Part shown: piece by piece, positions 1 through 64,000 of the stretch | Numbering within the stretch: position 1 is the stretch's first letter | Layout of the letters: every line of letters starts with the position of its first letter | Assembly: GCA_001794215.1 (NCBI GenBank) | Contig: MGJK01000012.1 | Span: 4,834-68,833 of the forward strand | Direction of reading: 5' to 3' | DNA length: 64,000 bases | DNA from: Candidatus Yanofskybacteria bacterium RIFCSPHIGHO2_01_FULL_44_24 | Lineage (GTDB): Bacteria; Patescibacteriota; Minisyncoccia; 2-02-FULL-40-12; GWA2-44-9 | The notes under the pieces: generated by a model | What the model was told of the DNA's origin: nothing | The model's database searches: none | The model's input: only the letters and a program-made list of their open reading frames with translations | Made by a program: the position numbers and the translations under genes

Positions 1-2
1 AG

Positions 3-1181
3 TTACAACAAAGACTCGATCTCCTTGACCATCTTGTCCTCGGAGAATTTGAAGAGGACGGTTTGGTGGGCCTGAATGCTGAGTTCCTGTCGAAGACGGT
101 CATTGCCGAGGATTTCCCGGATTCGATTAGCTATCTGATCGGGGTTTTTAGGCTCAACCATAAATCCGTTTTTGCCGTCTTCGATAATCTCGGGTACGGC
201 GCCGACGTTAGTTGCGATAACCGGAGTTTTGGCGGCCATAGCCTCTATTAATGCCCATGGGAAGCCTTCTTTGACCGAGGGCAGGACAAAAACATCAAAT
301 GCGGTGATAAATTTGGAAGCCTCCGGTATCTGTCCAAGGAGAAAGATCTTATGGCTAAGTCCGTGTTCAGCGATCATCAATTCTAACTTTTGCCTCTCCT
401 GCCCGTCGCCGATTATTATAAATGCTGTATCTTCAATATCCTTAAATTTTTCAGCCGTGAGTATGAAATACTCCAAGCCTTTGGGAGGGTAAAAATTGGC
501 GATAGTACCGACTATATTTTTGGCCTGAAATATCTTACCGGAATGGCGGGCTATCTTTTCGAATAACTTCAACCGGGCTTCTTCGCGGGGGAGGTAGGAG
601 GTTTTGTAAGTATCGAGGCCGTTGTGAATCAAGGCCAATCTATCCCTGGGAATGATCTTCATTTTCTGGGCTTGTCGAAGATCATGTTCATTGTTTACTA
701 CGATTACGTCTTTCCAACTGCTTCCGAGTTTCTCCAGCCTGACCCATAGCCATCTTTTCCATGCCGGCCAAGGGTCGTTAAAAGTCCAACCGCCTATTCG
801 ATAGATGACTTTAGGGCGAGTAGTATGGTAGCGCAGTAGCGCAGTAGCGAGGGAGCCTATAAAACCGGCCTTGGAACTGTTCAGAAAAATCGTTTCCGGC
901 CGGAAACTTTTGATCAGGTTTCTGATTTCCGAAACCGCCTTCACGTCCTTTACTGGCGCAGTTTCTCTTCTCAGAAACTTGAGGTCATGAACGGGAATTC
1001 CGTTCCGTCGAAGCTGTTCCTGAAACATCTTTCCTCCATCTTGGCCGACGGCAACGAGAATCTGATATTTCTCAGGGGTCAGCCTCCGCACAAGGGTATA
1101 CAAAAACTGTTGGGCTCCTCCCCAATCCGATTGAGTTATGACGAACAGGACTCGTTTTTTGGAATTGATTTCCAGCCCCAT
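3..1181 (-). CDS. glycosyltransferase family 4 (GT-B fold)
   Basis: ORF 3..1220 with TAA at 3-5. C-terminal GT4 signature EGFPWALIEAMAAKTPVIATNVGAVPEIIEDGKNGFMVE and N-terminal KRVLFVITQSDWGGAQ. Start chosen at MGLEINSKK (1181); the longer 1220 start would overlap the divergent gene at 1205. Confidence 0.8.
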   Translation of the reverse strand: MGLEINSKKRVLFVITQSDWGGAQQFLYTLVRRLTPEKYQILVAVGQDGGKMFQEQLRRNGIPVHDLKFLRRETAPVKDVKAVSEIRNLIKSFRPETIFLNSSKAGFIGSLATALLRYHTTRPKVIYRIGGWTFNDPWPAWKRWLWVRLEKLGSSWKDVIVVNNEHDLRQAQKMKIIPRDRLALIHNGLDTYKTSYLPREEARLKLFEKIARHSGKIFQAKNIVGTIANFYPPKGLEYFILTAEKFKDIEDTAFIIIGDGQERQKLELMIAEHGLSHKIFLLGQIPEASKFITAFDVFVLPSVKEGFPWALIEAMAAKTPVIATNVGAVPEIIEDGKNGFMVEPKNPDQIANRIREILGNDRLRQELSIQAHQTVLFKFSEDKMVKEIESLL

Positions 1182-1204
1182 ATATGGCATTATAATATAG
1201 AAAA

Positions 1205-2359
1205 ATGGCCGAAAAATCAATCACGATCTTCACTACCGCCTACAAGCCTTTTATAGGCGGATCCGAAATAGCAATTGAACAAATCAGCCGACGATTGCCG
1301 GATATTTTTTTCAATATCATAACTCCAAAACTTCGCGGTGATCTTAAGTGGGAGGAGGCCACAGGAAACGTGAAAATAAACAGGGTCGGGATTGGATGGC
1401 GACCGTTAGATAAGATGCTTTTTCCCGTTTTGGGGTTTCTACGGGCCGGCGGTTCGCCGTCTGTAGTTCATTCTTATCAGGCGTCATATGGAGGCGGAGC
1501 CGGGTGGGTTTTTAAAGTTTTCCATCCCAAATCTTTTTTTATTTTAACCCTGCAGGAGGGCAAGGATTTTGAAAAGCAGGGGTTTTTTATAAATTTTTTC
1601 AGAAATTTAATTATTAAAAAGGCCGACGCTATAACGGCGATCAGCAATTACTTGGCCGATTACGCCCGCAAGATAAATCCAAAGGCCAAGATCGCGGTCA
1701 TTCCCAATGGAGTGGACCTTGAAAAATTTAAAATTCAAAATGAAAAATTTAAAATTGAAGAACTCAAAAATAGACTAAAAATAGAAGACGGTGATAAGAT
1801 TGTCATTACCATTTCGAGGCTGGTGGAGAAAAATGGAGTGGGAGATCTGATAGAAGCGATCAGTAAGTGCAAAATCGCTAACCCAGAGCAAAGAATTAAG
1901 TTGATGATCATCGGGTCAGGATCGCTTGAGGAAAATTTAAAGATCAAAGTTCAAAAATCAAAATTACAAGACAGCGTTCTTTTCCTGGGGGATATTCCTT
2001 ACGATGAAATTCCTGCCTACTTAGCTATATCAGATGTTTTTGTGAGGCCCTCGTTTTCTGAGGGCTTAGGGAATGCATTTCTTGAGGCGATGGCGATGGG
2101 TGTTCCGATAATCGGTACGCCGGTCGGCGGTATACCCGATTTCCTTCAGGACGGAATTACAGGTCTTGCCTGTAAGGTCAGAAATCCGGACGATATAGCT
2201 AAGAAAATAAGCAGAATCTTGGCGGATGAAGGCCTGAGAAGATTGCTTGGAGAAAACGGAAGAAAACTTGTTCATGAAAGATACGATTGGGACTTCATTG
2301 CTCAAAAGTTTGGAGCAACATACAACCCTTTAATTCAAAATGAAAATATCAAAATGTAA
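1205..2359 (+). CDS. glycosyltransferase family 4
   Basis: N-term ITIFTTAYKPFIGGSE and C-term EGLGNAFLEAMAMGVPIIGTPVGGIPDFLQDGITG (E-x7-E motif). Contains an in-frame AT-rich tandem repeat coding EKFKIQNEKFKIEELKN. Confidence 0.85.
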   Translation: MAEKSITIFTTAYKPFIGGSEIAIEQISRRLPDIFFNIITPKLRGDLKWEEATGNVKINRVGIGWRPLDKMLFPVLGFLRAGGSPSVVHSYQASYGGGAGWVFKVFHPKSFFILTLQEGKDFEKQGFFINFFRNLIIKKADAITAISNYLADYARKINPKAKIAVIPNGVDLEKFKIQNEKFKIEELKNRLKIEDGDKIVITISRLVEKNGVGDLIEAISKCKIANPEQRIKLMIIGSGSLEENLKIKVQKSKLQDSVLFLGDIPYDEIPAYLAISDVFVRPSFSEGLGNAFLEAMAMGVPIIGTPVGGIPDFLQDGITGLACKVRNPDDIAKKISRILADEGLRRLLGENGRKLVHERYDWDFIAQKFGATYNPLIQNENIKM

Positions 2360-2438
2360 AATTCAGGTTACTCAACACTTCATTAGAAAAGTTTTGAGTT
2401 TCAATAATTTTTAACTTTGATTTTTAAATTTTAAATTT

Positions 2439-3593
2439 ATGCGAAGCATTTTAATTACAACCGGAATTTTCCCTCCCGATATTGGCGGGCCGGCTTCTTA
2501 CGGAAAAATATTAGCCGAGAAATTATCCAAGGATTTCAGGGTTACGCTGATTACTTATTCTTCAAAATTAAATTGGGCCGAAGATAAGAAGCTATCTTTC
2601 AAGGTGGTCAGGGTTTGGAGGAAAATTCCCAAATTTTTGAGGCACTTAGTTTACTTTTTCCAAGTTGTTTCATTGGCGAAGAAGCAAGACGTGATATTTG
2701 CCCTTAATTCTGTAAGCGCCGGAGTGCCGGGATTATTGGCGGCCAAGATGCGCAAGAAGAAATTTTTTGTAAAAGTCGTCGGGGATTATGCCTGGGAGAT
2801 CGCGGTTAATAAGAGAAAAACTTCTCTTTTAATGAACGATTTCCAAAAATCCAAAAGAAAAGGCTGGATCGGGGTGCTTCATAAAATTCAATCTTGGCTT
2901 ACCAAAAACGCCGACGGAGTAATAGTTCCTTCTGAGTATCTGGGCAGGGTCGTCAGGGGATGGGGAGTGTCTCAGAATAAGATTCACGTGGTTTATAATC
3001 AGGTAGAGTTTAAAAAATCAGAATTAACCAAGGAAGAGGCCCGAAAGAAGATAGATATATCGGGCAATATCATCGTATCAATCGGCCGGCTGGTGCCTTG
3101 GAAGGGGTTCAGGATGCTGATCAAAATAATGCCTGAACTTCTGAAAATAAATCAGTTTTTCCGCTTGGTTATTATCGGAGACGGTCCTGAAAAATCGAAT
3201 CTTGATTCGATGGTCAAGAATATGAGACTCGAGAAGAAGGTTTATATTGTTGGGCGCAAGTCTCAGTCGGAGGTGGCCGATTATTTAGCGGCCAGCGATA
3301 TATTCGTTTTGAACACCGGTTACGAGGGCTTTTCGCATTTGATACTTGAGGTGATGACGGCCGGCGTACCTGTGGTTACTACGACCGTCGGAGGCAACAA
3401 AGAAATTATCCATCAGGGGGAGAACGGATTTATGGTTAAGTACAATGATGAATTTAATCTGATCGAAGCTATCAAAACAGTTTGGCAGGTTCCGGAAATG
3501 CGCCAGCGTTTTATAGACGGCGGACTTAAAGCTTCCGGGTTGTTCAGTGTAGATTCCATGTTCCAGGAGACAGTCAAAGTCCTAAAAAGCTAA
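2439..3593 (+). CDS. glycosyltransferase family 4
   Basis: C-term EGFSHLILEVMTAGVPVVTTTVGGNKEIIHQGENGFMV. Preceded by the AT-rich leader aatttttaactttgatttttaaattttaaattt. Confidence 0.85.
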   Translation: MRSILITTGIFPPDIGGPASYGKILAEKLSKDFRVTLITYSSKLNWAEDKKLSFKVVRVWRKIPKFLRHLVYFFQVVSLAKKQDVIFALNSVSAGVPGLLAAKMRKKKFFVKVVGDYAWEIAVNKRKTSLLMNDFQKSKRKGWIGVLHKIQSWLTKNADGVIVPSEYLGRVVRGWGVSQNKIHVVYNQVEFKKSELTKEEARKKIDISGNIIVSIGRLVPWKGFRMLIKIMPELLKINQFFRLVIIGDGPEKSNLDSMVKNMRLEKKVYIVGRKSQSEVADYLAASDIFVLNTGYEGFSHLILEVMTAGVPVVTTTVGGNKEIIHQGENGFMVKYNDEFNLIEAIKTVWQVPEMRQRFIDGGLKASGLFSVDSMFQETVKVLKS

Positions 3594-3614
3594 AAGACTA
3601 AAGACTATGGCTTT

Positions 3615-4826
3615 ATGCTCTCAGCATTAGTCATTTCACCAGCAATGAAATTATTGATGATATCGGGTGATCGAAGTTTAGCTCAAGGCAAAAAGGGCGC
3701 TTTTTACAATACCTTAGAAGAACTTCGCAGGCATTTTGAAAGAGTTGTCATCATCTGCCCGCCTATCGGAAATTCAAAACTGAAAATTGTAAATTATTTC
3801 GATAATGTCGAGGTCCATCCTTCTCCGTGGCCGTTGGTATTTCAGCCTTTGTGGATTCTTCGCGAAGGCTCGCGGATTATAAGAGTTGAAAATTCAAAAT
3901 TGCCCGCCTTCGGCCAAGCCGGGGCGAGGCCGGAGAAAATTGAAAATTGGTTTATGACCGTTCATGAGTACCCGCCCTTTTATAACGGCATCGGGGCGCG
4001 GCTGTTATGGCAAAAGATAAAGGTTCCTTACCTGCTTGAAGTTTTTCATGTCCCCGGATACCCAAGATCGGCTAATTTAAAAGAGATTCTTTATAAGAAA
4101 TTAACAGGAGCCTTTATCGGTTATGATACCGCTAAGACTTCAGCCGTCAGAGTCATGAATGAAGATATGGGAGATTTTCTTGAGAAGGCCGGAGTACCGA
4201 GAAAAAAGATCAAACTCATTCCGGCTATCTATATCGATTTTGATGTTTTTAGGCCGGTGAATCTCATCAAAGAATACGACCTCATTTTTATTGGCCGGTT
4301 AGAATCTAACAAGGGAGTAGACCTATTGCTCAAAGCAATAGAATTTTCAATTTTTAATTTAAAATTTTCAATTAAATGTTTAATTGTCGGAGAAGGCTTA
4401 TTGAAAGAGGAGTTAAAATTAAAAATTAAAAATTTAAAATTGCAGGACAATGTCCTGCTTCATGGTTTCGCCAAAGATTCCCGTGAAATATCCGAGCTGA
4501 TGAATAAGTCTAAAATCTTGGTAATGCCGTCGTATAACGAGGGCGGACCCCGGGTAGTAGTCGAGGCTTTAGCGTGCGGGGTGCCGGTACTGGCATCAAG
4601 GGTCGGAATAGTGCCGAATTTGCTTAAAAATGGCTTAGGATGCGAGATTATCGACTGGAAGGCCGAAGATATTGCCAAGAAGGCGCAAGCTCTTCTGGGC
4701 GATCCTGTGAGGTATGGCGAATTCAGTAAAAACGGCCCCAAAATAGCGGCTCAATTTGAAAGAAGGGCGGCAATAAGGAATTACGCCGAGGAACTCCACA
4801 AAATAGGTCAAAACCGGACAAACTAA
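3615..4826 (+). CDS. glycosyltransferase family 4
   Basis: C-term EGGPRVVVEALACGVPVLASRVGIVPNLLKNG. Alternative start at MKLLMISGD (3645). In-frame AT-rich tract coding EFSIFNLKFSIKCL...LKLKIKNLKLQDN. Confidence 0.8.
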   Translation: MLSALVISPAMKLLMISGDRSLAQGKKGAFYNTLEELRRHFERVVIICPPIGNSKLKIVNYFDNVEVHPSPWPLVFQPLWILREGSRIIRVENSKLPAFGQAGARPEKIENWFMTVHEYPPFYNGIGARLLWQKIKVPYLLEVFHVPGYPRSANLKEILYKKLTGAFIGYDTAKTSAVRVMNEDMGDFLEKAGVPRKKIKLIPAIYIDFDVFRPVNLIKEYDLIFIGRLESNKGVDLLLKAIEFSIFNLKFSIKCLIVGEGLLKEELKLKIKNLKLQDNVLLHGFAKDSREISELMNKSKILVMPSYNEGGPRVVVEALACGVPVLASRVGIVPNLLKNGLGCEIIDWKAEDIAKKAQALLGDPVRYGEFSKNGPKIAAQFERRAAIRNYAEELHKIGQNRTN

Positions 4827-4951
4827 CCGGTTAAAGTTATGAACAGATAAGCCTTTCCCCCGTATCTCTAAAAGTAATATAATTAATGCAGTGTTTTTAA
4901 CTCTTAGATTCCCCTTTTAGGCACGGATAAAACGTGCTTAGCGGTGCTTCT

Positions 4952-6547
4952 ATGTTTTTTATGGATAAGGCAACAGACAGTAAAAAAACCAGTAAATGGT
5001 CCTTTTTGGGGGTATTATTTGCCGTCTTAGCGGCATTTTTATTTTTTTCCGGCAGTGCTTCAGCCGGAGGCAACGCCATTGATACGGCCGATTATATCTA
5101 TTTTCGCATTGATACCGAAATAAATGTTTTAAATGATAAATCGGTTCTTGTTAAATGGTCATGCGGTGGCGGAGCCACCAGCGGTAGCTTGAGTATTTAT
5201 CAAGGCTCGGTTACCGATGGTACTTCATCGGACAGCGATGGCTTGGTAAATGGTATTGTTCAGATTGCTTCTCAATCGTTGGAAAATGCTGGCGCTAACG
5301 GATCTGGCTGTGATGGAGGGGAATCAATAACGGCCAGCGTTTCTCTGGGCGGATGGGTCAGTAGAACATGGGCTTCTTCCATTACTGATACGGCAGGAGG
5401 CTTTATTAACAGGGCCAGTATGGATTATACGATCGTTGTTAATGGGATAGTCGAACAATTAGGGAATACCCTAACTCTTAATGGCACCACTGCTTCGGCT
5501 ACTTACAGCGGGACGGTTGCCTCTCAATCGTACAGCAATTACAGCGGTACCTATAAGAAATATATTGCAGGATCTACCGACGCAGGAACGGTTAAGGGTG
5601 GAGCCGATGGATATGTAAATAGGACTTCTTCGGCCTTAACTATATCAGCCACAGCCTCTCAATCAGTTGACTTTGGCGCCTCTACCGATAGCGACTTAGA
5701 TGAGAGTAGCTTGTTATTCGGCCACGTTGTTACGGTGAGCGGTTATACGAACGGTTCGGTAAGGGCGGGCGACAGCTTGAGTATCGTATGTTCCAACGGA
5801 GGAGCCGGTTCTTGGTATTGTCCCGTACCCTTAGCTCATACCGGAACTACGGCGGAATATAGTTACCCATCGGGAGGTATTACTTCCCTCACCGCTACCT
5901 ATACTGACAGAACCACAGGCGGTGATGCGCAGGTTGCATCTACTATTACACCACCAACTCCTTCCGGAGGAGGATCTTATTCAGAATCCGGAACAGTTCC
6001 GGCCACCCCAGCCACTCCGGCAGTTCCGGCAACGCCTGCGACAGAGGAAACTCCAGCTGTTCCCGCAACTCCGGCAATACCGGCGACTCCAGCGACGCCC
6101 GCTTCTCGAGGTTTTGTTAGCTTGGCCGCGCTTAATCTTAAAGAAGGCGATGTCGTCAGTGCCGCGGGATCAGATGATCCGGATGTTTATATCGTCAATG
6201 ACTGGGGTTACAAGAGATTATTCTTGAATCCTGCAATATTCGGATTCTACGGGCATCTCGGAGGATTTAATAGGGTTAAAAATACTTCTTCCACGGTTCG
6301 TGATACCATGGTAACTTCCGGCTTGTTCAGGAATTGCGAAACTAATGACGCAAAAGTTTATGGAGTCGAAGCGACGGGCGAAGACGCAGGGCTTCTTCAT
6401 TGGGTGAATGTTAGCGGCGATGAAGCCGTAGCCCAAGATTCAGAATTCTTCAAGAAAGTATTCTGTATAAACGGCAACGAATTTAATTGGTACTCGAAAG
6501 GGGCAGACTACAGCTCTGTCGGTCAGGTCCCGGCCTATTCCCGCTAA
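4952..6547 (+). CDS. secreted Ser/Thr/Gly-rich surface protein with Pro-Thr/Ala repeat linker (candidate glycoprotein)
   Basis: Sec-type signal: basic n-region DKATDSKKTSK, hydrophobic WSFLGVLFAVLAAFLFFSG, then SASA cleavage site. The long body is S/T/G/N-rich and low-complexity with at least 7 N-x-S/T sequons (NGS, NGT, NYS, NRT, NTS, NVS). It has a PATPAVPATPA repeat linker and a distinct C-terminal domain. The ORF finder used GTG at 4934; the ATG at 4952 is in frame. Confidence 0.6.
   Translation: MFFMDKATDSKKTSKWSFLGVLFAVLAAFLFFSGSASAGGNAIDTADYIYFRIDTEINVLNDKSVLVKWSCGGGATSGSLSIYQGSVTDGTSSDSDGLVNGIVQIASQSLENAGANGSGCDGGESITASVSLGGWVSRTWASSITDTAGGFINRASMDYTIVVNGIVEQLGNTLTLNGTTASATYSGTVASQSYSNYSGTYKKYIAGSTDAGTVKGGADGYVNRTSSALTISATASQSVDFGASTDSDLDESSLLFGHVVTVSGYTNGSVRAGDSLSIVCSNGGAGSWYCPVPLAHTGTTAEYSYPSGGITSLTATYTDRTTGGDAQVASTITPPTPSGGGSYSESGTVPATPATPAVPATPATEETPAVPATPAIPATPATPASRGFVSLAALNLKEGDVVSAAGSDDPDVYIVNDWGYKRLFLNPAIFGFYGHLGGFNRVKNTSSTVRDTMVTSGLFRNCETNDAKVYGVEATGEDAGLLHWVNVSGDEAVAQDSEFFKKVFCINGNEFNWYSKGADYSSVGQVPAYSR
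6000..6105 (+). repeat. in-frame tandem oligonucleotide repeat encoding (P-A-T-P-A-V/I) linker
   Basis: Repeated gcnactccngcn units coding TPATPAVPATPATEETPAVPATPAIPATPATPA. This also creates the spurious alternate-frame ORF 5922..6227. Confidence 0.7.
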
Positions 6548-6565
6548 AAATCTGTTCTGATTAAG

Positions 6566-6590
6566 TTAAAACCCCTGAATGGGGTTTTAA
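6566..6590 (+). terminator. stem-loop terminator candidate after surface-protein gene
   Basis: ttaaaacccc tgaat ggggttttaa is a perfect 10-bp stem with a 5-nt loop and a T-containing tail, lying 19 nt after the stop codon. Confidence 0.55.
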
Positions 6591-6627
6591 CTTGGAAAAA
6601 TGGCAAAATAAGGGTATATTTCTAAGG

Positions 6628-8445
6628 ATGAGCAGGCTTCTTATTATTACCCAAAAAGTAGACATAAACGATGGCGTTTTAGGTTTTTTCCACGAGTGGA
6701 TCAGGAGGTTCGCCGAAAGATTTGATAAGGTCACGGTTATCTGCCTGAAAAAGGGCGAATACAATCTGCCGCCGAATGTTAAGGTCTTATCGCTGGGCAA
6801 GGAGACGTACGGCCATTATCCGGCAGTCGTCAGGCGGGCTTTGTTTTTTAAGAAATTTTATTCTTACATCCGACGGGAGAGAAATAATTACGACGCCGTA
6901 TTCGTACACATGAATCCTAAGTACGTTGTTCTCGGTGCTCCTTTGTGGAAAATTTGGGATAAAAAAATCAGCCTCTGGTATGCTCACGGCCATGTGGGCC
7001 CGACTCTTCAGTTGGCCGACAAGATGACCGATATTGCTTTTACCTCGACTCCGGAGGGCTATAGATTGAAAAGCGACAAGTTAGTCATAGTCGGACAGGG
7101 GATAGATACGGAAAAATTCAAAAATCAAAATTCAAAAATCAAAATTGATGATAGATTCAGGATTATATCCGTCGGGCGTATCACGGCCTCAAAGGATTAT
7201 GGAACGTTGATTCAGGCTTTATCCGTGCTTGGTAAGGATCTGAGAGATAAGCTGGAAGTTTCCATTGTCGGTGATACATGGACGGATAAAGACACTGCTT
7301 ATCTATCTGGATTGAAAGATAGGATAGCCGAGAAAGGATTAAGCGGAACGATAAAATTTTCTGGTCCGATTGCCAACAAAGATTTGCCGGGATTTCTTCA
7401 GTCAGCTGACCTATTCGTAAATATGGGATTGACCGGGAGTTTGGATAAGGCAATTTTGGAAGCGATGGCTTCGGGATTGCCGGTTTTGACCTGTAACGAG
7501 GCTTTGAAAAACGTTCTTGGTCTATATGCGGATAAGCTTATGTATCCGAAGGAGGATTCCGGCAAATTATCGGAAAAAATATCCTTGATGATGAAAATGG
7601 GTGGCCGCGAAAGAGCATCTTTGGGTGCCGGCCTGAGAGATATTGTCATAAGAGATCATAATATTGACGGTCTGATAGGCAAAATATCTAACTCAATCAA
7701 GGGCGTCCCTGCCAATCTAAATGTCGGTGACATTTACAACCGGCAGATAAAGGGTAAATTTGAAGGGAACTATGAGTATCATCGCTGGAAGAGCTCACCG
7801 GTCAAAAGGGCGGGGTATGAAATGACCCGGAGTTTGATTCGGGGTAATATATTGAAAAGCGGTTTGGGTTTCAGGGATTACCTTGAAGTGGGTCCCGGTC
7901 CGGGGACGTGGACGAAGATGTTTTTGGAGGCGAGTCCGAAAGCAAATTTTGATTTAGTGGATATATCCTCCGAAATGCTCAACTTAGCTAAGCAGAATCT
8001 TGCCGGTCATGGCAATTTAAGGTACATAGAGACCGATTTTCTGCGCTTCAATCCCGATAAGAAGTACGACATATTCTTTTCTTCCCGGGCAATTGAGTAT
8101 ATGCCGGATAAGGATGGTTTAGTAAAGAAAATATCCGATCTTTTGAGGCCGGGAGGCAGGGGATTCGTCATCACTAAAAATCCTAAATATTTACGGAGCA
8201 AATTGGCCGGCAGACATATCTCGGAATTTCATAAGGGCCAGATCTCTCCCGAAACATTCAGGGCCTTATTGATTGGAAATGGTTTCAAGGATGTCGAAAT
8301 TTATCCGGTTACTTTTGTTTTTCCCGTTTTCAACTCCGCCTTCATGAACAGGACGGTATCAGGGATCTTTTCTTACCAGAAATTGAATACGTTAAATAAT
8401 TTTTTTGCAGAATCCTATTTAATTAGGTTCAAGAAACCTAATTAA
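6628..8445 (+). CDS. fusion protein: GT4-like glycosyltransferase (N) + class I SAM-dependent methyltransferase (C)
   Basis: N-half has GT-B features (GLTGSLDKAILEAMASGLPVLTCNE). C-half has methyltransferase motif I LEVGPGPGTWTKMF and motif post-I LRPGGRGFVIT. The ORF finder used TTG at 6592; the ATG (MSRLLIITQ) is at 6628. Confidence 0.8.
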   Translation: MSRLLIITQKVDINDGVLGFFHEWIRRFAERFDKVTVICLKKGEYNLPPNVKVLSLGKETYGHYPAVVRRALFFKKFYSYIRRERNNYDAVFVHMNPKYVVLGAPLWKIWDKKISLWYAHGHVGPTLQLADKMTDIAFTSTPEGYRLKSDKLVIVGQGIDTEKFKNQNSKIKIDDRFRIISVGRITASKDYGTLIQALSVLGKDLRDKLEVSIVGDTWTDKDTAYLSGLKDRIAEKGLSGTIKFSGPIANKDLPGFLQSADLFVNMGLTGSLDKAILEAMASGLPVLTCNEALKNVLGLYADKLMYPKEDSGKLSEKISLMMKMGGRERASLGAGLRDIVIRDHNIDGLIGKISNSIKGVPANLNVGDIYNRQIKGKFEGNYEYHRWKSSPVKRAGYEMTRSLIRGNILKSGLGFRDYLEVGPGPGTWTKMFLEASPKANFDLVDISSEMLNLAKQNLAGHGNLRYIETDFLRFNPDKKYDIFFSSRAIEYMPDKDGLVKKISDLLRPGGRGFVITKNPKYLRSKLAGRHISEFHKGQISPETFRALLIGNGFKDVEIYPVTFVFPVFNSAFMNRTVSGIFSYQKLNTLNNFFAESYLIRFKKPN

Positions 8446-8484
8446 ATTTTTACTTTTTAATTTAGAATTTTTACTTGATTCATA

Positions 8485-8883
8485 ATGGCCAATTTTAAAA
8501 ACAACTACGATTTAGAAGAGAGGGTTGCCAGATTTGGCGAGGAAATAATTCTTTTTTGCCGAAGAGTCAAAAAAGATCCGATAGTCTTGCCCCTCTTGGT
8601 TCAGTTAATAAAATCAGCTACCAGTATCGGCGCTAACTACATGGAGGCCAATGGAGCCAGCTCGAGAAAGGATTTTGCCAATAAGATCTACATAGCCAAA
8701 AAGGAAGCCCAGGAAACCAAATACTGGCTGCGTATGCTCTCGGTTTATTATCCAAATGAATTAGAAAAACTTCAGAAATACCGGCAAGAAAGTCACGAGT
8801 TCACTTTGATATTTCACAAAATTGTCCGTACCATTAAAGATAAAGATTCCAAGGAACCGGATGCAATAAAAATTTTAAAGTAA
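8485..8883 (+). CDS. four-helix-bundle protein (23S rRNA intervening-sequence protein / Avd-like family)
   Basis: 132 aa. The YDLEER...IGANY.EA.......F......IA..E..ET..WL pattern is typical of the PF05635/TIGR02436 family. A paralog lies at 46558. Confidence 0.75.
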   Translation: MANFKNNYDLEERVARFGEEIILFCRRVKKDPIVLPLLVQLIKSATSIGANYMEANGASSRKDFANKIYIAKKEAQETKYWLRMLSVYYPNELEKLQKYRQESHEFTLIFHKIVRTIKDKDSKEPDAIKILK

Positions 8884-8898
8884 AAATTAAAAATTCTT

Positions 8899-9468
8899 AT
8901 GGTAATCGAACTATTCGGTCTGCCGGGGGCGGGCAAAACAACTTTTGCTAAACAGTTAGAAGCTGACGGCTTTACCGTGGTTAAGATAAGGACCAAGAAA
9001 GAGCTTCTTTATTTTAATTTTGTCCATTTAGTCCGTCATCCGATCAGTTCGCTGATGAACGCCATCTTCATTTTAAAAAATTCACCTAATCCCGGACTGC
9101 GCTATTATAAATTCATGAATTTTTTCTTAGATATGAATGCCCGCTACGAAAAAGCTCGATTGTACGGCAAGGCAGTTTTGGATCAGGGATATTTTCAGAA
9201 TGTCTTATCGGTATTTGAGAATCCGATGAGTGCCGAGATTATGAAGAGGTATATAAAGCATCTTCCTAAGCCGGACAAGCTGATCGTTTTAGACATCTTA
9301 GCCGAGGAGAGTTTAAAAAGAGCGGGGGAAAGGGGATATTACTCGCGCGAAAGATTTGGTGATGAATATGTCGAGAATTGGAGAAAAGTAGTTTTGCAGA
9401 ATTATGATTTGTTCAAGAAAGTCGTAGGGGATTTGGGGGTAGAATATGAAATCGTGAGTAATAATTGA
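8899..9468 (+). CDS. P-loop nucleoside/nucleotide kinase-like protein (dNK/dTMP-kinase-like fold)
   Basis: Walker A LFGLPGAGKTTFAKQL at the N-terminus. Downstream PKPDKLIVLDILAEESLKRAGERGYYSRE resembles the PD-hhhLD...R..RGR..E lid of the deoxynucleoside kinase family. Confidence 0.55.
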   Translation: MVIELFGLPGAGKTTFAKQLEADGFTVVKIRTKKELLYFNFVHLVRHPISSLMNAIFILKNSPNPGLRYYKFMNFFLDMNARYEKARLYGKAVLDQGYFQNVLSVFENPMSAEIMKRYIKHLPKPDKLIVLDILAEESLKRAGERGYYSRERFGDEYVENWRKVVLQNYDLFKKVVGDLGVEYEIVSNN

Positions 9469-9602
9469 AAATTCAAAAATAAAAATGCAAAATTATCGAA
9501 GCTCATTTAGCAACAAAATGAGCAATCCAAATTTTAAACTTTTTAATCAATTTTCAATGATAATAATTCTAAAATTTAAAATTCTAAATTAAAAATTTTG
9601 TA
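9469..9602 (+). repeat. AT-rich intergenic element with central hairpin (family copy D)
   Basis: gaaaattcaaaaataaaaatgcaaaattatcg + hairpin gctcattt agcaacaa aatgagc + T-rich arm ...aattttaaactttttaat... ending at the ATG of the next gene. Same architecture as the copies at 37157 and 38225. Confidence 0.6.
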
Positions 9603-11885
9603 ATGAAGCTTGTCTATATCACCAACGCCAAAATACCTTCAGAAAAGGCTCGTAGTTTGCAGATTATGAAATCATGCGAAGCTTTTGCCACGCAGAACGA
9701 GGCCAATATGCGAATGAATGCCGATGATGCGGATAGGGGTCAAAAAGTTGAAGTCGAGCTTGTTTTACCAAGGCGGGTAAATGCGCCGAAGGATGACCCT
9801 TTTAATTTTTACAGCGTAAAAAGGATTTTCGGGATAAAAAAGATTTTTAATTTCGATCTGTTCGGTCTTTCTTTCGTACCAAGAAAATTTGCATTTTATG
9901 TCCAATCGCTGAGCTTCGGTCTTTTCGGAGCGGTCTACCTGTCGATTTTTTACGGTAATAAAACAGTTTTTTACTCCCGTGATTTCGCCACGCTTTTCTT
10001 TCTGTGTTTGTTCGGGTTCGATCCTATTGCGGAAGTTCACGACTATCGTTCGTCAAAGTTCCGATGGGATGTGAAATATGTTTTAAAAAATTCGAGAAAA
10101 GTTATTGTTAATTCGGAAGGAACGCTCGAGCAACTAAGAAAGCATTATGAACTTGATGCGTCGAGAGTCTTAGTTGCACCCAACGGGGTTGATTTAGAAT
10201 TCTTCAGTATTAAAGAGTCGCAAGATGAGGCGAGGAGAATTTTGAATATTCCGCAAAACAAGAAAGTCGTTGCCTACATAGGCCGTCTCGAAACTGTTGG
10301 TCAGGACAAGGGCGTCGGTACTCTGCTGGAGGCCTTTAATATACTAAATACAAAATACGATATACCAAATACACATCTTCTCATTGTCGGCGGTCCATAC
10401 CATTTAGTTGAAAAATACAAAGCAGAGGTTAGGAATCAGCATAATATTACCTTCACCGGCCAGGTAGAGTATCAGAAGGTTCCTCTGTACCTAAGAGCGG
10501 TTGATGCGGTTGCGATCCCTTTACCGAAAAATCAGCACGCAATTACAACTTCGCCGATTAAACTTTTTGAATATATGGCCGCCGGAAAAGCTATCGTTGC
10601 TTCGGACTTGCTCTCGATAAGACAATATTTGAATTCGGAAAATGCGGTATTCTTTGATGCGGAAAATTCCGAAGATTTAGCCGGAAAACTCAAGGCCGTT
10701 TTAGGTGACGGTATATTACGCAATAAAATCTCTAAAAATGCGTTACAGGATGCCACCCGATACTCTTGGATTTCTCGTGCTCAGAAAATTATTAATTTCG
10801 CTGTCAGTAAAACTTCAGTACATACACTCAAGGCCGTTCTCTATTTCGGCGATTTTGATCCCAATTATGCCCGCAATAGCGTGATCATTAAAGGACTTCA
10901 GAAGAATGGCGTAGAAGTTTTATTGTGCAATGACCGGACGAAGGGATTCAAAAAATACGTGAATTTGGTCAAAAAATTCATAGATTTGGATAAGCGATTC
11001 AACTTAGTTATCGTCGGTTACTCTGATTCCCGCTTCATGGTTCCCCTAATTAATATTTTGACCCGGAAGAAGGTAGTTTGGGATGCCTTCTACTCTATCT
11101 ACGATAACTGGATTTTCGATAGAAAGTTGGCCGCACCTAATAGTATGAAGGCGAGTTATTATTGGACGATGGACTGGTTTTCTTGTTGGCTTTCCGATCT
11201 CGTCTTATTAGATACGCAGGCCAACGCCGATTATTTCATTAGAACTTTTAATATGTCCCGCGATAAAGTAAGGCGCGTTTTTATCGGCGCAGACGACGAA
11301 GCATTATATCCAAAAAAGAAAACAATATCAGACAAGTTCATCGTAGAATTTCATGGTAACTATATTCCCGTTCACGGCTTAGAGTATATTATAAAAGCTG
11401 CTAAAATATTAGAAAAACATCAGGATATTATGTTCTATGTCATTGGTGGAGGACAAGAGCACGGTAAAATAAAGAAATTAGCCGAGGATTTACGAGTTTC
11501 CAATATAACTTTCATGGATAAAATGCCTCAGTACATGATCTCTGAGTATATAAAGGAGGCTGATGTTTGTTTGGGTCTTTTAGGAAATTTGGATCGCGGA
11601 GGCAGGGCAATCCCAAATAAGGTCTACGAGGCTTCGGCGATGGAAAGAGCAAGTCTGAATATGGATGGTCCGGCTATTCACGAGTTATATACCGATCGGG
11701 AAAATATACTTTTGTGTCATGGCGGAGATTCTCAGGATATAGCTGATAAAATCTTAGAATTGAAAAATAATCCTCAGCTGAAGGATCGCATAGCTAAAAA
11801 TGCCTACCAGTTATATTTGGCCAATGGAACCCCGAAGACAATAGGGGATCACTTGATTAAGCTGATCGGCCGATTATTATTTTAG
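9603..11885 (+). CDS. two-domain glycosyltransferase (tandem GT-B modules)
   Basis: 760 aa. First module shows GT4-like features (IGRLETVGQDKGVGTLLEAF...FEYMAAGKAIVASD). A second GT-B-like module follows (FHGNYIPVHGLEYIIKAAKILEKHQDIMFYVIGGGQEHGK). Confidence 0.7.
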   Translation: MKLVYITNAKIPSEKARSLQIMKSCEAFATQNEANMRMNADDADRGQKVEVELVLPRRVNAPKDDPFNFYSVKRIFGIKKIFNFDLFGLSFVPRKFAFYVQSLSFGLFGAVYLSIFYGNKTVFYSRDFATLFFLCLFGFDPIAEVHDYRSSKFRWDVKYVLKNSRKVIVNSEGTLEQLRKHYELDASRVLVAPNGVDLEFFSIKESQDEARRILNIPQNKKVVAYIGRLETVGQDKGVGTLLEAFNILNTKYDIPNTHLLIVGGPYHLVEKYKAEVRNQHNITFTGQVEYQKVPLYLRAVDAVAIPLPKNQHAITTSPIKLFEYMAAGKAIVASDLLSIRQYLNSENAVFFDAENSEDLAGKLKAVLGDGILRNKISKNALQDATRYSWISRAQKIINFAVSKTSVHTLKAVLYFGDFDPNYARNSVIIKGLQKNGVEVLLCNDRTKGFKKYVNLVKKFIDLDKRFNLVIVGYSDSRFMVPLINILTRKKVVWDAFYSIYDNWIFDRKLAAPNSMKASYYWTMDWFSCWLSDLVLLDTQANADYFIRTFNMSRDKVRRVFIGADDEALYPKKKTISDKFIVEFHGNYIPVHGLEYIIKAAKILEKHQDIMFYVIGGGQEHGKIKKLAEDLRVSNITFMDKMPQYMISEYIKEADVCLGLLGNLDRGGRAIPNKVYEASAMERASLNMDGPAIHELYTDRENILLCHGGDSQDIADKILELKNNPQLKDRIAKNAYQLYLANGTPKTIGDHLIKLIGRLLF

Positions 11886-11919
11886 TTGATTTTCTATTAA
11901 TTTTTTTTATACTTTCTAT

Positions 11920-12621
11920 ATGTTTGTACGCAAAAATAACTGCCGTATTTGCGGAAGCTCTGATCTTGTGAGCGTACTCAATTTAGGCGATCAGCCACCG
12001 GCGAATGCTTTTCTAAAAAGAGAAGACTTTAAAAGCGAAAAGGCATATCCTCTTAATGTTTACTTTTGTAGCGGATGTAATCTTTTGCAACTAAGAGACA
12101 TAGTTTCCCCGGATATTTTATTTCGGGATTATGTTTATGTTTCTTCAACTTCACGCAGTTTTGTTGAGCATTTTGAATCTTATGCGGCGGATGTAGCTAA
12201 AGACTTTGATGTAAAAAACAAATTAGTTATCGATCTGGGAAGTAATGACGGTGTATTATTGAAGCCCTTTAAATCCTTAGGCGCCAAAGTTCTTGGGATT
12301 GATCCGGCAATCGAAATTGCCCGAAAAGCAACCCAAGAGGGAATTGAGACTTTGCCGGAATTTTTTACACCCGACCTCGCTAAAGACATAGTTGCTAAGA
12401 GGGGTAATGCCAAAATAATAAGCGCGAACAATGTCTTCGCTCACATAGACGACGTTAAGGCTGTCTTAGAGGGAGCTGATATCTTATTATCCGGTGACGG
12501 GGTCTTTGTCGCTGAGTTTCCTTACTTAGTCGACTTTATTAATAAAGGCCTGTTTGATACGGTTTACCACGAACACCTTTCTTATTATGGAGTCAGGCAG
12601 TATTTTCCAATCCCTAAATGA
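11920..12621 (+). pseudogene. NDP-sugar C-methyltransferase, N-terminal fragment (disrupted by IS insertion)
   Basis: Zn-ribbon N-term CRICGSSD...CSGCNLLQL and methyltransferase core (VIDLGSNDGVLL). Colinear with the intact 420-aa paralog at 34476 up to ...YHEHLSYY. The stop codon lies inside the IS terminal inverted repeat. Confidence 0.8.
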
Positions 12622-13961
12622 CACCCAAATATCTTATCATATCTTTGCCGAAATTTGTTTAAAAATCTTTAATCTTTCTTCTTGTAATCTCTTAGCTGAC
12701 TCGAAATGGGTCAGCTTTTTTGGTTCTGTTTCTAGTGATTCTCTAGTTATTCCTGGAACAAGATATTCTTGAAGATTTTTTATGGTTAGTAATTTCTGAC
12801 AGGGAGTAAGATATTCTTTGTATTCTTTTTTAATCTTACCTTTTTCATCAATTTGATCCTCAGAAAAAGCGCAATGCCGATGGAAATTAAGATGAGGATT
12901 CAAATATTTTCTCAGGAACTCATTAATCAATATGGCATGTTTCTTTGGTATGTGCGTATAGCCCATAGTCTTTCTGATGACGGCTCCATTCTTACCTTCC
13001 GCTAAAGCATTGTCATTGCTGTGTCTGGCCCTTGATTTAGTCTGACAGATATTCAGTTTGTTTAGAAGATTAGCCACCACCTTGTTAATATATTCCGATC
13101 CGTTATCGGAATGGAAGTTGATGACTTTAAAAGGAATTAGGCTAAGAAGTTCTTCCAAGACTGGAATTAAATGTTGTTCGGATATTGTTTCTACGCAGCC
13201 GACAAATTCCCATTGGCTTATCTCATCTACGATATTAATGTAGTATACTCCCTTTTCCTTGTCTAAATCACCTTGGTGAACCGAATCTATCCTCAGATAA
13301 CCCGGTTTACCTTGATTATCGGGTTTTCTCCTCTCTCCGATAGGAATAGCCGTTTTCTTGGTTTTAGTGTAAACCAGGACCCGACTGGTATATATCTTCG
13401 TCTTTCTGAGATTGTAGATATGGCTTTTGGATATGTGGCTTAATTTCTCAAACTTATCATCGCCATAAATCTGATACATATCCTCAAGACATTTCTTGAG
13501 AGCATAGCCATTAGGATTTTCAAAGGCTGAAGCCACGTCAGCCAGCAACCTAATATCGGGAACTTCATAAAAGGTCTGAAAGGCATTTTGAGTCCTTTCT
13601 TTTACAAAAACTTGGCCGGTATCTTTCTTCCTTTTGATTAATCGATCAACCTGGCTATCAGAATATCCGCTTACAGATTTAATATATTCTTTGATAACCG
13701 CTTTATTCTTTTTCGTCTCGGAAGAATATCTAAACTTTCCGAGTGTTTGTCCGATCCACTCGTAAGTCTTGGCCTTACCGGCAGTTCTCTTAAATTCAGC
13801 ACATTGCGAAAGTTTTACAAACTCTCTAAGCTGTGCCAGGCTTGTTACTGACTCGTCGTTCATATCCATAGTCATATATCGGCATGATACGACGAGCCAT
13901 TCACTTAAGGGAGCTTTCGGCTCCTTTCTGTGTTGGAATGACCCTTGATTTGGGTGTCATT
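12617..13961 (-). mobile_element. insertion sequence (single DDE transposase ORF) inserted into C-methyltransferase gene
   Basis: Perfect 14-bp terminal inverted repeats AATGACACCCAAAT at 12617-12630 and 13948-13961 (reverse complement). Total 1345 bp with one 412-aa rve-type transposase. No clear target-site duplication is visible. Confidence 0.8.
12637..13875 (-). CDS. DDE-type transposase / integrase-core (rve) family
   Basis: Catalytic triad context RIDSVHQGD ... FHSDNGSEY ... NDNALAEGKN (D, D, E) with an N-terminal HTH-like region. Occupies nearly the whole IS. Confidence 0.8.
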   Translation of the reverse strand: MTMDMNDESVTSLAQLREFVKLSQCAEFKRTAGKAKTYEWIGQTLGKFRYSSETKKNKAVIKEYIKSVSGYSDSQVDRLIKRKKDTGQVFVKERTQNAFQTFYEVPDIRLLADVASAFENPNGYALKKCLEDMYQIYGDDKFEKLSHISKSHIYNLRKTKIYTSRVLVYTKTKKTAIPIGERRKPDNQGKPGYLRIDSVHQGDLDKEKGVYYINIVDEISQWEFVGCVETISEQHLIPVLEELLSLIPFKVINFHSDNGSEYINKVVANLLNKLNICQTKSRARHSNDNALAEGKNGAVIRKTMGYTHIPKKHAILINEFLRKYLNPHLNFHRHCAFSEDQIDEKGKIKKEYKEYLTPCQKLLTIKNLQEYLVPGITRESLETEPKKLTHFESAKRLQEERLKIFKQISAKI

Positions 13962-14532
13962 GTGCGTTGGACAAGACTGGCCCTTGAAAGTGCTATTTGA
14001 TAATTGTAGGATGAGAATGTTTGACGTCCAAAGGGTAAACTCCCATGGCGGTTCGTTGAGGATTTTCGTATGTAGGCAGGATGCCGCTTATCCTACCAGA
14101 TCTTCTGTCGATGAGCTGGATAACCTCGAAAGGAGTCTAAGGCTTGATTCAGTCGAGACGTATATCAATTTCGAAAAAAGAGTTAATGAAAATCGACTTA
14201 AGCTTCAGGGCCTTCTTCGCGGGTTGAAAAAAGATGGCCATAAAATAGCTGCCTACGGAGCGCCTGCCAAGGGGAATACGCTTTTGAATTATATGGAAAT
14301 CGGAACCGACTTGTTGGAATATGTTGTCGACGATAGTCCCTATAAGCAAGGGTTATATACGCCGGGAATGCATATTCCGGTTGTAAGTTCTCAAAGCTTG
14401 GAGAATAATCGACCCGACTATTTGTTTATTTTAGCCTGGAATTTCGCGGAACAAATTATGGTTAAGTGCTCGGATTTTAGAAACAAGGGAGGAAGGTTTA
14501 TATTACCCGTGCCTGAGCCAAAGATTATATGA
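13945..14532 (+). pseudogene. NDP-sugar C-methyltransferase, C-terminal fragment
   Basis: From ~13975 (PLKVLFDNCRMRMFDV...GGSLRIFV) it aligns with LTKLFPYYGMEVFDA...EGSIRVYV of the intact paralog. Carries the C-methyltransferase C-terminal domain (KIAAYGAPAKGNTLL...DYLFILAWNF). The first codons of the ORF overlap the IS inverted repeat. Confidence 0.75.
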
Positions 14533-15599
14533 AACACCCCATCGTACAGGAGGACATAGACGTCATAGTTTCGGCCATAAAAAAAGAGGCAAAACAGCTT
14601 GAAGGGAAAAGGATTTTAATTACCGGAGGAACCGGTTTTTTGGGTAACTACTTTCTCTCGGTCTTTTACGATTTAAATAAAAAAGTGTTAAAAACCCCCT
14701 GCAAAGTTATAGTCATCGATAACTATATTACGGGGGACAAGAAAAATATACTTGGATTAGAAAAGAGTTCTCACTTTAAGTTCATAGAACATGATGTCCG
14801 GGTTCCTATAAAAGTTTCCGGGAATATCGATTATATAATTCATGCTGCCGGGATAGCTTCCCCGGTTTATTATATGAAATATCCTTTGGAGACTATCGAA
14901 GTTGCCACCAAGGGAACGCAAAATATGCTTGAATTGGCCCGCTTGAAAAAGGTTAAGAGCTTTTTGTTTTTCAGTTCAAGCGAGATATATGGTGATCCTC
15001 ACAAGGACCATATACCTACCCCTGAAAGTTACCGAGGCCATGTTTCTTCGACGGGTCCGAGATCTTGCTATGATGAATCAAAAAGACTGGGTGAAACTCT
15101 ATGTATGACCTATAGTAAAATTTATGGTGTACCGGTCAAAATAGTCAGACCGTTTAATGTTTATGGTCCCGGCATGAAGCCTAACGACGATAGGGTTCTG
15201 CCTAAGTTTTTAAGCCATGCATGTATGGGGAAATCACTGCCCATACATGGCAAGGGACTTCAAACCAGAACGTACTGCTACATAACCGATGCCACGGTCG
15301 GATTTTTGAAGGTATTGTTATCGAAGGGAAGCGGAGAGGTGTATAATATAGGGAACAATGAAGGAGAGATTAATCTCGTTGACTTAGCCAATGTTGTCAG
15401 CGGACTTTTTGATAACAAAGTATCGGTAGTCAAAATTGATTATCCCTCTGCCTATCCGGCAGATGAGCCTAATCGAAGATGCCCCAGTATAACTAAAGCA
15501 AAAGCAAATCTTGGATTTGAGCCCCAAATGGAATTAAAAGACGGAGTAAGTCGGCTTTTGCAATGGTATAAAGAAACTTATCCCAATCTCAAGGCTTAA
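14529..15599 (+). CDS. NAD(P)-dependent nucleotide-sugar epimerase/dehydratase (extended SDR; probable NDP-4-keto-6-deoxyhexose reductase/decarboxylase-like)
   Basis: ILITGGTGFLGNY Rossmann motif, YxxxK context (SEIYGD...YDESKRLGE) and overall UXS/RmlB-like length. Confidence 0.75.
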   Translation: MKHPIVQEDIDVIVSAIKKEAKQLEGKRILITGGTGFLGNYFLSVFYDLNKKVLKTPCKVIVIDNYITGDKKNILGLEKSSHFKFIEHDVRVPIKVSGNIDYIIHAAGIASPVYYMKYPLETIEVATKGTQNMLELARLKKVKSFLFFSSSEIYGDPHKDHIPTPESYRGHVSSTGPRSCYDESKRLGETLCMTYSKIYGVPVKIVRPFNVYGPGMKPNDDRVLPKFLSHACMGKSLPIHGKGLQTRTYCYITDATVGFLKVLLSKGSGEVYNIGNNEGEINLVDLANVVSGLFDNKVSVVKIDYPSAYPADEPNRRCPSITKAKANLGFEPQMELKDGVSRLLQWYKETYPNLKA

Positions 15600-15601
15600 A
15601 T

Positions 15602-16456
15602 ATGAAAGTCCTTATTATCGGAGCGGATGGTCAGTTGGGTAGCGATCTCTTAAAAATATTCAAATCTTCCCAAAACGAGGTTGCCGGTCTTTCTCGCGGA
15701 GATGTTGATATTAGTCGATCGGCCGATGCGGAGTCTGCTATAAAAAAAATAAAGCCGCAGATAGTTATAAACTGCGCCGCCATAGTTGATACCGAAAGAA
15801 ACGAGCTCTTTCCCGAAGAGGCTTTTTTGGTCAATTCATTGGGAGCTTTTTACGTCGCAAAAGCCGCTCAGACTATCGGAGCCACCGTCGTTTATATAAG
15901 TACTGACTATGTTTTTGACGGATTAAAGAAATACTTTACGGAAAAAGATACTCCAAACCCACTCAATGTCTATGGCTCTTCCAAGTTAGCCGGTGAATAT
16001 CTTACAAAAATAGCGAATCCTAAAAACTATATAATCAGGACAAGCGCTTTGTTCGGAAAGGGCAAGGGGCCGAAGGGAAATTTCGTTTCAAGGTTATTAG
16101 ATAAGGCAAGGTCAGGAATGGAGATCAAGATGGTTAACGATCAATTCACCTCGCCCACGTACACCGTAGACTTAGCAAAGACTATCCAGAAAATAATTAG
16201 GAAAAAATTACCGTATGGCGTATATCATATAACCAACCAGGGCAGTGCTTCTTGGTACGGATTTGGTAAAGAGATAATAAAGTTAATGAAAATTAATTCT
16301 AAGATTGTAGGGATAAAAACTGACATGTCGTCCAGCGGGATCAAGAGGCCCATGTATAGTGTCCTAATAAATCACAATCTCAATCAAAAGAAAATTAGTC
16401 TACCTTCTTGGCAAAATTCTCTCGCAAGGTACCTCAAAGAGGAGGATCTCATATAG
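15602..16456 (+). CDS. dTDP-4-dehydrorhamnose reductase (RmlD)-like NDP-sugar reductase
   Basis: MKVLIIGADGQLGSDL...VINCAAIVDTE...STDYVFDG is the classical RmlD/RfbD pattern. Confidence 0.75.
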   Translation: MKVLIIGADGQLGSDLLKIFKSSQNEVAGLSRGDVDISRSADAESAIKKIKPQIVINCAAIVDTERNELFPEEAFLVNSLGAFYVAKAAQTIGATVVYISTDYVFDGLKKYFTEKDTPNPLNVYGSSKLAGEYLTKIANPKNYIIRTSALFGKGKGPKGNFVSRLLDKARSGMEIKMVNDQFTSPTYTVDLAKTIQKIIRKKLPYGVYHITNQGSASWYGFGKEIIKLMKINSKIVGIKTDMSSSGIKRPMYSVLINHNLNQKKISLPSWQNSLARYLKEEDLI

Positions 16457-16529
16457 AGTAATCAGGTTGAATAAGGCCATATTTATTGTATAATTAACAG
16501 AGCTTAGCCCTCTCTATGATTTCGATTTT

Positions 16530-17561
16530 ATGAGGATAAATTTTCTATTACCGCATCTTAAACCGGCCGGGGGAGTCAGTGTTTCTCTTACCTTTGGCCA
16601 CAAATTAGCCGAACGAGGCCATGACGTGATTGCTGCAATTGAAAACAGCAGTTTTTTATCGCGTCTTTATAGGAATTTTTTCAACGATCACCCGTTACTA
16701 CCCCGGGGATCAAAGTTGCGATTGAAGATGGTCAGAAGTTTTAAGGATCTTCCCGACGCAGATGTCTGGATGGCTGATTCCTGGAAGTCTGCCAAAAAAT
16801 TATATAACCTGAAAACAAAGGCGGTTAAATTTCAATATATTCAGCATGACGAAAGGATGTATCACGGCGACCCCAAGGTCGTAGAAGAAGTTTTTCGTCT
16901 GCCGCTGATTAAATTTGTAAATGCAACCTGGCTTCAGAGGATGCTGAAAAGAGACTTCAATTACGAGGCCGAAGTCATGTTTAATTCAGTTGATTGCGAT
17001 CTTTTCAATCCAAACAAAAGAGACAGAAGACCGGACGACGGATTGATTAAGATACTATTGCTTCATCATGATTATGGATGGAAGAATTCGAAGGAGGGAG
17101 CCCAGATAGTTATGGAGCTGAAAGAGAAATATCCCAATGTGAGATTGGTTTTATTCGGAACAAGGGCCAAGAATATAGATTTACCGCACGATGAGTACCA
17201 TTTTAATGTCTTTGGAGAGGACTTAGCCCGCCTTTTTGCCAATTCGGATATCTTTCTCGGGGCTTCGATAGATGATAGCCGACCCCTGCCCCATAGATGG
17301 GCGATGGCTTCCGGGTGCGCTTTAGCAACGTATGACAATGTAAGCTCCGATGACTATGCATTTAACGGCGAGAATTCATTAGTGGCCGAAAAGGGGAATC
17401 GGGAGGATTTAAAAAATAAAGTCGAAGAATTGATCCGAGACTCGGAGTTAAGAAGACAAGTTATCCAAAGTGCGCTTGTATTTGTAAGAAAGCTGCCGAC
17501 ATGGGATGAGATGACCGATAAATTAGAGAATATATTTAAAAAAGGACTAAATCAAACATGA
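16530..17561 (+). CDS. glycosyltransferase (GT-B, GT4-like)
   Basis: N-term LLPHLKPAGGVSVSLTFGHKLAERGHDV and C-term GT-B-like region (LVLFGTRAKN...ASGCALATYDN). Confidence 0.55.
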   Translation: MRINFLLPHLKPAGGVSVSLTFGHKLAERGHDVIAAIENSSFLSRLYRNFFNDHPLLPRGSKLRLKMVRSFKDLPDADVWMADSWKSAKKLYNLKTKAVKFQYIQHDERMYHGDPKVVEEVFRLPLIKFVNATWLQRMLKRDFNYEAEVMFNSVDCDLFNPNKRDRRPDDGLIKILLLHHDYGWKNSKEGAQIVMELKEKYPNVRLVLFGTRAKNIDLPHDEYHFNVFGEDLARLFANSDIFLGASIDDSRPLPHRWAMASGCALATYDNVSSDDYAFNGENSLVAEKGNREDLKNKVEELIRDSELRRQVIQSALVFVRKLPTWDEMTDKLENIFKKGLNQT

Positions 17562-18172
17562 TACTGATTACCGGCAGTACTGGCTTCATTGGTTCTCGAC
17601 TGGTCTCATTTCTTTCTCAGAAAGGATACGAGATCAAAGAGGTAAATGAGGAAATAACCGATATCGAAAAATTAAGACCCCATTTTAAGGGCGCAGATTT
17701 TGTTGTGCATTTGGCGGGCAAGAAACCCAACAGTGAAACTGTCGGAAAATCCAACGATACATTTCTGGTTAATGTCTTGGGGACCATGAATGTGGTGAGG
17801 CTGTGCTTAGAAAACAAGTCGAAGCTGATTAATATAAGCTCAAGTGCCACTGAATCGGAGTACGGCATAAGCAAAGTGGTCGCCGAAGAACTGGTCAGAT
17901 CTTATGCCAAGTCTCAGGGCCTAAAGGCAATTACCATACGTCCTGCCGGTATTTATGATGAAAACGATAAAACCGTTCCGTATATAAATAAGAACTATCC
18001 CCTCGGCCATTTAGTCCGTGATATCGAATGGATAATAAAAAATCACAACTTTGATCAGTATAAGGTTTATGAAACCCGAAATTTTCAGCAAAAAATTTAC
18101 TTCATTCGAAGAAAAATCAACGCGGTAAAAAGAAGAGTGAATAAACTATCGTCATGGCTAAGGTTTCAGTAA
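17558..18172 (+). CDS. short NAD-dependent epimerase/dehydratase family protein
   Basis: MILITGSTGFIGSRLVSFL Rossmann motif and ...ISKVVAEELV (YxxxK-like). Only 204 aa, so the C-terminal substrate domain is reduced. Confidence 0.6.
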   Translation: MILITGSTGFIGSRLVSFLSQKGYEIKEVNEEITDIEKLRPHFKGADFVVHLAGKKPNSETVGKSNDTFLVNVLGTMNVVRLCLENKSKLINISSSATESEYGISKVVAEELVRSYAKSQGLKAITIRPAGIYDENDKTVPYINKNYPLGHLVRDIEWIIKNHNFDQYKVYETRNFQQKIYFIRRKINAVKRRVNKLSSWLRFQ

Positions 18173-19035
18173 TTATTCCAACACATAACCGGCCCGAGCC
18201 CCTCTATAAGGCGGTCAGTTCGGTTTTAAACCAGACCTACAAAGACCTCGAAGTAATTGTAGTTGACGGGGGCTTGGATAGAAGGGCAGAGGAGGTCGTT
18301 CGGGACCTTAACGACCCGAGAGTCGCGTATATTAAAAGCGACAAGGATTTAAATGGCAGCGAGGCGCGGAATATAGGCATAAGGAGGGCCGGTGGCGAAT
18401 TTATTGCTCTTCTCGACGATGATGATGAGTGGCTCTCGGAGAAGTTGGACATACAGATGAAAGCATTCGAACATACTCCTCGAGAGGTTGGCTTTTGTTT
18501 TTCGGCGGTTAAAAATGTTTACGACAATAAAATTCAAGACACCAAAGTGCCATCAGGAATCAGGGATTATTTTGAGGTTGTTTTAGCGAGGCTGAAAGGA
18601 TTTCTTAGCGTCACCCTTATTGTTAAAAAATATGTCCTTGAAGATGTCGGTTATTTTGATGAGCGGCTACCAAGTCATCAAGAAACGGAACTGGTGTTGC
18701 GAATTTCCAAGAAGTATAAAGGTTTGGGTATCAATCAGCCCCTTGTCTTAGTCAGCATGCGTAAGGGGTATGAGAAAGTGGGCTTTGATATAAACAAGAG
18801 AATAGTCGGCCGTGAGATTATAATTAATAAATATATGGAAGATTATAAGAAGCGGCCAGTTATTTTTGCCGGGCAGTTATTCAGGCAGGGCTTGCTTCAT
18901 AGGAGCAATGATCAAATGACCAAAGCAAGAGATTATTTTAAAAAGGCTTGGGATACTGATCATAGGCCTCTTTATATCCTGCATTATCTTAGCTTGATAG
19001 GCGGCGGAAGGATTTATCGATGGTTTAGAAAATAA
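18154..19035 (+). CDS. glycosyltransferase family 2
   Basis: VSVIIPTHNRPEPLYKAVSSVLNQTY...VIVVDGG and DDDDEW (DxD region) are typical of GT-A/GT2. Confidence 0.8.
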   Translation: MAKVSVIIPTHNRPEPLYKAVSSVLNQTYKDLEVIVVDGGLDRRAEEVVRDLNDPRVAYIKSDKDLNGSEARNIGIRRAGGEFIALLDDDDEWLSEKLDIQMKAFEHTPREVGFCFSAVKNVYDNKIQDTKVPSGIRDYFEVVLARLKGFLSVTLIVKKYVLEDVGYFDERLPSHQETELVLRISKKYKGLGINQPLVLVSMRKGYEKVGFDINKRIVGREIIINKYMEDYKKRPVIFAGQLFRQGLLHRSNDQMTKARDYFKKAWDTDHRPLYILHYLSLIGGGRIYRWFRK

Positions 19036-19049
19036 CTGAATACAATTAC

Positions 19050-19177
19050 TCTAATTTCTAATTGATCTAATTATTCTAATCAATTCCCAATTTTTTAAAT
19101 GTCTAAATCCTAAGGTTTTCGTTATTACGATTTATTTAGGTCAATTAGGTTAATTAGTATAATTAGGTTAATTTTTT
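19050..19177 (+). repeat. short direct repeats in intergenic leader (ctaatt x5; aattaggttaatt x2)
   Basis: ctaatttctaattgatctaattattctaatcaatt and tcaattaggttaattagtataattaggttaatt directly upstream of the 19182 ATG. Confidence 0.5.
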
Positions 19178-19181
19178 ACCC

Positions 19182-20993
19182 ATGATTAAAAAAATTGCCC
19201 TCATAACTCCAATAAACGGTGACTGGGCCTACGATAGCTATATGGCTTTGGATGGGCTTATTCAGTTAAAGAAAGAGAAGCCCGATATTGAGTTTTTCAT
19301 TTCCTCAGATCCTTATAGAAAACATCCTTTTCCGGCAATCGAGTATGCTCTACCTAAAAAAGAATTTATCGAATTTGCAAAAAATGCCGATTTAATTTTG
19401 TTGTTCTGGTGCAAGAAGGATACAGATTCTAAATTGGCTGAAGAGATAGGGGAGTGGAACAAAACTGCCTATGTTGACGGTTCGGAATGGGGAATGAATA
19501 AGGGCCGGGACTTTGCGGTTCAGCGCGAGGTATTGTCGGGTGAATACAAAGACTGGGGACGGATAGATGATAAGATGCTCAGCCTGTGCCCTCTCTATTT
19601 CAGGCGAGAAAAGCCTTACATAAAAGGAGTTACTCCTTTGCCCTATGGTATAACTTCCACTTTCACGAAATATTATGAGCCGGCAAAGCCGAAAGATATA
19701 GACTTTTTCTGTGTCTGGGGACAGGACGAGTATCCTTTGACAAGAAGGTACGCCGAAGAGATTTTGGTTGATTTTTGCAAGAAGAACGGCTTCACTTATC
19801 ATGTTGAGAAAACCAAAAATCGCGACGAGTTTTATGAAATATTGTCCCGATCAAAGGTAGGGGTCTCGATAGGCGGCGGGGGATATGATACGGCTCGATT
19901 CTGGGAGATCTTGGGCAATAACTGCCTCCTTTTGACTGAAAGAATCGATATTTTAGAACCGGACAGTAGAGAACTCGACTACGAGAGAATCTATCAGTTC
20001 AATAATTTGTACGATTTTAAGTACCAGCTTGAAAAAGTAGCCAAGTTTTTAAGGGAAGAATATGCCAAAACGGATCTTCTACCGGAATATCAAGAGATTA
20101 TGTCCAAGCACTCGTCCAAGGCCCGGGTCTTAAAATTAATCCAAGAAGCCGAAGTTAAACTCAAAAAAGACGAAGAAAATGGGAAGCTTTGCAGTATAGT
20201 CGTATCTTCATTCGACGGAAATGCCGACATCTGGGACCCCTTCTTTACCCTCTTTTTTAGGTACTGGCCAAACTGCCCTTATCCTGTTTATTTAATAACC
20301 AACCGCAAAGAATACTCAGATAAAAGAGTAATTACGATTAAAGTAGGAGATGACAAGGGTTGGGCCACCAACATTCGTAATGCCCTGAAAGACATATCTA
20401 CGCCGTATGTCATAAACTTGATGGAAGACTTTTTAATAGAAAAACCGGTCAACAATCGATATATTCAATCTCTCGTTGATTACGCGAGCTTAAATAAAAT
20501 AGCCTACATACGCCTATTGCCTAACCCCGGACCTGATAAATATTTTCTAAACGACCTTAGTCTTGGGGAAATAGACAAAAAATCATCTTATAGAACCTCT
20601 CTTCATGCTGCTATTTGGGGTAAGAAAGTCTTCTTGGATTTATTAGTTGACGGAGAGAATCCTTGGAATATGGAACTTGAGGGATCGAAGCGATCGCAAG
20701 CTATAACCGAGCCGTTTCTCAGTGTTAAGGAGGCTGTACTCTACTATTATCATCGCACGGGGGTTATAAGGGGAAAGTGGATGTATGATGCGGTAAGGCT
20801 CTGCAAGCGAGAAGGCATTAAAGTTGATCTTAAGAAAAGAAGAATAGACTACGGCTGGAAAATTAATTCGATGTTCGATCAGATCAGGAAACATCCTTTG
20901 TTAAAAAGAGTTGGATCTATTCCCGCTCTGGGCTGGATTATCAAGAAAACATCGCGATCTCTTGTTGGTTTGATCAGTAATCGCGGATCCTAA
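19182..20993 (+). CDS. hypothetical two-domain protein (possible glycosyltransferase-like; unassigned)
   Basis: 603-aa ORF with coding-like composition in a glycan locus. No confidently recognised motif. Confidence 0.4.
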   Translation: MIKKIALITPINGDWAYDSYMALDGLIQLKKEKPDIEFFISSDPYRKHPFPAIEYALPKKEFIEFAKNADLILLFWCKKDTDSKLAEEIGEWNKTAYVDGSEWGMNKGRDFAVQREVLSGEYKDWGRIDDKMLSLCPLYFRREKPYIKGVTPLPYGITSTFTKYYEPAKPKDIDFFCVWGQDEYPLTRRYAEEILVDFCKKNGFTYHVEKTKNRDEFYEILSRSKVGVSIGGGGYDTARFWEILGNNCLLLTERIDILEPDSRELDYERIYQFNNLYDFKYQLEKVAKFLREEYAKTDLLPEYQEIMSKHSSKARVLKLIQEAEVKLKKDEENGKLCSIVVSSFDGNADIWDPFFTLFFRYWPNCPYPVYLITNRKEYSDKRVITIKVGDDKGWATNIRNALKDISTPYVINLMEDFLIEKPVNNRYIQSLVDYASLNKIAYIRLLPNPGPDKYFLNDLSLGEIDKKSSYRTSLHAAIWGKKVFLDLLVDGENPWNMELEGSKRSQAITEPFLSVKEAVLYYYHRTGVIRGKWMYDAVRLCKREGIKVDLKKRRIDYGWKINSMFDQIRKHPLLKRVGSIPALGWIIKKTSRSLVGLISNRGS

Positions 20994-21098
20994 AGGTTGA
21001 GGTTGTTATATCCTCAAATTGTGGTACCATATGGCCTGAATGGTGTCCTTTTACAATAAGGAGCGGAGTTGCTGATCAAAAAGAAACGCAACATCTAT

Positions 21099-23027
21099 AT
21101 GTCTCAGGTTAATTATCGATATGGAGATAACGCATTTTTACCATACTCAGTGGCCGTGCTACAGGCTTATGCTCAGGCTGAAAGCGAAATAAGAAATAGT
21201 TTTACATTCAAAGAGCTCATATTCCTTAGAGAGGATCCGGATCAGGTTGCTCGCAGAATGGAGAGCCCGTCTATATTAGCCCTCTCGTGCTATATGTGGA
21301 ATTGGGAATGGCAGAAACTGTTAGCCCAAGCAGTAAAAGCTTATTACCCCGACTGCTTAGTTATTATGGGCGGGATTCATATTCCGGAAAAATCTGATGG
21401 GTTTTTTCGAGAGTATCCCTATGTGGATCTGATTATCCACGGAGAGGGCGAGGTAACCTTTACCGCCGTTCTTCTTGCTTTTCTTTCCGGTGGAGGGTTC
21501 GAGTCCATGCCGGGAGTTAGTATCAGAAGGCCTGACAATTCGACCCTTAAAACATCTCTGCCGAATCGTATAAGCGATTTATCTAAATTGCCGTCACCTT
21601 ATTTGACCGGAGTCTTTGACTCGATTATAGATTTGCCGTTTCTCTGGAATGCCAGCCAAGAAACAAATCGTGGTTGTCCGTATCCATGCACCTTCTGTGC
21701 CTGGGGTCCGGCATATCAGCAAAAAGTTTGGCAGTTTAGCGAAGACCGAATAATTGAAGAATTAGAATGGTTCGGCCGGCATAGGATCGAATATATCTTC
21801 AATTGCGACGCCAATTGGGGAATTTTTGAAAGAGATTTGGAATTGACGCGAAAAATGGCTGAAATTAAAGCCAGATACCAAGGATATCCCAAGAAATTCA
21901 GGATGTGTACTGCTAAAAACAGCAATGATCGGGTTTTCGATATCAGCAGAATTCTTGATCGGGCCGGAATGAACAAGGGAGCGACGCTCAGTTTTCAAAG
22001 TATGAATGATACGGTCTTAGAGGCTGTTAAGCGCAGGAATATTAAGATCAAAGATTTTACCTCATACATGCGCCAGTATCGCGAGGCCAAGATAGCCACA
22101 TATACCGAGTTGATCATGGGATTGCCATGTGAGACATATACAACCTTCAAAGAGGGAATTGATAAGCTTATAAATGCCGGACAGCATAACGGTTTGAATA
22201 ACTATGTTTGCCTGATGCTTCCAAATGATGAGATGAGTGATCCGGATTATGTCCGTAAGCATCGGTTGGGGTGGGTGAAGATGCCTATTCTTCTTGCCCA
22301 CAGTACTCCAGGGTCGGATCCGGTCCAAGAGTATCAGGACGTTGTTGTCTCGACTAACTCCATGCCCGTAGAGGATTGGGAAAGAATTTTTATTTTCTCT
22401 TGGGCAGTGCAGTCATTTCACTGTCTCGGCCTGACTCAAACCATGGCTCTATTCTTAAGGAAACAATTTGGTGTTCAGTACAGTGTTTTTTACGAAAAGT
22501 TAATTGATTACTTTTCAAGTCGTCCTGAAACCCTTTTGGGTCAACAGCTTGTAAGAGTGTCCGATATAGTTTCCGGATCGATTCAGGGCGGAAGATTAGA
22601 TATGGTTATGCCTAAATTTGGCGAGATCTACTGGCCGCTAGAAGAGGCAGCTTTCCTCAATTGTGTTACTGACAAGGAAACATTCTATCGGGAATTGGCT
22701 GGGTTTGTAGATGATCTTTTAGGTCAATCCGGACGATCTGTCGATCGGACTTTACTGAGCAATCTCCTTTCTTATCAGAGGGCTCTTGTCGTGGATCCTT
22801 ATTCAGATGGCGAGTTTAGCGTTAATTTAGAATATGATCTTCATGACTACTTTGCCAAGGCTTACTTAGACGAAGAAGGCAAGCTGGCCTTAGCATCTAA
22901 TCGACTGGTCGTAAAACCATCAGTAGTTTTTAAAGGAGATTTAGTTTCTTATGCCCGAGAGATTGTCTGGTATGGTCGCAAGGGCGGTAAATTCTATCAT
23001 TCGGATGTTGAGGTCGCTCGCTTATAG
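21099..23027 (+). CDS. B12-binding domain radical SAM protein (class B radical SAM)
   Basis: Radical SAM cysteine motif NRGCPYPCTFCAWG (CxxxCxxC) preceded by an N-terminal cobalamin-binding-like domain (DCLVIMGGIHIP). The ORF finder used TTG at 21069; the ATG (MSQVNYRYG) is at 21099. Confidence 0.75.
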   Translation: MSQVNYRYGDNAFLPYSVAVLQAYAQAESEIRNSFTFKELIFLREDPDQVARRMESPSILALSCYMWNWEWQKLLAQAVKAYYPDCLVIMGGIHIPEKSDGFFREYPYVDLIIHGEGEVTFTAVLLAFLSGGGFESMPGVSIRRPDNSTLKTSLPNRISDLSKLPSPYLTGVFDSIIDLPFLWNASQETNRGCPYPCTFCAWGPAYQQKVWQFSEDRIIEELEWFGRHRIEYIFNCDANWGIFERDLELTRKMAEIKARYQGYPKKFRMCTAKNSNDRVFDISRILDRAGMNKGATLSFQSMNDTVLEAVKRRNIKIKDFTSYMRQYREAKIATYTELIMGLPCETYTTFKEGIDKLINAGQHNGLNNYVCLMLPNDEMSDPDYVRKHRLGWVKMPILLAHSTPGSDPVQEYQDVVVSTNSMPVEDWERIFIFSWAVQSFHCLGLTQTMALFLRKQFGVQYSVFYEKLIDYFSSRPETLLGQQLVRVSDIVSGSIQGGRLDMVMPKFGEIYWPLEEAAFLNCVTDKETFYRELAGFVDDLLGQSGRSVDRTLLSNLLSYQRALVVDPYSDGEFSVNLEYDLHDYFAKAYLDEEGKLALASNRLVVKPSVVFKGDLVSYAREIVWYGRKGGKFYHSDVEVARL

Positions 23028-23052
23028 AAAGAACCATGGATATACCATGGTT

Positions 23053-24021
23053 TTATTTTTTAATTTGTTCTCTATTCTTAAAGTCATAATAAAGTTTCAG
23101 CCAGTCCAGGAAAAAAATAGAAGGATATTTTTTGTTTTGAAAACGTAACGAGCGGTATTCAAGATGTCTTTGATGTTTACGCCAGTATAAATCTAAATGC
23201 GAAGGGTCGATAATTATGCAATATCTGGCAAAATCTTCTAAGGTATCTTCCATCGTAAATTTAACTTCCCGGCCGATTGTTTTTAGAAAAGTTGTAAAAA
23301 GATGGTTCTCGGGGCCTCCGAAGGAAAGAGGTTTTGTTAGCAGGTCAATTCGCCAATAAGCAGTCATATCTTTAATATGACCGAAGAGGAACTCATCGGA
23401 TAAGTGGTATAACTGAGATCCTAAAGCCTCTGTCCCCAGAGCTATTATGCGGTTTTTTAAAAAAATATTTTGTTCTTGAGAATTTTCCGGGGGGTAGAAT
23501 CTTGTTAGGTTATGCAAATGATCAATGATTTTTGGAGCATATATGCGCTGGTCATTTCGAGTGTTAAGTATGTATTCCACGCCTAATTCCGCTGCTTTTT
23601 CTATTCCTGCAATCGTAGTCGTAATTTGAAAATTAAGATGGAAAGGCCCGGCTATCGAGGGTTTTCTAACGAGGACAACTTCGGCACCTGCTTGGTAAAT
23701 TTTCTCGAGATAAGCCGGCTCCTCGTCATTCCAGGTGGATACCACAATAGGTACTTGAGGGTGAAGCTTTTTGTAGGTTCTTACGGTTTCAAGGGTAAAA
23801 TCATTGGGCTTAATAATTTCTCCCCTTATCAATATTGCCGTTTTGGGATTGACGACAGCGATGCCCATATTAGCTTTTACTTCTGAAGCTTTGACTGGTC
23901 TAATCCGGATGGTTATAAATTTACCCCTTGAATTCTCAATGAAATGCAAAATAGACACTGCGAGCTTTTTTATATAAAAAACTAATTTAATTCTGTATTT
24001 AGTTGGCGTTAAATAACTCAT
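23053..24021 (-). CDS. conserved polysaccharide-locus protein of unknown function (paralog of 39653..40615)
   Basis: 322 aa, about half identical by eye to the 320-aa protein at 39653 (shared NDFTLETVR.YKKLHP...VSTWNDE.PAYL.KI, TIAGI..A.LG.EY.L.TRNDQR.Y, YFPPENSQ, IIDP...DLY). Possibly WavE-like, but not confirmed. Confidence 0.5.
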   Translation of the reverse strand: MSYLTPTKYRIKLVFYIKKLAVSILHFIENSRGKFITIRIRPVKASEVKANMGIAVVNPKTAILIRGEIIKPNDFTLETVRTYKKLHPQVPIVVSTWNDEEPAYLEKIYQAGAEVVLVRKPSIAGPFHLNFQITTTIAGIEKAAELGVEYILNTRNDQRIYAPKIIDHLHNLTRFYPPENSQEQNIFLKNRIIALGTEALGSQLYHLSDEFLFGHIKDMTAYWRIDLLTKPLSFGGPENHLFTTFLKTIGREVKFTMEDTLEDFARYCIIIDPSHLDLYWRKHQRHLEYRSLRFQNKKYPSIFFLDWLKLYYDFKNREQIKK

Positions 24022-24142
24022 TTGGCGGAGTATCTTGGCAAGTATTATTCATTAAGATATCAATATTTTCGTATCTTAGCAATATTAAAAAAACTGGAGA
24101 ACGGTTGACCATCCGCTAAAGTATAGATAGAATAAAACTGCC

Positions 24143-24589
24143 ATGGTTTTAATATCGCATCGGGGCAATATTAGCGGTGAAAATCCGGAAAGGGAGAACA
24201 GTCCCGGGTATATTATAGAGGTTTTGACCCGAGGCTATAATGCCGAAATTGATGTAAGGCTTATTGATGGTATTTTTTGGCTTGGTCACGATGCTCCCCG
24301 ATATCAAATAGAGGAGAGCTTTTTGGAAAATGACAAATTGTGGTGTCATGCGAAGAACTTCGCGGCATTGGCAAAAATGCAGCAAAATAAAAAAATACAT
24401 TTTTTTTGGAATCAGGAAGACAATTTTGCCCTGACTTCAAAGGGGTTTATCTGGACATATAAAAGCAAAGAAATTTGTCCCGTGTCTGTGCTGGTTAAAC
24501 CGGAAGTACTGGGGATAACCGATAAAAAAAAGTTGCCGGATTGCTATGGCATTTGCTCTGATTTCGTAGCCAACTTTAATGAAATATAA
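24143..24589 (+). CDS. short glycerophosphodiester-phosphodiesterase-like protein
   Basis: VLISHRGN (HRG motif) and AEIDVRLIDGIFWLGHDAP (E-x-D-V...DG...HD motif) of the GDPD fold. Only 148 aa, so truncated relative to canonical GDPDs. Confidence 0.45.
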   Translation: MVLISHRGNISGENPERENSPGYIIEVLTRGYNAEIDVRLIDGIFWLGHDAPRYQIEESFLENDKLWCHAKNFAALAKMQQNKKIHFFWNQEDNFALTSKGFIWTYKSKEICPVSVLVKPEVLGITDKKKLPDCYGICSDFVANFNEI

Positions 24590-25190
24590 AGCTATAATTT
24601 TTGATTTGGATGGCGTATTGGTCAATATGCCTGCCGCTCACTTTGAGGCGCTAAACTGCGCTTTGAGTTTGTTTGGAGTTGCCATTGAGAAGGACGAGCA
24701 TTATAATTTTTTCAACGGGCTTCCTACCAGAAAAAAACTCGAAGAACTTGAGCGGAAGAACCGTCTTCCTGTTGGTTTACGTGAGTTTATTAACAGGATT
24801 AAGCAGAATTACACAAAAGATCTCATTCCGTCATATTGTGTTCCCGATTATTCGAAAATCATTCTTTTACGGTACCTCAAGGGACAGAATTATAAATTGG
24901 CATGCTGCTCAAATTCAATCAGTGAAACCCTCCACCTAATGTTAAAATCCGCCCATTTATTCGATTATTTTGATCTGATCCTGGGAAACGACGAGGTTAC
25001 CAACCCTAAACCGGATCCCGAAATTTATTTAACTGCCTTCAGGCGCTTGCAGGTTAAGCCAAGCGAATGTATTATTGTGGAGGATGCCCCTCATGGCATT
25101 GCGGCCGCAAAAGCCAGCGGGGCCAAGGTTCTTCAGGTTAGAAATACCGAAGACGTAAACTTATCTTTATTTTACAGCGAAGGCATTTAG
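24579..25190 (+). CDS. HAD-superfamily hydrolase (beta-phosphoglucomutase-like phosphatase)
   Basis: AIIFDLDGVLV motif I and a C-terminal IVEDAPHGIAAAKASG motif IV region. Confidence 0.75.
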   Translation: MKYKAIIFDLDGVLVNMPAAHFEALNCALSLFGVAIEKDEHYNFFNGLPTRKKLEELERKNRLPVGLREFINRIKQNYTKDLIPSYCVPDYSKIILLRYLKGQNYKLACCSNSISETLHLMLKSAHLFDYFDLILGNDEVTNPKPDPEIYLTAFRRLQVKPSECIIVEDAPHGIAAAKASGAKVLQVRNTEDVNLSLFYSEGI

Positions 25191-25213
25191 TTGCTCTAAG
25201 CTATCTATAGTTT

Positions 25214-25957
25214 ATGCTTAATATTGTTATTCCAATGGCCGGCAAGGGCTCAAGATTTCAGGAGGCAGGTTTTGTGTTTCCAAAACCGCTTATTGATGTG
25301 AAGGGGAAGGCCATGATAGAGCTGGTTGCAAGCAACCTCCGTCCCAGGTGTGCACACCGATTCATATTTATCTGCCAGAGAGAGCATGCAGAAAAATACG
25401 ACCTCCATAATATTTTAAAAAGTGCGACAAAAAATAAATTCGAGATTGTTCAGCTTGGAGGGATGACTCAAGGCGCTGCCTGCACGGTCTTAACCGCTGC
25501 GCAATATATCGATAACGATGATGATCTATTGATCGCCAACTCGGATCAGTTTATTGATTATGATATCAATGATTTTATCAATCGAGGACGCGCTAAGGGT
25601 GATGGATTAATCCTGACTTTTAAATCAAGTCATCCAAAATGGAGTTATGCGCGAGTCGACAGGGCAAGCAGGGTGGCGGAAGTTGCGGAAAAAAAAGTAA
25701 TCTCCGACAGGGCTACCGTGGGGATATATTATTTTAAGCACGGAAAACATTTTGTTGCCGCTGCCCAGGAGATGATTGCGAAAAATATAAGGTACAACAA
25801 TGAATTTTATGTATGCCCGGTTTTTAACGAGCTGATTTTAGGAGGGAAGCAAGTATTTACCAGGAATATATCTGTCGAAAAAATGCATGGCCTTGGTACG
25901 CCGGAAGATCTCAACGCATTTCTCCGCAAGCTGGATAGCGGTATCGTAAAAGTATAA
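25214..25957 (+). CDS. sugar-phosphate nucleotidyltransferase (LicC/IspD-like GT-A fold)
   Basis: N-term IVIPMAGKGSRFQEAGFVFPKPLIDVKGKAMIE (G-x-G-x-R nucleotide-binding motif). Confidence 0.65.
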   Translation: MLNIVIPMAGKGSRFQEAGFVFPKPLIDVKGKAMIELVASNLRPRCAHRFIFICQREHAEKYDLHNILKSATKNKFEIVQLGGMTQGAACTVLTAAQYIDNDDDLLIANSDQFIDYDINDFINRGRAKGDGLILTFKSSHPKWSYARVDRASRVAEVAEKKVISDRATVGIYYFKHGKHFVAAAQEMIAKNIRYNNEFYVCPVFNELILGGKQVFTRNISVEKMHGLGTPEDLNAFLRKLDSGIVKV

Positions 25958-25966
25958 TATTATGAA

Positions 25967-27781
25967 TTACGATGCCGGCGGCAAATCTGCGTAAGCGTTT
26001 ACGTTTTTATGCATTCTATAAAAATATGAATTCTGGTCGGCCAGTAAATCTCTTGGCGACCCTTCTTCTATCACTCTTCCCTGATTAACAACAATAAGCT
26101 TGTCGGAGTTTGTTATTGTCGAAAGTCGATGAGCTATTATTACTATGGTGATCTTGCCTCGTAATTGACTGATAGCATTTTGGATGAGGGCCTCCGATTC
26201 ATTGTCTATGGCGCTTGTAGCCTCATCCAAAATCAGTATTTTGGGTTTTCTTGCCAGCGCCCTAGCTAAAGATATTCTTTGTCTCTGTCCTCCGGAAAGC
26301 TTCAGACCCCTCTCTCCAACCAAAGTTTCAAATTTATCCGGCAAATTCTGGATTGTTTCATAAATGTCAGACATTTGGGCGGCTTCTACAACGTCGCGCC
26401 TGGACATTGAGTCATCGTAAAATTTTATATTATTCTCAATGGTATCATTTAGGAGAAACGTATCTTGGGGGACATAGCCTATGTTTCTTCTCCATTCTGT
26501 TAAGTTGACGGTAGAAATATTTTTATCATCCATCATAATTTCGCCTGCTCCCGGAATAAAAAGACGAAGAATCAGATCAACAAACGTGGTTTTTCCGGTT
26601 CCGGAGGGCCCGACAATACCAGTTATCTCCCCCCTCTGTATAGAACAGGAGATATCTGATAGTATTTTCTTTTGCGCATCATATGCAAAGCTAACATGAT
26701 TAAATTTTAATGCATGTTTGAAATCAAATCTCTCCCCATTTTCGTATATCTCCCTGTTGTTGCTTGTGACTTTTCGGTGTTCTATGACTAACTCAAGGAA
26801 AGGGAGCTGGGTGTTAATGCTCTGAATTTGACCCTGGGCGGATTCTAAAAAATTAAACATGCGTTGAATAAGATAAACTACGACTGTGAACGAAGCGATG
26901 CTGAAACCGGGCCTATGGTACGAAAACATAAATAAGAATGCCATGAATATCAGTCCGAGCGGCTCAAAAAGGGCATTGGCAAAAATTCCGTAGGTTAATG
27001 CCTTTGTTCTCGCATTCATTAATTCCTGAAAATAGTGACGGCCCCTCTCGATCACCTTATCTTCAGAAGATGTAGTCTTGATTATTTTAGCCCCGATCAT
27101 ACTTTCGCCTATATGGTGGCTTGCTATTTTATAAACATCGGCGATCCTTTTCGAAAGCTGACGCGTTCTAAAAAGTAACGGTTTAAGGCCGACAAAGATT
27201 AAGGCACCAGCAAGTATCGATAGTATCGTGATCGAAGCCGATACATTGAAGGCCACCAGACCGTACATGATAAAGCTTGTCATCGCGATCACAAAGGAAG
27301 TGAGAAGGTTCAGGATTCCTGCGCTTTGGCCCGTATCGCTTAAGATCAATCTTTCCAGATGGCCGATTTTTTGATTGATCAAGTATGGCCAAACGGCCCG
27401 AATGGTGTCTTCGAGTAAGATAGTCCTCGTTTCTTCTTCGTATTTTGCGGTCATTCTCTCATTCGTAAACTTAATCATAAATAACGTTATAGCTTTTAAA
27501 ATAAAAAGCGTGACTATGAGCATTAAAAGAAATGGCAGTGTAAGCGGAATGTGGAGAAAATTTAATAAATGCGCGACGATTTTATTTATAAAATCAGTTC
27601 CCTCGATTGTCTGATTTGTAAGCAGTGAAAAAATCGGGATTATGACGCTGATTCCCAAACTACCCAATAGTCCGGTTACAAAACCCAAGACTATCATGGT
27701 TGCAAACGCAATTTTGTATTGCCTGAAGGACTCCCTGATCAGTCCAGCGGCGCGTCCTATTTTATTGAGGTTTATGATCAT
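25967..27781 (-). CDS. ABC exporter, fused permease/ATP-binding protein (MsbA-like)
   Basis: Six-TM N-domain plus NBD with Walker A GPSGTGKTT, signature LSGGQRQRISLARAL and Walker B ILILDEATSAID. Confidence 0.85.
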   Translation of the reverse strand: MIINLNKIGRAAGLIRESFRQYKIAFATMIVLGFVTGLLGSLGISVIIPIFSLLTNQTIEGTDFINKIVAHLLNFLHIPLTLPFLLMLIVTLFILKAITLFMIKFTNERMTAKYEEETRTILLEDTIRAVWPYLINQKIGHLERLILSDTGQSAGILNLLTSFVIAMTSFIMYGLVAFNVSASITILSILAGALIFVGLKPLLFRTRQLSKRIADVYKIASHHIGESMIGAKIIKTTSSEDKVIERGRHYFQELMNARTKALTYGIFANALFEPLGLIFMAFLFMFSYHRPGFSIASFTVVVYLIQRMFNFLESAQGQIQSINTQLPFLELVIEHRKVTSNNREIYENGERFDFKHALKFNHVSFAYDAQKKILSDISCSIQRGEITGIVGPSGTGKTTFVDLILRLFIPGAGEIMMDDKNISTVNLTEWRRNIGYVPQDTFLLNDTIENNIKFYDDSMSRRDVVEAAQMSDIYETIQNLPDKFETLVGERGLKLSGGQRQRISLARALARKPKILILDEATSAIDNESEALIQNAISQLRGKITIVIIAHRLSTITNSDKLIVVNQGRVIEEGSPRDLLADQNSYFYRMHKNVNAYADLPPAS

Positions 27782-27789
27782 TTTCGAGG

Positions 27790-29580
27790 TCAGTCTTTTA
27801 TATGATAAGCTTTGTAAAAATGAGAACTTTTGTTCTTAAGCAATTCCTCCGGTCTTCCTTCTTCGATAATTCTGCCTTCCTCGAGCACCATCAGCTTATC
27901 CGCATTGGTGATAGTGCTTAAGCGGTGGGCAATGACTAAAATAGTAACCCTGCCCTTTAGGCCGCTAATTGCTTTTTGTATCAAAGCTTCTGATTCCGTA
28001 TCTACTGAACTTGTGGCTTCATCAAGGACGAGGATTTTCGGATTTCTTGCCAATGCCCTGGCCAGGACTATCCTCTGTCTTTGACCCCCGGACAGTTCAA
28101 TACCCCTTTCTCCCACTACGGTTTGAAATCTATCGGGAAGTTCAGAAACGAAATCGTATATGCTGGCCATTTTAATGGCCTTAATAATTTCCTCATGAGT
28201 TACGGTTTCGTCATAGAATTTGACGTTGTTCTCTATGGTGTCATTTAAAAGGAATATGTCTTGAGGGACATAACCGATGTTGTTTCGCCACGCCTTGAGA
28301 TCTATCTTCAGTATATTTTTACCGTCAAGCAGTATTTGGCCGCCGTCCGGTTCTAAGAGCCGTAGCAAGAGGTCTACGACAGTTGTTTTCCCTACTCCCG
28401 AGGGTCCGATGATCCCAACCACCTCTCCTTTTTGAATTGAAAAATTTAAATTCTTTAAAATTTCTCCTGAGCGAGGGTATGAAAATTCTATTCCCTTAAA
28501 CTCAAGAGACTTGTTAAATTCGAAATCATCAGTGCCACGATTTACCTCCACGCTATTCTTTGCAATAGTTTTGTATTCCGCCGTACTTTCCAGGTAGGGA
28601 ATCAATCCGTTAAATCCTTGCATTTGGCTTTGGGCCGACTGGATAAATGAAAACATTTTTTGGATTAGATAAACGACAACGCCAAAAGCAGCGATATTAA
28701 ATTCAGGAGTCCTATATGTGAAAATAAACAGAAGCCCCACGAAAGCTATGCCGGTAGGTTCGAGAGATTGTCCTAAAGAGTAGGTGTAAAAACTCATCTT
28801 TATTCTTGCCCTTCTCAACTTGTCGAAATAGTGGAGGCCCTTACTTATGACCCTATCCTCGGTTGAGGTGGCCTTCACTATCTTAGCGCCTATGATATTT
28901 TCTCCGACATGGTGGGCAACCTCCTTAAAGGTAGCACTTATTTCTTCTGAAATTTTCCTGGTCTTAAAAAATAACGGTTTGAAGAGAAAGAAAAGGATTC
29001 CTCCGAAGCCCATGGTCATGAGCGTAACGGTAGACGATATCTTGAATGCGACAAAGGCGTAGGCGATAAAGCTGGTCGCGATTAATATACTTGAACTTAC
29101 TTGGTTCAAGAGCGATGCGGCGTTGGATATATCAAATAAAAGCACCCTCTCAAGATAGCCAGTTTTTTGCTCCATTAAAGACGGCCAGTCGGCTTTCAGG
29201 GTTTTTTCGAACAGATCTTTTCGGAGATCTTCTTCGAGCCGGGCGACTAATTTTTCAGTATTGTATTTTGAGAAAAACTGGGTCAGGGCCTTTAACGCAA
29301 AGAGAGCGACCATAAAAGCGATCAAAAAAGCCGGCGTTAACGGAATATGAAGAAAAGAAAAAGACCAGGCTACGTTTCTTGTAATAAAGTCTGTGCCCTC
29401 TACGGCGACGTTAGAGAACAATGAGAATAGGGGAATAACGACGCCTATTCCTATGCTTCCGGCCAAACCGTTCAAAAAGCCAAGCAGGATGGTCAGAATA
29501 AGGCCGGATTTATACGGTCCTATAAGATCCTTACTTAATACAAAAATGTATTTTATTTTTTGGAAAGTATTCAGGCTCAT
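27790..29580 (-). CDS. ABC exporter, fused permease/ATP-binding protein (MsbA-like; probable heterodimer partner)
   Basis: Walker A GPSGVGKTT, signature LSGGQRQRIVLARAL and Walker B ILVLDEATSSVD. Adjacent to and co-directional with the paralog at 25967. Confidence 0.85.
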   Translation of the reverse strand: MSLNTFQKIKYIFVLSKDLIGPYKSGLILTILLGFLNGLAGSIGIGVVIPLFSLFSNVAVEGTDFITRNVAWSFSFLHIPLTPAFLIAFMVALFALKALTQFFSKYNTEKLVARLEEDLRKDLFEKTLKADWPSLMEQKTGYLERVLLFDISNAASLLNQVSSSILIATSFIAYAFVAFKISSTVTLMTMGFGGILFFLFKPLFFKTRKISEEISATFKEVAHHVGENIIGAKIVKATSTEDRVISKGLHYFDKLRRARIKMSFYTYSLGQSLEPTGIAFVGLLFIFTYRTPEFNIAAFGVVVYLIQKMFSFIQSAQSQMQGFNGLIPYLESTAEYKTIAKNSVEVNRGTDDFEFNKSLEFKGIEFSYPRSGEILKNLNFSIQKGEVVGIIGPSGVGKTTVVDLLLRLLEPDGGQILLDGKNILKIDLKAWRNNIGYVPQDIFLLNDTIENNVKFYDETVTHEEIIKAIKMASIYDFVSELPDRFQTVVGERGIELSGGQRQRIVLARALARNPKILVLDEATSSVDTESEALIQKAISGLKGRVTILVIAHRLSTITNADKLMVLEEGRIIEEGRPEELLKNKSSHFYKAYHIKD

Positions 29581-29588
29581 TAAAATAT

Positions 29589-30524
29589 TCAGCTGTTTTT
29601 AAGATACCAGTTCAGGGTTTCCTTGAGGCCGTTTTTTAATTTTATCTTAGCCGTAAATCCGAACTCCTTTTTGGCCTTGCTAATATCGATTGCTCTGCGG
29701 GGTTGGCCATCCGGCTTTTCTTTATCCCAGATAATTTTATTTTTGTAGTCCGCCACTTTGGATATAAGTCCCAGTAATTCCTTGATTGAGATTTCTTGCC
29801 CCGATCCGATATTGATCGGTTCCGGTTTATTGTATTTTGCCGTAGCTAAGACTATCGCTTCTGCCGCATCGTCGACATAAAGAAATTCTCGAGTAGCTTT
29901 GCCCGTACCCCATGCCTGAAGGGGCTTATTATTTTTCTTGGCCTCAACTATTTTGCGGACAAGGGCGGCAACAACGTGGCTTGAGGCGGGATCAAAGTTA
30001 TCGCCGGGGCCGTATAGATTCTCGAGGAGAAGGTGTATCGAGTTAAATCCGTATTCCTGTCTGTAGGCTTGGCCTTGTACCAAAACAGCCTTTTTCGCTA
30101 TTCCATAGGGAGCATTGGTTTCTTCGGGGTAGCCCAGCCAGAGATCTTCTTCTTTGAACGGTACGGGAGTAAATTTAGGGTATTCACAAACAGACCCGAT
30201 CATTATAAATTTCTTAACACCGGCCCTATGCGAAGCTTCCATCAGGTTGACTCCCATACTTATATTATCATAAAAGGCCTTTGCCGGATGTTCTTTGTTA
30301 TAGCCTATTCCTCCGACTATTGCTGCGCAATGGATTACGATATCTTGTTCGGCCGTCAGCTTCTCACAGTTGCTTAAGAGTCGTAAGTCGTAATCTTTTG
30401 AGCGGGGGATCGTTATATTTTTTTTCAATACTCCTGCCCGTACTAAGCGATCAGCAACCCGTCTACCCAAAAAACCGGCTCCACCGGTCAGCAATATTTT
30501 TTTATTTTTAAAATAATTATCCAT
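29589..30524 (-). CDS. GDP-L-fucose synthase family 3,5-epimerase/4-reductase (Fcl / GDP-colitose synthase ColC-like)
   Basis: ILLTGGAGFLG, IGSVCEYPK, NAPYGIAKK, NLYGPGDNFDPASSHVV and TREFLYVDD match the Fcl/WcaG family throughout. Confidence 0.8.
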   Translation of the reverse strand: MDNYFKNKKILLTGGAGFLGRRVADRLVRAGVLKKNITIPRSKDYDLRLLSNCEKLTAEQDIVIHCAAIVGGIGYNKEHPAKAFYDNISMGVNLMEASHRAGVKKFIMIGSVCEYPKFTPVPFKEEDLWLGYPEETNAPYGIAKKAVLVQGQAYRQEYGFNSIHLLLENLYGPGDNFDPASSHVVAALVRKIVEAKKNNKPLQAWGTGKATREFLYVDDAAEAIVLATAKYNKPEPINIGSGQEISIKELLGLISKVADYKNKIIWDKEKPDGQPRRAIDISKAKKEFGFTAKIKLKNGLKETLNWYLKNS

Positions 30525-30532
30525 TTTGTTTG

Positions 30533-30976
30533 TTATTTAAATCCCGCTGATGCAAGAACCTCGCGAACGTATTTAGGCCATTGCTTATCTATGCGTGAAA
30601 ACCACTGAATGGTCGAATGCTGGCTATCCGGCCGAGTATTACCCGCTGATTTTATTGTAACGGCGTGTATGATATTAATATTGTGGCAGGGGTACTTGAA
30701 GGCGCTGTCGGGGAAAAATACTTCGTTTACTGTCAGGAAGCGGATCTTTGTAATCACACTTGTCGATAATCCGGTTTCTTCTTTTATTTTACGCATTACA
30801 GCGTTTAATATTTTTTCATTTTTTAAAATTCTTCCACCGGGAAACCACCATTTATTTTTTGCCGGCGCGTTGGCTCTTTTGCCGAGCAAGAATTTGCGCC
30901 GATGGATTAAAATAAACTCCACGCATGTAATGGGCATTGTCTCAACAATTTTCTTGTACGAAGCCTTGCTGATCAT
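30533..30976 (-). CDS. Nudix hydrolase (GDP-mannose mannosyl hydrolase-like)
   Basis: Nudix box GGRILKNEKILNAVMRKIKEETGL (G-x5-E-x7-REUxEExGU). Sits between the dehydratase and reductase, as gmm does in gmd-fcl clusters. Confidence 0.7.
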   Translation of the reverse strand: MISKASYKKIVETMPITCVEFILIHRRKFLLGKRANAPAKNKWWFPGGRILKNEKILNAVMRKIKEETGLSTSVITKIRFLTVNEVFFPDSAFKYPCHNINIIHAVTIKSAGNTRPDSQHSTIQWFSRIDKQWPKYVREVLASAGFK

Positions 30977-30986
30977 TAGCTCTTTG

Positions 30987-32159
30987 TTATCTTACCAACG
31001 CGGTAATTATTTTGAGATCCGAGTTAGTCAGTTCAGGATTATTGCCGAAATAAAATCCATTTCTATGCGCGAATTCGGCATTGGGACAGCTTGATGTTTC
31101 GGTTTGATCCCGATTATGTTTCTTAAAAAATGGCTGAAGAATCATACTGCCGCCGACAATGGGTCGAATTTCAAGTTTATTTTTTAGCTTTTTAACGAGC
31201 CTGTCGTGATCTCCTTGCGAGCGGCATAATACCGGAAAGGCAAAGTTCGAGACCATGTCTATATGGGAGTGGCGCAGAGGAATAAAGGCCCTATTGGCGT
31301 AGATTGTTTTAGCTAACTGAGTAAAGTTTTGATTTCTTTTTTGAATTATTTTATCTATGTGACGGAGCTGTTCGTTGCCCAAGAATCCATTGATTTCTGT
31401 CGGGCGCAAGTTATAGCCCAAATCATAAAATGTATATTGGGCATGGAACTGCTTTACTCTGTGTTTAGCCCTTAATTCCTCTTTTTCTTCCTCTTCTAAG
31501 TGTCTATCCCAACCGTGGGCTCGGACTATTCTGAGCATTTTAGCCAAGTCTTTATCGTCAGTGCAGACCGCCCCGCCCTCTATAGTTGACATATGATGAC
31601 CTACGAAGAAGGAAAAGGTACTGGCTAATCCAAAATTTCCTAACTTCTTACCCTTATATACAGTACCCAGGGCTTCACAATTATCCTCGATTAGGATCAT
31701 ATTTTGGTCTTGGCAGATTTTCTTTATTTGGTCTATGTCGTGGCAAAAACCGAGAAGGTTCGTTATAAAGAGTGCTTTTAGACCTTTGTTTTTTAGGGAC
31801 TCAGTTACTTTCTTGCTGGATATATTCAGAGTATCCAGTTCAATGTCTATGGGTACGGGCCTTAGTCCAAGCTGGATCAGCGGCATTACGTTGGTAGCCC
31901 AAGTTAAAGCAGAGAAACCGACCTCGTTGCCCGGCTTTAGTTGGCCGGAGTTCAATAGTGCCTGAATAAGCGCCAAGTTAGCCGAGCTGCCGCTGTTAAA
32001 GAAGATACAGTACTTTCTACCCTGGTACTCGGCGAAATTCTTTTCAAATTTTTCACATTCCGGTCCGAAGCTTAGTTGACTGGTTCGGCCGATGAAGTTA
32101 GTGAGCTTATCTTTTGTCTCTCTCTCCCGGTAGAAGGTAGATTTTATCAGTTTAATCAT
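30987..32159 (-). CDS. PLP-dependent DegT-family sugar 3-dehydratase, ColD-like (GDP-4-keto-6-deoxy-D-mannose 3-dehydratase)
   Basis: DegT/AHBA-synthase fold ([20 protein letters not shown]). In the Schiff-base motif [17 protein letters not shown] the usual Lys is replaced by His (His188 by my count), the hallmark of ColD/E1-type dehydratases. Confidence 0.65.
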
Positions 32160-33178
32160 ATTTTTATTCCTTCATTTCTTAGATCCGCCTCTACCATGAT
32201 TCTAACCAAGTCTTCAAATTTAGTTTTGGGCTTCCAGCCAAGAATCTTCGTTGCCTTAGTCGGATCGGCCTTAAGGACATTAACTTCTGTTGGCCGATAA
32301 TAGCGCGGATCAATCTCGATGTATTTTTTGTAGCTACCGAGACCCGCCACTTGGAAGGCGAGCTTCACGAATTCTTTTACCGAATGAGTTTCTCCGGTCC
32401 CTATGACATAGTCGTCTGGTTTGTTTTGCTGAAGCATTAGCCACATTGCTTCGCAATATTCAGGAGCATAACCCCAGTCTCTTTTGGCCTCCAGATTGCC
32501 TAAATATATCTTCTTATCTTTTCCGGCTACGATTCGAGCTATGCCCCGGGTTATTTTTTTGGTCACAAAAGTTCCTCCTCGTCGGGGGCTTTCATGATTA
32601 AATAGTATTCCATTGGAGGCGAATATATTGTAGGCCTCCCTGTAATTTACGGTTGTGTTGTAGGCAAAAACCTTGGCGACAGCATAAGGACTTCTGGGAT
32701 GAAAAGATGTATTTTCGTTTTGCGGCGGAGGAGCGGAACCGAACATTTCAGAACTGGATGCTTGGTAGAACTTCACTTTTTGTCCGGTGTCATGTTGGTA
32801 GTCCTTGATTGCTTCTAAGATTCTGAGAGTTCCAAGGCCGGTTATGTCTGCTGTGTATTCCGGAATATCGAAAGATACCCTCACATGAGATTGCGCACCC
32901 AAATTGTATATTTCCTGGGGCTTGATTGAGTAGAGCAGTCTCCTTATAGTATTTGAATCCGCCAAGTCCCCATAATGAATTATTAATTTTGGCTTCTTCT
33001 CGTGAATATCTTTGAGTATGTGTTCTACGCGTCCGGTAATGAAAGTACTGGAGCGTCGCATGATTCCATGAACCTCGTATCCTTTTTCAAGTAAAAATTC
33101 AGCTAAGTATGAGCCGTCTTGTCCGGTAATCCCAGTTATTAGAGCCACCTTGGCTTTCTGGTTTTTCTTCAAATTCAT
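32156..33178 (-). CDS. gmd: GDP-mannose 4,6-dehydratase
   Basis: [30 protein letters not shown] and a YAVAKVFA catalytic Y-x3-K region. Full-length Gmd-like, 340 aa. Confidence 0.85.
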
Positions 33179-33269
33179 AGCTAAATTTATATCAAATTTT
33201 AACGTCTTAGTAAAGTTGTTTACGTGCTATGGCCATTGCTGTATCATTTAAGCTATAATTGTCAAAATA

Positions 33270-34034
33270 ATGAATAAATCAAACCAAGATCAAATTAACG
33301 CTACTTGGCGGGATGCTTGGGTAAAAGAGCGGGGGGTTTCGGGTAAGAAGATCTTAGGAAGCCGATTGTCCGTCGAAAGCTATAAAGTCGTCAAGAAATA
33401 TATTCCGGCCGATGTCGGTTCAATTTTGGAAATAGGGACGGGGAGCGGGAGGTTTGCCGTAAGATTTGCTCAGGATTTTCCGAAAGCAAGAGTCGTGGCT
33501 ACGGATATTCTGGAGGAATCTCTTTCCGAGGTCCGGAAGCTATCAAGCGAGCTTGGAGTGGGCAATGTCGAGACAAAACAGGAAGATATTTTCGGACTAT
33601 CATTTTCTGACGGAAGTTTTGATGTGGTTTTTTGTGATGCGGTGATCCAGCATTTACCCGAGTATGAGTCGGCAGTTAAAGAAATGGTCCGAGCGGTTAA
33701 GCCGGGAGGACTGCTGATTGTTTCGGTGGTTAACTTCTGGAATCCCCATACTTTCAATAAATTTCTTCTCGGGAAAAAGTACGAGTATGGCTTTGAAAAA
33801 TCTTTTACCCGTCGAGAGCTTAGGGATATTTTTAAAAAATATGGATTAAGCATTGCGGGAGAGGATGGATTTTATCCGGCTTATGGGATCGCAAGACTTA
33901 AGCGGCGCTATCGGATCTTCGGGCCTATCAGCGGAATTGCCGATAAAGTAGTCAGATTATCTGATAAAGTTTCTAACCGGTTCGTATCGAGGTATTTTGG
34001 ATTCGAGATTCTTATTGTAGGCCGGAAGGTTTAA
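33270..34034 (+). CDS. class I SAM-dependent methyltransferase
   Basis: Motif I ILEIGTGSGRFAVRFA and post-I VKPGGLLIV. Confidence 0.75.
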   Translation: MNKSNQDQINATWRDAWVKERGVSGKKILGSRLSVESYKVVKKYIPADVGSILEIGTGSGRFAVRFAQDFPKARVVATDILEESLSEVRKLSSELGVGNVETKQEDIFGLSFSDGSFDVVFCDAVIQHLPEYESAVKEMVRAVKPGGLLIVSVVNFWNPHTFNKFLLGKKYEYGFEKSFTRRELRDIFKKYGLSIAGEDGFYPAYGIARLKRRYRIFGPISGIADKVVRLSDKVSNRFVSRYFGFEILIVGRKV

Positions 34035-34059
34035 AACAGGATTTGTCTGAAAGCGATAA

Positions 34060-34410
34060 ACAGAAGTAATGAGGGCGCGGCATAAAGTCACTCCGCCTTG
34101 GCTTATTCGAGGCACGCCAATAAATTCCGCTCGCCCCTTATCTATCTTCAGCACGCCTCCGTCCCGCCAGCGACGGGACTCAGCTATGTTCGCCCCGCCC
34201 CTTCAGAACCATGCAAGGGGCGGGGTCTCAAATGCTTCAGATAGACAAGGGGCTTCGCCTTAGTTTTTCGTAAATCCCTTCAATAGGTTAAAGCCTCGCT
34301 TAAGGTTTTAAATAGAAGCCTGCGCAAATCTCCCAATATGCCGGCCGGGGCTTCGCTTAAAGTTGGTTTTGTAAATTCCTTATAGGGTTAACTAATCTAC
34401 CCTCGGTAGC
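34060..34410. other. GC-rich, hairpin-dense intergenic region (possible structured RNA / foreign leader) upstream of intact C-methyltransferase
   Basis: Unusually G+C-rich for this genome. Strong hairpins gccccgcccctt-cagaaccatgc-aaggggcggggt (34192-34227) and gtcccg-ccagcga-cgggac (34161-34179). ggggcttcgc repeats twice. No protein-like ORF; the 64-aa ORF 34069..34263 is low-complexity. Confidence 0.4.
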
Positions 34411-34475
34411 TATCGTTGATTTAATTAATTATTTCCTGTAACATCACAATGAATAAATCGGGAGGAGCTTAAACC

Positions 34476-35738
34476 ATGAAAATACCCAATCATGATGCGC
34501 CAATCGGCAGGATGGACCGATGTCAGATATGCGGCTCGGCCAACCTTTTTGAGGGTATAGATTTAGGCCATCAACCTCCCTGCGATGCTCTTTTAACAAA
34601 TAAAACGATCAACGAGCCGGAGATTTATTATCCTTTGCGCCTAATGATATGTTCCGACTGTGGACTCGGTCAGCTTGACCATGTCGTGGACGGGAAAATC
34701 ATTTATCCCGCCGACTATCCTTATAGGGCCGGAATTTCAAAGCCTTTACGGGATTATCTGCTGACTTATGCCGATGATGTGGTTACGCGGTTGAATGTTC
34801 CGCAGAAGGCCCTATGCGTTGATATAGGCTGTAATGACGGGACATTGCTCACCGGATTTCGGTCCCATGGCATGCGTACGCTTGGCGTTGAGCCGACAGA
34901 TATGGCCAAATACGCCCGGAAAGAAAACAAAATCACAACTTTGCAGGAGTTTTTCACTGAAGGCGTTGCCCGACAAGCAGTTAAAGAATACGGGAAAGCT
35001 AAGGTGGCAACAATGACCAATGTTTTTGCTCATATGGCTCCGTTGGGTAAAGTGATGCGCGGTATCGACAGACTACTGGATAAAGACGGAATGTTTGTTA
35101 CCGAGAGCCAGTATCTTCTTGATGTCTTGGATCGCAATCAGTTCGACCAGGTTTATCATGAGCATATCAGGTTATATAGCCTGAAGTCGCTGACCAAGCT
35201 GTTCCCGTATTATGGAATGGAAGTTTTCGATGCCGAGAAGCTCTCTTCCCGCGAAGGAAGCATCCGTGTTTATGTGGCGCGTAAAGGTGTGCGTCCGGTC
35301 AGTTCGAGGGTGGGCAACCTGCTTGCTCTTGAAGAAAGTCGGGGGCTGTTTGTGCCAGCGGTCTGGGCTCAGTTCCGGGCTCGGGTTAGTGAATGTCGTG
35401 AAAGATTTCTCGATTTAGCCTATAAGGCCAAGAACCAGGGGTTGAGATTTGTTGCCGATTCTTGTCCCGGACGCGGTGCGGTCTTGGTTAATTATTACGG
35501 TTTAGATAAAACCCTGATGCCATACATAGCTCAGCTTCCGGAGTCAGAAAAGGTTGGAAGGTATCTTCCCGGCACCCATATTCCTATCGTGGCTAACGGC
35601 ATTATTCTAAAAGAGAAGCCGGACTATGTGGTCATTCTCGCATGGCATTACGCCGATTTCATCATGAAGAATTGGCGAGCCAAGGGCCTGAAGTCGAAGT
35701 TTGTTATTCCGCTTCCGGATCCGAGGGTTATAAGTTAA
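34476..35738 (+). CDS. NDP-sugar C-methyltransferase (Zn-ribbon + class I MTase + C-methyltransferase C-terminal domain), intact
   Basis: CQICGSAN...CSDCGLGQL zinc ribbon, VDIGCNDGTLL motif I and the C-terminal domain (GRGAVLVNYYG...DYVVILAWHYADFIM). Good SD gggagg 9 nt upstream. Visibly higher G+C than its neighbours. Confidence 0.8.
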   Translation: MKIPNHDAPIGRMDRCQICGSANLFEGIDLGHQPPCDALLTNKTINEPEIYYPLRLMICSDCGLGQLDHVVDGKIIYPADYPYRAGISKPLRDYLLTYADDVVTRLNVPQKALCVDIGCNDGTLLTGFRSHGMRTLGVEPTDMAKYARKENKITTLQEFFTEGVARQAVKEYGKAKVATMTNVFAHMAPLGKVMRGIDRLLDKDGMFVTESQYLLDVLDRNQFDQVYHEHIRLYSLKSLTKLFPYYGMEVFDAEKLSSREGSIRVYVARKGVRPVSSRVGNLLALEESRGLFVPAVWAQFRARVSECRERFLDLAYKAKNQGLRFVADSCPGRGAVLVNYYGLDKTLMPYIAQLPESEKVGRYLPGTHIPIVANGIILKEKPDYVVILAWHYADFIMKNWRAKGLKSKFVIPLPDPRVIS

Positions 35739-35753
35739 TTAAAGTGTCCCCCA

Positions 35754-35785
35754 AGAGCAGACTGATTAGTCTGCTCTTTGATTTG
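35754..35785 (+). terminator. rho-independent terminator candidate
   Basis: agagcagact gatt agtctgctct is a perfect 10-bp stem followed by ttgatttg. Confidence 0.6.
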
Positions 35786-36003
35786 TCGGGTAGTGAATGT
35801 TTGAGATGCAATTTTCTAAAGAAAATTGCCACGGCAAAGCCACTCAAACATCTACTACCTGACGATTTGAAAAAGCATGTATTTAGGGTATATTAACCAT
35901 AGGATCAAATCCGAATAGCGAAACAAGAAATTCGAAACAAACAATAAGCCCGAAGCTTTTAGAGGGTGGCCGGTGGGCGTGCGGGGTATTCAAATGTTTG
36001 GAG

Positions 36004-36038
36004 TTTCGATCTTCGATATTGTTTCGTATTTCGAAATT
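36004..36038 (+). promoter_or_regulatory. conserved T-rich half of palindromic leader motif (TTCGAYATTGTTTCG-KW-TTTCGAWATT), ~20 nt upstream of start codon
   Basis: tttcgatcttcgatattgtttcgtatttcgaaatt. Near-identical copies lie at 46924 and 54547, each ~20 nt from a start codon and each paired with an upstream A-rich complement (cgaaacaa). Confidence 0.55.
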
Positions 36039-36058
36039 CTAATTTCTAATTTAAGTAG

Positions 36059-37156
36059 ATGATACCCTTTTTGGATCTAAAAAGTTTGAATGCTCCAATG
36101 AAGAAAGAACTCATGAAGGCTATTGAGAATGTTTTTGATTCCGGCTGGTATATCTTGGGCAGACAGTTAATCTTATTCGAAAAAGAATTTGCCAAGTACT
36201 GTGGAACCAGATATGCGGTAGGGGTGGGCAACGGACTCGATGCGCTCATTCTGATTTTTCGTGCCTACAAAGAAATGGGAATCATGAGAGAGGGCGATGA
36301 GGTCATCGTTCCGGCCAATACCTACATTGCCAGCATACTTGCCGTTACTGAAAACAGGCTCAAGCCGGTTTTAGTTGAGCCTGATCTGGCGACGTACAAC
36401 ATCGATCCGGATCTGATTGAGGAGAAGATCACCGATAAGACAAGAGCGATCATGGTGGTGCACCTGTATGGACGGGTCGGATATTCGGATAAAATTCGAA
36501 AAATTGCTGATAAATATAATCTAAAAGTAATTGAAGACGGAGCTCAGTCTCACGGCGCCGAGTACAAGGGGAGAAAATCTGGAAATTTGGGAGATGCCGC
36601 CGGACACAGCCTGTACCCTTCAAAACCCTTTGGTGCCTTAGGTGATGCGGGGGTTGTGACCACTAACGATCCTAAGTTGGCGGAGGTGGTCAGCGCTATA
36701 AGAAATTACGGGAGCTATAAAAAATACTACAACCGTTACAAGGGCGTTAATAGCCGTTTAGATGAACTGCAAGCCGCGGTTCTTTCGGTTAAGTTAAAAT
36801 ATTTAGACAAAGATAATGACGAGCGCAGGAAAATAGCCGACCTTTATCTGGAGAGTATTAAAAATAAAAAGATTGCCCTACCTCAAGTTAAAGATAAGAA
36901 ATCCCATGTCTGGCATCTTTTCGCTATCAGAGCAAAAGACAGAGAGCAATTTGCCGAGCATATGCTGAAGAAGGGGATCGAAACCCTCATTCATTACCCG
37001 GTCCCGCCCCACAAACAGGAGGCATTTAAAGAATGGAAGAGTCAAAAGTATCCGATAACCGAAGAGATACATGATACGGTTATCAGCTTGCCCCTTTATG
37101 GAACGATGACTAAAAGGCAGATAGAACAGGTGATTGAGGCGTGCAACGCATTCTAA
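36059..37156 (+). CDS. DegT/DnrJ/EryC1/StrS-family PLP-dependent sugar aminotransferase
   Basis: Full-length with the conserved active-site Lys present ([15 protein letters not shown]). GVGNGLDAL and [11 protein letters not shown] motifs. Confidence 0.8.
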
Positions 37157-37270
37157 TTCTAATGAAAAATTCAAAAATCAAAGTGTAAAATTATTGTAAC
37201 CCGTAAAACCCCTTGATTTTTACGGGTATCCTGAATTTTTAATTTTGATATTTACATTTTAAATTTTGGT
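37157..37270 (+). repeat. AT-rich intergenic hairpin element (family copy A)
   Basis: ctaatgaaaaattcaaaaatcaaagtgtaaaattattgtaa + hairpin acccgtaaaa-cccctt-ga-ttttacgggt + T-rich arm gaatttttaattttgatatttacattttaaatttt, ending at an ATG. Confidence 0.7.
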
Positions 37271-38224
37271 ATGAAGAAGATAGCATTTGTTGTCGGAGTT
37301 TTTCCAGCCGTGTCTGAAACCTGGATGATCAATCAAGTCGCCGGTGCTTTAGATCGGGGTTTTGACGTGGATATTTATTCTTTTGAACGTCAGGACGAAA
37401 AGAATGTGTCCGATGTTTATCGTAAATATAAAATGTCTGAGCGGACGAGGTATATAGGGATGCCCGAGAACAAAATCGTAAGAATCGCTTTGGCTCTGCC
37501 GAAAATTATCAGACTTTTGTTAGTTTCTCCGGGAACTTTATTCAAAAGTTTGAATGTCGGGGAATACGGCCGGAATGCCCTATCTCTGAAATTTCTTTTC
37601 TGGTCTGAAGCTTTTGCCGGCAAAAAATACGATCTTATCCATCTCCATGACGGAGTTATAGCCGCTCGGTTTTTGACCATAAGAGATATAGCCGGAATCA
37701 AGGGTAAACTGCTGACCTCCTTCTATGGACAGGACGTGAGCCGGAGGGTAAAAGAAAATCCTCATATTTACGACAGGCTCAAGAAGACTGATTCGGAGTT
37801 TATCGTCATGTCGGATTATATGAGAAAACGCGTAGTAGATATGGGGTTTGACGAAAAAAGAGTTCACACCGTGTCGATATTCGGGATTGATGTTGACGCG
37901 CATCCGTTTAAGGAGAGGACAATTTCTCCCGGCGAGACATTCGAAATTGCGGCGATGGGCCGGTTTGTGGAGAAAAAGGGATTTGACGACATTCTAAGGG
38001 CCTTAGCCATCGTAAAGCAGAAGGCGAATAGGAAGTTTCATTTCAGTTTTATCGGAGGCGGAGAACTTGATCAAAAGCTTAGAAAAATGACCACAGACCT
38101 CGATTTGGATGATGTCGTCTCTTATAAAGGATACATGAAGATAGAAGATGCAATGAAATATTTAATGGGTATGCATCTGTACCTTCAGCCGTCAAAGATG
38201 GCGTCTGACGGAGACCAGGAATAA
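37271..38224 (+). pseudogene. GT4 glycosyltransferase, N-terminal 317-aa fragment (gene split by repeat element)
   Basis: GT4-like through ...LYLQPSKMASDGDQE, then a TAA exactly where the E-G-x-P...LEAMA motif should continue. The element copy at 38225 follows. Confidence 0.65.
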
Positions 38225-38338
38225 CCTAATGAAAAATTTAAAAATCAAAATGTAAAATTATTGTAACTCGCGAAATTAACCGACTTTTGCGAGTATCCTT
38301 AATTTTTAACTTTGATCTTTACATTTTAAACTTTTTAG
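38225..38338 (+). repeat. AT-rich intergenic hairpin element (family copy B) inserted inside a GT4 gene
   Basis: cctaatgaaaaatttaaaaatcaaaatgtaaaattattgtaa + hairpin actcgcgaaa...ttttgcgagt + T-rich arm. Collinear with copy A. The hairpin has compensatory substitutions (cccgtaaaa/ttttacggg versus ctcgcgaaa/ttttgcgag). Confidence 0.7.
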
Positions 38339-38617
38339 ATGACCACTTCTGTCCTACAAGCCCTTGCTACCGGTCTTCCATGCATCACCACTAATCACGG
38401 TGCCTTTAACGAGCAGATAGTTGATGGCAAAAACGGTTTTATGGTTCCGGAAGGAGATTATATGGCATTAGCCGAGAAGGTACTGTATTGCATGGATCAT
38501 CCGGAGCTATGGCCCGGTTTTGGTCGTTTTGGCAGACAACAGGTTCGGGATCGCTTTGATCTAAATTCTCTAATGGATAGGCAAGTTCAAATTTATAATA
38601 ACCTTTTAAGTAAATAA
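38339..38617 (+). pseudogene. GT4 glycosyltransferase, C-terminal 92-aa fragment with its own ATG
   Basis: MTTSVLQALATGLPCITTNHGAFNEQIVDGKNGFMVPEGD is the remainder of the GT4 E-x7-E region. Joined to the 317-aa upstream piece it gives a normal-length (~409 aa) GT4. Confidence 0.65.
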
Positions 38618-38619
38618 TT

Positions 38620-39618
38620 ATGGACGAGGTTAATATTTTAAAAAAATATATTGCTGAAATGGAATCTTTACCTTGTAATCTTTGCGGTAAAAATGAGACT
38701 CAAATTATTTGCGGCAAAGAAAGATTCGGCCTGGATATAAATACGGTTGTCTGCAAAAATTGCGGTTTAATTTATTTAAACCCCCGACCGGCCAAAGGAC
38801 AATATGAAGAAATGAATCGGGCCGATTACAGGATTGCGGTTGACGGGACAGATGCGGGTAATAATAAGTTATTCCAAAATCAATACAATTATTTTTTTAA
38901 AAATGCCGCCTTACTATGTCGGAAGAATATTGGTTTTCAGCCTCAAAGTATTCTCGATGTAGGGTGCAGTTGCGGCGGGGCCTTAAAATGTTTAGGCGAA
39001 ATTTATCCTTCGGCAAAATTGTACGGACTTGAACCGATAGTAAAGCACGCCGAATATACAAAGGAAAAGACCGGAGCAGAGGTGTATACCGGAATTTTAG
39101 AGAACTGGAACCCGGGCAAAAAATTTGATGTCATACTATTCTCCAAGGCGCTCAACCATACCTTGGATCCCAGGGGAAATTTGGAAAAAATAAAAAGCTT
39201 GTTATCTGAACGGGGGGTCTTGATCTTAATTATTCATGACCCGATGAACCCTTTATTGGCTTATCCGATAGAATATGTTTCAGAGATTTTGCATCCCTTC
39301 ATGTTTTATAGGGAGTCCATCAAATATTTTCTGGACCAAGTCGGATTTAACATCATTAATTACCGGGACGGCAGATATGTAAGTCCGTCAGGGAGAGAGA
39401 TGAGGAAGTTAAAATTTCCTAAAATGATTATATTTGCAAGAAGCGGACGGATAGGAAGCAATAAAACCGTAAAACCGAATTACCTCGAAACGCTAAAAAT
39501 GATCGCCGACAACAGCAGTATAAGGTTAAAATATGGACACATATATCATCGATGGCAATCTCCTAACTTAGCGATGAGGTTTTATCGGAAAGGTCTTAAA
39601 ATGATTGGATTGTGGTAA
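38620..39618 (+). CDS. class I SAM-dependent methyltransferase with N-terminal zinc-ribbon
   Basis: CNLCGKNETQIICGK...CKNCGLIYL and motif I ILDVGCSCGGAL. Confidence 0.7.
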   Translation: MDEVNILKKYIAEMESLPCNLCGKNETQIICGKERFGLDINTVVCKNCGLIYLNPRPAKGQYEEMNRADYRIAVDGTDAGNNKLFQNQYNYFFKNAALLCRKNIGFQPQSILDVGCSCGGALKCLGEIYPSAKLYGLEPIVKHAEYTKEKTGAEVYTGILENWNPGKKFDVILFSKALNHTLDPRGNLEKIKSLLSERGVLILIIHDPMNPLLAYPIEYVSEILHPFMFYRESIKYFLDQVGFNIINYRDGRYVSPSGREMRKLKFPKMIIFARSGRIGSNKTVKPNYLETLKMIADNSSIRLKYGHIYHRWQSPNLAMRFYRKGLKMIGLW

Positions 39619-39652
39619 GTTTTTGAAGCTTCGCCTAAAACAGTCCCATGGT

Positions 39653-40615
39653 CTACGCAACGGGTGTCTGTCGGTTTTTGTAATTATTATATATTTTTAG
39701 CCAATCTAAGAAAAAAAGAGGCTGATGTCTTATGTGTTTGTATCTCGGAGTCCGGTATTCCATATGCCTTTCATATTTATGAAAGTACAAATCTGCGTAC
39801 AGAGGGTCGATGATTACGCAGTATTTGGCGTAAGCTTCATGGGAGTCTTCAATGGTCCACAAGATATCTCGGCCAATATTTTTCAAGAAAGTAGAGAATA
39901 GATAGCCCTCCACGCTGGAAAAGTTCTCAGTATCTTTTTTAACTAAATTAATCTGCCAATACCGAACCATGTCTTCAATATTGCCGAAAAGCAGCTCGTC
40001 TGATAAATAATACAGCTTGGATCCTCCGGATCTTGCTCCCAAAGCCGCCAGGCGTTTTTTCATAAAAATTCTTTGAGAATTTTCCGGCGGGAAGTATTCT
40101 AAGAGATTGTGCAGGTATTCAAAAAGACCCGGAGAGTACATGCGCTGGTCGTTCCTGGTTTTTAAAACATACTCGGTTCCCAATGCTTCTGCTCTTTTGA
40201 TACCCGCTATCGTGGAAGCAATTTGAAAGTTAATGTTGAAAAATCTTGCAGGAGCGGTTACTCTCGGTTTTTCACTTAAAACAATCTCCGCATTTTCTTG
40301 GCGAATTTTATCAAGATAGGCCGGATCCTCATCATTCCACGTCGATACTATGATCAGAACTTTAGGGTGAAGCTTTTTGTAGATTCTTACGGTTTCAAGG
40401 GTAAAATCGTTAGCCTTAAGAATTGGACCCTGCATTACAATTGCCGTTTTCGGGTAGCTGCCGATTATTTTGGAATTGCTTTCAATCCCGGAAGCGTACA
40501 TCGGCCTGGCATGAAGAGTCATAAACTTGCCTTTAGTTTTTTCTACCCAATTTAAAAAGAATAAAAATATTTTTTCTTTTTTACGAAGTACCCTAAGCGG
40601 CAATAAAAATTTCAT
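39653..40615 (-). CDS. conserved polysaccharide-locus protein of unknown function (paralog of 23053..24021)
   Basis: See 23053..24021. Colinear similarity over the whole length. Confidence 0.5.
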   Translation of the reverse strand: MKFLLPLRVLRKKEKIFLFFLNWVEKTKGKFMTLHARPMYASGIESNSKIIGSYPKTAIVMQGPILKANDFTLETVRIYKKLHPKVLIIVSTWNDEDPAYLDKIRQENAEIVLSEKPRVTAPARFFNINFQIASTIAGIKRAEALGTEYVLKTRNDQRMYSPGLFEYLHNLLEYFPPENSQRIFMKKRLAALGARSGGSKLYYLSDELLFGNIEDMVRYWQINLVKKDTENFSSVEGYLFSTFLKNIGRDILWTIEDSHEAYAKYCVIIDPLYADLYFHKYERHMEYRTPRYKHIRHQPLFFLDWLKIYNNYKNRQTPVA

Positions 40616-40856
40616 TTGATTTGAGGCGCTATTTCTTCAGTATATCTCGGATATTCACAGGCAGTCAACCCAAGCTAAATTTTAATGCGCGGGTTTTGTT
40701 TTCGTAGTGAAATAGAATTGCTGAGGTGGTCGGATTGAGCTTCAGCGAGCGGCCGCTTGTTGGACAACTGGTCTTCGACAACCAAGATATTACAGTGATA
40801 TATTGTTAAAAAGTCAAGTCTTTATTTTTTTAGTTAAATATGATGTACTTTTATCT

Positions 40857-41393
40857 ATGGGAAATAAAAACGAGAAACCAAAGAACTTTATTATCGATGT
40901 AGACGGCGTCTTAACTGATGGCCAGTATTACTATACCGACAAGGGGAAGGTTATGAAAGTTTTTGGTCCCGATGATCACGATGCCCTATTGTTAATAAAA
41001 CCCCATCTGAATATTTGCATGATTTCGGGCGATAAAAGAGGGTTTGAGATTACCAGAAAAAGAATCGTGTCAGATATGAGGTTTCCTCTATGGTTGGTAA
41101 GTACTTTTGAAAGGGTTGAGTGGATCAAGCGTAAATTCAATCCCGAACAGACTATATATATGGGCGACGGTATATTTGACGGATCAGTTTTCGATGAAGT
41201 TGCGTATGGTATCGCGCCGGCCAATGCATTTTATAAAATAAAAGAAAGGGCGGATTTCGTAACTTTCTCGCGAGGCGGCGACAGTGCGGTGGCAGAAGCT
41301 TGCCTTCATATAATGGAGAAATTCTTTAAGCCTATCGACCTGAAGAATATAAAGATTAACGAAGCGGGTGTTTGGCGGAAGAAGAAGCAGTAA
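40857..41393 (+). CDS. KdsC-family HAD phosphatase (3-deoxy-manno-octulosonate-8-P / N-acylneuraminate-9-P phosphatase-like)
   Basis: FIIDVDGVLTDGQYYY...MISGDKRGFE...IYMGDGIFDGSVF matches the YrbI/KdsC subfamily. The ORF finder's 40803 start adds a hydrophobic leader; ATG at 40857 (MGNKNEK) is preferred. Confidence 0.65.
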   Translation: MGNKNEKPKNFIIDVDGVLTDGQYYYTDKGKVMKVFGPDDHDALLLIKPHLNICMISGDKRGFEITRKRIVSDMRFPLWLVSTFERVEWIKRKFNPEQTIYMGDGIFDGSVFDEVAYGIAPANAFYKIKERADFVTFSRGGDSAVAEACLHIMEKFFKPIDLKNIKINEAGVWRKKKQ

Positions 41394-41529
41394 TAATTAT
41401 GCACTGGAAAAAACCTACTCACAGTGCTAATGTTAAAAGTATAAAGAATTTTTAAGGAAATAGGGAGGATCGGCGTCATAAAATTAGATGACGGCTCGGT
41501 CCCCGAAATCCTATTTCTTGCGATTCATC

Positions 41530-43131
41530 ATGAACTACAAGGTCTGTATTTTGGCTGCGGGCATCGGTTCTCGCATGGGGAGCTTGTCAGACCACGTTAA
41601 TAAGGCCATTCTACCCGTAAATTATAAGGGTGTTATTTCGCATATCATTGAGAAATTTCCTAAAGATGTCGAAATAATAATCGCCGTAGGCCATAAGAAG
41701 GAAACTATTAGAAATTACCTATCCTTAGCTCATCCGGATAGGCTTCTGACCCTTGTCGATGTAGATAAGTACATGGGTCCGGGTACAGGGCCGGGATATT
41801 CTCTTTTGCGGTGCAAAAAATTCCTAAACTCTCCTTTCGTTTTTTTTGCAGCCGATACTTTAGTAATCGAAGATGTTCCTTTACCCGACAAAAATTGGTT
41901 CGGAATCGCTCCCGTTAAAGAAACGGAGAAATATTGTACCGTCAAGATTAAAAATAACTTAATTTGCCAACTGGATGACAAAATCAAAACCGATAATCGT
42001 TTTGCCTTCATCGGTTTAGCAGGTATTAAAGACTACCAAGATTTTTTTTCAGCTTTGGAAAAGGATAAAAATTTGATTGGCGGCGAAGTTCAGGTTTCAA
42101 ATGGGTTCAATAAATTGATCGAGAAAAAACTGGTGCCGATCGGCTTCACTTGGTTTGATACGGGCGCCCTCAACAGCTACGCAGAAACTAACAGAAATTT
42201 TATGGGCGGTGATAAAAAATTTGATTTCAGCAAGGGAAATGAATTTCTTTATTTTATCGATGACAGGGTAATTAAGTTTTTTGCCGATGCCGAAGTATCA
42301 AGCAACAGGTATGCCAGAGCGAAAAAAAGTTTATCTGAATTTTGTCCGGAGCTTATAGGCTTGGAAGGCGGTTTTTACAGCTATAAAAAAGTTGACGGCG
42401 CCACTCTCTATAGCGTTCTTAACACGAAAATCGCAAATGACTTTTTCAATTGGGCATACCATAATCTGTGGCAACGAGTCGAGTTACCCTCTGCGGAAAA
42501 AAAGGAATTTTTATCAACTTGTCAGAGGTTTTACTATGATAAAACCGAGAAAAGATTGCAGGATTTTTATAATAAGACGGGCTTGCAGGATACCCCAAAC
42601 AATATAAACGGGACGGAAACCCCGTCATTGAAAGAGCTGTTGTCTCAAATAGACTGGAAATATATTACCGACGGCATTCCAACCAATTTTCACGGGGACC
42701 TTCAGTTTGACAATATTTTGGTTGCCAACAATTCCGGTCCCGATGCCAAGTTTGTTTTATTGGACTGGCGGCATGATTTCGGGGGACTTACGCATGCGGG
42801 GGATATTTATTATGACTTGGCCAAGCTTTACGGAGGTACCATAGTGTCCTACCAGCTGATGAAGGACGGGATGTTTTCTTTTAACATGAGCGGTTCGGAC
42901 GTTTATTACGATTTTTATACTAAAAGCAATCTTAACGATGCCCGAGACGAATACGAATTATTTCTAAAAAGTCATGATTTTGACTTAAATAAAATCAAGA
43001 TCATTACCGCACTTATTTTTTTGAATATGTCTCCATTGCACAATGACCCTTTTGACCACATGGTGTACTATCTCGGCAAAAACATGCTTTATAAGACCCT
43101 TAGGACCGTCAATTATGGAAAAAGAGCATAA
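41530..43131 (+). CDS. bifunctional nucleotidyltransferase (N, LicC/MobA-like) / small-molecule kinase (C, choline/aminoglycoside-kinase fold)
   Basis: N-term VCILAAGIGSRMG. C-term Brenner/APH-like HGDLQFDNILV and LLDWRHDFGG. Start at MNYKV (41530) is preferred over the ORF-finder start at 41488. Confidence 0.65.
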   Translation: MNYKVCILAAGIGSRMGSLSDHVNKAILPVNYKGVISHIIEKFPKDVEIIIAVGHKKETIRNYLSLAHPDRLLTLVDVDKYMGPGTGPGYSLLRCKKFLNSPFVFFAADTLVIEDVPLPDKNWFGIAPVKETEKYCTVKIKNNLICQLDDKIKTDNRFAFIGLAGIKDYQDFFSALEKDKNLIGGEVQVSNGFNKLIEKKLVPIGFTWFDTGALNSYAETNRNFMGGDKKFDFSKGNEFLYFIDDRVIKFFADAEVSSNRYARAKKSLSEFCPELIGLEGGFYSYKKVDGATLYSVLNTKIANDFFNWAYHNLWQRVELPSAEKKEFLSTCQRFYYDKTEKRLQDFYNKTGLQDTPNNINGTETPSLKELLSQIDWKYITDGIPTNFHGDLQFDNILVANNSGPDAKFVLLDWRHDFGGLTHAGDIYYDLAKLYGGTIVSYQLMKDGMFSFNMSGSDVYYDFYTKSNLNDARDEYELFLKSHDFDLNKIKIITALIFLNMSPLHNDPFDHMVYYLGKNMLYKTLRTVNYGKRA

Positions 43132-44125
43132 AATAGATTCAACATTGGGTATCGGTCCTATGAGCTCAGAGGTGATTGAGGCCGTGTTTAGGTACTCTAA
43201 CTACTACCGCAAGCCGCTCATGCTCATTGCATCTAAAAATCAAATTGACTGGCGGGGCGGGTATGTTAATGGCTGGAAGACCGAAAATTACAAGTCTTTT
43301 ATAGACCAGATGAGACAACAGTACGGTTTGGCCAAGGTTTATATTTGCAGAGATCACTGCGGTCCCGGATTTAACGGCGTATATGATCTTGACGATACCT
43401 ATAAAACTATCGAAGACGATATCAAAAACGGCTTCGATCTTATTCATATCGATTTTTGCCATTTTCGAGGAAGCAAAGATGAGCAGTTCGAAGCATCAAA
43501 AAAGGCAATCGAGCATTGCCTTTCCCTAAAACCAGATATTTTCCTGGAAGTAGGCACTGATGAAAATGCCGGCGTTAGTTATAATCTTTCAAACGCCGAA
43601 GAGATTGAAAGAGAGATGGATTTTTTTAAAAGTTTTTGTTCCCCCGATTTTTACGTGGTGCAAACCGGAAGCCTGACAAAAGAGATAAACCAGGTTGGAA
43701 AATTCAACAAACAATTCGTGGAAAAAATATCCAGGATTTGTTCTGACAAGGGGATGAGCCTGAAAGAACATAACGGAGATTATCTGGACAAAGATCAGCT
43801 GGCATTGCGCAAGGGGATTGTCAACGCCATTAACATAGCTCCGCAACTCGGCGTAGTGCAGACAAACTTTGTTTTGAGCAGATGTTTAATGTACGGAATA
43901 GATTTCGGAGACTTTATCAAGGAGGCTTATCATGGCAAGAAATGGCAGAAGTGGCTTCATGGCAGCGACGACAGCAACAAATTTTTATGCTCTTTAATTT
44001 CCGGCCATTACCACTTTACATCCGATTCTTATAAGAGAATAATAGAACAATTAGGCCGAGTCGAAGATATCAGGGAATTAATAATCAATGAATTGATGAG
44101 CGTAATAGATCATTATGAAATATAA
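43115..44125 (+). CDS. GatZ/KbaZ-like (tagatose-6-phosphate kinase / tagatose-bisphosphate aldolase accessory family) protein
   Basis: IGPMSSEVIEAVFRYS...LMLIASKNQIDWRGGYVNGWKT resembles the GatZ N-terminal pattern (SVCSAHPxVIEAA...LIEATSNQV.QFGGYTGM). Start at MEKEHK (43115) overlaps the upstream gene end by 17 nt. Confidence 0.45.
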   Translation: MEKEHKIDSTLGIGPMSSEVIEAVFRYSNYYRKPLMLIASKNQIDWRGGYVNGWKTENYKSFIDQMRQQYGLAKVYICRDHCGPGFNGVYDLDDTYKTIEDDIKNGFDLIHIDFCHFRGSKDEQFEASKKAIEHCLSLKPDIFLEVGTDENAGVSYNLSNAEEIEREMDFFKSFCSPDFYVVQTGSLTKEINQVGKFNKQFVEKISRICSDKGMSLKEHNGDYLDKDQLALRKGIVNAINIAPQLGVVQTNFVLSRCLMYGIDFGDFIKEAYHGKKWQKWLHGSDDSNKFLCSLISGHYHFTSDSYKRIIEQLGRVEDIRELIINELMSVIDHYEI

Positions 44126-44504
44126 GTTTCCAAAAATTGTCAATAAACCGTGGGGCAGGGAGGTCTGGTTAGAGTTAAATAAAAATTATTGCTACAAAAG
44201 GATTTACATCAACAGAGGCTTTAGAACCAGTTTTCAGTTTCACCGGAAGAAGATGGAAACCAACTATATCATCAAGGGTAGGGCTGAAATTTGGCTTGAA
44301 AACGATCGCGGCGTTGTTTTGAAAAAAAATATGAAAAGCGACGATTTTTTTACAGTTAAACCGCCCCGAAAGCACAGAGTGGCTGCAATAACCAATCTGG
44401 TTCTTCAGGAGGTTTCTACCCCTGAAGTCGACGATGTTGTCAGAATCAACGATGATACCAATAGGCCCGATGGTAAAATTAAAAGCGAGCACAAAAATAA
44501 ATGA
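44115..44504 (+). CDS. cupin-domain protein (mannose-6-P-isomerase-like small cupin)
   Basis: KPWGREVWLE...FQFH..K.E...I.KG is the cupin motif pair. Confidence 0.6.
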   Translation: MKYKFPKIVNKPWGREVWLELNKNYCYKRIYINRGFRTSFQFHRKKMETNYIIKGRAEIWLENDRGVVLKKNMKSDDFFTVKPPRKHRVAAITNLVLQEVSTPEVDDVVRINDDTNRPDGKIKSEHKNK

Positions 44505-44788
44505 ATCCCGTTAGAGCCAAAATGTACTACCATGTCTATGTATTACAAAGCACAAAGGATAGGCACTGGTATACAGGCTTTACGGTGGATTTACGGAAGC
44601 GCTTGAAAGAACACAATGAAGGAAAGTATGAGTCGTGGACAAAAGGCAGAGGACCATTTGAATTAATATATTATGAAGCGTCTAAAAACAAACAAGATGC
44701 TAAAAATAGAGAAAAATATCTTAAAACTGGCATGGGCAAGCGCTACCTCAAAAACAGGCTTAAGCGCTTCCTGGCTCTAACGGGATGA
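44501..44788 (+). CDS. GIY-YIG nuclease-domain protein (YhbQ/UPF0213-like)
   Basis: YYHVYVLQS...WYTGFTVDLRKRLKEHNEG is the GIY-YIG core in a ~95-aa protein. Overlaps both neighbours by 4 nt (ATGA). Confidence 0.65.
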   Translation: MNPVRAKMYYHVYVLQSTKDRHWYTGFTVDLRKRLKEHNEGKYESWTKGRGPFELIYYEASKNKQDAKNREKYLKTGMGKRYLKNRLKRFLALTG

Positions 44789-46497
44789 ATCCAAATCTTT
44801 CTAAAATCTGCGTACGGCCGGATGACAGCATCAAGGCGGTGCTGGATAAATTAGTTTTGCATAAGCCAGCCCAAACCAAGCTTCCCGGGGGGATTGTCTT
44901 GATTACCGAAAAGGATGGTAAGTTAGTCGGTATTGCTACTGATGGCGACATTCGAAGAGGACTTGCTGGAGGAGCAAAAATGGAAGATCGGATTTCCGCT
45001 CTGATGAACGGTAAGCCCTTTGTCGTTCAGGGTCCGACAACGAGCGAAGCGATACTCTCATTGGCTTCGGAGAAAATAAGAAAAGAAGGGCTCCATCGCG
45101 ACCGCTTAAGCAAAATTATCATCGTCGATAAAGATAAAAAGGTTTTAGATTTAGTCTCTTTTTATGATTTATGGAGGAAAAGCGATGTAAGGTTCAGGCA
45201 GATCGGAGTTGTCGGTTTGGGATATGTGGGCTTGACGCTCGGTGTTACCTTGGCCGATTTAGGGTTCAAGGTCATTGGTTTTGATATTGCTCCCGCGGTT
45301 AGGAAATCTTTGCAGAGAGGCAAGCCTCACTTCTACGAAAACGGCCTGGAAAGAATGCTTAAAGACAACTTAAGCAAGAATTTAAGGATTGCAAGTAATT
45401 TCAAAGGAGCCAATAATTGCGATGTATATTTTGTTTCTGTCGGCACTCCCTTAGACGGTAATAAAAAACCGAACCTCAAATATTTGCGTAATGCCTCAGA
45501 AAGGATCGGGAAGGTGCTGAAGGAGGGAGATTGCGTGATTTTACGCTCGACTGTTCCGGTCGGCGCGACCAGAAATTTTGTAGTGCCGATTTTAGAGAAA
45601 CTTTCCGGACTTAAGGCCGGTGACGGGTTTTTCGTCTCATTTGCCCCTGAAAGAACCATAGAGGGCAAGGCTCTTGAGGAATTGAGAAACCTTCCTCAGG
45701 TAGTTGGAGGAATTAATCGCGTAAGCGCCGATTTGACGGCGACCCTTTTCGGCCATATGACCCATTCGACGGTCTTGGTGGACTCTCTGGAAGAGGCAGA
45801 GACGGTTAAGCTTATCAACAATACTTATCGAGATGTTACCTTCTCCTTTGCCAACGAACTGTCCCTGATTTGCCATCGTTTGGGCATCGATACTCACCGG
45901 GTGATCGAGGCTGCTAATCGTGGATATGCAAGAAGCAATGTCCCTTTGCCTGGGCCAGGAGTCGGAGGAGCGTGCCTTGAAAAGGATCCATTTATTTTTA
46001 TCGAAAGCGCCAAAACCAAAGACTACGATCCGTTGCTGGTAAGGCACGCCCGATCGGTAAGCGACTTGATGCTCGATTTTATTACCCGGGAGATCAAAAG
46101 GTTCTTGGCCGGAAAACCAAATCTGCGCAACCCCAAGGTATTTATGATGGGCTTTGCGTTCAAGGGTCAGCCTGTTACCTCCGATATCAGGGGTTCGTAT
46201 TCGGTTAAGCTCGCAGATCAACTGAAGAAGAATATTCCGAATATCCATGTTTATGATCCTGCGGTTAGGCGGGAAGATATTCTGAATCATGGGCTCAGGT
46301 ATGCCGGCGACCTTAAAACAGGATTTACCGGAGCGGACGTGGTCGTGGTTATGAATAACAATCCGGCGTTTGGAGAAATAGACATAAGAAGCGCTCTCCA
46401 GTTGACTAATAAGCCGGCATTTCTATTTGATACTTGGGGAATATATAATAGAGAAGACGTGGCCAAAGTCAAAGGAGTGGAGTATAAGAGGTTGTAA
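44785..46497 (+). CDS. CBS-pair domain fused to UDP-glucose/GDP-mannose-dehydrogenase-family nucleotide-sugar dehydrogenase
   Basis: N-terminal ~150 aa with CBS-like repeats (LVGIATDGDIRRGL). Then the NAD-binding IGVVGLGYVGLTLGVTLADLGFKVIGFD and the UDPG/MGDP dehydrogenase central and C-terminal regions. Confidence 0.7.
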   Translation: MNPNLSKICVRPDDSIKAVLDKLVLHKPAQTKLPGGIVLITEKDGKLVGIATDGDIRRGLAGGAKMEDRISALMNGKPFVVQGPTTSEAILSLASEKIRKEGLHRDRLSKIIIVDKDKKVLDLVSFYDLWRKSDVRFRQIGVVGLGYVGLTLGVTLADLGFKVIGFDIAPAVRKSLQRGKPHFYENGLERMLKDNLSKNLRIASNFKGANNCDVYFVSVGTPLDGNKKPNLKYLRNASERIGKVLKEGDCVILRSTVPVGATRNFVVPILEKLSGLKAGDGFFVSFAPERTIEGKALEELRNLPQVVGGINRVSADLTATLFGHMTHSTVLVDSLEEAETVKLINNTYRDVTFSFANELSLICHRLGIDTHRVIEAANRGYARSNVPLPGPGVGGACLEKDPFIFIESAKTKDYDPLLVRHARSVSDLMLDFITREIKRFLAGKPNLRNPKVFMMGFAFKGQPVTSDIRGSYSVKLADQLKKNIPNIHVYDPAVRREDILNHGLRYAGDLKTGFTGADVVVVMNNNPAFGEIDIRSALQLTNKPAFLFDTWGIYNREDVAKVKGVEYKRL

Positions 46498-46557
46498 AAA
46501 AACTCGAATAACGAAATTCGAAACTCGAAACAAAACCAGAAAATTAGAAATAAAATC

Positions 46558-46908
46558 ATGAACGAAGCTAAAAAACCTTATGATTTGGAAGAGCGGTCTT
46601 TACTGTTTGCTAAACGAGTTAACGGTTATGTGCGTAAATTGCCGAAGGATACTCCTAATTTTGAAAACGGAAAGCAATTGGTCCGTTCTGGTGGTTCAAT
46701 CGGAGCTAATTATATCGAAGCTAACGAGGCTATGAGTAAGAAAGATTTTAGAATGAGAATCAAGATATCTAAGAAAGAGGCCAAGGAAACTGTCTTCTGG
46801 TTAAAGTTGACTCAACCGACTTCAGAACAAATAAACGAAAAAGACGATTTAGTAAAAGAAGCTGGCGAGTTGATGAATATTTTAGGCGCTATCTTGGTTA
46901 AATCTTAG
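46558..46908 (+). CDS. four-helix-bundle protein (23S rRNA IVS protein / Avd-like family)
   Basis: YDLEERSLLFAKRV...SIGANYIEANEAMSKKDF...KEAKETVFWLKL. Paralog of 8485. Flanked by the inverted A-rich/T-rich arms at 46498-46540 and 46924-46958. Confidence 0.75.
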   Translation: MNEAKKPYDLEERSLLFAKRVNGYVRKLPKDTPNFENGKQLVRSGGSIGANYIEANEAMSKKDFRMRIKISKKEAKETVFWLKLTQPTSEQINEKDDLVKEAGELMNILGAILVKS

Positions 46909-46923
46909 TTTAGGAATTTATAA

Positions 46924-46958
46924 TTTCGATATTCGACATTGTTTCGGATTTCGATATT
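46924..46958 (+). promoter_or_regulatory. conserved T-rich palindromic leader motif copy
   Basis: tttcgatattcgacattgtttcggatttcgatatt, 21 nt upstream of the TTG start at 46980. Its complement-like A-rich arm aaactcgaataacgaaattcgaaactcgaaacaa lies at 46498-46535 on the other side of the four-helix-bundle gene. Confidence 0.55.
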
Positions 46959-46979
46959 AGGATTTCGAATTTACATAAA

Positions 46980-47702
46980 TTGTATAAACAGTATAAAGTA
47001 TTGGGTCTTATTCTTGCTCGCGGAGGTTCCAAGTCTATTCCTAAGAAAAATATTAAACTGCTTGGAGGCAAGCCTTTGCTTGCCCATACGGTTGAAAAAG
47101 CCAAAGCCGCCAAGTACATTGACCGGCTCATCCTTTCCACTGACGATAAAGAGATTGCCGATGTCGGCAGAAAATACGGAGCCGAAGTTCCTTTTACGCG
47201 ACCGGCAGAATTAGCCGAAGACAGCACGACCGACTATCCGGTTTTCGTTCATGCGGTTGAGTGGCTTGAAAAGAACGAGAATTGGAAGCCCGATTTTGTC
47301 GTTCACTTACGGCCGACTCATCCTTTTCGTAAAACTTCAGATATCGATAAAGCCGTAGAAATGCTCGCCGGTAATCCGGAAGCCGATTCTGTTTGGACCG
47401 TTGGGCTGCCTCCGGTGACGCCGTACAAGATGTTTTTGGCCGAAGAAGGCCAATTTATTAAACCAGTCGTTACTATCCCCGGAGTAGATGAGGCGTATAA
47501 TCTTCCTCGTCAGAAACTTCCCAAAGCCTACAACCACTATGGCCAAGTTGATGTTATGAGGCACAATACGTTGATGAAAAAGAAATCAATGTGTGGGAAA
47601 AATATCTTACCTCTTTTCCTTGAAGGAGAATTAGTTGATTTAGATACTCTATTCGATTGGGAGTTCGCGGAGTTTCTAATGAAAAAAGGGAAGATCAGAT
47701 AA
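46980..47702 (+). CDS. CMP-nonulosonic acid synthetase (acylneuraminate cytidylyltransferase NeuA/PseF/LegF family)
   Basis: LGLILARGGSKSIPKKNIKLLGGKPLLAHTVEKA...RLILSTDD is the classical N-terminal CMP-NeuAc/CMP-Kdo synthetase motif. TTG start. Short form without an esterase domain. Confidence 0.75.
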   Translation: MYKQYKVLGLILARGGSKSIPKKNIKLLGGKPLLAHTVEKAKAAKYIDRLILSTDDKEIADVGRKYGAEVPFTRPAELAEDSTTDYPVFVHAVEWLEKNENWKPDFVVHLRPTHPFRKTSDIDKAVEMLAGNPEADSVWTVGLPPVTPYKMFLAEEGQFIKPVVTIPGVDEAYNLPRQKLPKAYNHYGQVDVMRHNTLMKKKSMCGKNILPLFLEGELVDLDTLFDWEFAEFLMKKGKIR

Positions 47703-47784
47703 TTTTTTACTTTTTAATTTTCAATTTTATAATCAATTTTTAAAATTAAAAATTCTAAAATTAAAAATTTAACTTCTTTATAGC

Positions 47785-48792
47785 ATGATTATTCTAATTG
47801 CCGAATCAAATTATTCTCCGGAAGCGGTAAAAGTCTATAAAACCTTAGGGGAGGTTTACTTTTGGTTTCCCGGTAGTAGAAGTTCCGATGGTGACAAAGT
47901 CGCTAAAAGCGTGTCGGAACTTTCACAACCGGACAGGGACCGATTCTTAAGCAAGATAGATATAATAGTTATTCGGCTTATGCTCAATGTCAGAAAAGAT
48001 TTGATTGACCGGATGTCGAATTTGAAAATAATCGCTACTTCCACGACCGGCCTTAATCATATAGACGTGGATTATGCCGAAAAGAGAGGAGTCAAGGTCA
48101 TATCTTTAAGGGGCGAAACGTTGTTTTTGAGAAATATTCCCTCTACCGCCGAAGAAACCTGGGGTTTACTATTGGCTTTGGTCAGGAATCTTCCCTGGGC
48201 TTTTGATGATGTAAAAAACGGAAACTGGACGCCGAATAAATGGGTGGGCCATCAGCTTATGGGTAAAACAATCGGCTTGTTAGGCCTTGGTCGTTTAGGC
48301 AAGATTGTGGCCGAATATGCCGTCGCTTTTAAAATGAATGTGATTTCCTACGATCCGGCCGTAAGCCAAAAGGAAATGAAGAAATACGGCGCCAAAAAGG
48401 TTGCGATGGACTATTTATTTAAAAATTCAGATATTGTTTCTTTGCATGTGTTGTTGAATGATGAAACTTACGGTTTGGTTAAAGACGATCATTTAAAAAT
48501 GATGAAGCCGACGGCTTATCTGATCAATACTGCCCGGGGCGAGCTGATTGAAAAAGGAGGACTGGAATCTGCCCTTGAAAAGAAATGGATTGCCGGAGCG
48601 GCCATTGATGTCATGTGGGACGAAAAGGACGATAGCGGGCATTTAAAAGATAATAAATTAATGGAATATGCCAAGAAAAATACCAATCTCATCATCGTTC
48701 CCCATATCGGCGGAACGACCTATGATGCCACCCGCATTACTCAGGATTTTATTGCGGAATTAGTCAGGAAAAACTGCAAGAAGAGCGGCTAA
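47785..48792 (+). CDS. D-isomer-specific 2-hydroxyacid dehydrogenase family protein
   Basis: NAD-binding GKTIGLLGLGRLGKIVAEYAVAFKMNVISYDP and catalytic-region ARGELIE...PHIGG. Confidence 0.75.
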   Translation: MIILIAESNYSPEAVKVYKTLGEVYFWFPGSRSSDGDKVAKSVSELSQPDRDRFLSKIDIIVIRLMLNVRKDLIDRMSNLKIIATSTTGLNHIDVDYAEKRGVKVISLRGETLFLRNIPSTAEETWGLLLALVRNLPWAFDDVKNGNWTPNKWVGHQLMGKTIGLLGLGRLGKIVAEYAVAFKMNVISYDPAVSQKEMKKYGAKKVAMDYLFKNSDIVSLHVLLNDETYGLVKDDHLKMMKPTAYLINTARGELIEKGGLESALEKKWIAGAAIDVMWDEKDDSGHLKDNKLMEYAKKNTNLIIVPHIGGTTYDATRITQDFIAELVRKNCKKSG

Positions 48793-48801
48793 AATACTTC
48801 G

Positions 48802-49557
48802 ATGGAAAAAAAATCAATACAGGAAATACTCCAGCCACAATACAGTTACCGTACCGTTGAGGACAAAATATTTTTTATTGATCCGCCGTCCGATGTAAAA
48901 ATACATTATCGTCCCAAAGAACGCTGGTCAAGCTGGCGAAAGGCGAACTTTGCTTTTTATGAGGAATATTTAAAAAATGTTCCCTCGGGAAAACTACTTG
49001 ACATCGGAGCCGGTCAGACAGAATTCAAAGACCTCTTGCTCAAATATGATTATATCGGTCTTGATTTTTATCCTCATGAACATGTTCAGATAATTACCGA
49101 TATTACGAAACAGCTTCCTGTAAAGGACGGATCCGTGGATATTATTATTCTGTCCAACGTTTTAGAACACACCCCCGAGCCGGAATTATTGGTTAAAGAA
49201 TGTCTTAGAACGTTGAAAGCGGGCGGACTGTTGCTTGGAACTGTCCCATTTCTGGGCGTAGTTCATCAAGGACCCTATGATTTTTACAGGTATACAAACT
49301 ATATGTTGGAAAGGTTTTTAAGCAACTTCAGTTCTTATAAGGTCATGCCTTTAGGGAAAATGTTTGATGTAAATAAAACTTTTACAACCGTCTTTTTTAA
49401 TAATATTTATCGTATACAGCCGTCTTTAGGCAGAAAACTACTTTTTAAAGTTATTTGGAAAATAATAAGGCTTTTGAATTCTTTAGCCTTTTCCATATCT
49501 CCCTTTTCTTCAACAAACGAATATACCGAAGGATATGGATTCAGGGCGGTTAAATAA
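48802..49557 (+). CDS. class I SAM-dependent methyltransferase
   Basis: Motif I LLDIGAGQTEFKDLL and post-I LKAGGLLLG. Confidence 0.65.
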   Translation: MEKKSIQEILQPQYSYRTVEDKIFFIDPPSDVKIHYRPKERWSSWRKANFAFYEEYLKNVPSGKLLDIGAGQTEFKDLLLKYDYIGLDFYPHEHVQIITDITKQLPVKDGSVDIIILSNVLEHTPEPELLVKECLRTLKAGGLLLGTVPFLGVVHQGPYDFYRYTNYMLERFLSNFSSYKVMPLGKMFDVNKTFTTVFFNNIYRIQPSLGRKLLFKVIWKIIRLLNSLAFSISPFSSTNEYTEGYGFRAVK

Positions 49558-49633
49558 TCGGGTATTCCCGCATTGACATCTCAAATTTTCTCGATACCAT
49601 TGATCAAGAACATAAACAGGGCGAGGTAAAATT

Positions 49634-50065
49634 ATGGCATTGGATTCAAATAAATTCGTACATATTAAGAGGGCAGAGATAGATAAGGCTCTTTCCGTTG
49701 ATTCCGTTGCAGGCAAAAGAATGATTCCGCCCTTCAATGGGTTTTCTGAGCGCCCCTTTGGGATTTTAGAAGATCATCAAGTTAAGGATGGTCTCCCCGA
49801 GATCCACACTCACGAAGAGGATCTTTGGATTGGCCTTGAGGGCGAGGCGATTTTTACTCTCGGGGGCGAGCTTGTCGAACCATATTTCAAGAAGCTTGCT
49901 GACGGCAGCGAGGATGAGCGGGAGATTAAGGGGAAGAGTATCGCGGGCGGTACTGAAGTGATAGTCGGTACTGGCGATGTTTTGTGGATTCCGGCCGGTG
50001 TTCCCCATATGCACACCGCATCAGGAACGGCCCGACTTCTCATCTATAAAAATCCAAAAAGATAG
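49634..50065 (+). CDS. cupin-domain protein
   Basis: LWIGLEGEAIFTLGGE...VLWIPAGVPHMH is the cupin motif pair. Confidence 0.6.
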   Translation: MALDSNKFVHIKRAEIDKALSVDSVAGKRMIPPFNGFSERPFGILEDHQVKDGLPEIHTHEEDLWIGLEGEAIFTLGGELVEPYFKKLADGSEDEREIKGKSIAGGTEVIVGTGDVLWIPAGVPHMHTASGTARLLIYKNPKR

Positions 50066-50078
50066 CCAATAAGCGAAG

Positions 50079-50103
50079 GCCGCCGGAAAATCGGCGGCTT
50101 TTT
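50079..50103 (+). terminator. rho-independent terminator
   Basis: gccgccg gaaaat cggcggc followed by ttttt, 14 nt after the cupin stop. Confidence 0.75.
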
Positions 50104-50186
50104 AGTTGTGACGGTTTACGTTTGACAGAACTCAAAAATATTGATATCATCTGGACACTTTGATCGTTTAAAACGAAGGAGAGGTT

Positions 50187-51137
50187 ATGCAGGTTGGCGA
50201 GAGGTGGATGCGCTGGACATTAGCAGAGGCCGGAACCAAGACTTCTACGAAGCTTCTGCAGAAAGTTGTCGGAGTAACGGCGAGCAGTTGGATCAATGCT
50301 GTCTTTGCAACGACAGTCATTTCGATTGTGCAGGTGTTAGTAGGCTTGTCGGTGGTGACAAGGCAGGGCAAATCCTTGTTTCCCGGTGTTTCTCAGGTTA
50401 CGCTTTCGTGCGCTTTTGGTTTTGTCGCTTTCGTGATGACGACTCTATCTTTCGTGGTCTTTGTTTTTAACGGGGATATTGGAGTTAATACTTTTATCAT
50501 CACTCTTTCCATTGTTCCGGGAGCGATCATTGATCGGGTCTTTTTCGGTCACAAGCTCAATTTCAGGCAATGGATGGGAGTGCTGATGGCTATCTTTGCC
50601 GGCTATGCCGTTCTGGATTTCCCGTCTCTATCGCAAGCGTTCAAAAGTCCGACTTGGGTTTGGCTGTCTCTTGCCACTGCGCTTTTAGCGGCCGTTAATC
50701 AGGGAATCACCCAGAAAAACAAAGCCGTAGATCCTTTTGTGAAAAACTTTTGGGGCGGATTGACCACCTTAATCTCGGGAGTCGTGAGCTTGCTGATCGT
50801 CGGATCCCTGAGTGTTTTCACTGATTTTTCCGTCAGTATGCAGAAGATTTGGTTGATTTCCGCTCTGATGGGCTTTATCATCGTCGGCATGTGGAGTTTC
50901 AACCTCCTGAGCTATAAGGGCGGAGCCAGTATCGCTCTAAAGAAATTAGTCATGAACGGGTCTTATCTTGTTACGGCAATGCTTGGCGGAGTACTGATTT
51001 TCAACGAATCATTGACTGCGGGCAAAGTTTCTGGAATCTTGTTTTTCTTTATTGCCTTTACCTTGATGGACAAAGGAACCTGGGAATTTGTTAGGAAATC
51101 CTTGGGAAGAAAAAACGAGCCCGCCAACGTCGTTTAA
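50187..51137 (+). CDS. polytopic membrane protein (possible DMT/EamA-like transporter)
   Basis: ~10 predicted hydrophobic helices across 316 aa. Good SD aaggagag upstream of the ATG. G+C visibly above the local average. Confidence 0.5.
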   Translation: MQVGERWMRWTLAEAGTKTSTKLLQKVVGVTASSWINAVFATTVISIVQVLVGLSVVTRQGKSLFPGVSQVTLSCAFGFVAFVMTTLSFVVFVFNGDIGVNTFIITLSIVPGAIIDRVFFGHKLNFRQWMGVLMAIFAGYAVLDFPSLSQAFKSPTWVWLSLATALLAAVNQGITQKNKAVDPFVKNFWGGLTTLISGVVSLLIVGSLSVFTDFSVSMQKIWLISALMGFIIVGMWSFNLLSYKGGASIALKKLVMNGSYLVTAMLGGVLIFNESLTAGKVSGILFFFIAFTLMDKGTWEFVRKSLGRKNEPANVV

Positions 51138-51232
51138 TGATTTGAATCCTCTATCAAGAGGATTTTTGTTCTCTTTACATGCACGATTATTTGTTGTATT
51201 TATAAAGACAGCGAAGTTTTAAAAGGACGAAA

Positions 51233-52345
51233 ATGAAGTTGAAAGATTTTGCCATCACCAATTTTGCTTATGGAAACGGGCCGTATCTAAGGACTACTGA
51301 ACTGGCTCTGTCTTTTAACGACAGGCTTGAAGAGGCCGGAGAAAAAAGATTCGGTATTATTGTTCCCTTGGTTTACGGTGATAAGCAAAAAAGGATTATG
51401 TCTGAAGATTTCGGGACCCGCATGGACGAAATAGTGCTTGATCCGGAGCTGGGAGCGATCCTGAAGGGCGTTTTCTACGATGGGGGCTCTTATTTGGAAT
51501 CTCTCGGGGGGTGGGTTGATAATTTTGAAAAAACTTCGGAATCAATACATAGGTATCTTAAAAATAAATATGGCGATAGCATTGTCGTGGAACTCAATCG
51601 TTCGCCCCGGGTCCGGTATGATATTGCGCCTTCGTATTTCACGTCTTTTGGTTTCATCGGGGAGATATTGGAGAGAATCGGAGAGATCAAGGGTTTGGCG
51701 ATTCCCGAGGGGCTTCTGAATGCCGGTATAAAAACCGCCGGATTGGCCGAGAGCGGCCATAGAATTCACTGCCTCGCTTATCCGGCAACATTCGCACATC
51801 TCAAAGACAGAAGTCCTCGTTGCAAAACCGAAGTCGAAGTTCCGCCCATCATGCTTCCGCCCGCAGTTAATAACGATAACGTCGAGAGAGGCATATACAT
51901 AACGGTAAGCGGAATTGCCGGATTAGGCGATCTTTATGCGAATGCCGGTAAATTCGGTGCGAAAATTTATACCAACAATCCCGATCTTATTCCCGGTAGT
52001 ATAAAGGCCTCGCCCCGCATTATCCCGAACAAAAACATTCTGTTTCAATTTGCCCGTTCCGGCTGGGGCTCAGTTTGGCTATCAATGATTTCCGGGACGC
52101 CTTTAGTCGTTCCCGCTTTTGACTTGAACGACGATCCGGAAATATATTTCAACAATAAGACGATAGAACAACTTGGCATCGGAATAATTTATCGGGGTCA
52201 GCCAATCGAGGAAATACTGGAAGGATGCGCGGAAGTGAAGAAAAACAGCGTTAAGGTTTGCGAGGAGGTCAAGAAACGCTGGGGAACCTTGGATGGCAAT
52301 CGGTATTGCGCCGGATTGTTTGTTAAGGACCTTCTCGGGAAGTAA
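51233..52345 (+). CDS. GT-B fold protein of the MurG/GT28/GT1 type (possibly PseG-like UDP-sugar hydrolase or glycosyltransferase)
   Basis: C-terminal ARSGWGSVWLSMISGTPLVVPAFDLNDDPEIYFNNKTIEQLGIGI matches the GT1/GT28 G-x-G...E...G-x-P.vv.P...DQ/D...NA...G.G signature. Confidence 0.5.
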   Translation: MKLKDFAITNFAYGNGPYLRTTELALSFNDRLEEAGEKRFGIIVPLVYGDKQKRIMSEDFGTRMDEIVLDPELGAILKGVFYDGGSYLESLGGWVDNFEKTSESIHRYLKNKYGDSIVVELNRSPRVRYDIAPSYFTSFGFIGEILERIGEIKGLAIPEGLLNAGIKTAGLAESGHRIHCLAYPATFAHLKDRSPRCKTEVEVPPIMLPPAVNNDNVERGIYITVSGIAGLGDLYANAGKFGAKIYTNNPDLIPGSIKASPRIIPNKNILFQFARSGWGSVWLSMISGTPLVVPAFDLNDDPEIYFNNKTIEQLGIGIIYRGQPIEEILEGCAEVKKNSVKVCEEVKKRWGTLDGNRYCAGLFVKDLLGK

Positions 52346-52368
52346 ATATTACAAATTCATTATGCGGG

Positions 52369-52398
52369 CCGTGTCAAGATTGATACGGCTCTTTTTTT
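52369..52398 (+). terminator. rho-independent terminator
   Basis: ccgtgtcaa gat ttgatacgg is a 9-bp stem with one G-U, followed by ctc ttttttt. Confidence 0.7.
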
Positions 52399-52411
52399 AT
52401 TGTATTGATAT

Positions 52412-53221
52412 ATGGTGGCCAACGAATTATTTGAACAAAAGTGGAGCGAGGCTTTGAAGGGAAAAAAGGGAGAGGAATTCTCCATCTTCGTTCCCAAAGG
52501 AAAAAAACCGCAGACCCAGCGTCAGTTTAATTTATATTATTACTACCGCCTTATAGAGCGGCTGATTAAAGGCCGGAATTATAAGAATAGCATCGAATTC
52601 GGATGCGGCAGGGGAACCATCTCTCTTTATCTAAATCTCTACGGAGGTCTCGACGTTACTCTTTTCGATGTGGATCAGGGCGGGGTTGATTTAGCCCGGG
52701 CTAATTTTGACCTTCACAGAGCCAAGGGTTCTTTTTTTGTGGCCGATAGCGCCAAAGTTCCCATTGCTGATGACAGTTTCGATATTGTGGTGACCATGGG
52801 CTTGCTTGAGCACCTCACCAACTATATTGATAGTCTGAAGGAAATGTACAGAGTCCTTAAGCCGGGAGGAATCATGATATCGATGAATGTACCTAAGAAA
52901 ACATCCATTCAGATTTTGAACAAAATTTATAGAAAGATTCTCGGCGCAGTTAATAAGAAAATAGAGCTGAAGCTGGACTATTTCCGCATAGAAGAAACCC
53001 CGGCCGGGTTCCAGCGTACTGCCGAATTTGTGGGGTTCAAAAATTGTTCAATAATTCACGCCGATCCTCTTCCGCTTTTTACTCCCGTTGCAAAGCCCAT
53101 CGAAAGAACCTTGGCCGTTCTTTATAGAAATTTTATGGAGTTTCGCAAGCTATTTAAGTCTGAGCCGATGGAAACGGGAAGGAGATTGTCGAGGTGCCAT
53201 TTTCTTATAGGCTATAAGTAA
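52412..53221 (+). CDS. class I SAM-dependent methyltransferase
   Basis: Motif I IEFGCGRGTISLYL and post-I LKPGGIMIS. Confidence 0.7.
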   Translation: MVANELFEQKWSEALKGKKGEEFSIFVPKGKKPQTQRQFNLYYYYRLIERLIKGRNYKNSIEFGCGRGTISLYLNLYGGLDVTLFDVDQGGVDLARANFDLHRAKGSFFVADSAKVPIADDSFDIVVTMGLLEHLTNYIDSLKEMYRVLKPGGIMISMNVPKKTSIQILNKIYRKILGAVNKKIELKLDYFRIEETPAGFQRTAEFVGFKNCSIIHADPLPLFTPVAKPIERTLAVLYRNFMEFRKLFKSEPMETGRRLSRCHFLIGYK

Positions 53222-53320
53222 AATTTTTAATTTAGAATTTTTAATTTTCAAAATTGGCCGTTAAAAACCGATTATAAAATTCCTGCCTGCCGGTAGGCAG
53301 GTTAAAGTAAAAAGTAAAAA

Positions 53321-54475
53321 TTGATATCAAGCATGAATGGTTTTAATATTAAAACCCCTTATAGTAGTAGGAGGATAGGCGATAACGCCCCTACTTTTGT
53401 TATAGCCGAAATAGGTAAGAATTTTATCCAGACCAAAAAGGAGAAATCGGTTAAAGAATATCTGAGGAACGCCAAAGAACTGGTAATTTTAGCCAAAAAA
53501 TCCGGAGCTGATGCGGTTAAATTCCAAACCCATAATGTCGAGGATGAACAGCTCAATTTAAAAATAAGAGCCCCGCACTTTAAGGGCGATAGGTACGAAT
53601 GGGTTTCGAGGAATACCAAGGCTACACCGGTTAAAGAGTTTTGGATTCCGCTCAAAGAATTCTGCGATAAGGAAGGAATCACATTTTTCTCTACGCCCTG
53701 CAGTTTAGGAGCCGCAAAGATATTGTCCTCCCTGGATGTGGCTCTGTGGAAAGTCGCCTCTTGGGATATTTTGGATTTTGTTATGCTCGACCATATCAGA
53801 AAAAGCGGCAAACCGGTTATTATTTCCGGCGGAGCCAGTACGGCCGAAGAGATAGACAGATCAATCTCTTATATCCAGGAGAAAAACAAAAATCTTGCCT
53901 TGCTTCATTGTGTTTCCAAGTATCCCTGTCCACCCGAAGAGTTGAATTTGGGTACGATCGGTTTTTTTAAGAAAAGATACGATGTCCCCATAGGTTTTTC
54001 CGATCATTCTTTAGGCATCGAGTCTACCCTGGCCGCCGTTGCCCTGGGAGCTAAGGTGATAGAAAAACATTTCTCCCTGTCCCGAAGCTTATGGGGGGCC
54101 GATCATAGATTTTCCATGACTTCGGCATCGTTTGGTAAAATGGTTACAGAGATAAGGAAAATAGAGGCTAATCCCGGTGCGGCTCAGAAATATTTAAATC
54201 ATGAGAAAGTAAAGCCGAGCCTGAATTTTTCCGGCAAGGTTATCAGAGACGAAGAGAAAAGCATGAAGGCCGTATTTGCCAAGGCTCTTTTTGCCGGACG
54301 GGATATTCCGGCCGGACAAGTTATAAAATCTGATATGTTATACTCAATGAGACCCGGATTGGCGGTCGGAGGACTTCAGCCACTCCACTTCCATATGGTA
54401 GTCGGTCAAAAATCAGCAAAAGATTTGAAGAAGTTCGAACCGATAACGTTAGAAGTTGTAAAATCCGAAATCTGA
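53321..54475 (+). CDS. N-acetylneuraminate-synthase family enzyme (NeuB/PseI/LegI-like) with C-terminal SAF domain
   Basis: FVIAEIGKN...GADAVKFQTH...IGFSDHSLG is the NeuB TIM-barrel region. C-terminal antifreeze-like domain (ARDIPAGQVIKSDMLYSMRPGLAVGG). Confidence 0.8.
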   Translation: MISSMNGFNIKTPYSSRRIGDNAPTFVIAEIGKNFIQTKKEKSVKEYLRNAKELVILAKKSGADAVKFQTHNVEDEQLNLKIRAPHFKGDRYEWVSRNTKATPVKEFWIPLKEFCDKEGITFFSTPCSLGAAKILSSLDVALWKVASWDILDFVMLDHIRKSGKPVIISGGASTAEEIDRSISYIQEKNKNLALLHCVSKYPCPPEELNLGTIGFFKKRYDVPIGFSDHSLGIESTLAAVALGAKVIEKHFSLSRSLWGADHRFSMTSASFGKMVTEIRKIEANPGAAQKYLNHEKVKPSLNFSGKVIRDEEKSMKAVFAKALFAGRDIPAGQVIKSDMLYSMRPGLAVGGLQPLHFHMVVGQKSAKDLKKFEPITLEVVKSEI

Positions 54476-54546
54476 AATCCGAAATTCTAAACAAAGCCCG
54501 AAAATCAGAAATCCTAAATCTGAGATGGTTTGATAGTTTTCTTTAG

Positions 54547-54595
54547 TTTCAATATTCGATATTGTTTCGTTTTTCAACATTCGATATTCGAATTT
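54547..54595 (+). promoter_or_regulatory. conserved T-rich palindromic leader motif copy
   Basis: tttcaatattcgatattgtttcgtttttcaacattcgatattcgaattt, ~14 nt upstream of the ATG at 54609. The A-rich counterpart (aaatccgaaatctgaaatccgaaattctaaacaaagcccgaaaatcagaaatcc, 54458-54520) overlaps the upstream gene's stop. Confidence 0.55.
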
Positions 54596-54608
54596 AAATT
54601 TCTTAGGC

Positions 54609-55922
54609 ATGAAGATCCTCATAAGTATCCCAAGTCCCGAATATTACAGGAACTATATTACTTCGCCGGCGCTTTCGGAAATAATCGAAAGCTGTTATTT
54701 TATTGTGCCCAAGAAAATGGCGGATAAGGATTTCGGAGTGCCTAAATCGAGGGTTGCGGTCTATGATTATCCTGCCGACAAAGAAGTTCTGCACAAACAT
54801 TTATTTCATATCAATACAGGAAAGTTTGAATCTCGAAGCACTTCCCTGAAGTTCAGATTTATGAGACTAAGCAAAAGGAGCCAGGTTCTCTATCGTATTC
54901 TTGGATTGCCGGTTATTTATGAACTGACGCGATTTTTCATCCTCTCCCGAGCGGACGATAGACGGTTATTCTCTGTAATTAAAAGCATTCAGCCGGATGT
55001 AATTTTAATGCCTTCAAGCGGGTACGAGGGGATTACTTTTGAAATTATAAAGACAGCCAAGAAGCAGGGGGTACCGACTTTGATGCTGGTAGATAACTGG
55101 GATAATTTAGTGAGCAAGACCATTTTTACCTATAAGCCTGATTTTCTTTCGGTCTGGGGACCGCAGGCGGTTAAAGATGCCGTTGAAATTCATGGAATAC
55201 CCAAAGAAAGGATCTTTCCGATCGGAACGCCGAGGTTTTTCAATTATTTCAAGAACAGATCAGAGTATCCGTCACCTTACCCCTTTAAGTATGCACTTTT
55301 TGCCGGAAATTCAACGGGTTTTGATGAGCTGTCTGCGCTTAAAAAACTCGAAGAATATATCGAGAAAAATAATTTAGATCTCAAGATCGTTTATCGGCCC
55401 CACCCAATGAGGCAGAAAAGGAAATGTCCGGATAATTTTGTTGAGAGCGAATTCAAACATGTTGTACTGGATCTCCAGGCCAAGGAATATTATAACCGGG
55501 AAAAATCCAAAACCCCTTCTGATCTTCCTGATCTGGATTATTATCCCCGGGCCTTGGCTAATATGGAGTTTATGATCTGTCCGTTATCAACCATGTTGAT
55601 TGAGTGTCTTCTTTTTGATAAGCCAGTTTTTGTTTTGGCTTATGATGACGGGATACATTTCGTAAATCCTAAGAACTTGTATAAATATTGCCGACACTTT
55701 GAGGGGATCGAATATCTTAGAAATCTCGAAATCATTCACGAGTTCGAAGATCTAACCAGGGTGTTTACGGTTGATTTTTCCAAGAAAAGAATGGAGAAAG
55801 AAATTCCTTTGAGTTATTATCTTTCAGAAAAAACACGGCACTATCCGCACCATGTGAAATTACTGGTTGAGGATATCAATGCAAAATTCAAAAATAACCT
55901 GCGGGTCGGCCCGCAGGAATGA
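54609..55922 (+). CDS. putative GT-B glycosyltransferase with HP motif (sialyltransferase / KpsC-KpsS Kdo-transferase-like)
   Basis: 437 aa. Rossmann-like N-domain (VILMPSSGYEGITFEIIKTAKKQGVPTLMLVDNWDN) and a C-domain with YRPHP (His-Pro motif as in CMP-sugar-dependent sialyl/Kdo transferases). Confidence 0.4.
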   Translation: MKILISIPSPEYYRNYITSPALSEIIESCYFIVPKKMADKDFGVPKSRVAVYDYPADKEVLHKHLFHINTGKFESRSTSLKFRFMRLSKRSQVLYRILGLPVIYELTRFFILSRADDRRLFSVIKSIQPDVILMPSSGYEGITFEIIKTAKKQGVPTLMLVDNWDNLVSKTIFTYKPDFLSVWGPQAVKDAVEIHGIPKERIFPIGTPRFFNYFKNRSEYPSPYPFKYALFAGNSTGFDELSALKKLEEYIEKNNLDLKIVYRPHPMRQKRKCPDNFVESEFKHVVLDLQAKEYYNREKSKTPSDLPDLDYYPRALANMEFMICPLSTMLIECLLFDKPVFVLAYDDGIHFVNPKNLYKYCRHFEGIEYLRNLEIIHEFEDLTRVFTVDFSKKRMEKEIPLSYYLSEKTRHYPHHVKLLVEDINAKFKNNLRVGPQE

Positions 55923-56009
55923 AAAATTATCGTAACCCGCAAAACATAGTTAGCTTTGCGAGTGTCATTAATTTTTAACTTTCATCTCTACGCTTTAATT
56001 TTCCGTACT
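55923..56009 (+). repeat. AT-rich intergenic hairpin element (family copy C, lacking left arm)
   Basis: gaaaaattatcgtaa + hairpin cccgcaaaa-catagttagc-tttgcgag + aatttttaactttcatctctacgctttaatttt, ending at ATG 56010. Confidence 0.55.
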
Positions 56010-57221
56010 ATGAATCCGCAACTTCTTCAAAAGTCAGATAACAACGAGAATGTCTTTAGAGTTACGCTACCTTACGACTTCCTTATGCCGAATATCAACC
56101 ATGACGAGCCGGCTTTAAAAAGGAAGGTAATTTTCTGGGGGACGTGTTTCGGACAACTGCCGAAAGATCTGGATATCGAGCGCTACGTCACGATGGTTAA
56201 TAAATGTCTGGATTATGTTCGGCAAGAATGTCGCGGTTTCGAGCTTTATTACAAACCGCATCCTGCCGAAAAAGACGAGTTCAAGCTGCTAAATTTAGAA
56301 TCTTTTACGTTGCTTAGCGATCCTGCCGTTGGAGAGGTTTTTTTGTGGAAAAATTGGGATCAGATAGCTTATTCGTTCTCAGTTATGTCCAATGCCACCA
56401 TATCAGCTTATGATTTCGGGATAAATTCCTATGTTTTTTACAAACTTTTTGATTCGGTTTTGGGTAGAGCTTCTTTTGAGTCTTGTGAATGGTTTTTTCA
56501 AAGTATGCCAGAAGATTTTTTTATTAAAGATTTAGGCCAGGGACTTAAAGGAAACAGGTCTCTTCTCGGAAAGGACGATTTCTTAGAGAATAAAATGAAA
56601 AATATGTTAAACAACAACAAAGAGGGCAGAATCTGGTTTATTATAGTTGAACCAGCGCTGATTACTGCCATGGTATCGCTTGTAAGCTTGATTAAACAAC
56701 TGGATCCGGCCAGAAAAACTGGACTGATTATTTCGAAGCAGAAACGGTGGAGAGCGGTAAGCATCGATGAATTCAAAAAATATTTCGATATAATCGCGGT
56801 ATTTCCAAAAATTTCCTATACTCTTAAGCTGAGTCGATTATTCGAGGCCATAAAAACAGCCCTTCAAATTAGAAGATTTGATATTAAGCCGGAAGACATC
56901 TTTATGGGGCTATCTCATAATTCTTTGGTCGAAAACTGCTTTATTTCTTATTTTTCGGAAAACAAAAAAATCGCTTTTTTTTCGGATATTTATTTCGATA
57001 TGATGTATAATTTAAGGTATGCCACCTTTTTTGCTAATAGTGATTTTAAAACAAAATTGGCGAGCAAACTTTGGGGCTTGGTTTTCGAGCCGTTGTTGGG
57101 ATTGTACCGGACCATTTATCTTCAATATGGTGACGGTCGGGTTTTGAACATAACCAGATATCGAAAGCCGATGGATAGAATATACGATGAAATATATTTG
57201 GCTCATCTGCAAAGAGGATAG
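56010..57221 (+). CDS. hypothetical protein with HP motif (possible second CMP-sugar-dependent transferase)
   Basis: YYKPHPAEKDEFK parallels YRPHPMRQKRK of the preceding protein, with similar size and architecture. The ORF finder start at 55956 lies inside the repeat; ATG (MNPQLLQK) is at 56010. Confidence 0.35.
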   Translation: MNPQLLQKSDNNENVFRVTLPYDFLMPNINHDEPALKRKVIFWGTCFGQLPKDLDIERYVTMVNKCLDYVRQECRGFELYYKPHPAEKDEFKLLNLESFTLLSDPAVGEVFLWKNWDQIAYSFSVMSNATISAYDFGINSYVFYKLFDSVLGRASFESCEWFFQSMPEDFFIKDLGQGLKGNRSLLGKDDFLENKMKNMLNNNKEGRIWFIIVEPALITAMVSLVSLIKQLDPARKTGLIISKQKRWRAVSIDEFKKYFDIIAVFPKISYTLKLSRLFEAIKTALQIRRFDIKPEDIFMGLSHNSLVENCFISYFSENKKIAFFSDIYFDMMYNLRYATFFANSDFKTKLASKLWGLVFEPLLGLYRTIYLQYGDGRVLNITRYRKPMDRIYDEIYLAHLQRG

Positions 57222-57243
57222 TGTGTAACTTATCAATATTCGT

Positions 57244-58212
57244 ATGTATACGAGCTATACAAACAAAATCGCCCACGGAATAATGTTTCATCACTTTCAC
57301 GGACGGAAGCATTATAAAGGGCAAGGTTCTTTATCGAGGGAGGGTTTCGAAAGTATTTTGAACTTTATAGGAATTGACCGGATACTTAGTCCGGCCGAAT
57401 GGCTAAGGCGGCTTGATAGCAATCGTTTACAGCCCTCGGATATCTGCATCACATTCGACGATTCTTTAATGTGCCAGTTTGATGTTGCTTTGCCAATTCT
57501 GGAGAGGTATAAGCTTAAGGCTTTTTGGTTTATTTATTCCAATGTCTTTGAAGGGCAGATAAACAAACTCGAGGTTTATCGAGCCTTTCGTTTAAAGAAT
57601 TTTAAGCATGTTGACGAGTTTTATGATGTTTTTTTAGAGAAGGTTTTTGTCTCTGAATTCGGAGAAAAAGCTAAAAAAGCAATAAGCCCAAGCGATTTAC
57701 GGCGCTACCAAAAAACCTTTCCGTTTTATTCACCGAACGACATCAAGTTCAGGTTTATCAGGGACAGGGTATTGCAACCAAGCGACTACGAGTATATAAT
57801 GGACGGCATAATAAAAGATCGTGGTGTCAAAATCGGAGCATTAACCCGAAACTTGTGGATGTCGAACGAGAATTTAAAATACTTAAGTGACAAAGGCCAT
57901 GGTATCGGACTTCATTCTTATTCTCATCCGACCAGGTTAGCCGGACTGGCATATAAAGATCAGCGGATGGAGTACGGTAAAAATTACGAGCACATAGAAA
58001 GCATTACGAGCAGACCGCCATTGGTCGCGGCTCATCCGGTAAATTCTTATGATCTGAACACCTTCCGAATTCTTGAAAAGTTAAATATTCGTTGCGGCTT
58101 TAGATCCAATATGTTTCCAGGAGAGATAACGGGGAAAATAAACGGCCATAAATACGAAATGGCCAGGGAAGACAGCGCCAATATTATTAGGATGATGGAA
58201 AAAAGTAAATGA
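57244..58212 (+). CDS. polysaccharide deacetylase (NodB/CE4-like)
   Basis: ICITFDDSLMCQFDVALPILERYKLKAFWFIYSN (TFDD motif) and a later HSYSHP His-rich motif. Confidence 0.65.
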   Translation: MYTSYTNKIAHGIMFHHFHGRKHYKGQGSLSREGFESILNFIGIDRILSPAEWLRRLDSNRLQPSDICITFDDSLMCQFDVALPILERYKLKAFWFIYSNVFEGQINKLEVYRAFRLKNFKHVDEFYDVFLEKVFVSEFGEKAKKAISPSDLRRYQKTFPFYSPNDIKFRFIRDRVLQPSDYEYIMDGIIKDRGVKIGALTRNLWMSNENLKYLSDKGHGIGLHSYSHPTRLAGLAYKDQRMEYGKNYEHIESITSRPPLVAAHPVNSYDLNTFRILEKLNIRCGFRSNMFPGEITGKINGHKYEMAREDSANIIRMMEKSK

Positions 58213-58231
58213 AATCGAAATCGCAATATCC

Positions 58232-59365
58232 ATGAAAATAAACAGTCATAATGAATGGGATAAGCTGAAAGAAATAATAGTCGGGCGGGCAGAAGGCCAT
58301 GCCCCGCTTGTTTTTCCGCACGGCTTAGTTTCTCCCGAGTTATTGGAAAAATCTGTCAAATTGGCTCGCCAAGCTTATCCCCAGTGGCTAGTTGATGAAA
58401 TTAGCGAGGACTTGGAGGGGCTTTGTGATGTTTTGAAATCTTTCGGCGCCAAGGTTTATAGGCCCGACCTTTCTCATAATAATAAATTGTTTACAACTCC
58501 ATACTTTTCTGCGGTAGGCGACCATGTTTATAATATGAGAGATCTTCACTTGGTAGTCGGCGATAATGTCATTGAGTCGCCTTCGCAGGAGCAACACAGG
58601 TATTTTGAGGCCATGGGCCTGTATCCTATTTGGTATGAGTACTTCAAAGCAGGGGGATTTAAATGGATCGCCGGTCCTAAGCCGCGCATTCCCGGAAATC
58701 ATATGGAAGTCTATACCGTTCAAGGTAAATCTCAGTACGATGATGGCCAGAAATATACTCGGCTTACCGAAGAGGAGATCTTATTCGAGGCCGCTAATAC
58801 TTTGAGAATGGGCCGGGATCTTTTATACCTTGTTTCAAGATCCGGCAATTACCTTGGCGCCAAATGGCTTCAGAGCGTTTTAGGGAGCGATTATCGGGTC
58901 CATACGACCAGTGAAATTTACCGTTCAAGCCATATAGATTCTACCGCCATGGCATTGCGTCCCGGTTTGGTTATGCTCAATGCCACTCGAGTTGATTCAG
59001 AAACGTGTCCTGCGGTTTTTAAAAAGTGGGATAAAATCTATTTTTCTGACATTGTTCCCACGCCGCAAAGAACACTCGATATTCATGAGAAAGTCAGGAA
59101 ACCGGTTCATATTGAATTAGAAAAATTGGGAGTAAAATCAGGCCTGGGATCTATCAGTTCTCCGTGGATAGGCATGAACTTTTTGTCCATAGACCCCAAT
59201 CACGTAGTAGTTGACAAGATTCAGGTGCCTTTGATGAAAATTCTTGAACAGCACGGTATCACGCCGGTACCCATATCTTTCAGACACTCTTACTTTATGG
59301 GCGGTATTCATTGCAGTACGCTCGATACGGTTAGAGAAAGCAAACTTGAAAGTTATGGCGATTAA
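58232..59365 (+). CDS. amidinotransferase-superfamily enzyme (glycine/inosamine amidinotransferase-like)
   Basis: C-terminus FMGGIHCSTLDTVRESKLESYGD closely resembles the catalytic-Cys C-terminus of AGAT/StrB1 amidinotransferases (GGFHC.T.D.RRRG.L.SY.D). Length ~377 aa is appropriate. Confidence 0.6.
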   Translation: MKINSHNEWDKLKEIIVGRAEGHAPLVFPHGLVSPELLEKSVKLARQAYPQWLVDEISEDLEGLCDVLKSFGAKVYRPDLSHNNKLFTTPYFSAVGDHVYNMRDLHLVVGDNVIESPSQEQHRYFEAMGLYPIWYEYFKAGGFKWIAGPKPRIPGNHMEVYTVQGKSQYDDGQKYTRLTEEEILFEAANTLRMGRDLLYLVSRSGNYLGAKWLQSVLGSDYRVHTTSEIYRSSHIDSTAMALRPGLVMLNATRVDSETCPAVFKKWDKIYFSDIVPTPQRTLDIHEKVRKPVHIELEKLGVKSGLGSISSPWIGMNFLSIDPNHVVVDKIQVPLMKILEQHGITPVPISFRHSYFMGGIHCSTLDTVRESKLESYGD

Positions 59366-59380
59366 ATTCAATATAAAAAT

Positions 59381-60586
59381 ATGAGTACAAAATACAAAAA
59401 AATTAAACGAGTTGAGGCGGCTACCCAGAAAACATTTAGGGAAGAAATCCCCTCTATTTATTTTTCTGATAAATCCGAAAAAGAATTTCAAAGATATTCG
59501 AATAACGCGTTGTACACCTATCGAGATTTATTTAAATTTCCACCGAAAATGTTTTCCAATGCGGATCTTATTGATTTTGGCGGGGGTACGGGAGAAAATA
59601 CCGTCACATTAGCCAGATGGGGTGCGAATTGCACGCTTGTAGACATGAACGACAAATCGTTGGCCATAGCCAGACAGGTGTTTAAGCGTTATGCCAAAAC
59701 AGGCAAACATAAATTTCAGCTCTCATCAATATTTGATTATAAATCATCTGCTAAGTATGACATTGTCCATTGTAGGGGAGTTCTAAGCCATACTGCCGAT
59801 AAAGAAGGGGCGTTTAAAAAAATTGCAGGATTTCTTAAGCCCGGCGGATTTCTGATTTTCGGAGATCCCAATAAGGCCGGAGGGTTTCAAAATATGCTTC
59901 AGCGTTTCGCCGTCTATTATCATTCCAAATCAAAGGATGATATGGTTCGGGTAAGTGAAAAACTATTCAAAGAAGATATTGATCGAAGCCAGTCATTTAT
60001 CCCTCGGACTCGAAGGTCAATAATATTTGACCGGTGGGTCATTCAAAACCAAGACGATCCATCCGTCGACGAGGTTATGAGCTGGCTGGGGGCTAATGGT
60101 TTGACCTTGTATTCAGGTTATCCGCCGTTCTCCTTCCCTTTGATCGGAGATTCCGTTCATCACCAACCCAAATTCGACATTTCGCAGGTTCAGGGGTTAG
60201 CTACTATTGCCGAAACTACCTGGTTATTGCAAAGGTACGGCGATCAGGAGAATATCAAGGACTTAAAAGAAGGTTGCTCGGAATACGCCAAGAGGTTTTC
60301 TGATTTAACCAGCTATGTAGCAAATTTCAATTCTAAGTCTGCGCTTGATAAGGCTATGTTTAATAAGTTGATTGACGCCGTCGATGCTTCTTTTAGCAAC
60401 GTATCGGTTTTAAATCCGCTGAAGGTTCGATTGTCAGAATTTACTATTGAAGCAAAACGGTTTGTACATTTAGTCCAGGCGTCTAATCTGGATGAAATCA
60501 GGAAATATATACTCTCCTGCAAGCACCTGTTTAAGGGTGCCTGTGGCGTTCGGCACGTAGATTTCATTGCTTATAAGAACGAATAG
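59381..60586 (+). CDS. class I SAM-dependent methyltransferase
   Basis: Motif I LIDFGGGTGENTVTLARWGA and post-I LKPGGFLIFG. Confidence 0.7.
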   Translation: MSTKYKKIKRVEAATQKTFREEIPSIYFSDKSEKEFQRYSNNALYTYRDLFKFPPKMFSNADLIDFGGGTGENTVTLARWGANCTLVDMNDKSLAIARQVFKRYAKTGKHKFQLSSIFDYKSSAKYDIVHCRGVLSHTADKEGAFKKIAGFLKPGGFLIFGDPNKAGGFQNMLQRFAVYYHSKSKDDMVRVSEKLFKEDIDRSQSFIPRTRRSIIFDRWVIQNQDDPSVDEVMSWLGANGLTLYSGYPPFSFPLIGDSVHHQPKFDISQVQGLATIAETTWLLQRYGDQENIKDLKEGCSEYAKRFSDLTSYVANFNSKSALDKAMFNKLIDAVDASFSNVSVLNPLKVRLSEFTIEAKRFVHLVQASNLDEIRKYILSCKHLFKGACGVRHVDFIAYKNE

Positions 60587-60591
60587 ATATC

Positions 60592-60609
60592 CACGGCCTA
60601 ACGGCCGTG
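60592..60609 (+). terminator. hairpin (terminator-like) at start of GC-rich intergenic region
   Basis: cacggcc taa cggccgtg is a perfect 7-bp stem, 6 nt after the stop. No U-tract. Confidence 0.4.
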
Positions 60610-60881
60610 ATACCCCATGTCTTCGATTTATTCTCGGGATTTGCTTTGGAAAAGAAATTCGGGGTCTATATAATTGCTTCCTCCGCCAACTGGGCGGATC
60701 CGGGTCTGACTTCATCCTCGTGCTAACGCCCGAGGTTTTCGTCGGATCAATTATAAAAAGATGAACCTATGGCGCCCCATAGGGAGCGTACTTCATATTT
60801 TTTTACCATCTATGGCGTCCTATGTCAATATAGCCATAAGCTTAAATATATTGTACATTAGTTTAGTTAATTTAACTCACG

Positions 60882-61589
60882 ATGCCATATAGATCTCAAA
60901 AGATCTTAGTGATTATTCCGGCGCGGGGAGGATCAAAAAGGTTACCCGGTAAGAATATAAAGAAGATCGGCGGAAAGCCGATGATTGCCCATGCGATCGA
61001 AGCGGCCAGGAAATCAAAATATGTCGACAGGGTAGTCGTTTCGACTGATGATAAGGCAATAGCCAGTATTGCGAAAAAATATAAAGCCGAAGTGCCATTT
61101 GTGCGTCCGGCCGAACTTGCCTCTGATACGGCGCCAACCCTCCCTGTTTTACAGCACGTTGTTAAATATGTTGAGGAAAATGATAAATTCAAGCCGGATT
61201 TAGTTGTTCTGATTCAGCCGACAAATCCGCTTGTCAGATCTGAAGATGTGGACGGAACTATAGAAACTTTATTCAAAACCAACACTAATTCCTGCTTTTC
61301 TGTTACTGAAATAAGTCAGAGGCCGGAATGGATGTATAGGATGGATAATAATCCCGCAGAACTTTTTCTAAAAGAAGAATCTGGCCCGACGAAAAGATCA
61401 CAGGAACTTCCCCGACTGGCTATCATAAATGGCACGGTTTATGTAATGAAATACGAAACTCTTATGACAAAAAATAAAATACGGGATGGCAATACGAGTA
61501 TTTATGTGATGCCCCGGGAAAGATCGGTGGATATTGATGATAAGTTTGATTTCGAGTTGGCAAAGTTTTTGTTCCAGAGAAATAAATGA
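60882..61589 (+). CDS. CMP-nonulosonic acid synthetase (NeuA/PseF/LegF family), second copy
   Basis: ILVIIPARGGSKRLPGKNIKKIGGKPMIAHAIEAA...RVVVSTDD. Paralog of 46980. Confidence 0.8.
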   Translation: MPYRSQKILVIIPARGGSKRLPGKNIKKIGGKPMIAHAIEAARKSKYVDRVVVSTDDKAIASIAKKYKAEVPFVRPAELASDTAPTLPVLQHVVKYVEENDKFKPDLVVLIQPTNPLVRSEDVDGTIETLFKTNTNSCFSVTEISQRPEWMYRMDNNPAELFLKEESGPTKRSQELPRLAIINGTVYVMKYETLMTKNKIRDGNTSIYVMPRERSVDIDDKFDFELAKFLFQRNK

Positions 61590-62626
61590 AAAAAATTATA
61601 AAAATTGGAGATAAATTTATTGGAAAAGGTTATCCGGTTTTTGTGATGGCTGAGGCCGGAGTCAACCATAACGGCAAATTAGATCTGGCGCTTAAACTTG
61701 TCGATGCGGCGGCCGATGCCGGAGCCGATGCGATAAAATTCCAAACATTCAGGGCGGAAGAGGTTGTTATAGCCGAGGGTGAGATGGCCGAATATCAAAA
61801 GAAAAATACGGGCAAGAATCAAAGTCAGCTCGCAATGCTTAAGAAATTGGAATTTCAGGAAGAATGGTATCCCAAAGTTATAAAAAGGTGTAAAGAAAGA
61901 GGCATAATATTCCTATCAACTCCTCATGGCGGTTTTGCTTCCGTCGATCTTCTTAATAAGTTTAAAGTCCCAGCCCTTAAATTCGGTTCAGGAGATTTAA
62001 ATAATCTGCCGGTATTAGAATACGCAGCTCGTCTGAATAAGCCGATAATTTTGAGTACGGGGATGGGGAATATGGAAGAAATTAAAGAAGCCGTTAAAAC
62101 CATAAGCAAAAAGGGGAACGATAATCTGATAGTTTTACACTGTACTACGAATTACCCCTGCCCTTTGGAAGAGGTGAATCTAAATGCCATGAAAACCATA
62201 GAAAAAGAAGTTGGTGTTATGACCGGATATTCTGATCATACGGCCGGGTATGATACGGCGGTCATGGCTGTGGTTATGGGTGCACCGCTTATAGAGAAGC
62301 ATCTTACTCTTGATAAAAAAATGAATGGGCCGGACCATAAAGCATCGGCGGATCCGAAAGAATTCAAAGAGATGGTGATGAAAATAAGAAATGTCGGTAT
62401 TGTCATGGGTCAAGGTAAAAAAGAGCCAACTGTATCCGAACTCAAAATGTTGCCATTAGTCAGAAAGAGCGTGGTGACACTGTCTGATATTAAGAAAGGG
62501 GATCTGTTCACCGCTCTTAACATAGGGATCAAAAGACCTGGAACCGGTCTTGCACCTAAATATCATACAGAACTGATCGGCTCAAAATCTAAGAAAGATA
62601 TTAAAGCCGGCACCCTCCTTGACTAA
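61586..62626 (+). CDS. N-acetylneuraminate-synthase family enzyme (NeuB/LegI/PseI-like), second copy
   Basis: VFVMAEAGVNHNGKLDLALKLVDAAADAGADAIKFQTF...GYSDHTAG and a C-terminal SAF domain. Overlaps the upstream gene by 4 nt. Confidence 0.85.
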   Translation: MKKIIKIGDKFIGKGYPVFVMAEAGVNHNGKLDLALKLVDAAADAGADAIKFQTFRAEEVVIAEGEMAEYQKKNTGKNQSQLAMLKKLEFQEEWYPKVIKRCKERGIIFLSTPHGGFASVDLLNKFKVPALKFGSGDLNNLPVLEYAARLNKPIILSTGMGNMEEIKEAVKTISKKGNDNLIVLHCTTNYPCPLEEVNLNAMKTIEKEVGVMTGYSDHTAGYDTAVMAVVMGAPLIEKHLTLDKKMNGPDHKASADPKEFKEMVMKIRNVGIVMGQGKKEPTVSELKMLPLVRKSVVTLSDIKKGDLFTALNIGIKRPGTGLAPKYHTELIGSKSKKDIKAGTLLD

Positions 62627-62680
62627 TCAGCATTTTTATATTACTCTAAGCGGCAGCAAATTGAAAACGGGAGAAATAAA

Positions 62681-63823
62681 ATGAAAAAAATAGCATATAT
62701 TTCAGGTACTCGAGCGGATTTCGGGTTGATGACACCCGTTCTATGGGCTATTGAAAAGAGCTCAAGATTGAATCTTCAAGTTTACGCTACGGGCATCCAT
62801 CTGATGAAAGATTTTGGTTTTACCTTTAATGAAGTCAGGAAAGAATTTCCTAGAGTGAAAAAAATAGAGGCAACCTTTAAATCGGACGACAGAATTGGAA
62901 CTGCCGGTTTCACCGGGGAGTTTATGGGCAGATTTGTGGAGACTCTGGCTGAAGACAAGCCTGATTTTCTCTTGGTTCTTGGCGATAGGATCGAGATGCT
63001 GTGCGCCGCTGTTGCCTGTCTTTACCTCAGGATCCCGGTCGGCCAACTTCACGGAGGAGATAGGAGCAGTACCGTTGATGAATTGGCTCGCCATGCAATC
63101 ACTAAGCTTTCGCATATTCACTTTCCGGCGACCGTAGATGCTGGTGAAAGAATAAAGAAGATGGGTGAGGATGATTGGCGGGTACATGTTGTCGGCGCCC
63201 CGGCTTTAGACATTATTTTGAACAAGCAGTTGCCTACGCGGGAGGAACTATTTAAAAAACTCGGGCTGGATCCGAAAAACAACGTCATTTTAGTCACCCA
63301 ACATCCGGTGAGCGAGGAAATAGAAGATGCCGGATTCCAAATGGAGGAGACTCTATCGGCGGTGAAGACATTCAATCTGCCCGTGGTTGTGACTTACCCT
63401 CATGCCGATGCCGGCGGAAGAAAGATTATCGAGGTTATAGATCGAGAAAAGGGCAATTCTCAATTCCGAATTTTTCCTAGCCTGACTTATAAAGATTTCT
63501 TAGCTCTTGAAAGAGAGTGTGCGGTTTGGGTCGGAAATTCCAGCGGGACGATGATCGAGTCATCTTCTTTTCAAACCCCCGTAGTTGAGGTGGGTGAGCG
63601 TCAGAAGGATAGGGAACATGGCGATAATTTGATAAAGGTCGGATATGACCGCAGAGCGATATCGGCTGCGATAGATAAGTCGCTGAACGACAGAGAATAC
63701 CTGCTCAAATTAACCAAGATAAAGAATCCTTGGGGCGACGGAAAGACCGGTCCGAGAGTCGTTCAAGTGCTCGAAGATTTAAAAATCGATTCCAGATTGT
63801 TGAATAAGCAGATCAGCTATTAG
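62681..63823 (+). CDS. UDP-N-acetylglucosamine 2-epimerase (hydrolysing), NeuC/LegG-like
   Basis: ISGTRADFG...LVLGDRIEMLCAAVACLYLRIPVGQLHGGD is the NeuC pattern (GDR.E and HGG motifs). Confidence 0.8.
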   Translation: MKKIAYISGTRADFGLMTPVLWAIEKSSRLNLQVYATGIHLMKDFGFTFNEVRKEFPRVKKIEATFKSDDRIGTAGFTGEFMGRFVETLAEDKPDFLLVLGDRIEMLCAAVACLYLRIPVGQLHGGDRSSTVDELARHAITKLSHIHFPATVDAGERIKKMGEDDWRVHVVGAPALDIILNKQLPTREELFKKLGLDPKNNVILVTQHPVSEEIEDAGFQMEETLSAVKTFNLPVVVTYPHADAGGRKIIEVIDREKGNSQFRIFPSLTYKDFLALERECAVWVGNSSGTMIESSSFQTPVVEVGERQKDREHGDNLIKVGYDRRAISAAIDKSLNDREYLLKLTKIKNPWGDGKTGPRVVQVLEDLKIDSRLLNKQISY

Positions 63824-63833
63824 CAAATTAAAA

Positions 63834-63858
63834 GGAGCCTATAGGCTCCTTTGTCGTT
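63834..63858. terminator. bidirectional terminator hairpin between convergent genes
   Basis: ggagcct at aggctcc is a perfect 7-bp stem followed by tttgtcgtt. Confidence 0.6.
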
Positions 63859-64000
63859 ATTGGGCGACCGATACGATGAACTCGGCGGCTCTTTGGGCAT
63901 TCTTGCCGTCGAGCTTGAAGTTATTTTCCTGATTTTCTCTCAGGCCTAAGTTGTTCTGGAATGACTGCTCGAGAAATTTCCTGAGTTGGTTCCGATCGGT
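63857..64000 (-). CDS. 3' end of a convergent minus-strand gene (partial, runs off window)
   Basis: Open minus-strand frame ending ...NNFKLDGKNAQRAAEFIVSVAQ with TAA at 63857-63859. Only 47 codons visible, so function is unassignable. Confidence 0.35.
   Translation of the reverse strand, partial: TDRNQLRKFLEQSFQNNLGLRENQENNFKLDGKNAQRAAEFIVSVAQ

Follow-up and report, generated by a model that had tools for sequence, protein, structure and literature searches.

A probable GDP-colitose-type biosynthetic operon in a Candidatus Yanofskybacteria genome

A block of six minus-strand genes in a Candidatus Yanofskybacteria contig encodes Gmd, a ColD-like protein and an Fcl/ColC-type reductase. We propose that this operon probably produces GDP-L-colitose (GDP-3,6-dideoxy-L-xylo-hexose) from GDP-mannose, possibly with GDP-L-fucose as a co-product. 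A GDP-colitose-type pathway built on these three enzymes was the core of the original prediction, and every in silico test that the prediction called for favored it. Because E. coli is already known to carry out this chemistry, and CPR bacteria commonly have relatives of the key enzyme, we regard the result as well founded but modest.

Organization of the operon

The window that we analyzed is the whole stretch of DNA, 64,000 nucleotides in length. It comes from a Candidatus Yanofskybacteria bacterium (CPR/Patescibacteria), an uncultivated groundwater organism of ultra-small size.

In the ORF map, the genes occur in the order gmd (32156-33178, 340 aa), a colD-like DegT-family gene (30987-32159, 390 aa), a Gmm/WbdQ-like Nudix hydrolase gene (30533-30976, 147 aa), an Fcl/ColC-type SDR gene (29589-30524, 311 aa), abc1 (27790-29580, 596 aa) and abc2 (25967-27781, 604 aa), all on the minus strand and all with profile matches; the last two encode TMD-NBD ABC half-transporters. 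The first four ORFs lie exactly where they had been predicted, and their profile matches exclude chance ORFs. These genes had also been described as sharing stop/start overlaps. This is true of gmd and the colD-like gene, which overlap by 4 nt (ATGA), but at the remaining junctions the genes are 10, 8, 8 and 8 nt apart, the last two distances being those between the reductase gene and abc1 and between abc1 and abc2.

Inside the block there were 22 promoter-like matches (16.8±5.0 in shuffled sequence) and 15 terminator-like matches (9.8±3.3 in shuffled sequence), neither clearly above expectation. It is therefore plausible that all six genes are transcribed as one unit. Upstream of gmd, 91 nt (33179-33269) separate the block from a divergent plus-strand gene (33270-34034, 254 aa) for a class I SAM-dependent methyltransferase (Methyltransf_11/25/31). 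This intergenic region, which contains one promoter-like match on the plus strand (33230-33259), presumably serves as the promoter region for both the operon and the methyltransferase gene.

Gmd

The original prediction called Gmd unambiguous, and the protein indeed passes the curated cut-off of the TIGR01472 equivalog (524.2 bits, cut-off 415). Its identity to each of the two E. coli Gmd copies is 54%, and its best PDB match is 1N7G (E = 3e-135). Eleven PDB sequences match at E ≤ 1e-60 and all are GDP-mannose 4,6-dehydratases except 5UZH, whose entry gives only a code name.

Heptose dehydratases are Gmd homologs and a similar pathway is used by Campylobacter. It could be speculated that this “Gmd” is a GDP-manno-heptose 4,6-dehydratase and that the operon belongs to a GDP-heptose pathway leading to a 3,6-dideoxyheptose of the kind found in some Campylobacter capsules; sugar-1-phosphate nucleotidylyltransferases with no assigned substrate do occur in the window. 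This is extremely unlikely, however, as the protein exceeds the gmd equivalog cut-off, the named PDB matches are GDP-mannose 4,6-dehydratases, and no GmhA (SIS) or HddA (GHMP kinase) genes were found within the 64-kb window.

The ColD-like dehydratase

The 390-aa product of the second gene matches the Pfam family DegT_DnrJ_EryC1 (E = 7e-70) and contains the His-for-Lys motif on which the prediction had drawn. Its best solved match is E. coli O55 ColD (2GMS, E = 1.9e-62), followed by E1 (3BCX, 6.5e-47), perosamine synthetase (1.6e-31) and aminotransferases (1e-31 or weaker). Identity to E. coli ColD is 33-34% and the lengths are similar (390 aa compared to 388 aa for ColD, or 390 aa in the solved chains). 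Aligned to O55 ColD and E1, the protein has a histidine at the Schiff-base position, corresponding to His188 of the solved ColD, and it keeps the cofactor and ligand residues of ColD, as anticipated: D159, E162, S183, H188, R219, N250 and R332 (ColD numbering) are conserved in 82 of 82 family members. Ser187 of ColD is replaced by Gly. No frame or start of the 390-aa ORF places a lysine at the Schiff-base position.

The family is shared with aminotransferases and the protein is publicly annotated as one. It could thus be a GDP-perosamine-synthase-type enzyme yielding a 4-amino-4,6-dideoxy sugar, a reading already disfavoured and one that we regard as very improbable. The Schiff-base residue is His rather than Lys in all 82 homologs, a change that distinguishes 3-dehydratases from aminotransferases (PMC8987622), and ColD scores about 100 bits above perosamine synthetase.

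Another possibility is that the protein belongs with the dehydratases of the E1 type (RfbH/DdhC) and serves in the synthesis of a CDP-3,6-dideoxyhexose: abequose, tyvelose, paratose or ascarylose. RfbH is the best NCBIfam match, although at 239 bits it falls below the cut-off of 423; relatives carry the JGI label “CDP-6-deoxy-D-xylo-4-hexulose-3-dehydrase”, and a CDP-glucose-dehydratase-like SDR precedes some members of the family. On the other hand, the alignment to E1 revealed no cysteines at the position of the iron-sulfur loop DCYCAPGCDNTC, ColD outscores E1, the E3 reductase, rfbF and rfbG are all absent from the operon, and the colD-like gene is translationally coupled to gmd. An E1-type function is therefore highly unlikely. 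The most likely explanation is that the DegT-family protein is a ColD-like, PMP-dependent GDP-4-keto-6-deoxy-D-mannose 3-dehydratase in which His188 replaces the Schiff-base lysine.

Distribution of the ColD-like family

The genomes of at least 382 species, including many CPR, encode homologs with 59-65% identity to the ColD-like protein. The presence of colitose genes in this genome had been thought notable on the grounds that colitose is an enterobacterial and Vibrio sugar. This was overstated: members of the family are widely distributed among CPR bacteria and among uncultivated bacteria of other groups, and ColD and ColC have been predicted in a reduced genome before (see below).

Gene context within the family is mixed. 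A gmd gene lies within 6 kb of the ColD-like gene in only about 8 of 80 loci, a CDP-glucose-4,6-dehydratase-like SDR precedes it in about 10 of the 80, and neither gmd nor an Fcl-like SDR is nearby for 48 of 81 scored homologs. Family membership alone therefore does not fix nucleotide specificity. The module of gmd, colD-like gene, SDR and in some cases nudix nevertheless recurs in other CPR genomes (L008, L024, L031, L036, L038 and L102), while L015 and L092 have colD-like, nudix and SDR genes without gmd in the stretch covered.

The reductase and the Nudix hydrolase

The SDR matches the Pfam Epimerase family (E = 9e-54). The 311-aa start is correct; a shorter 293-aa call in some assemblies would lose the TGGAGFLG Rossmann motif. 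Residues corresponding to S107, C109, Y136, K140 and H179 of E. coli Fcl are all present, and the protein is predicted to be an Fcl/ColC-type, NAD(P)H-dependent GDP-4-keto-(3,)6-deoxyhexose epimerase/4-reductase.

The original prediction called this an Fcl/ColC-type enzyme, which the catalytic residues bear out. They are identical to those of Fcl, and the protein is equidistant from E. coli Fcl (36.3% identity) and O55 ColC (35.9%), such that sequence cannot place it in ColC rather than Fcl. The reductase could instead be an ordinary GDP-L-fucose synthase, in which case the main product would be GDP-L-fucose, alone or with colitose, and the ColD-like enzyme would feed a side branch or another reductase. 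Consistent with this, the GDP-L-fucose synthase equivalog is its highest-scoring NCBIfam profile (277.9 bits, short of the 500-bit cut-off), GDP-L-fucose synthases also head its PDB matches (7LL6, 4.8e-62; E. coli 1BSV, 3.5e-54), and 48 of 80 close relatives (56-67% identity) belong to classic gmd-fcl pairs, directly after gmd and without ColD.

The gene context points the other way. The reductase gene shares a tightly packed operon with the dehydratase gene, which lies upstream of it, and no other reductase is encoded there to finish the ColD product. In a neighbor-joining tree it fell in a 13-member subclade with a bootstrap of only 95/200. Wherever context was visible, this subclade was coupled to His-type DegT genes: they flank 3 of 3 assessable members, compared to 2 of 75 elsewhere (Fisher p ~1e-4, hand-calculated on loci collected via the SDR itself). 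Furthermore, His79 of the reductase is common to a second ColD-coupled SDR clade and rare in enzymes of gmd-fcl pairs. It is only because of the weakly supported ColD-coupled subclade that the reductase does not group strictly with Fcl. We consider the ordinary fucose synthase a possible but unlikely alternative.

The Nudix gene in the middle of the operon had been predicted to be gmm-like, and profile, structural match and alignment agree. Its product matches the NUDIX Pfam family (E = 7e-15); among NCBIfam profiles the GDP-mannose mannosyl hydrolase subfamily scores highest (66.8 bits) but does not reach its cut-off of 146, and the best PDB match is the corresponding E. coli enzyme (1RYA, E = 5e-13). 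Identity to E. coli Gmm and to O55 WbdQ is 30-31%, and the “QH..W” segment lines up with theirs.

ABC exporters and divergent neighbors

The surroundings of the operon are a glycosyltransferase-rich island. In the 64-kb window we found no clear ManB or ManC to supply GDP-mannose, nor could a colitosyltransferase be identified there.

Abc1 contains ABC_membrane and ABC_tran domains; its best NCBIfam matches are HepA-family (329 bits), MsbA (324 bits) and PglK (244 bits). Abc2, the presumed heterodimer partner, contains ABC_tran, with ABC_membrane just under the Pfam cut-off (26.0 bits, cut-off 28), and matches HepA-family (339 bits) and MsbA (286 bits). All of these NCBIfam matches are below cut-off. 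The operon had been said to run directly into two exporters, which it does, and its sugar to end up on an exported product; the latter link is one of adjacency, and the pairing of the ABC genes with the pathway is not conserved in the loci of relatives.

The divergent methyltransferase has only sub-threshold NCBIfam matches. Beyond it lie genes for an NDP-hexose C-methyltransferase-like protein (34476-35738; PF08421 and PF08484) and for a DegT aminotransferase with lysine at the Schiff-base position (DegT365, 36059-37156). These three proteins could divert the GDP-4-keto-(3,)6-deoxy intermediate, so that a deoxy sugar with a branch, a 4-amino group or both would be made in place of colitose or in addition to it. 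C-methyltransferase homologs do occur within 6 kb of ColD-like genes in other loci (L029, L030, L031, L050, L062, L071, L072 and L082), and a separate Lys-type DegT homolog (29-41% identity) is present in L031, L050, L062 and L030. However, the divergent genes are on the strand opposite the operon. In addition, the contig of a 99.9%-identical strain (L003) keeps the gmd-to-ABC module intact together with the methyltransferase, but differs beyond position 34283, where it has NadE/NadD. The link of the divergent genes to the module is therefore not obligatory and we consider such a diversion improbable, although the methyltransferase itself is possibly associated with the module because it is conserved alongside it across strains.

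Proposed pathway

Gmd, whose family assignment is firm, would convert GDP-mannose to GDP-4-keto-6-deoxy-D-mannose by oxidation and dehydration. For the second step we carry over the mechanism of the characterized ColD (reviewed in PMC8987622), whose hallmark features we checked in the sequence. The PMP cofactor of the ColD-like enzyme would form a Schiff base with the 4-keto group of the sugar, His188 would abstract the C4' proton with expulsion of the 3-OH, and hydrolysis of the enamine would give GDP-4-keto-3,6-dideoxy-D-mannose and ammonia. Glutamate would then regenerate PMP from PLP, so that no iron-sulfur cluster or E3 reductase would be needed.

The Fcl/ColC-type SDR would complete GDP-L-colitose by C5 epimerization and NAD(P)H-dependent C4 reduction; the same enzyme may convert un-dehydrated intermediate to GDP-L-fucose. 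The Gmm-like Nudix hydrolase probably trims the GDP-mannose or GDP-sugar pool. Judging from adjacency, Abc1 and Abc2 probably pair as a heterodimer that exports or flips a glycoconjugate, lipid-linked or otherwise, assembled by the glycosyltransferase-rich island around the operon.

Comparison with known systems

The GDP-L-colitose pathway of E. coli O55/O111 and Yersinia pseudotuberculosis, consisting of Gmd, ColD and ColC, was reportedly described by Alam et al. in 2004. The same three enzyme types are encoded in one gene cluster here. Like ColD (structures 2GMS, 2R0T, 3B8X and 3GR9), the dehydratase is an Fe-S-free PMP enzyme with His188 and the same cofactor and ligand residues, although identity is low and Ser187 is Gly. 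A Gmm-like Nudix gene accompanies gmd, as wbdQ does in E. coli O55, and the 4-nt gmd/colD-like overlap resembles the 4 nt shared there (L088) by the annotated colC (14865-15788) and colD (13702-14868). In contrast, the gene order differs, ABC exporters take the place of Wzx/Wzy genes, and the reductase has no special relationship to enterobacterial ColC and appears to have been recruited from a different Fcl clade. To our knowledge, CPR bacteria have no LPS O-antigen.

The operon also resembles the gmd-fcl-gmm module of E. coli colanic acid, with Gmd, an Fcl-type epimerase/reductase and a Gmm-like Nudix hydrolase all present. Here, however, the genes between gmd and that of the reductase include one for a His-type 3-dehydratase, which predicts loss of the 3-OH to give colitose (3-deoxy-L-fucose). 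E1/E3 (RfbH/DdhC with DdhD) likewise carry out His-for-Lys, PMP-dependent C3-deoxygenation of an NDP-4-keto-6-deoxyhexose, but with a [2Fe-2S] cluster, a need for E3 and a CDP-glucose-derived substrate, none of which applies here. The exporters share with the type IV ABC exporters and flippases MsbA, PglK and HepA the TMD-NBD half-transporter form, the two adjacent genes and the setting in a glycan biosynthesis island; they differ in that all matches are below curated cut-offs and the sugar-pathway pairing is not conserved in relatives.

Finally, ColD and ColC were predicted from sequence in the reduced verrucomicrobial symbiont Ca. Organicella extenuata, a diderm with LPS whose colitose pathway was reported to be incomplete (PMC8204192). 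Both cases are sequence-predicted colitose pathways in uncultivated bacteria with reduced genomes; here, in contrast, Gmd, the dehydratase and the reductase are all encoded in one operon of a CPR bacterium.

Gene Organization and Source of the Block

Our ORF list contains four co-directional genes on the minus strand at exactly the coordinates given in the original prediction: gmd (32156-33178), a gene for a 390-aa DegT-family protein resembling ColD (30987-32159), a Nudix gene (30533-30976), and a gene for a 311-aa Fcl/ColC-type reductase, referred to here as the SDR (29589-30524). Two ABC half-transporter genes follow on the same strand as the fifth (27790-29580) and sixth (25967-27781) genes of the block. 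The prediction had described shared stop/start overlaps; this held for the gmd/DegT junction, which is an ATGA overlap, while the other junctions are gaps of 10, 8, 8, and 8 nt. Consensus promoter and terminator matches within the block were not clearly enriched compared to shuffled sequence. It is reasonable to infer that the six genes form one operon.

The NCBI names for the four proteins point to Candidatus Yanofskybacteria, a CPR/Parcubacteria lineage from groundwater, and the GC content of the window is 38-47%. The guess of a reduced, low-GC genome was therefore right. A ColD-like protein identical over its 390 aa occurs on 23 public contigs, including MGKL01000003.1 of GCA_001795655.1. 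The product names in NCBI are “DegT/DnrJ/EryC1/StrS aminotransferase”, “GDP-fucose synthetase”, “GDP-mannose mannosyl hydrolase wbdQ/wbhG”, and “GDP-mannose 4,6-dehydratase”.

Gmd and the Probable ColD-Type 3-Dehydratase

Gmd exceeded the curated equivalog cut-off (524.2 bits versus 415, TIGR01472) and is 54% identical to both E. coli Gmd copies. All of its PDB matches at E ≤ 1e-60 are GDP-mannose 4,6-dehydratases, except one entry that carries a code name only.

In a phmmer search of the PDB, the best matches of the ColD-like protein were four entries of E. coli O55 ColD, the Fe-S-free 3-dehydratase of colitose biosynthesis (E 1.9e-62, 214.7 bits). These were followed by E1, the [2Fe-2S] 3-dehydratase RfbH/DdhC (6.5e-47, 163.5 bits), a putative NDP-4-keto-6-deoxyglucose 3-dehydratase (1.4e-33, 119.6 bits), and perosamine synthetases (~1e-31, 112.8 bits). 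The protein is thus nearer to characterized ColD than to E1, SpnQ-type dehydratases, or aminotransferases, yet the identity is 33-34%.

The replacement of the Schiff-base lysine by histidine is the key difference between 3-dehydratases and aminotransferases (PMC8987622), and it is the substitution pointed out in the original prediction. We aligned the protein with ColD from the E. coli O55:H7 O-antigen locus and located the His188 column by means of the mutant chains 2R0T and 3B8X (H188K, H188N). The histidine of the window protein falls on His188, the Schiff-base position, and a histidine occupies this column in 82 of 82 homologs.

Seven further residues of E. coli ColD (D159, E162, S183, S187, R219, N248, and R331) are contacts to the cofactor and the GDP-sugar, roles reportedly described in the structure papers of Cook and Holden. 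In the E. coli sequence, all seven positions carry the expected residue type. Six of the seven are identical in the ColD-like protein and each of these six is invariant in all 82 homologs; the seventh, S187, is replaced by Gly throughout the family.

One alternative is that the protein is an E1 enzyme. We consider this identity very unlikely, as the protein fell below the E1 equivalog cut-off (NF011936, 239 bits versus 423) and lacks the [2Fe-2S] cysteine motif: the stretch aligned with the cysteine-rich loop DCYCAPGCDNTC of E1 (3BCX) is acidic and free of cysteine. An Fe-S- and E3-dependent mechanism is not expected given this replacement, and no gene for an E3-type reductase was found within the operon. 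ColD itself has no Fe-S cluster, unlike E1 and SpnQ, and its PMP is regenerated with glutamate (PMC8987622).

The overlap of the ColD-like gene with gmd provides a genomic link to the Gmd product. The same coupling was observed at eight of the comparison loci and is absent in most other members of the family. By enzyme type, it is very probable that the protein is a ColD-type 3-dehydratase, whose predicted reaction would be the removal of the C3 hydroxyl of GDP-4-keto-6-deoxymannose in a glutamate-dependent manner.

The Fcl/ColC-Type Reductase

The SDR has Ser, Cys, Tyr, Lys, and His at positions 107, 109, 136, 140, and 179 of E. coli Fcl (GDP-L-fucose synthase), of which Ser, Tyr, and Lys are the catalytic residues of SDRs, and Cys109 and His179 are the epimerization pair. 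Since all five are kept, the SDR belongs to the Fcl/ColC group of epimerase/reductases. Catalytic residues cannot tell ColC, the GDP-L-colitose synthase, from Fcl, as they are identical in both. Overall similarity gave an equally even result (identities of 36.3% with E. coli Fcl, 35.9% with ColC of E. coli O55, and 39.4% between these two enzymes), and the SDR scored 277.9 bits against a cut-off of 500 for the Fcl equivalog NF047922. In a neighbor-joining (NJ) tree, E. coli ColC and Fcl grouped together, apart from the clade of the window's SDR. On the grounds of this separate clade and the equal distances, we rejected orthology with enterobacterial ColC.

Gene context was assessed in 80 metagenome loci gathered with the SDR itself as query (56-67% identity). 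In 48 of the 80, gmd is nearby, usually directly upstream, without a ColD-like gene; a close ColD-like homolog is present in only 2. Judged by these neighbors, the SDR would derive from an Fcl clade. It had been proposed that a reductase grouping strictly with GDP-fucose synthases of organisms without ColD would speak against a colitose pathway, and these counts come close to that picture. They are countered by a ColD-coupled subclade of 13 sequences in the NJ tree that includes the window's SDR; all of its members whose neighbors can be seen lie beside a His-type DegT gene. Among the unbiased metagenome loci, such flanking was seen in 3 of 3 assessable subclade members versus 2 of 75 elsewhere (Fisher p ~1e-4, calculated by hand). 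Both exceptions encode long proteins (459 and 468 aa), and neither is located between gmd and the SDR. NJ bootstrap support for the exact subclade was weak (95/200).

At one comparison locus (L112, 2847-5945), a gmd split into two ORFs is followed by a very divergent His-type DegT gene and an SDR of the window's subclade. This DegT protein has an SHS motif and is only 27-30% identical to either ColD; it may represent a second, independent ColD-like lineage.

A distinct clade of Fcl-like SDRs (c2b; 34-39% identity to the window's SDR, NJ bootstrap 200/200) adjoins a ColD-like gene in every case, and in most lies directly downstream of it. It was found at 11 comparison loci and others. We considered whether c2b might be a non-epimerizing reductase that yields D-sugars. 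This idea came from one atypical representative and was rejected, as the clade keeps the Cys/His epimerase pair, with the Cys present in 15 of 16 members. Among CPR genomes, c2b is probably the more frequent “ColC-like” partner. His79 (window numbering) is common to both ColD-coupled SDR clades and occurs in 9% of other close relatives; as a possible mark of ColD-coupled SDRs it is a lead, not proof.

Our reading is that the SDR of the window would act like ColC without being an ortholog of the enterobacterial enzyme, and GDP-fucose may be a further product of it.

The Nudix Protein and the ABC Pair

The best family for the Nudix protein was the GDP-mannose mannosyl hydrolase subfamily NF011963, although at 66.8 bits it was below the cut-off of 146, and the best solved match was GDP-mannose mannosyl hydrolase 1RYA (E 5e-13). 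E. coli Gmm has a reduced Nudix box, with RLTMAE for REUXEE, and a catalytic His near the C-terminus. The box in the window protein reads G-x5-E-x7-R-K-I-K-E-E-T-G-L. As in Gmm, there is no Glu after the Arg, while the EE pair lost in Gmm is retained, so that this box appears to lie between the canonical form and the Gmm form. A “QH” segment aligns with Gmm and with WbdQ; E. coli O55 likewise has such a Nudix gene, wbdQ, beside its O-antigen gmd.

The two ABC proteins most closely resemble HepA, MsbA, and PglK, and every equivalog score was below its cut-off (329 and 339 bits versus 725 for the HepA family; 324 and 286 bits versus 602 for MsbA). The first has the TMD-NBD architecture of a half-transporter; in the second, ABC_membrane is just under the Pfam cut-off. 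Adjacency is what ties the pair to the sugar pathway, and it was not seen beside the pathway in relatives.

Divergent Genes and the Surrounding Glycan Island

Three genes on the plus strand (33270-37156) are divergent from gmd. They encode a SAM methyltransferase, a protein resembling NDP-hexose C-methyltransferases (34476-35738, PF08421 and PF08484), and a Lys-type DegT aminotransferase (36059-37156). Eight other genomes carry a C-methyltransferase homolog near a ColD-like gene, and in four of these a Lys-type DegT homolog is present as well. These data hint at a second branch, toward a branched or amino deoxy-sugar, that would draw on the same 4-keto intermediate.

Contig L003 matches window positions 24166-34283 at 99.9% identity and is divergent beyond, which defines a strain-level breakpoint at 34283. 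Past this point L003 carries NadE and NadD in place of the C-methyltransferase and aminotransferase genes. The block of methyltransferase, gmd-to-ABC, nucleotidyltransferase, and HAD genes is therefore conserved, and variation is confined to the island's right-hand portion in this comparison. Close to the breakpoint, the sequence common to both includes a GC-rich hairpin (about 34190-34235).

The entire 64-kb window is a single glycan island, with numerous GT4/GT2 genes and methyltransferases as well as RmlD, two B12-radical-SAM-region genes, two NeuB genes, and two CMP-sugar synthetase genes. A search across the window for ManB and ManC, which would supply GDP-mannose, found no clear candidate; in that search the nucleotidyltransferase at 25214-25957 (247 aa) could not be assigned. 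No heptose-pathway genes were found in the window, and an Rfam scan of it gave zero matches.

Several repeats and mobile elements were also observed in the island. Perfect 14-nt inverted repeats at 12617-12630 and 13948-13961 delimit an IS element whose rve-family transposase ORF, on the minus strand, spans 12637-13875. The element interrupts an NDP-hexose C-methyltransferase gene (11920-14532), leaving its PF08421 portion at 11920-12621 and its PF08484 portion at 13945-14532. An AT-rich repeat of ~109 nt occurs at 37159-37267, 38226-38334, and 55918-55998, with partial copies at 2331-2438 and 9462-9591, most of them in gaps between ORFs. The repeat folds as one long hairpin (-22.4 kcal/mol, z = -5.7) whose central stem varies between copies on both sides (CCCGTAAAA/TTTTACGGG versus CTCGCGAAA/TTTTGCGAG). 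One copy carries stop codons and causes the split of a GT4 glycosyltransferase gene (37271-38617) into two same-frame pieces (37271-38224 and 38339-38617), which points to either a pseudogene or the insertion of a MITE-like element. Two paralogous WavE-family (PF07507) genes on the minus strand (23053-24021 and 39653-40615) flank the central part of the island and have a 188-nt stretch at 77% identity (23660-23847 versus 40266-40453). The island also has a GIY-YIG gene and, from the locus annotations, two small genes for “23S rRNA intervening sequence protein” (PF05635; approximately 8485-8883 and 46558-46908).

Distribution of the ColD-like Family

The protein database holds thousands of relatives of the ColD-like protein, the best 120 at 62-70% identity. 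We also surveyed one genome per species by pattern scan and found relatives in at least 382 genomes. The best 80 of these 382 were at 59-65% identity; many belong to Levy-, Sacchari-, Pace-, Woese-, and Gottesmanbacteria, and they further include MAGs with the label Gammaproteobacteria and representatives of a few more phyla. For a verrucomicrobial symbiont with a reduced genome, ColD and ColC were predicted earlier (PMC8204192). The original prediction therefore overstated the rarity of such a copy. No paper linking colitose with CPR surfaced among the 15 listed by a combined literature search on five terms rather than on these two alone, and none of the 15 mentions colitose.

The neighbors of the ColD-like genes are mixed. 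In the best 80 loci, gmd lies within 6 kb in about 8 and an Fcl-like SDR is present in 31. By a tighter count (3 kb), 48 of 81 scored homologs have neither and are set among glycosyltransferases. About ten ColD-like genes follow an SDR that best matches CDP-glucose 4,6-dehydratase, not Gmd (156 bits, below the cut-off of 278); this SDR (cluster c13) was found at nine comparison loci, directly or closely upstream of the Fe-S-free ColD-like gene. It would be unusual for a ColD-type enzyme to act on a non-GDP substrate. Given the number of relatives and these mixed neighbors, the family is common and its nucleotide specificity, by context, is not uniform. The gmd-coupled members, the window's included, cluster near the base of the family tree, and the full module of gmd, colD-like gene, SDR, and in some cases nudix is present in several CPR genomes (six comparison loci).

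Predicted Product and Comparison with Known Pathways

The interpretation of the operon as a GDP-colitose pathway is supported. GDP-L-colitose is the most likely product, and we hold this with fair though not high confidence; GDP-L-fucose is possibly a co-product. An AlphaFold2 model from a 13-sequence alignment was poor (mean pLDDT 59.7, pTM 0.47) and was set aside.

Very little is known of CPR cell-envelope chemistry, and CPR/Patescibacteria are not known to have LPS. It could be speculated that an Fe-S-free ColD-type route to 3,6-dideoxy-L-hexoses, assembled independently, is in wide use among CPR, with reductases recruited at least twice from Fcl-like enzymes and not inherited with enterobacterial ColC, and that in the Yanofskybacteria lineage of the window this route is hard-wired to a dedicated heterodimeric ABC flippase that brings a colitose-type sugar to the cell surface. 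Taken jointly, these statements are unlikely to all be correct. If they were, the surface sugar might play a part in host-cell attachment or in the evasion of phages and grazers. A bolder variant has the 4-keto-3,6-dideoxy intermediate also C-methylated and aminated by the divergent neighboring genes, which would yield a sugar without a described pathway.

If the GDP-colitose prediction holds, it gives CPR surface glycans a concrete nucleotide-sugar pathway that is easy to test, demanding three soluble enzymes and commercially available GDP-mannose. The public labels “DegT aminotransferase” and “GDP-fucose synthetase” mask a widespread 3-dehydratase family. The chemistry is not new, and since colitose genes have been predicted outside the enterobacteria before, the gain is incremental: the operon adds a divergent new representative to a known pathway type, from a lineage that has been little studied.

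Follow-up and report, generated by a model that had tools for sequence, protein, structure and literature searches.

Since the early 1990s it has been an open question where bacterial rRNA intervening sequences (IVSs) and their conserved S23p/four-helix-bundle (4HB) protein come from and what they do. The IVS in the 23S rRNA of Coxiella is closed by a stem of 28-bp terminal inverted repeats and carries the S23p (4HB) ORF in sense orientation (Warrier et al. 2016, PMC4990558). The ATG is directly preceded by a tandem array of two to three heptamers, GACAGAT and then GACAGAA, whose copy number varies among strains, and RNase III cuts have been mapped within the stem, at the first heptamer (PMC4990558). 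According to Lin et al. (2006), as cited in PMC4990558, 4HB homologues form homopentamers. 4HB ORFs are also present in rRNA insertions of CPR bacteria (bioRxiv 10.1101/2024.02.27.582315).

Described elements of intergenic spacers also bear comparison with the family that we report here. The Correia elements of Neisseria and the ERIC/IRU elements of enterobacteria are short inverted-repeat spacer elements that are co-transcribed with their flanking genes and form long hairpins. The hairpins of Correia elements serve as substrates of RNase III and change how stable the adjacent mRNA is; Correia elements carry TA target duplications and lack a coding parent. The present family differs from Correia elements in that no target-site duplication (TSD) was found and in having a parent that encodes a 4HB protein, not a transposase. 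Cyanobacterial STRRs are tandem 7-nt arrays in spacers, which to our knowledge have been reported as generic repeats rather than as inverted brackets around the genes of one family; they resemble the arrays reported here in that 4HB genes on Nostoc plasmids have (AATTCAA)4 and (TTGAATT)4 on their flanks. Our search of the full-text literature returned no description of heptamer-bracketed 4HB cassettes, or of gene-less derivatives of them, in operon spacers, and such elements therefore appear to be undescribed in the searchable literature.

Here we analysed a stretch of 64 kb from Candidatus Yanofskybacteria (CPR), referred to below as the window, which has a GC content of ∼42% and genes mostly on the + strand. 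We conclude, with a probability of about 0.85, that three sites in this window represent an IVS-type 4HB cassette, of which one copy is intact and two are gene-less remnants.

Three arm pairs in a sugar biosynthesis cluster

From the ORF table and profile annotation, the genes around the three copies form a sugar/polysaccharide biosynthesis cluster. The copies occupy positions 35900-36059 (WIN36), 46493-46978 (the intact, or 46.5-kb, cassette) and 54456-54599 (WIN54), all in short spacers between protein-coding genes. Their features and the neighbouring genes are as follows.

34476-35738: C-methyltransferase gene
35900-35941, + strand: WIN36 left (A-rich) arm, heptamer units ending in CGAAACAA (nhmmer E 1.4e-4; alignment)
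35942-36018, + strand: WIN36 interior, a GC-rich local hairpin and then a right-proximal segment (tttcgatcttcgata), no ORF (sequence, fold, alignment to cassette ends)
36019-36059, + strand: WIN36 right (T-rich) arm, outer end abutting the DegT ATG, whose first base is 36059 (nhmmer - strand E 1.1e-4; duplex -26.8 kcal/mol, z -3.2)
36059-37156: DegT gene
44785-46497: UDP-glucose dehydrogenase-like gene
46493-46534, + strand: left arm of the intact cassette, overlapping the TAA stop (46495-46497) of the UDP-glucose dehydrogenase-like gene (nhmmer E 9.4e-5; ORF table)
46535-46557, + strand: A-rich spacer from the AAACAA core to the ATG, lacking a Shine-Dalgarno (sequence; conservation in L089, the closest homologue)
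46558-46908, + strand: four-helix-bundle gene, 116 aa, 23S_rRNA_IVP/TIGR02436 (Pfam E 5.1e-14; TIGR02436 E 2.3e-19; PDB 2rld E 5e-14; pN 0.11 versus pS 0.84 against L089)
46909-46938, + strand: right-proximal segment, from the stop codon to the TTGTTT core (family-wide layout)
46939-46978, + strand: right (T-rich) arm of the intact cassette (nhmmer - strand E 6.9e-6; 33 long-range pairs with the left arm; duplex z -3.1)
about 46980-47702: cytidylyltransferase gene
53321-54475: NeuB gene
54456-54495, + strand: WIN54 left arm, holding the NeuB TGA stop at 54473-54475 (nhmmer E 6.2e-6; sequence and ORF end)
54496-54561, + strand: WIN54 interior, no ORF, its left part similar to the spacer before the ATG in the cassette and its right part to the segment after the stop (alignment to cassette 46480-46990)
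54562-54599, + strand: WIN54 right arm, ending 9 nt before the ATG at 54609 (nhmmer - strand E 6.1e-3; duplex z -2.7)

The elements occupy their spacers wholly: the stop codons of the UDP-glucose dehydrogenase-like and NeuB genes lie inside left arms, and the right arms stop 0-10 nt short of the next annotated start. An earlier note on this DNA had described a palindromic family lying at a fixed distance from three start codons. We located the sequences it quoted directly in the window, and the presence of one family at the three sites is borne out by profile and alignment; the fixed distance is not, since the gaps to the start codons are 20, 21 and 13 nt, gene callers disagree on where the cytidylyltransferase gene starts (their choices are equivalent to 46962, 47001 or 47076) and the distance from the arm to the next gene varies widely in other genomes. 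The arms are close to start codons because the element fills short intergenic spacers.

On the + strand of the window the core TTCGAYATTGTTTCG is present three times, and TTGTTTCG/CGAAACAA occurs 8 times against 3.07 expected, with 6 of the 8 occurrences falling within the three sites. For a profile search with nhmmer we used 76 arms that flank 4HB genes of other genomes, with the window sequence excluded. This foreign-arm profile matched exactly six places, with E values from 6e-6 to 6e-3, and nothing else in the 64 kb at E<1; the matches on the + strand are the three left arms listed above and those on the - strand are the three right arms. The six arms make three inverted pairs, and all six align on GAAAT.CGAAACAA. 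The arms consist of serial ∼7-nt units, which read (GAAATNC)n-GAAACAA at the left end of an element and its complement at the right end, and identity at a lag of 7 nt is 0.44-0.68 in the window arms versus 0.26 in controls. The foreign-arm profile does not detect the other hairpin family of the window (37-kb type), and Rfam gave no gathering-level matches in the window; at a permissive threshold the region 46450-47000 returned matches at chance level only (E 3.6-9).

The proposal that the arms of each pair can anneal over long range was upheld. Arm-arm duplexes were predicted at -26.8 (WIN36), -28.1 (46.5-kb) and -22.4 (WIN54) kcal/mol, with z scores of -3.2, -3.1 and -2.7 respectively against 500 dinucleotide shuffles, and the minimum free energy fold of the 46.5-kb transcript has 33 long-range pairs that shut off the ORF. 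Folds of the whole regions were no more stable than those of shuffled sequences (z -1.04, -0.43 and +0.82). The window copies are comparatively degenerate, their duplexes being interrupted and falling at -22 to -28 kcal/mol.

The four-helix-bundle gene

That the 46.5-kb arms bracket a 4HB gene, as had been noticed from the sequence, was confirmed by matches of its product to PF05635 (52.8 bits versus a cut-off of 33.8, E 5e-14) and TIGR02436 (69.6 bits versus a cut-off of 24, E 2e-19). The protein has 33 invariant columns in common with 27 homologues, and the matched homologue in PDB entry 2rld comprises 5 chains. No family among the PADLOC anti-phage defence profiles matched it at E <= 0.01. 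It shares with Avd, of the diversity-generating retroelements, membership of the 4HB pentamer superfamily (PMC10053308). It differs in its setting, in that no reverse transcriptase adjoins the window gene, whose neighbours are the UDP-glucose dehydrogenase-like gene and the cytidylyltransferase gene (CTP_transf_3).

The window protein is identical to one from Candidatus Yanofskybacteria bacterium RIFCSPHIGHO2_02_FULL_44. We found 24 contigs encoding the identical protein, and since the neighbours were identical in every one they are uninformative on polymorphism. A search of metagenome contigs with the UDP-glucose dehydrogenase gene for an empty orthologous site gave a single distant relative (27%) and no empty site.

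The closest homologue, at locus L089, has 79% amino acid identity to the window protein, and the host genes on either side of it differ. Between these two genes pN is 0.11 and pS 0.84, synonymous sites being saturated, and dN/dS between L089 and L090 is 0.09. Despite this synonymous saturation, the arms of the window cassette and L089 are ∼85% identical in aligned columns. As judged from these substitution patterns, purifying selection is acting on both the ORF and the arms, and strongly on the ORF.

The same bracket in other genomes

We scanned species-representative genomes and obtained 80 loci with 4HB homologues at 53-72% identity, of which 68 were usable for a test of their flanks. Represented among these loci are Saccharibacteria and other Patescibacteria, Planctomycetota, Desulfobacterota, Omnitrophota, Gammaproteobacteria, Bacteroidota and further groups. 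For each ORF, local (Smith-Waterman, SW) alignment was used to compare the preceding 100 nt with the reverse complement of the 100 nt downstream. We scored inverted repeats in this sequence-based manner because duplex folding of the 100-nt flanks gave equally good scores for distal controls, which are GC-richer. The mean SW score over the 68 loci was 36.2, versus 16.2 for shuffles and 14.2 for distal controls taken 600-700 nt away (maximum 22), and 52 of the 68 loci scored above all 50 of their shuffles. The suggestion of an IVS-like cassette living in a protein-coding context therefore holds well, the same bracket being found around 4HB genes outside rRNA in many phyla.

In consensus the cassette reads (AAATNCG)x3-5, AAACAAA, ∼6 nt and the ATG, followed after the stop codon by ∼30 nt and TTTGTTTCGGATTTCGATATTCGAATTTCGGATTT. 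A 7-nt period is present family-wide in both arms (lag-7 identity 0.46-0.51 versus 0.26 in controls), with ∼2-5 in-phase units per arm. The unit type (CGAAAT, CTAAAT or CCAAAT) varies among loci and is the same in both arms in 34 of 52 (chi-square p 2e-5). The first ∼30 nt of the ORF can pair with the segment after the stop codon in 33/71 loci, compared with 3/71 for a mid-ORF control; with such pairing in about half of the loci, the start codon would often lie inside the duplex. Well-preserved cassettes have 45-64 long-range base pairs in their folds.

A blastn search with E. coli rrnB found no rRNA flanks in the 90 fetched loci that were compared. In 36 loci the 4HB gene runs in the same direction as both of its neighbours, and in 3 it runs against both. 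In annotated records the gene separates an RND adaptor from its permease, HsdS from HsdR, and a helicase from a methylase, and it is also found upstream of cas1; an earlier study has it between cmr3 and cmr2 (PMC3936711).

The nearest protein neighbour of a locus has the same unit type in 28 of 42 cases, versus 14.9 expected, which shows that arms and ORF are passed on together. A scan for coevolution of residues with unit type found no cleanly discriminating column. Among more distant 4HB genes on annotated plasmids (35-42% identity) the heptamer arrays persist with a changed unit sequence: besides the (AATTCAA)4 ... (TTGAATT)4 flanks of the Nostoc genes, a Chlorohelix gene has inverted arrays of ATGAAGG type and a Treponema gene has CTCTCCG arrays, partly in direct orientation. 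In some of these distant cases, namely Treponema and Bernardetia, the arrays are direct rather than inverted. Multi-copy matches in Nostoc flagelliforme were rejected as independent insertions, as they reflect a duplicated plasmid backbone. The viral contigs scanned held no relatives of the cassette, and phage records gave only two weak partial matches.

Gene-less copies

ORF-less arm pairs were found at most 1.5 kb from a full cassette at four loci (L002, L004, L052 and L064), where they fold as hairpins of 140-180 nt. The mini-copy at L052 is 91% identical to the adjoining cassette over positions -53 to +25 around the ATG and from the stop codon to +73; it corresponds to the cassette minus nt 26-373 of the ORF, with the ATG and the first 25 nt of the ORF kept. 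In the window, WIN54 aligns to cassette 46480-46990 with 81% identity in aligned columns (score 124.7; shuffles 57.7, sd 6.4), and WIN36 aligns to both cassette ends with about 80% identity (score 106.4; shuffle mean 55.5, sd ∼6.5), so that these alignments have z scores of about 8-10. The A-rich arm comes first relative to host transcription in 5/5 informative mini-copies.

It had been proposed that a leader stem-loop might have acquired cargo. Since the L052 mini-copy keeps the ATG, and WIN36 and WIN54 align to both ends of the cassette, the direction was the reverse: cargo was lost, not gained, and on this comparison of sequences the gene-less copies are best described as products of internal deletion.

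We considered whether the three sites might be alike by chance, as AT-rich spacers of low complexity shaped by replication slippage and having no common origin. The arms are indeed A/T-rich and repetitive, and the folding energies of the whole regions are ordinary. Each copy nevertheless has a duplex z of about -3, and chance likeness is refuted by the foreign profile, which matches only the six arms in 64 kb, by the z of about 8-10 for alignment to the cassette ends, and by conservation of the arms between genomes whose synonymous sites are saturated. We consequently give it hardly any credence.

Another view is that the elements serve as dedicated cis-regulatory leaders, controlling how the mRNAs of the downstream DegT, cytidylyltransferase and glycosyltransferase genes are translated or processed, and that one of the elements happened to capture a 4HB gene. 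The T-rich arms do end 0-21 nt before annotated starts, and the three downstream genes have no clear Shine-Dalgarno. A promoter-like site, TTGAAA-16-TATATT, lies at 35867-35894, just before WIN36, and a terminator-like hairpin lies upstream of WIN36 at 35753-35778; together these would place WIN36 in the 5' UTR of DegT. Promoter-like sites are no more frequent than chance predicts (1 found, 1.5 expected), terminator-like sites of this kind likewise occur at chance frequency, and no Rfam family matched. A sigma-70-type scan gave no promoter-like site belonging to the element itself, and the arms do not coincide with any intrinsic terminator (a GC-rich hairpin with a T-run after it), the only such site nearby being that at 35753-35778. 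More importantly, the same arms bracket 4HB genes near unrelated genes in many phyla, at varying distances from the next gene, and mini-copies derive from full cassettes and not vice versa. Gene-specific control of DegT, the NeuA-like gene and the transferase, which the earlier note had suggested, loses its footing where the same arms adjoin efflux pumps, type I restriction-modification (R-M) and cas genes and a helicase/methylase pair. Because the same arms accompany unrelated genes elsewhere, dedicated leaders are very unlikely, and we regard the window elements as small, selfish cassettes of IVS type in operon spacers.

Comparison with rRNA intervening sequences

The IVS-type cassettes of the window share several properties with ORF-bearing 23S IVSs (the helix-45 IVS of Coxiella burnetii and the S23p IVSs of Leptospira and Brucella). 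These are a homologous PF05635 ORF in sense to the host transcript, terminal inverted repeats closing a stem-loop, tandem heptamers immediately before the ATG, a poor or absent Shine-Dalgarno and evident horizontal transfer (PMC4990558). Thus the intact cassette has the terminal inverted-repeat stem, the sense S23p-family ORF and the tandem heptamers before the start that characterize an rRNA IVS, whereas no window copy is inserted in a 23S/16S helix (9, 25 or 45); the window copies and all loci compared lie outside rRNA helices, between protein genes. The Coxiella IVS differs further in its unit (GACAGAT, versus GAAATNC here) and in its ORF, which is decaying, in contrast to the strong purifying selection indicated for the window ORF. 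RNase III excision has been mapped in Coxiella, whereas for the window elements it is suggested by analogy.

WIN36, WIN54 and the mini-copies are ORF-less extended hairpins (140-180 nt), as are the ORF-less IVSs of Salmonella, Yersinia and Campylobacter (hairpins of ∼100-150 nt cut by RNase III), which we compare here by description only (PMC4990558 and general knowledge). In both groups the ORF-less forms coexist with ORF-bearing relatives; the difference is again that the window copies and mini-copies are not in rRNA.

Possible roles of the arms

By analogy with 23S rRNA IVSs, the cassette would be co-transcribed with its host operon in the sense direction, and its arms would anneal in the transcript to form a long imperfect duplex closing off the ORF, or a hairpin of roughly 150 nt in the gene-less copies. 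RNase III would then probably cleave the arm duplex, which would free the 4HB message and split the upstream cistron from the downstream one. RNA processing by the arms is plausible on this analogy; that RNase III processing is what they do here we rate as possible, at a little under even odds. The explanation as a whole, in which cassette identity is combined with this role for RNase III, we consider probable.

A purely RNA-level reading should be weighed against features of the arms themselves. Mismatches between arms show no wobble bias (G.U 75 versus A.C 88, p 0.35; in a second count, 63 versus 65). In strict register the complementarity of cognate arms hardly exceeds that of non-cognate ones (0.569 versus 0.542), and non-cognate arms reach an SW score of 26.9 versus 16.2 for shuffles, indicating conservation as a sequence family. 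Together these three results argue against an exclusively RNA-level reading, and the arms may have a DNA-level role as element ends or may be protein-binding arrays for the pentameric 4HB protein.

On the first of these possibilities the arms would act at the DNA level only, as MITE-like terminal inverted repeats mobilised in trans or copied by recombination, and the RNA hairpin would be incidental. It would account for the lack of wobble bias, for maintenance of the arms as a sequence family beyond what complementarity demands, for the presence of internal-deletion derivatives beside full copies and for the spread of the element across phyla with changed neighbours, as well as for the conservation of the termini, which are mostly AAATCC...GGATTT. 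The resemblance to MITEs is partial. Terminal inverted repeats and derivation by internal deletion are both seen, but the parent codes for a 4HB protein and not for a recognisable transposase, and we detected neither a transposase or other mobility gene in the element nor a transposase near it. No TSD was apparent either: direct repeats of at least 4 nt (k>=4) occurred at the boundaries of 0/34 loci, and none was present at the L052 and L004 copies. The 36 versus 3 bias towards sense orientation would be unexpected for orientation-blind insertion, unless selection acts afterwards, and the homologous rRNA IVSs are demonstrably processed as RNA (PMC4990558). We therefore judge an exclusively DNA-level role somewhat unlikely.

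Alternatively, the heptamer arrays may be sites at which the toroidal pentameric 4HB protein of the cassette itself binds to RNA or DNA, with complementarity of the arms being secondary and autoregulation, protection or mobility being the purpose; the homopentamers attributed to Lin et al. (2006) in PMC4990558 would suit such a role. The association of arrays with 4HB genes holds at 35-42% identity despite the change of unit (AATTCAA in Nostoc, ATGAAGG-type in Chlorohelix, CTCTCCG in Treponema, GACAGAT in Coxiella), and holds also where arrays are direct; the co-inheritance of arms and ORF and the ∼2-5 in-phase units of each arm point the same way. Yet no residue column cleanly follows unit type, co-inheritance alone accounts for the clade association, and gene-less copies persist without the protein in cis. 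As an account of the arms in which pairing is secondary, we find this quite doubtful.

Significance

The bracketed 4HB cassette generalises across phyla, being found in sense orientation in operons of CPR, Planctomycetota, Desulfobacterota, Omnitrophota, Bacteroidota and cyanobacteria, which recasts IVSs as a single niche occupied by a general mobile cassette. In its broadest form, the proposal would be that rRNA IVSs are only the most familiar instance of a much larger family of mobile 4HB cassettes that spans phyla and colonises transcribed operon spacers, that the inverted heptamer arrays of these cassettes are recognition sites of their own toroidal pentameric protein, and that this protein mediates copying, mobility or RNA processing without a transposase or TSD; we offer this extended version as a speculation that is, in all its parts, unlikely. 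The distribution also advises caution in the annotation of 4HB genes inside cas, R-M or biosynthetic operons, which may be mere insertions and not functional partners. At the same time, it supplies many tractable cases in which RNase III processing, binding of the protein to the arms and the mechanism of mobility may be studied.

Host gene ends and neighbouring copies of the cassette

In the window, the A-rich left arms of the four-helix-bundle (PF05635) cassette and of one gene-less copy contain the ends of the upstream host genes, with stop codons at 46495-46497 and 54473-54475, and there is a further case at ~2604-2645 of L052, one of the loci with homologues from other genomes (L numbers; coordinates are locus-internal). 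Since the last codons and the stop are provided by the heptamer array at both window sites and in L052, these sequences suggest that the native gene ends were replaced when the cassette inserted. In three genomes (L002, L004 and L052) a full cassette (~1450-1930) and a gene-less copy (~2370-2970), separated by one host gene, lie in consecutive intergenic spacers, which hints at local copying of the cassette into the adjoining spacer.

Other repeats and a possible insertion in the window

The spacers of the window also hold a hairpin family of ~110 nt, separate from the cassette arms and presumably the one that the earlier note had counted as its first.

37158-37269, ~110-nt hairpin
38226-38333, ~110-nt hairpin
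55878-56003, ~110-nt hairpin
2333-2432 (- strand), ~110-nt hairpin

These copies match one another at E 1e-13 to 2e-4, and in each a central GC hairpin separates an A-rich arm (aaaattcaaaaatcaaa.tgtaaaatt) from a T-rich one. They were not matched by the nhmmer profile built from 76 arms flanking four-helix-bundle genes of other genomes, and no copy of the family was found in the L-numbered loci. Further spacers are palindromic or contain hairpins, and an additional small ORF lies within the sugar cluster.

9469-9602, palindromic A-rich/T-rich spacer between co-directional genes
19036-19181, the same
47703-47784, the same
53222-53320, the same
34035-34475, GC-richer spacer of 441 nt without an ORF of at least 80 aa
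60587-60881, spacer of 295 nt upstream of the gene at 60882; ccacggcctaacggccgtg is one of its several GC-rich hairpins
44501-44788, free-standing GIY-YIG ORF of 95 aa

The 7-nt periodicity of the four palindromic spacers is weak, and decayed hairpin elements seem to make up much of the DNA between the genes of the cluster. In the spacer at 53222-53320, the small GC hairpin cctgcctgccggtaggcagg closely resembles cctgtctgccggcaggcagg (~1400-1476 of L038), which is embedded in a cassette left arm of another Patescibacteria genome; this hairpin may be a recurrent inserted module. The 441-nt spacer carries hairpins (gccccgcccctt...aaggggcggggt) and repeated 'ggggcttcgc.tta' motifs, and had no Rfam match at the gathering threshold. 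The GIY-YIG ORF (PF01541 in precomputed annotation) overlaps its neighbours by a few bases and matches a group I intron endonuclease weakly, below the cut-off (E 7.7e-6); it is possibly another selfish insertion.

Pseudogene and telomere-like arms in other loci

On a Monoglobus plasmid (L098; NZ_OY725736.1 80897-81202), an unannotated four-helix-bundle pseudogene with an in-frame stop sits in a type I restriction-modification operon, where hsdS and hsdR are its neighbours, and is flanked by taattaggaatgag-type repeats. In four further loci (L009, L010, L063 and L075) the heptamer unit of the arms is CCCTAAA/TTTAGGG, identical to the plant-type telomere repeat. The identity is probably a coincidence, and such arms could mislead screens for repeats or contamination.

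Follow-up and report, generated by a model that had tools for sequence, protein, structure and literature searches.

Palindromic elements resembling rRNA IVSs at gene junctions of a glycan-synthesis cluster from Candidatus Yanofskybacteria belong to a family found across the CPR

The window, i.e., the whole 64-kb stretch of Candidatus Yanofskybacteria DNA analyzed here, is a glycan-synthesis gene cluster. It also lies in a 153-kb contig of assembly GCA_001795655.1 (a Parcubacteria-group CPR MAG), and identical contigs are present in other assemblies. Five copies of an imperfect palindrome of approximately 105-115 nt, termed c1 to c5 and together family A, were found at five different gene junctions within the window, all on the + strand. 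The order of parts in a copy is an A-rich arm (A-arm), a GC hairpin and a T-rich arm (T-arm). All four copies that the initial annotation had placed in the window were present where it had placed them, and the hairpin family is real and non-random.

Copy c1 (37157..37270; 120.5 bits) occupies the entire spacer between the DegT gene and the N-part of a GT gene. Its A-arm (37159-37198) is followed by the hairpin stems (37199-37208 and 37218-37227) and the T-arm 29-mer (37234-37262), with a TAAATT box at 37260-37265 and the ATG at 37271. Copy c2 (38225..38338) occupies the spacer between the halves of a split GT4 gene and has its A-arm at 38226-38265, stems at 38266-38275 and 38285-38294, T-arm at 38301-38329, a TAAACT box at 38327-38332 and the ATG at 38339. 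The element in front of the start codon at 2439 had been described as carrying the right arm only, but it was found to be a full copy, c3 (2331..2438; 97.8 bits), with stems at 2370-2375 and 2394-2399 and the T-arm at 2406-2434. The A-arm of c3 overlaps the last codons and the stop of the GT4 ORF 1205-2359. Copy c4 (9462..9602) is composite: an A-arm, the hairpin (9501-9508 and 9516-9523) and a T-arm reaching to about 9564 are followed by a further A-rich heptad run, which extends to the ATG at 9603. Copy c5 (55876..56009), with stems at 55935-55943 and 55955-55963, the T-arm at 55970-55998 and the ATG at 56010, had likewise been taken for a right half starting at 55923. A left arm does exist (55876-55934), located inside the end of ORF 54609-55922 and broken by a nested GC hairpin (55898-55917). 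No ORF is carried by c1 to c5, and none of the window copies is read through in frame. The in-frame length of 117 nt at c2 is a coincidence, since the element contains five in-frame stops.

A repeat search of the window aligned 37159-37267 with 38226-38334 at 83% identity and grouped 37182-37262, 38249-38329 and 55918-55998, the inner 81 nt, at 78-80% identity. The 29-mer pattern of the T-arm had four matches in the window against 0.00 expected from 100 shuffles. A covariance model trained on c1, c2, c3, and c5 picked up c4, which had been left out of the training, at 9462-9564 (E 6.6e-6). It gave no further convincing match in the window, where its E-values ranged from 1e-6 to 1e-24. The arms of a copy are inverted repeats, i.e., reverse complements of each other, with 73% complementarity over 48 nt. 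The whole element is therefore a single long imperfect hairpin with a GC-containing tip, and more than a short hairpin flanked by two unrelated arms. RNA fold z-scores of the copies were between -1.8 and -4.9, and the MFE folds pair the arm ends.

The central hairpins differ in sequence between copies yet stay paired, as had been reported. The hairpin of c1 (ACCCGTAAAA/TTTTACGGGT) has 10 pairs, that of c2 (ACTCGCGAAA/TTTTGCGAGT) has nine Watson-Crick pairs and one G-T, that of c4 is GCTCATTT/AAATGAGC, and that of c5 contains one C-A mismatch. In a four-copy alignment with 24 pairs in the whole structure, five of the 11 central-helix pairs showed double changes with pairing kept, and 96.7% of cells were paired, a level reached by 0-1 of 500 shuffles. 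Across approximately 65 sites from the wider search described below, in an alignment fitted to the covariance model itself, all nine central-hairpin pairs vary on both sides while the arm sequences are constant. Any GC hairpin thus seems acceptable at the central position. Such free variation is what a structural stem would show, be it that of an insertion element or of a terminator, and not a specific ligand- or protein-binding RNA. The covariation that the initial annotation took as a sign of selection on structure is real, but covariation alone does not establish selection on a regulatory 5'-UTR. No match to Rfam at the gathering score was found in the whole window, and a terminator scan did not call the c1 and c2 hairpins as intrinsic terminators. 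As the T-run follows the GC stem only after 7-8 nt, the hairpin is not a canonical terminator; in a putative terminator the extended A:U stem might compensate for the distant T-run.

We searched contigs from a set with one genome per species, together with JGI metagenomes, for the 29-mer pattern and found 113 loci (32 genome and 81 metagenome loci). Almost all belong to the CPR, where they are spread over many lineages, and the 32 genome loci compare with about 0.5 expected by chance according to our own rough estimate. A few matching genomes are labelled as non-CPR; the labels were taken as given. The covariance model, built from window copies only, identified approximately 65 distinct full-length sites in these loci. 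When redundant matches were removed, 86 remained: 49 are located 2-18 nt upstream of a start codon, six precede a tRNA, nine are in rRNA genes, six are in lepA and 16 are in other contexts. About eight of these 16 directly adjoin the 3' terminus of an opposite-strand gene, as judged from reading the downstream sequences. The start codons are mostly those of ribosomal-protein genes (S10, spc, and alpha operons) and include those of fusA, secY, mreB, ftsA, nusA, and others. Viral contigs gave no pattern matches, and spread by phage was not supported. The elements are single and not arrayed, which sets TIGR arrays aside. No description of these elements from the CPR was found in the searchable literature.

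The low complexity of the sequence, with weak A-rich heptad matches also inside ORFs, would be in line with a chance similarity of AT-rich intergenic DNA. Such an origin is already refuted, and we give it practically no weight, by the four pattern matches where shuffled sequence gave none, by the E-values of the covariance model and by the concentration of 113 exact-pattern loci in one bacterial group.

The initial annotation proposed that all carriers are glycosyltransferase genes and that a cis-regulatory 5'-UTR hairpin may co-regulate or phase-vary them. Four of the five family A copies (c1-c4) indeed precede glycosyltransferase ORFs in the window, and c5 precedes a gene without a Pfam match. 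However, the same or sister elements also precede genes for DegT, a CMP-sugar synthetase, a dehydrogenase and NeuB as well as genes of unknown function. Most carriers look like glycosyltransferases because the window is a glycan cluster; the association is one of sampling. In other genomes the same T-arm is found before ribosomal-protein genes, other translation genes, cell-division genes and tRNAs, and also within rRNA genes and lepA. Furthermore, no Rfam family was matched, the hairpins lack sequence conservation, and neither a simple-sequence tract nor features of an invertible segment were seen in the copies inspected by eye. Regulation of glycosyltransferase genes is already contradicted by the distribution of the element, and we consider it highly improbable.

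Yanofskybacteria and other CPR keep the same gene order around the c1 and c2 junctions (methyltransferase, methyltransferase, DegT, GT N-part, GT C-part). In loci L039 and L040 the c1 site was found empty, the start of the GT gene being overlapped by DegT. The c2 site was empty as well, with an N|C spacer of 10 nt in L039, an overlap (TAATG) in L040 and 3 nt in L043. In the window both the DegT|GT and the GT N|C junction hold a 114-nt element. Since orthologous CPR loci lack them, c1 and c2 are insertions at gene junctions; the comparison of occupied and empty sites was made at approximately 64% protein identity. Copy c2 was rejected as the cause of the GT split: many CPR without the element there have the gene divided at the same EX7E motif, and the division is ancient. 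Translational bypassing or an intron at c2 was also considered, and no supporting evidence was found. Presence/absence polymorphism was not observed: six assemblies of this population were identical across c1 and c2, which are the only family A copies they span.

Nine matches are located inside 16S or 23S rRNA genes, where they occupy apical helix loops including the classical IVS site. Locus L036 carries a 165-nt insert in place of the apical loop of 16S helix 6. Locus L047 has a 170-nt insert in the apical loop of a 23S helix that immediately precedes the CGUACCUUUUGUAUAA segment. By reference to the E. coli 23S rRNA we take this helix to be helix 25 (H25), the classical IVS site. In locus L108 a 175-nt insert is found in a 23S domain-I helix. 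The rRNA copies define the termini of the element as CTAAATG...ATTTAG, the overall form being CTAA(A)TG...(A)TTTAG.

In lepA the whole element is present at six loci (L020, L030, L064, L089, L099, and L106), where the reading frame runs through it; its position is in each case the loop that precedes YxLNLIDTPGH. The same site is empty in L125 and P0124. Related LepA proteins either lack the element or carry peptides derived from a sister family (family B, below) in the same loop. The empty lepA site already resembles the T-arm, and the site suggests that copying may be homology-guided into arm-like sequences. Apparent split lepA genes turned out to be largely frameshift-ridden or truncated assemblies and not splits induced by the element. 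Altogether, copies multiply within a genome, and the places they occupy are those where an autonomous hairpin does no harm, i.e., stop-start gaps, apical loops of 16S and 23S rRNA, tRNA spacers and a surface loop of LepA.

The arms consist of 7-nt repeats. A lag of seven was the best in 12 of 14 arms, with an autocorrelation of 0.57 compared to 0.26-0.45 at other lags. Heptad arms also characterize family B in the window, again on the + strand. One copy (35905..36058; fold -38.3, z -1.9) has an AAATCCG-type heptad A-arm, a GC-rich centre and a TTTCGAT-type T-arm; the latter ends in TAATTT-N6-ATG, the start of the DegT gene at 36059. In a second place (46498..46979) family B arms (46498-46557 and 46909-46979) enclose an ORF of 116 aa (46558-46908) that matches PF05635, the 23S rRNA IVS protein (S23p), with E 5e-14. 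This is an IVS-type architecture in which the ORF replaces the hairpin. The arm duplex has -26.7 kcal/mol against -11.7 ± 3.6 in shuffles, of which the best single one reached -27.5.

A second PF05635 ORF (8485-8883; E 1.5e-14) lies in 8440..8900 (+ strand) between complementary heptad arms in reverse order, a T-arm at 8440-8484 and an A-arm at 8859-8900. Here the arm duplex was -20.7 against -7.2 ± 2.4, and was matched by 0 of 300 shuffles. The two S23p proteins of the window are 46% identical. A third PF05635 ORF between complementary heptad arms was found at locus L106.

The initial annotation had named a MITE among its candidates, and a MITE-like element is close to the reading favoured here. 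A classical MITE would be the deletion derivative of an IS, moved in trans by the transposase of that IS through its terminal inverted repeats. Some MITEs are reported at gene junctions and in glycan clusters. The elements studied here are similar to MITEs in being small and AT-rich, in having terminal inverted repeats (the termini seen in the rRNA copies), in being present in several copies per genome (five in 64 kb), and in inserting at gene junctions and in a glycan cluster. Against a MITE, the predicted target-site duplication was not found: direct repeats do not flank c1 and c2, compared to the empty sites of L039, L040, and L043, nor the rRNA or lepA copies. No transposase gene lies between such arms in the window, and neither a transposase nor a parent IS with these termini was noticed on inspection of approximately 0.7 Mb of loci, PF05635 being the sole cargo seen. 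Conservation is also much stronger in one arm than in its partner, and the same lepA loop was hit repeatedly with no other ORF being hit. We therefore regard a classical MITE as improbable. As no transposase, target duplication or strain polymorphism was seen, we infer mobility from the copy number and the empty orthologous sites.

The elements resemble the IVSs of bacterial rRNA known from Salmonella, Leptospira, Coxiella, Campylobacter, and others. These IVSs are AT-rich inserts of 100-500 nt with inverted-repeat ends that form a long stem, and some of them carry an S23p ORF. Homologous copies of the present family replace apical rRNA loops (16S helix 6, 23S of the H25 type, and domain I), the stems are built of heptameric repeats, a central PF05635 ORF is optional and the distribution is sporadic, all as for IVSs. 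In Coxiella, the IVS combines stems of inverted repeats with an S23p ORF, and heptameric repeats are located where RNase III cuts (PMC4990558). All IVSs studied are RNase III substrates and are excised, and their origin is unexplained (PMC4990558). CPR retain RNase III (rnc) (PMC12641178).

The elements differ from IVSs in that the window, which has no rRNA, and most of the copies found elsewhere place them outside rRNA, at protein-gene junctions, before tRNAs and in lepA. In addition, many CPR lineages share a conserved 33-mer in one arm, set at a fixed distance to the downstream start, and RNase III excision is here a prediction. As the window copies are outside rRNA, they are IVS-like and not strict IVSs. 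We find it very probable that they are a repeated insertion element of IVS type, whereas the chances for and against the stem being an RNase III substrate appear evenly balanced.

Of the two arms, the T-arm is by far the more conserved. Its apparent conservation is inflated by ascertainment with the exact pattern, so that only the flanking positions are independent evidence; conservation beyond the search pattern comprised TTT after and A.TCC before it. The T-arm faces a start codon six times as often as a gene end (49 compared to about eight). Between the 29-mer and the ATG the most frequent gap is 9 nt, and 31 of 49 gaps measure 7-10 nt. Before tRNAs, 9-10 nt separate the 29-mer from the 5' end in each of the six cases, which amount to three independent ones because four are one orthologous site (tRNA-Cys|tRNA-Leu). 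A TAAAYT box is thereby placed at -12..-7 relative to the A of the ATG or to tRNA nucleotide 1, which is the geometry of a -10 element; the box was at -11 for c1 and at -12 for both c2 and the gene at 36059. The genes led by the T-arm have no SD. Because the conserved, start-side arm sets the box at this distance, the T-arm is probably a -10-type promoter. Judged from sequence, we lean slightly towards it being a putative promoter for leaderless RNAs.

Several observations temper this. No -35 hexamer was found at a proper distance from the T-arm, and a consensus promoter scan did not call it; instead the scan gave a 9/12 match in the A-arm, ATGAAA-N18-TAAAAT. A spacer-filling element abuts the ATG anyway in compact genomes. 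For copies inside rRNA genes and lepA there can be no need of a promoter, which also counts against the promoter reading. TTGAT in the T-arm was rejected as a -35 hexamer, the spacing being wrong, and a Bacteroidetes-type promoter (TTTG...TAnnTTTG) was dismissed for wrong spacing in most copies.

Also against the promoter reading, the genome otherwise uses canonical TTGACA-N17-TATAAT promoters, found elsewhere in the window. In its favour, canonical leaderless promoters occur in the same genome, for example TTGATT-N16-TATACT-N6-ATG at 11886-11922.

A terminator-promoter cassette, also suggested by the initial annotation, is close to the favoured reading too. It could have evolved in the host without being mobile. 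The hairpin and the U-rich arm would then terminate the upstream gene and the T-arm would be the standard strong promoter of the CPR, with the A-arm as the A-tract of a bidirectional terminator and the copies being alike by convergence. The constant geometry to the ATG and to tRNA +1 is what such a cassette would show, as are the freely varying, terminator-like hairpin sequence and the low use of SD together with leaderless-type promoters in this genome. Moreover, T-arm-only versions precede almost every ribosomal-protein operon gene in L023, L007, and L024. However, the hairpins and loop flanks of c1, c2, and c5 are homologous (78-84% identity over the whole element), which makes these copies duplicates and not products of convergence. 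The full element is also found in 16S helix 6, in 23S helices and in the lepA frame, where a terminator or promoter is senseless. The hairpins are non-canonical as terminators and the T-arm lacks a -35, and relatives carry S23p ORFs, as IVSs do. A host-evolved cassette is therefore unlikely.

In the insertion reading that we prefer, the window elements are ORF-less members of a CPR-wide palindromic insertion family of the IVS kind, with a predicted RNase III stem and a putative T-arm promoter; as a whole this appears rather probable. The arms of the transcript would pair into a stem of approximately 45 bp around the GC hairpin, and cleavage of the stem by RNase III would separate the two cistrons at the gene junction. 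The T-arm promoter would replace the translational coupling or the SD signal displaced by the insertion. A wider proposal, which we put forward tentatively and with more doubt than confidence, is that the family may be the free-living form of the rRNA IVS. It would be a selfish cassette spreading through the CPR, combining a processing or termination stem with a complete leaderless promoter. By way of nearly all ribosomal-protein operon junctions, tRNA clusters and rRNA helices it would rewire CPR expression into monocistronic leaderless units and fragmented rRNAs, and the PF05635 cargo (S23p, Avd-like) would be part of the copying machinery.

Other families of small palindromes offer comparisons. 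Rickettsia palindromic elements (RPE) are found in intergenic regions, in RNA genes and in frame in proteins, where the extra peptide is on the protein surface. The present elements are similarly palindromic repeats of approximately 100-150 nt in a reduced genome, and the lepA copies are read in frame. They differ from RPE in host group, in that in-frame copies are confined to one gene and one loop, and in having heptad-repeat arms and S23p cargo; the comparison covers architecture and location. Neisseria Correia elements (CREE) have promoter-like end boxes, are co-transcribed, form hairpins cut by RNase III and can terminate transcription. The CPR elements are likewise small palindromes located by genes and are predicted to have the same set of functions. 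Correia elements, however, are bounded by 26-bp terminal inverted repeats, carry an IHF site and come with a TA target duplication, whereas no duplication is seen here, and they are restricted to one genus while this family spans many CPR lineages.

With respect to the T-arm, promoters of leaderless mRNAs in Actinobacteria and Deinococcus carry a TAnnnT box at -12..-7 relative to the A of the start codon, the genes having no SD, and promoters of leaderless tRNAs in Nanoarchaeum keep a constant distance to tRNA nucleotide 1. Unlike these, the candidate promoter described here sits in a repeated palindrome and has no -35 element, and the whole 33 nt are conserved and not a hexamer only.

The finding is larger than first described, being a CPR-wide family that in the window happens to occupy glycan-cluster junctions. 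The nature and spread of IVSs and the role of S23p have been questions since about 1990, and this family provides comparative material, with members in rRNA helices and at ordinary gene junctions, both with and without the S23p ORF. It may account for part of the unusual rRNA insertions of the CPR, and such elements are the source of extra peptides in LepA. They also occupy junctions, whether of neighbouring genes or of the two parts of one gene; c2 is an example of the latter, in a GT4 gene whose split is ancient. If the promoter reading holds, SD-free starts at many highly expressed CPR genes are predicted through leaderless mRNAs, along with leaderless tRNAs. In annotating CPR genomes, the 33-nt arm can serve as a strong marker of genuine start codons.

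Further relatives, all on the + strand, were found in the window. A third family B copy (54459..54608) precedes the gene at 54609 and has a weak fold; with z -0.14 structure is not supported there, and it is a member by sequence only. A family C palindrome with CTAATT-type arms (19036..19181; fold -26.3, z -3.15) fills the spacer before the gene at 19182. A palindrome without a hairpin (47703..47784; z -1.8, weak), in which the T-rich arm comes ahead of the A-rich one, precedes the gene at 47785. A tentative member in reverse order (53222..53320; z -1.2), consisting of T-rich heptads, two small GC hairpins and A-rich heptads, precedes neuB at 53321.

The GT4 (WcaL-like) glycosyltransferase gene of the window is divided into two ORFs, located at 37271-38224 (317 aa) and 38339-38617 (92 aa), and the split point falls exactly at the EX7E motif. 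The same split was found to be kept in many CPR genomes, including loci L039, L040, and L043. Other CPR carry a circularly permuted fusion of 409 aa in which the C part precedes the N part, and a contiguous form is rare (protein P0075 is an example).

Gene junctions also hold inserts of another type. A small GIY-YIG ORF lies between 12-nt inverted repeats (CCCGTTAGAGCC and GGCTCTAACGGG) at 44505-44784 of the window, and a GIY-YIG gene occupies the junction of two glycosyltransferase halves in Falkowbacteria (loci L041/L042, 3977-4261). Besides the palindromic elements, the GIY-YIG genes make up a second class of selfish DNA inserted at gene junctions.

CPR 23S genes hold several inserts simultaneously. 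In locus L077 (1448-1713 and 1748-2190), two group I introns adjoin IVS-like copies. Second IVS-like copies were also seen in L047, where the copy at 11569-11694 lies within the 23S gene, and in L108, where the one at 9227-9353 is about 3.8 kb downstream of that gene (843-5390).

Runs of A-rich heptads resembling the A-arm of the family A elements were identified inside glycosyltransferase ORFs of the window (1710-1756, 1919-1965, 4395-4441, and 7100-7146). They encode Lys-rich linkers (EKFKNQNSKIKI), which are similar to peptides inserted in LepA. These runs may be remnants of the element or just AT-rich coding sequence. Copy c5 has a perfect GC hairpin (CCTGCGGG TCGG CCCGCAGG) embedded in its A-arm at 55898-55917, within the last codons of the ORF at 54609-55922.

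Few genes of the window are preceded by a Shine-Dalgarno sequence, and for several of them a good -10 box lies 7-10 nt 5' of the ATG, such as TTGATT-N16-TATACT-N6-ATG at 11886-11922. The same was observed for the starts at 1205, 12637 (minus strand), and 33270. Together, these sequence features suggest that leaderless or near-leaderless mRNAs are widespread in this organism. The short motif (A)GCGAAGCGA(T/A) was found repeatedly in loci L010, L011, L013, L031, L036, L061, and L095, directly downstream or upstream of the T-arm. It is located either in the stretch that separates the T-arm from the start codon or, for the rRNA copies, within their second small hairpin. This motif accounts for the secondary peak at 16 nt in the distance from T-arm to ATG.

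Two intergenic regions of the window, 34035-34475 (441 nt) and 60587-60881 (295 nt), are unusually long. Both have a higher GC content with internal repeats and hairpins, and neither had a match in Rfam.

Relative to the window, assembly GCA_000994085.1 (locus L004) lacks 116 nt (45211-45326) inside the UDP-glucose dehydrogenase gene, which is called as 531 aa there versus 570 aa in the window. Either variation between strains or a difference in assembly could explain the missing segment. The long-read contig L125 contains many frameshift-broken genes (ftsZ, dnaE, and lepA), and therefore many of the short "LepA" entries in the protein database are probably assembly artefacts.

Follow-up and report, generated by a model that had tools for sequence, protein, structure and literature searches.

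The window analysed here, a stretch of 64,000 nucleotides from a Candidatus Yanofskybacteria (CPR) genome, contains a four-gene cassette at positions 40857-44504. Its genes and domains are given below, together with two further genes of the window that are discussed in the text.

40857..41393, + strand: HAD phosphatase gene (178 aa, ATG at 40857)
41488..43131, + strand: fusion gene (547 aa, TAA ending at 43131)
41488..42222, + strand: N-terminal nucleotidyltransferase domain of the fusion protein (start possibly at 41530)
42223..43131, + strand: C-terminal small-molecule kinase domain of the fusion protein, APH/choline-kinase fold
43115..44125, + strand: GatZ/KbaZ-like gene (336 aa, ATG at 43115)
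44115..44504, + strand: cupin gene (129 aa)
46980-47702: PseF-like CMP-transferase gene
53321-54475: NeuB gene

The first-pass annotation had described three consecutive genes, the last two overlapping by 17 nt, and both statements hold: the three open reading frames are confirmed, all on the + strand, and the overlap is given by the stop codon of the fusion gene and the ATG of the GatZ-like gene. A fourth member, however, was overlooked, namely the cupin gene, which encodes a protein resembling phosphomannose isomerase (PMI) and shares 11 nt with the GatZ-like gene. Stop/start overlaps join three of the four genes, and the HAD gene ends 94 nt upstream of the fusion gene. The fusion protein may truly begin at Met15 (41530), the equivalent of the position at which nearly all of its homologues begin, although the sequence GGGAGGA located 17 nt upstream of 41488 counts toward the longer open reading frame. 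Other glycan genes of the window encode a GDP-mannose dehydratase, DegT aminotransferases, methyltransferases and glycosyltransferases, in addition to NeuB.

Identity of the four encoded proteins

The first gene had been assigned to a KdsC-like phosphatase, and this identity is supported by a match to TIGR01670 (KdsC/YrbI subfamily) of 72 bits, below the 107-bit cutoff, and by matches to KdsC structures at E values of 1e-12 to 1e-13; PDB entry 2p9j is matched at 4e-17, and the score against the KdsC model NF007019 is 62 bits, below its cutoff of 208. The protein has the fold of HAD IIIA enzymes and a DxD motif, and the motifs DVDGV and GDG..D are kept across 66 homologues. Judged by its sequence, it is a HAD-superfamily phosphatase of the KdsC/YrbI type (IIIA, capless). 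The accompanying suggestion that its substrate is an ulosonate-phosphate is not supported; the analogy to AfhF and GmhB makes a sugar 1,omega-bisphosphate the likelier substrate, from which the enzyme would take the terminal (omega) phosphate.

The second gene encodes, as previously described, a nucleotidyltransferase fused to a kinase that carries the Brenner motif HGDLQFDNILV at residues 402-412. Its N-terminus matches the Pfam family PF12804 (NTP_transf_3) with a score of 32.8 bits (cutoff 27), aligns with RmlA over the full length of the domain, and contains W-F-D-T-G, a hallmark of sugar-1-phosphate transferases; transferases of the RmlA type give the higher structural scores. The kinase half of the window copy has no Pfam match at E<0.01. 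Among 25 family members tested, all match PF01636 (APH) at E<=1, with a best value of 9e-10, and only four match Choline_kinase (PF01633), at E values of at least 0.024. Sequence and profile comparison of the kinase domain with the PDB yields only marginal APH-type matches (E of at least 0.07) that give no clue to the substrate. Shortly after the Mg-binding Asp there is an invariant Arg (D426-W-R428, or DPR in the phage enzymes discussed below), which would fit a phosphorylated kinase substrate. A match to a characterised AmgK-MurU pair, which would have spoken against the first-pass reading, is not seen at the level of protein families: the fusion protein scores 22.7 bits against NF045761 (cutoff 250) and 19.9 bits against the MurU model NF045697 (cutoff 370).

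The third protein matches PF08013 (GatZ_KbaZ-like) above the cutoff (32.5 bits; cutoff 26.7), in an alignment that comprises only residues 17-115. Its AF2 model has a pLDDT of 87.8, and the top Foldseek matches of the model (TM 0.76-0.80) are 2fiq, which is GatZ itself (TM 0.79, E 3.5e-14), and 3txv. The GatZ-like assignment thus survives both the HMM and the fold search, and on the strength of the model the protein is a short GatZ/KbaZ-like TIM barrel of the class II aldolase fold. GatZ and KbaZ are reported to be F6P/T6P C4 epimerases that use Asp87, His88, Glu171 and His257 (PMC11907403). In a sequence alignment, as distinct from a structural superposition, these residues correspond to D80/H81, D149 and H219; D80, H81 and H219 are invariant, as is E150 next to D149. 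Three GatZ substrate-contact positions are changed in the window protein (K279 to N, E44 to I and C20 to S), and scores against the NCBIfam equivalogs reach 22-31 bits with cutoffs above 560. Neither a GatY/KbaY partner nor the PTS and kinase genes of a tagatose catabolic route were found. The protein would be a metal-dependent ketose-phosphate C4 epimerase or aldolase that supplies the precursor of the pathway.

The cupin scores 31.2 bits with PF01050 (cutoff 23.6), and its marine-virus orthologue scores 104 bits. The motifs KPWGxExW, SxQxHxxKxE, HR and DDVxRxxDD are kept in 71 homologues, and the QxH...E...H metal site of type II phosphomannose isomerase is present. It is a predicted type II PMI-like aldose-ketose isomerase for a sugar phosphate. 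In all four proteins of the cassette the catalytic residues are kept.

Recurrence of the cassette and its relation to phage enzymes

The comparison set consists of 80 species-level loci with the fusion gene, drawn from CPR, DPANN archaea and other phyla. Partners of the fusion gene are the HAD gene in 65, the GatZ-like gene in 72 and the cupin gene in 70 of these loci. Where the fusion gene is full length, every co-occurring HAD (63), GatZ-like (69) and cupin (68) gene lies on its strand, mostly at a spacing of less than 1.5 kb, in more than eight different gene orders. The shared strand and closeness in so many orders show that the grouping is not due to chance. The HAD gene often overlaps the fusion gene, and in-frame joining is seen between the fusion protein and the GatZ-like protein (loci L047 and L051), between the cupin and the fusion protein (L070), and between a paralogous transferase and HAD. 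Cassette proteins of CPR and DPANN are 60-69% identical. Thousands of copies occur in metagenomes, and the named sources are all metagenome-assembled or single-cell genomes.

A tblastn search against plasmids gave no match, a homologue search with the Legionella-type subfamily for a cultured organism of known glycan returned metagenomic proteins only, and the literature searched contains nothing on these genes occurring together in CPR or DPANN. A few loci have canonical genes for GmhA and a GHMP kinase beside the cassette. A shikimate-dehydrogenase-like or SDR oxidoreductase, to which the pathway proposed below gives no step, is also encoded in 66 of the 80 loci; none was detected in the window at E<1e-6. 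Some DPANN matches seem to carry an insertion of 0.8 kb, which proves to be no intein but an adjacent paralogous transferase gene.

The Omnitrophota loci contain the HAD and fusion genes without the GatZ-like gene or the cupin, so that the core does not strictly depend on the latter two; a GT2 gene and a YfhO-type transferase gene follow. A comparable arrangement is found in Enterococcus phage 9183, in which a gene for a GT-like protein comes after the HAD and fusion genes, and in both cases the followers fit an NDP-sugar donor. The HAD neighbour is of the small PNKP type in phage 9183 and a marine virus and of the KdsC type in cells, and its recurrence as different subtypes argues that the phosphatase step is required.

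Phage 9183 also connects the fusion family to characterised enzymes. Its protein gp047 matches the window fusion protein over 95% of the length (E 2e-19; pairwise E 3e-26), and matches AfhE of phage HY126 and gp82 of phage DLP3 at E 1e-12 over 85% of its own length. An hhalign alignment covers 453 columns at E 3.5e-4; the direct hhalign probability is only 37%, and the likeness to AfhE is distant (about 20-25% identity, about 24% via the intermediate). By these alignments the fusion protein is a distant homologue of AfhE across both domains. The passages of PMC13326640 concerned with these enzymes, citing He et al. 2026, describe AfhE as a D-arabinose-5-P 1-kinase/UDP-arabinofuranose pyrophosphorylase, which converts arabinofuranose-5-P to the 1,5-bisphosphate and, once the HAD enzyme AfhF has removed the 5-phosphate, forms UDP-arabinofuranose. 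A phmmer query with AfhF gave no match in the window or the 80 loci. Likewise, no SIS arabinose-5-P isomerase was found in either; the unrelated GatZ-like protein and cupin take its place, which argues that the sugar differs, and it is probably one other than arabinose.

A candidate route to an activated sugar

Taken together, these observations make it likely that the four genes constitute a biosynthetic cassette for an NDP-sugar, leading from a sugar phosphate to an activated sugar for a surface glycan. The GatZ-like barrel, through metal-dependent retro-aldol/aldol chemistry, and the PMI-like cupin would convert a central ketose phosphate to a specific aldose omega-phosphate, and the APH-fold kinase domain would phosphorylate C1 to give the aldose 1,omega-bisphosphate. 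The KdsC-type HAD enzyme would then take off the omega-phosphate, and the N-terminal nucleotidyltransferase would combine the resulting aldose 1-phosphate with NTP to form the NDP-sugar, for use by the glycosyltransferases of the locus. The order of the steps is our inference, as are the functions given to the GatZ-like protein and the cupin. The earlier idea that a ketose phosphate is the source of the sugar activated by the module is supported, and so is the idea that the module feeds the glycan; the conserved cassette lies inside the glycan locus, where its product would serve as a glycan donor. The first-pass annotation also stated that the combination matches no textbook pathway; this calls for a qualification, as the kinase, phosphatase and transferase at its core share their logic with the NDP-heptose and phage UDP-arabinofuranose pathways.

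Candidate sugar classes are pentose, hexose (for example of the talo or galacto form) and heptose, among which the sequence cannot discriminate. A more specific version is put forward tentatively: the product might be a previously undescribed nucleotide sugar, for example an NDP-hexose of talo/galacto configuration or an epimeric NDP-heptose made from F6P or S7P, with the GatZ-family protein as a biosynthetic C4 epimerase/aldolase and the pathway exchanged between CPR and DPANN.

A different order of steps has to be weighed, in which the HAD enzyme would free the sugar, the kinase would then add the C1 phosphate and the transferase would activate it, in the style of FKP or AmgK-MurU. Anomeric kinases of the APH fold that act on free sugars do exist, namely NahK and AmgK. 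KdsC-family enzymes, moreover, normally give a free sugar acid. The computational annotation of DLP3 gp81 and gp82 (PMC13326640, Table 1) likewise corresponds to this order. However, the text of PMC13326640, in its passage on these enzymes, has AfhE convert Araf5P to Araf1,5P2 with AfhF dephosphorylating afterwards, and the invariant Arg of D426-W-R428 would fit a substrate that is already phosphorylated. The salvage order is accordingly considered unlikely, and phosphorylation of C1 before removal of the omega-phosphate is preferred.

The fusion protein could instead be LicC/LicA-like and produce CDP-choline, CDP-ethanolamine, or another CDP-amino-alcohol or CDP-polyol as donor of a phospho-substituent, as the first-pass annotation had considered. 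This is very unlikely in view of the structural scores and full-length alignments of RmlA type with W-F-D-T-G, the scarce and weak Choline_kinase matches, and the use of a sugar phosphate by the characterised homologue AfhE, as described in the cited passages. In addition, the obligate partners are sugar-phosphate enzymes (GatZ-like protein and PMI-like cupin), no LicD- or LicB-type gene is present among the conserved neighbours, and a choline route leaves the phosphatase without a role. A CDP-2-glycerol-type route with a reductase was rejected as well, as it leaves the GatZ-like protein, cupin and phosphatase unexplained; the pneumococcal capsule-locus paper checked for that route contains nothing on the Gtp protein families.

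The least probable reading, for which we see hardly any prospect, is that the genes are mere neighbours, the HAD protein being a KDN-9-P/Neu5Ac-9-P phosphatase for a nonulosonic-acid route with the window's NeuB and PseF-like CMP-transferase (its match to NF058599, the KDN-9-P phosphatase model, is weak, 52 bits where the cutoff is 180), while catabolism would be the task of the GatZ-like protein and cupin. HAD, however, accompanies the fusion gene in 65 of the 80 loci and PseF-like genes occur in only 4, tagatose catabolism genes (GatY/KbaY, PTS, kinase) were not found, and overlapping stop/start codons tie three of the four genes.

Very little is known of the surface chemistry of CPR bacteria and DPANN archaea, which live as tiny symbionts, and no carrier of the cassette has been studied in culture. 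If the proposed pathway is right, it would represent a mutase-free route to an activated sugar common to both sides of the bacteria-archaea divide, assign an anabolic role to the GatZ family, and connect the phage UDP-arabinofuranose enzymes with a large family found in cells; the current database names 'choline kinase' and 'tagatose-bisphosphate aldolase non-catalytic subunit' would then need correction. Should the more specific version apply, a GatZ-family protein would for the first time be a dedicated biosynthetic enzyme, feeding an AfhE-like kinase/transferase and a KdsC-like bisphosphate phosphatase, in a surface-glycan trait exchanged between CPR and DPANN and forming a cellular relative of the phage DNA-arabinosylation enzymes.

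Comparison with known systems

The AfhE/AfhF module of E. coli phage HY126, with counterparts in RB69 (gp52:53 and gp51) and Acinetobacter phage DLP3 (gp82 and gp81), shares with the cassette an N-terminal nucleotidyltransferase and C-terminal atypical kinase homologous over both domains, an adjacent HAD enzyme, an upstream isomerase, and the proposed logic of kinase, phosphatase and transferase. The phage module, however, belongs to a DNA-hypermodification cluster, whereas the cassette is cellular (CPR, DPANN and others) and lies in a glycan locus. The HAD enzyme is of the KdsC type in the cassette and of the small PNKP/GmhB-like type in phages, and in place of the SIS arabinose-5-P isomerase of phages the cassette has the PMI-like cupin and GatZ-like barrel, usually with an oxidoreductase.

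The NDP-heptose pathway (GmhA, HldE or HddA/HddC, GmhB) differs in its kinase, which is ribokinase-like (HldE) or GHMP (HddA) rather than APH-like, in its SIS isomerase in place of a cupin, in its HAD subfamily, and in having no counterpart of the GatZ-like enzyme. The tagatose-6-P/fructose-6-P 4-epimerases GatZ and KbaZ of E. coli have in common with the GatZ-like protein the fold, the Pfam family and the catalytic Asp-His/acidic/His residues; the latter, however, has 336 aa rather than the 420 of E. coli GatZ, about 15% identity to it and the three changed substrate contacts, and lies without a partner in a biosynthetic cassette, whereas the E. coli enzymes are catabolic and act with GatY/KbaY. 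AmgK-MurU is set apart by MurU models that score 20-23 bits against cutoffs of 250-370, and LicC/LicA by the marginal Choline_kinase matches of the fusion family; unlike the cassette, both systems can do without any phosphatase, cupin isomerase or GatZ-like enzyme.

Gene content and domain identities

Four closely spaced genes on the + strand of the window make up the cassette, each identified as an ORF:

40857-41393, +, HAD phosphatase
41488-43131 (start possibly 41530), +, fusion protein (N-terminal nucleotidyltransferase, C-terminal APH-fold kinase)
43115-44125, +, GatZ-like protein
44115-44504, +, cupin

These coordinates bear out the 17-nt overlap of the fusion and GatZ-like genes noted in the first-pass annotation and give an 11-nt overlap between the GatZ-like and cupin genes. 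A public collection contains a 100%-identical protein from a Candidatus Yanofskybacteria (CPR) genome. The HAD is of the KdsC/YrbI type, with conserved DxD and GDGxxD motifs, and scores under the KdsC cutoffs. The C-terminal half of the fusion protein has an APH/choline-kinase fold in which K263, HGD404, N409, and D426 are invariant; this half of the window protein receives no confident Pfam call, and PF01636 is matched by 25 of the 25 family members tested. An AmgK-MurU identity is ruled out at the family level. The GatZ-like protein scores above the Pfam cutoff, and its confident AlphaFold model (pLDDT 87.8) is closest to two solved GatZ-family proteins (TM 0.76-0.80). Aligned against GatZ of E. 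coli, it retains the Asp-His catalytic residues as well as the acidic ligand and second His, and departs at three substrate-contact positions. Family members are labeled in databases as 'choline kinase', 'NTP transferase domain-containing protein', and 'tagatose-bisphosphate aldolase non-catalytic subunit'; the old 'non-catalytic subunit' label does not argue against catalysis by the GatZ-like protein of the window. The cupin scores above the cutoff for the C-terminal domain of type II phosphomannose isomerases (PMI) and keeps their motifs.

The 64-kb surroundings form a large glycan-biosynthesis locus encoding GDP-mannose 4,6-dehydratase, DegT aminotransferases, a C-methyltransferase and many other methyltransferases, glycosyltransferases, NeuB, a PseF-like CMP-transferase, and ABC exporters. 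At 24579-25957 a beta-phosphoglucomutase-family HAD (TIGR02009, 113 bits) is followed at once by a 247-aa sugar-1-P nucleotidyltransferase, and the pair may be another sugar-activation unit. A GT4/GT1 glycosyltransferase occupies two ORFs, 37271-38224 (317-aa N-terminal part) and 38339-38617 (92-aa C-terminal part), a division that reflects a frameshift, pseudogene formation, or misassembly. A stand-alone GIY-YIG protein (44501-44788, 95 aa, PF01541 57 bits) lies between the cupin and an NDP-sugar dehydrogenase (44785-46497, TIGR03026 369 bits), with a 4-nt overlap at each end. The dehydrogenase carries an N-terminal CBS-domain region resembling that of KpsF/GutQ arabinose-5-P isomerases, an unusual fusion just downstream of the cassette, and is followed by a four-helix-bundle protein of the 23S-rRNA-intervening-sequence type (46558-46908, TIGR02436 70 bits). 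The GIY-YIG and four-helix-bundle genes are small and possibly of selfish origin, inside the glycan operon.

Conservation of the cassette across genomes

Thousands of homologues of the fusion protein with 60-69% identity are found in CPR bacteria and DPANN archaea, and a second subfamily (∼40% identity) in Proteobacteria, Planctomycetota, Elusimicrobiota, and others. ORFs of 80 loci from species-representative genomes were searched with the window proteins as queries, and the HAD was found in 65, the GatZ-like protein in 72, and the cupin in 70 of them. Wherever the fusion gene is full-length, all co-occurring partner copies are on the same strand, mostly less than 1.5 kb away, in at least eight different gene orders. 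In-frame joining is seen between fusion and GatZ-like genes (L047, L051), cupin and fusion genes (L070), and a paralogous transferase and HAD (L050). Linkage kept under shuffled order and the in-frame joinings argue strongly that the cassette genes form a single pathway.

The fusion and GatZ-like proteins of this CPR bacterium are 60-69% identical to those of Woesearchaeota, Pacearchaeota, and Nanoarchaeota (loci L006, L012, L014, L015), an identity that points to probable movement of the entire cassette between CPR bacteria and DPANN archaea. Many DPANN/CPR loci also carry a stand-alone second nucleotidyltransferase, a near relative of the fusion N-domain (120-300 bits; L019:7197-8741, L050:5430-6623, L001:11066-11770), sometimes joined to an inositol-monophosphatase-family domain or HAD.

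A fifth member is present in 66 of the 80 loci, either a shikimate-dehydrogenase-like protein (41; for example L005:7169-7993 and L011:10571-11347) or a classical SDR (25). The two are nearly mutually exclusive, which looks like non-orthologous displacement at one redox step. By eye, the shikimate-dehydrogenase-like protein has retained the catalytic Lys and Asp of E. coli AroE and apparently lacks the Ser-x-Ser with which that enzyme binds carboxylate. The 64-kb window encodes neither type; its nearest oxidoreductases, both downstream of the cassette, are the CBS-fused NDP-sugar dehydrogenase and a D-2-hydroxyacid dehydrogenase.

Phage homologues

Translated searches returned full-length homologues of the fusion protein in phage genomes. 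A marine viral contig homologue (31% identity) lies within a HAD-cupin-fusion-GatZ-like cassette, and gp047 of Enterococcus phage 9183 (24% identity over 95% of the query) adjoins genes for a small HAD and a glycosyltransferase-like protein within the nucleotide-metabolism module. In that phage, gp046-gp048 (L085:5657-8857) encode the small HAD, the AfhE-like fusion protein, and the glycosyltransferase-like protein, flanked by ThyA-like/dUTPase genes on one side and RNase H/thymidine kinase genes on the other, and look like a DNA-glycosylation module. gp047 matches ∼390 phage records, including E. coli phage HY126 and Acinetobacter phage DLP3 gp82. The cellular-family HMM finds the HY126 protein directly (37 bits, E 7e-8 for a search space of one million sequences), and the two domains align collinearly; the kinase motifs HGDxxFxN, DxRxxFG, and YDxAK are common to cellular and phage proteins.

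The HY126 protein is AfhE. As described in PMC13326640 (on He et al. 2026), AfhE makes the 1,5-bisphosphate from arabinofuranose-5-P; AfhF, an Mg-dependent HAD phosphatase encoded next to it, takes off the 5-phosphate, AfhE then makes UDP-arabinofuranose, and the arabinose-5-P is supplied from ribulose-5-P by a SIS isomerase. That paper, which concerns 5-hydroxycytosine glycosylation, does not mention phage 9183.

Proposed pathway and alternatives

The cassette core is proposed to be AfhE/AfhF-like, by homology in the case of the fusion protein and by analogy in that of the HAD. The kinase domain would phosphorylate C1 of an aldose omega-phosphate (terminal phosphate), the HAD would take off the omega-phosphate, and the transferase domain would form the NDP-sugar. 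The cupin may stand in for the SIS isomerase of the phage route, and before isomerization the GatZ-like enzyme would most likely set the C4 configuration or build the ketose phosphate. PMI-type chemistry would convert tagatose-6-P to talose-6-P, or sedoheptulose-7-P to glycero-manno-heptose-7-P; a pentose is also possible. Use of the NDP-sugar as a glycosyl donor downstream fits the GT2 and YfhO genes that adjoin the HAD-fusion pair in Omnitrophota, the glycosyltransferase-like gene of phage 9183, and the glycan locus of the window. The scheme is incomplete because the oxidoreductase has no place in it.

A salvage-type order, in which the phosphatase acts first and the kinase then acts on the free sugar, would give the same product and is considered improbable. 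Activation of choline or an amino alcohol, which the first-pass annotation had entertained beside a ketose phosphate, is unlikely: the partner genes encode enzymes acting on sugar phosphates, the transferase bears the hallmarks of the sugar-1-P type, similarity to choline kinases is marginal, and the phosphatase would have no point. The survey of 80 loci contradicts a role for the HAD in the window's own NeuB/PseF route: in 65 of them it is linked to the fusion gene, and only four contain a PseF-like gene.

A literature search found no account of a cellular family with the GatZ-like barrel, PMI-like cupin, KdsC-type HAD, and usual oxidoreductase. The core chemistry of the proposed AfhE/AfhF-like route is already known from NDP-heptose and phage UDP-arabinofuranose, and the same working logic as in AfhE/AfhF and the NDP-heptose route is proposed for the cassette core.
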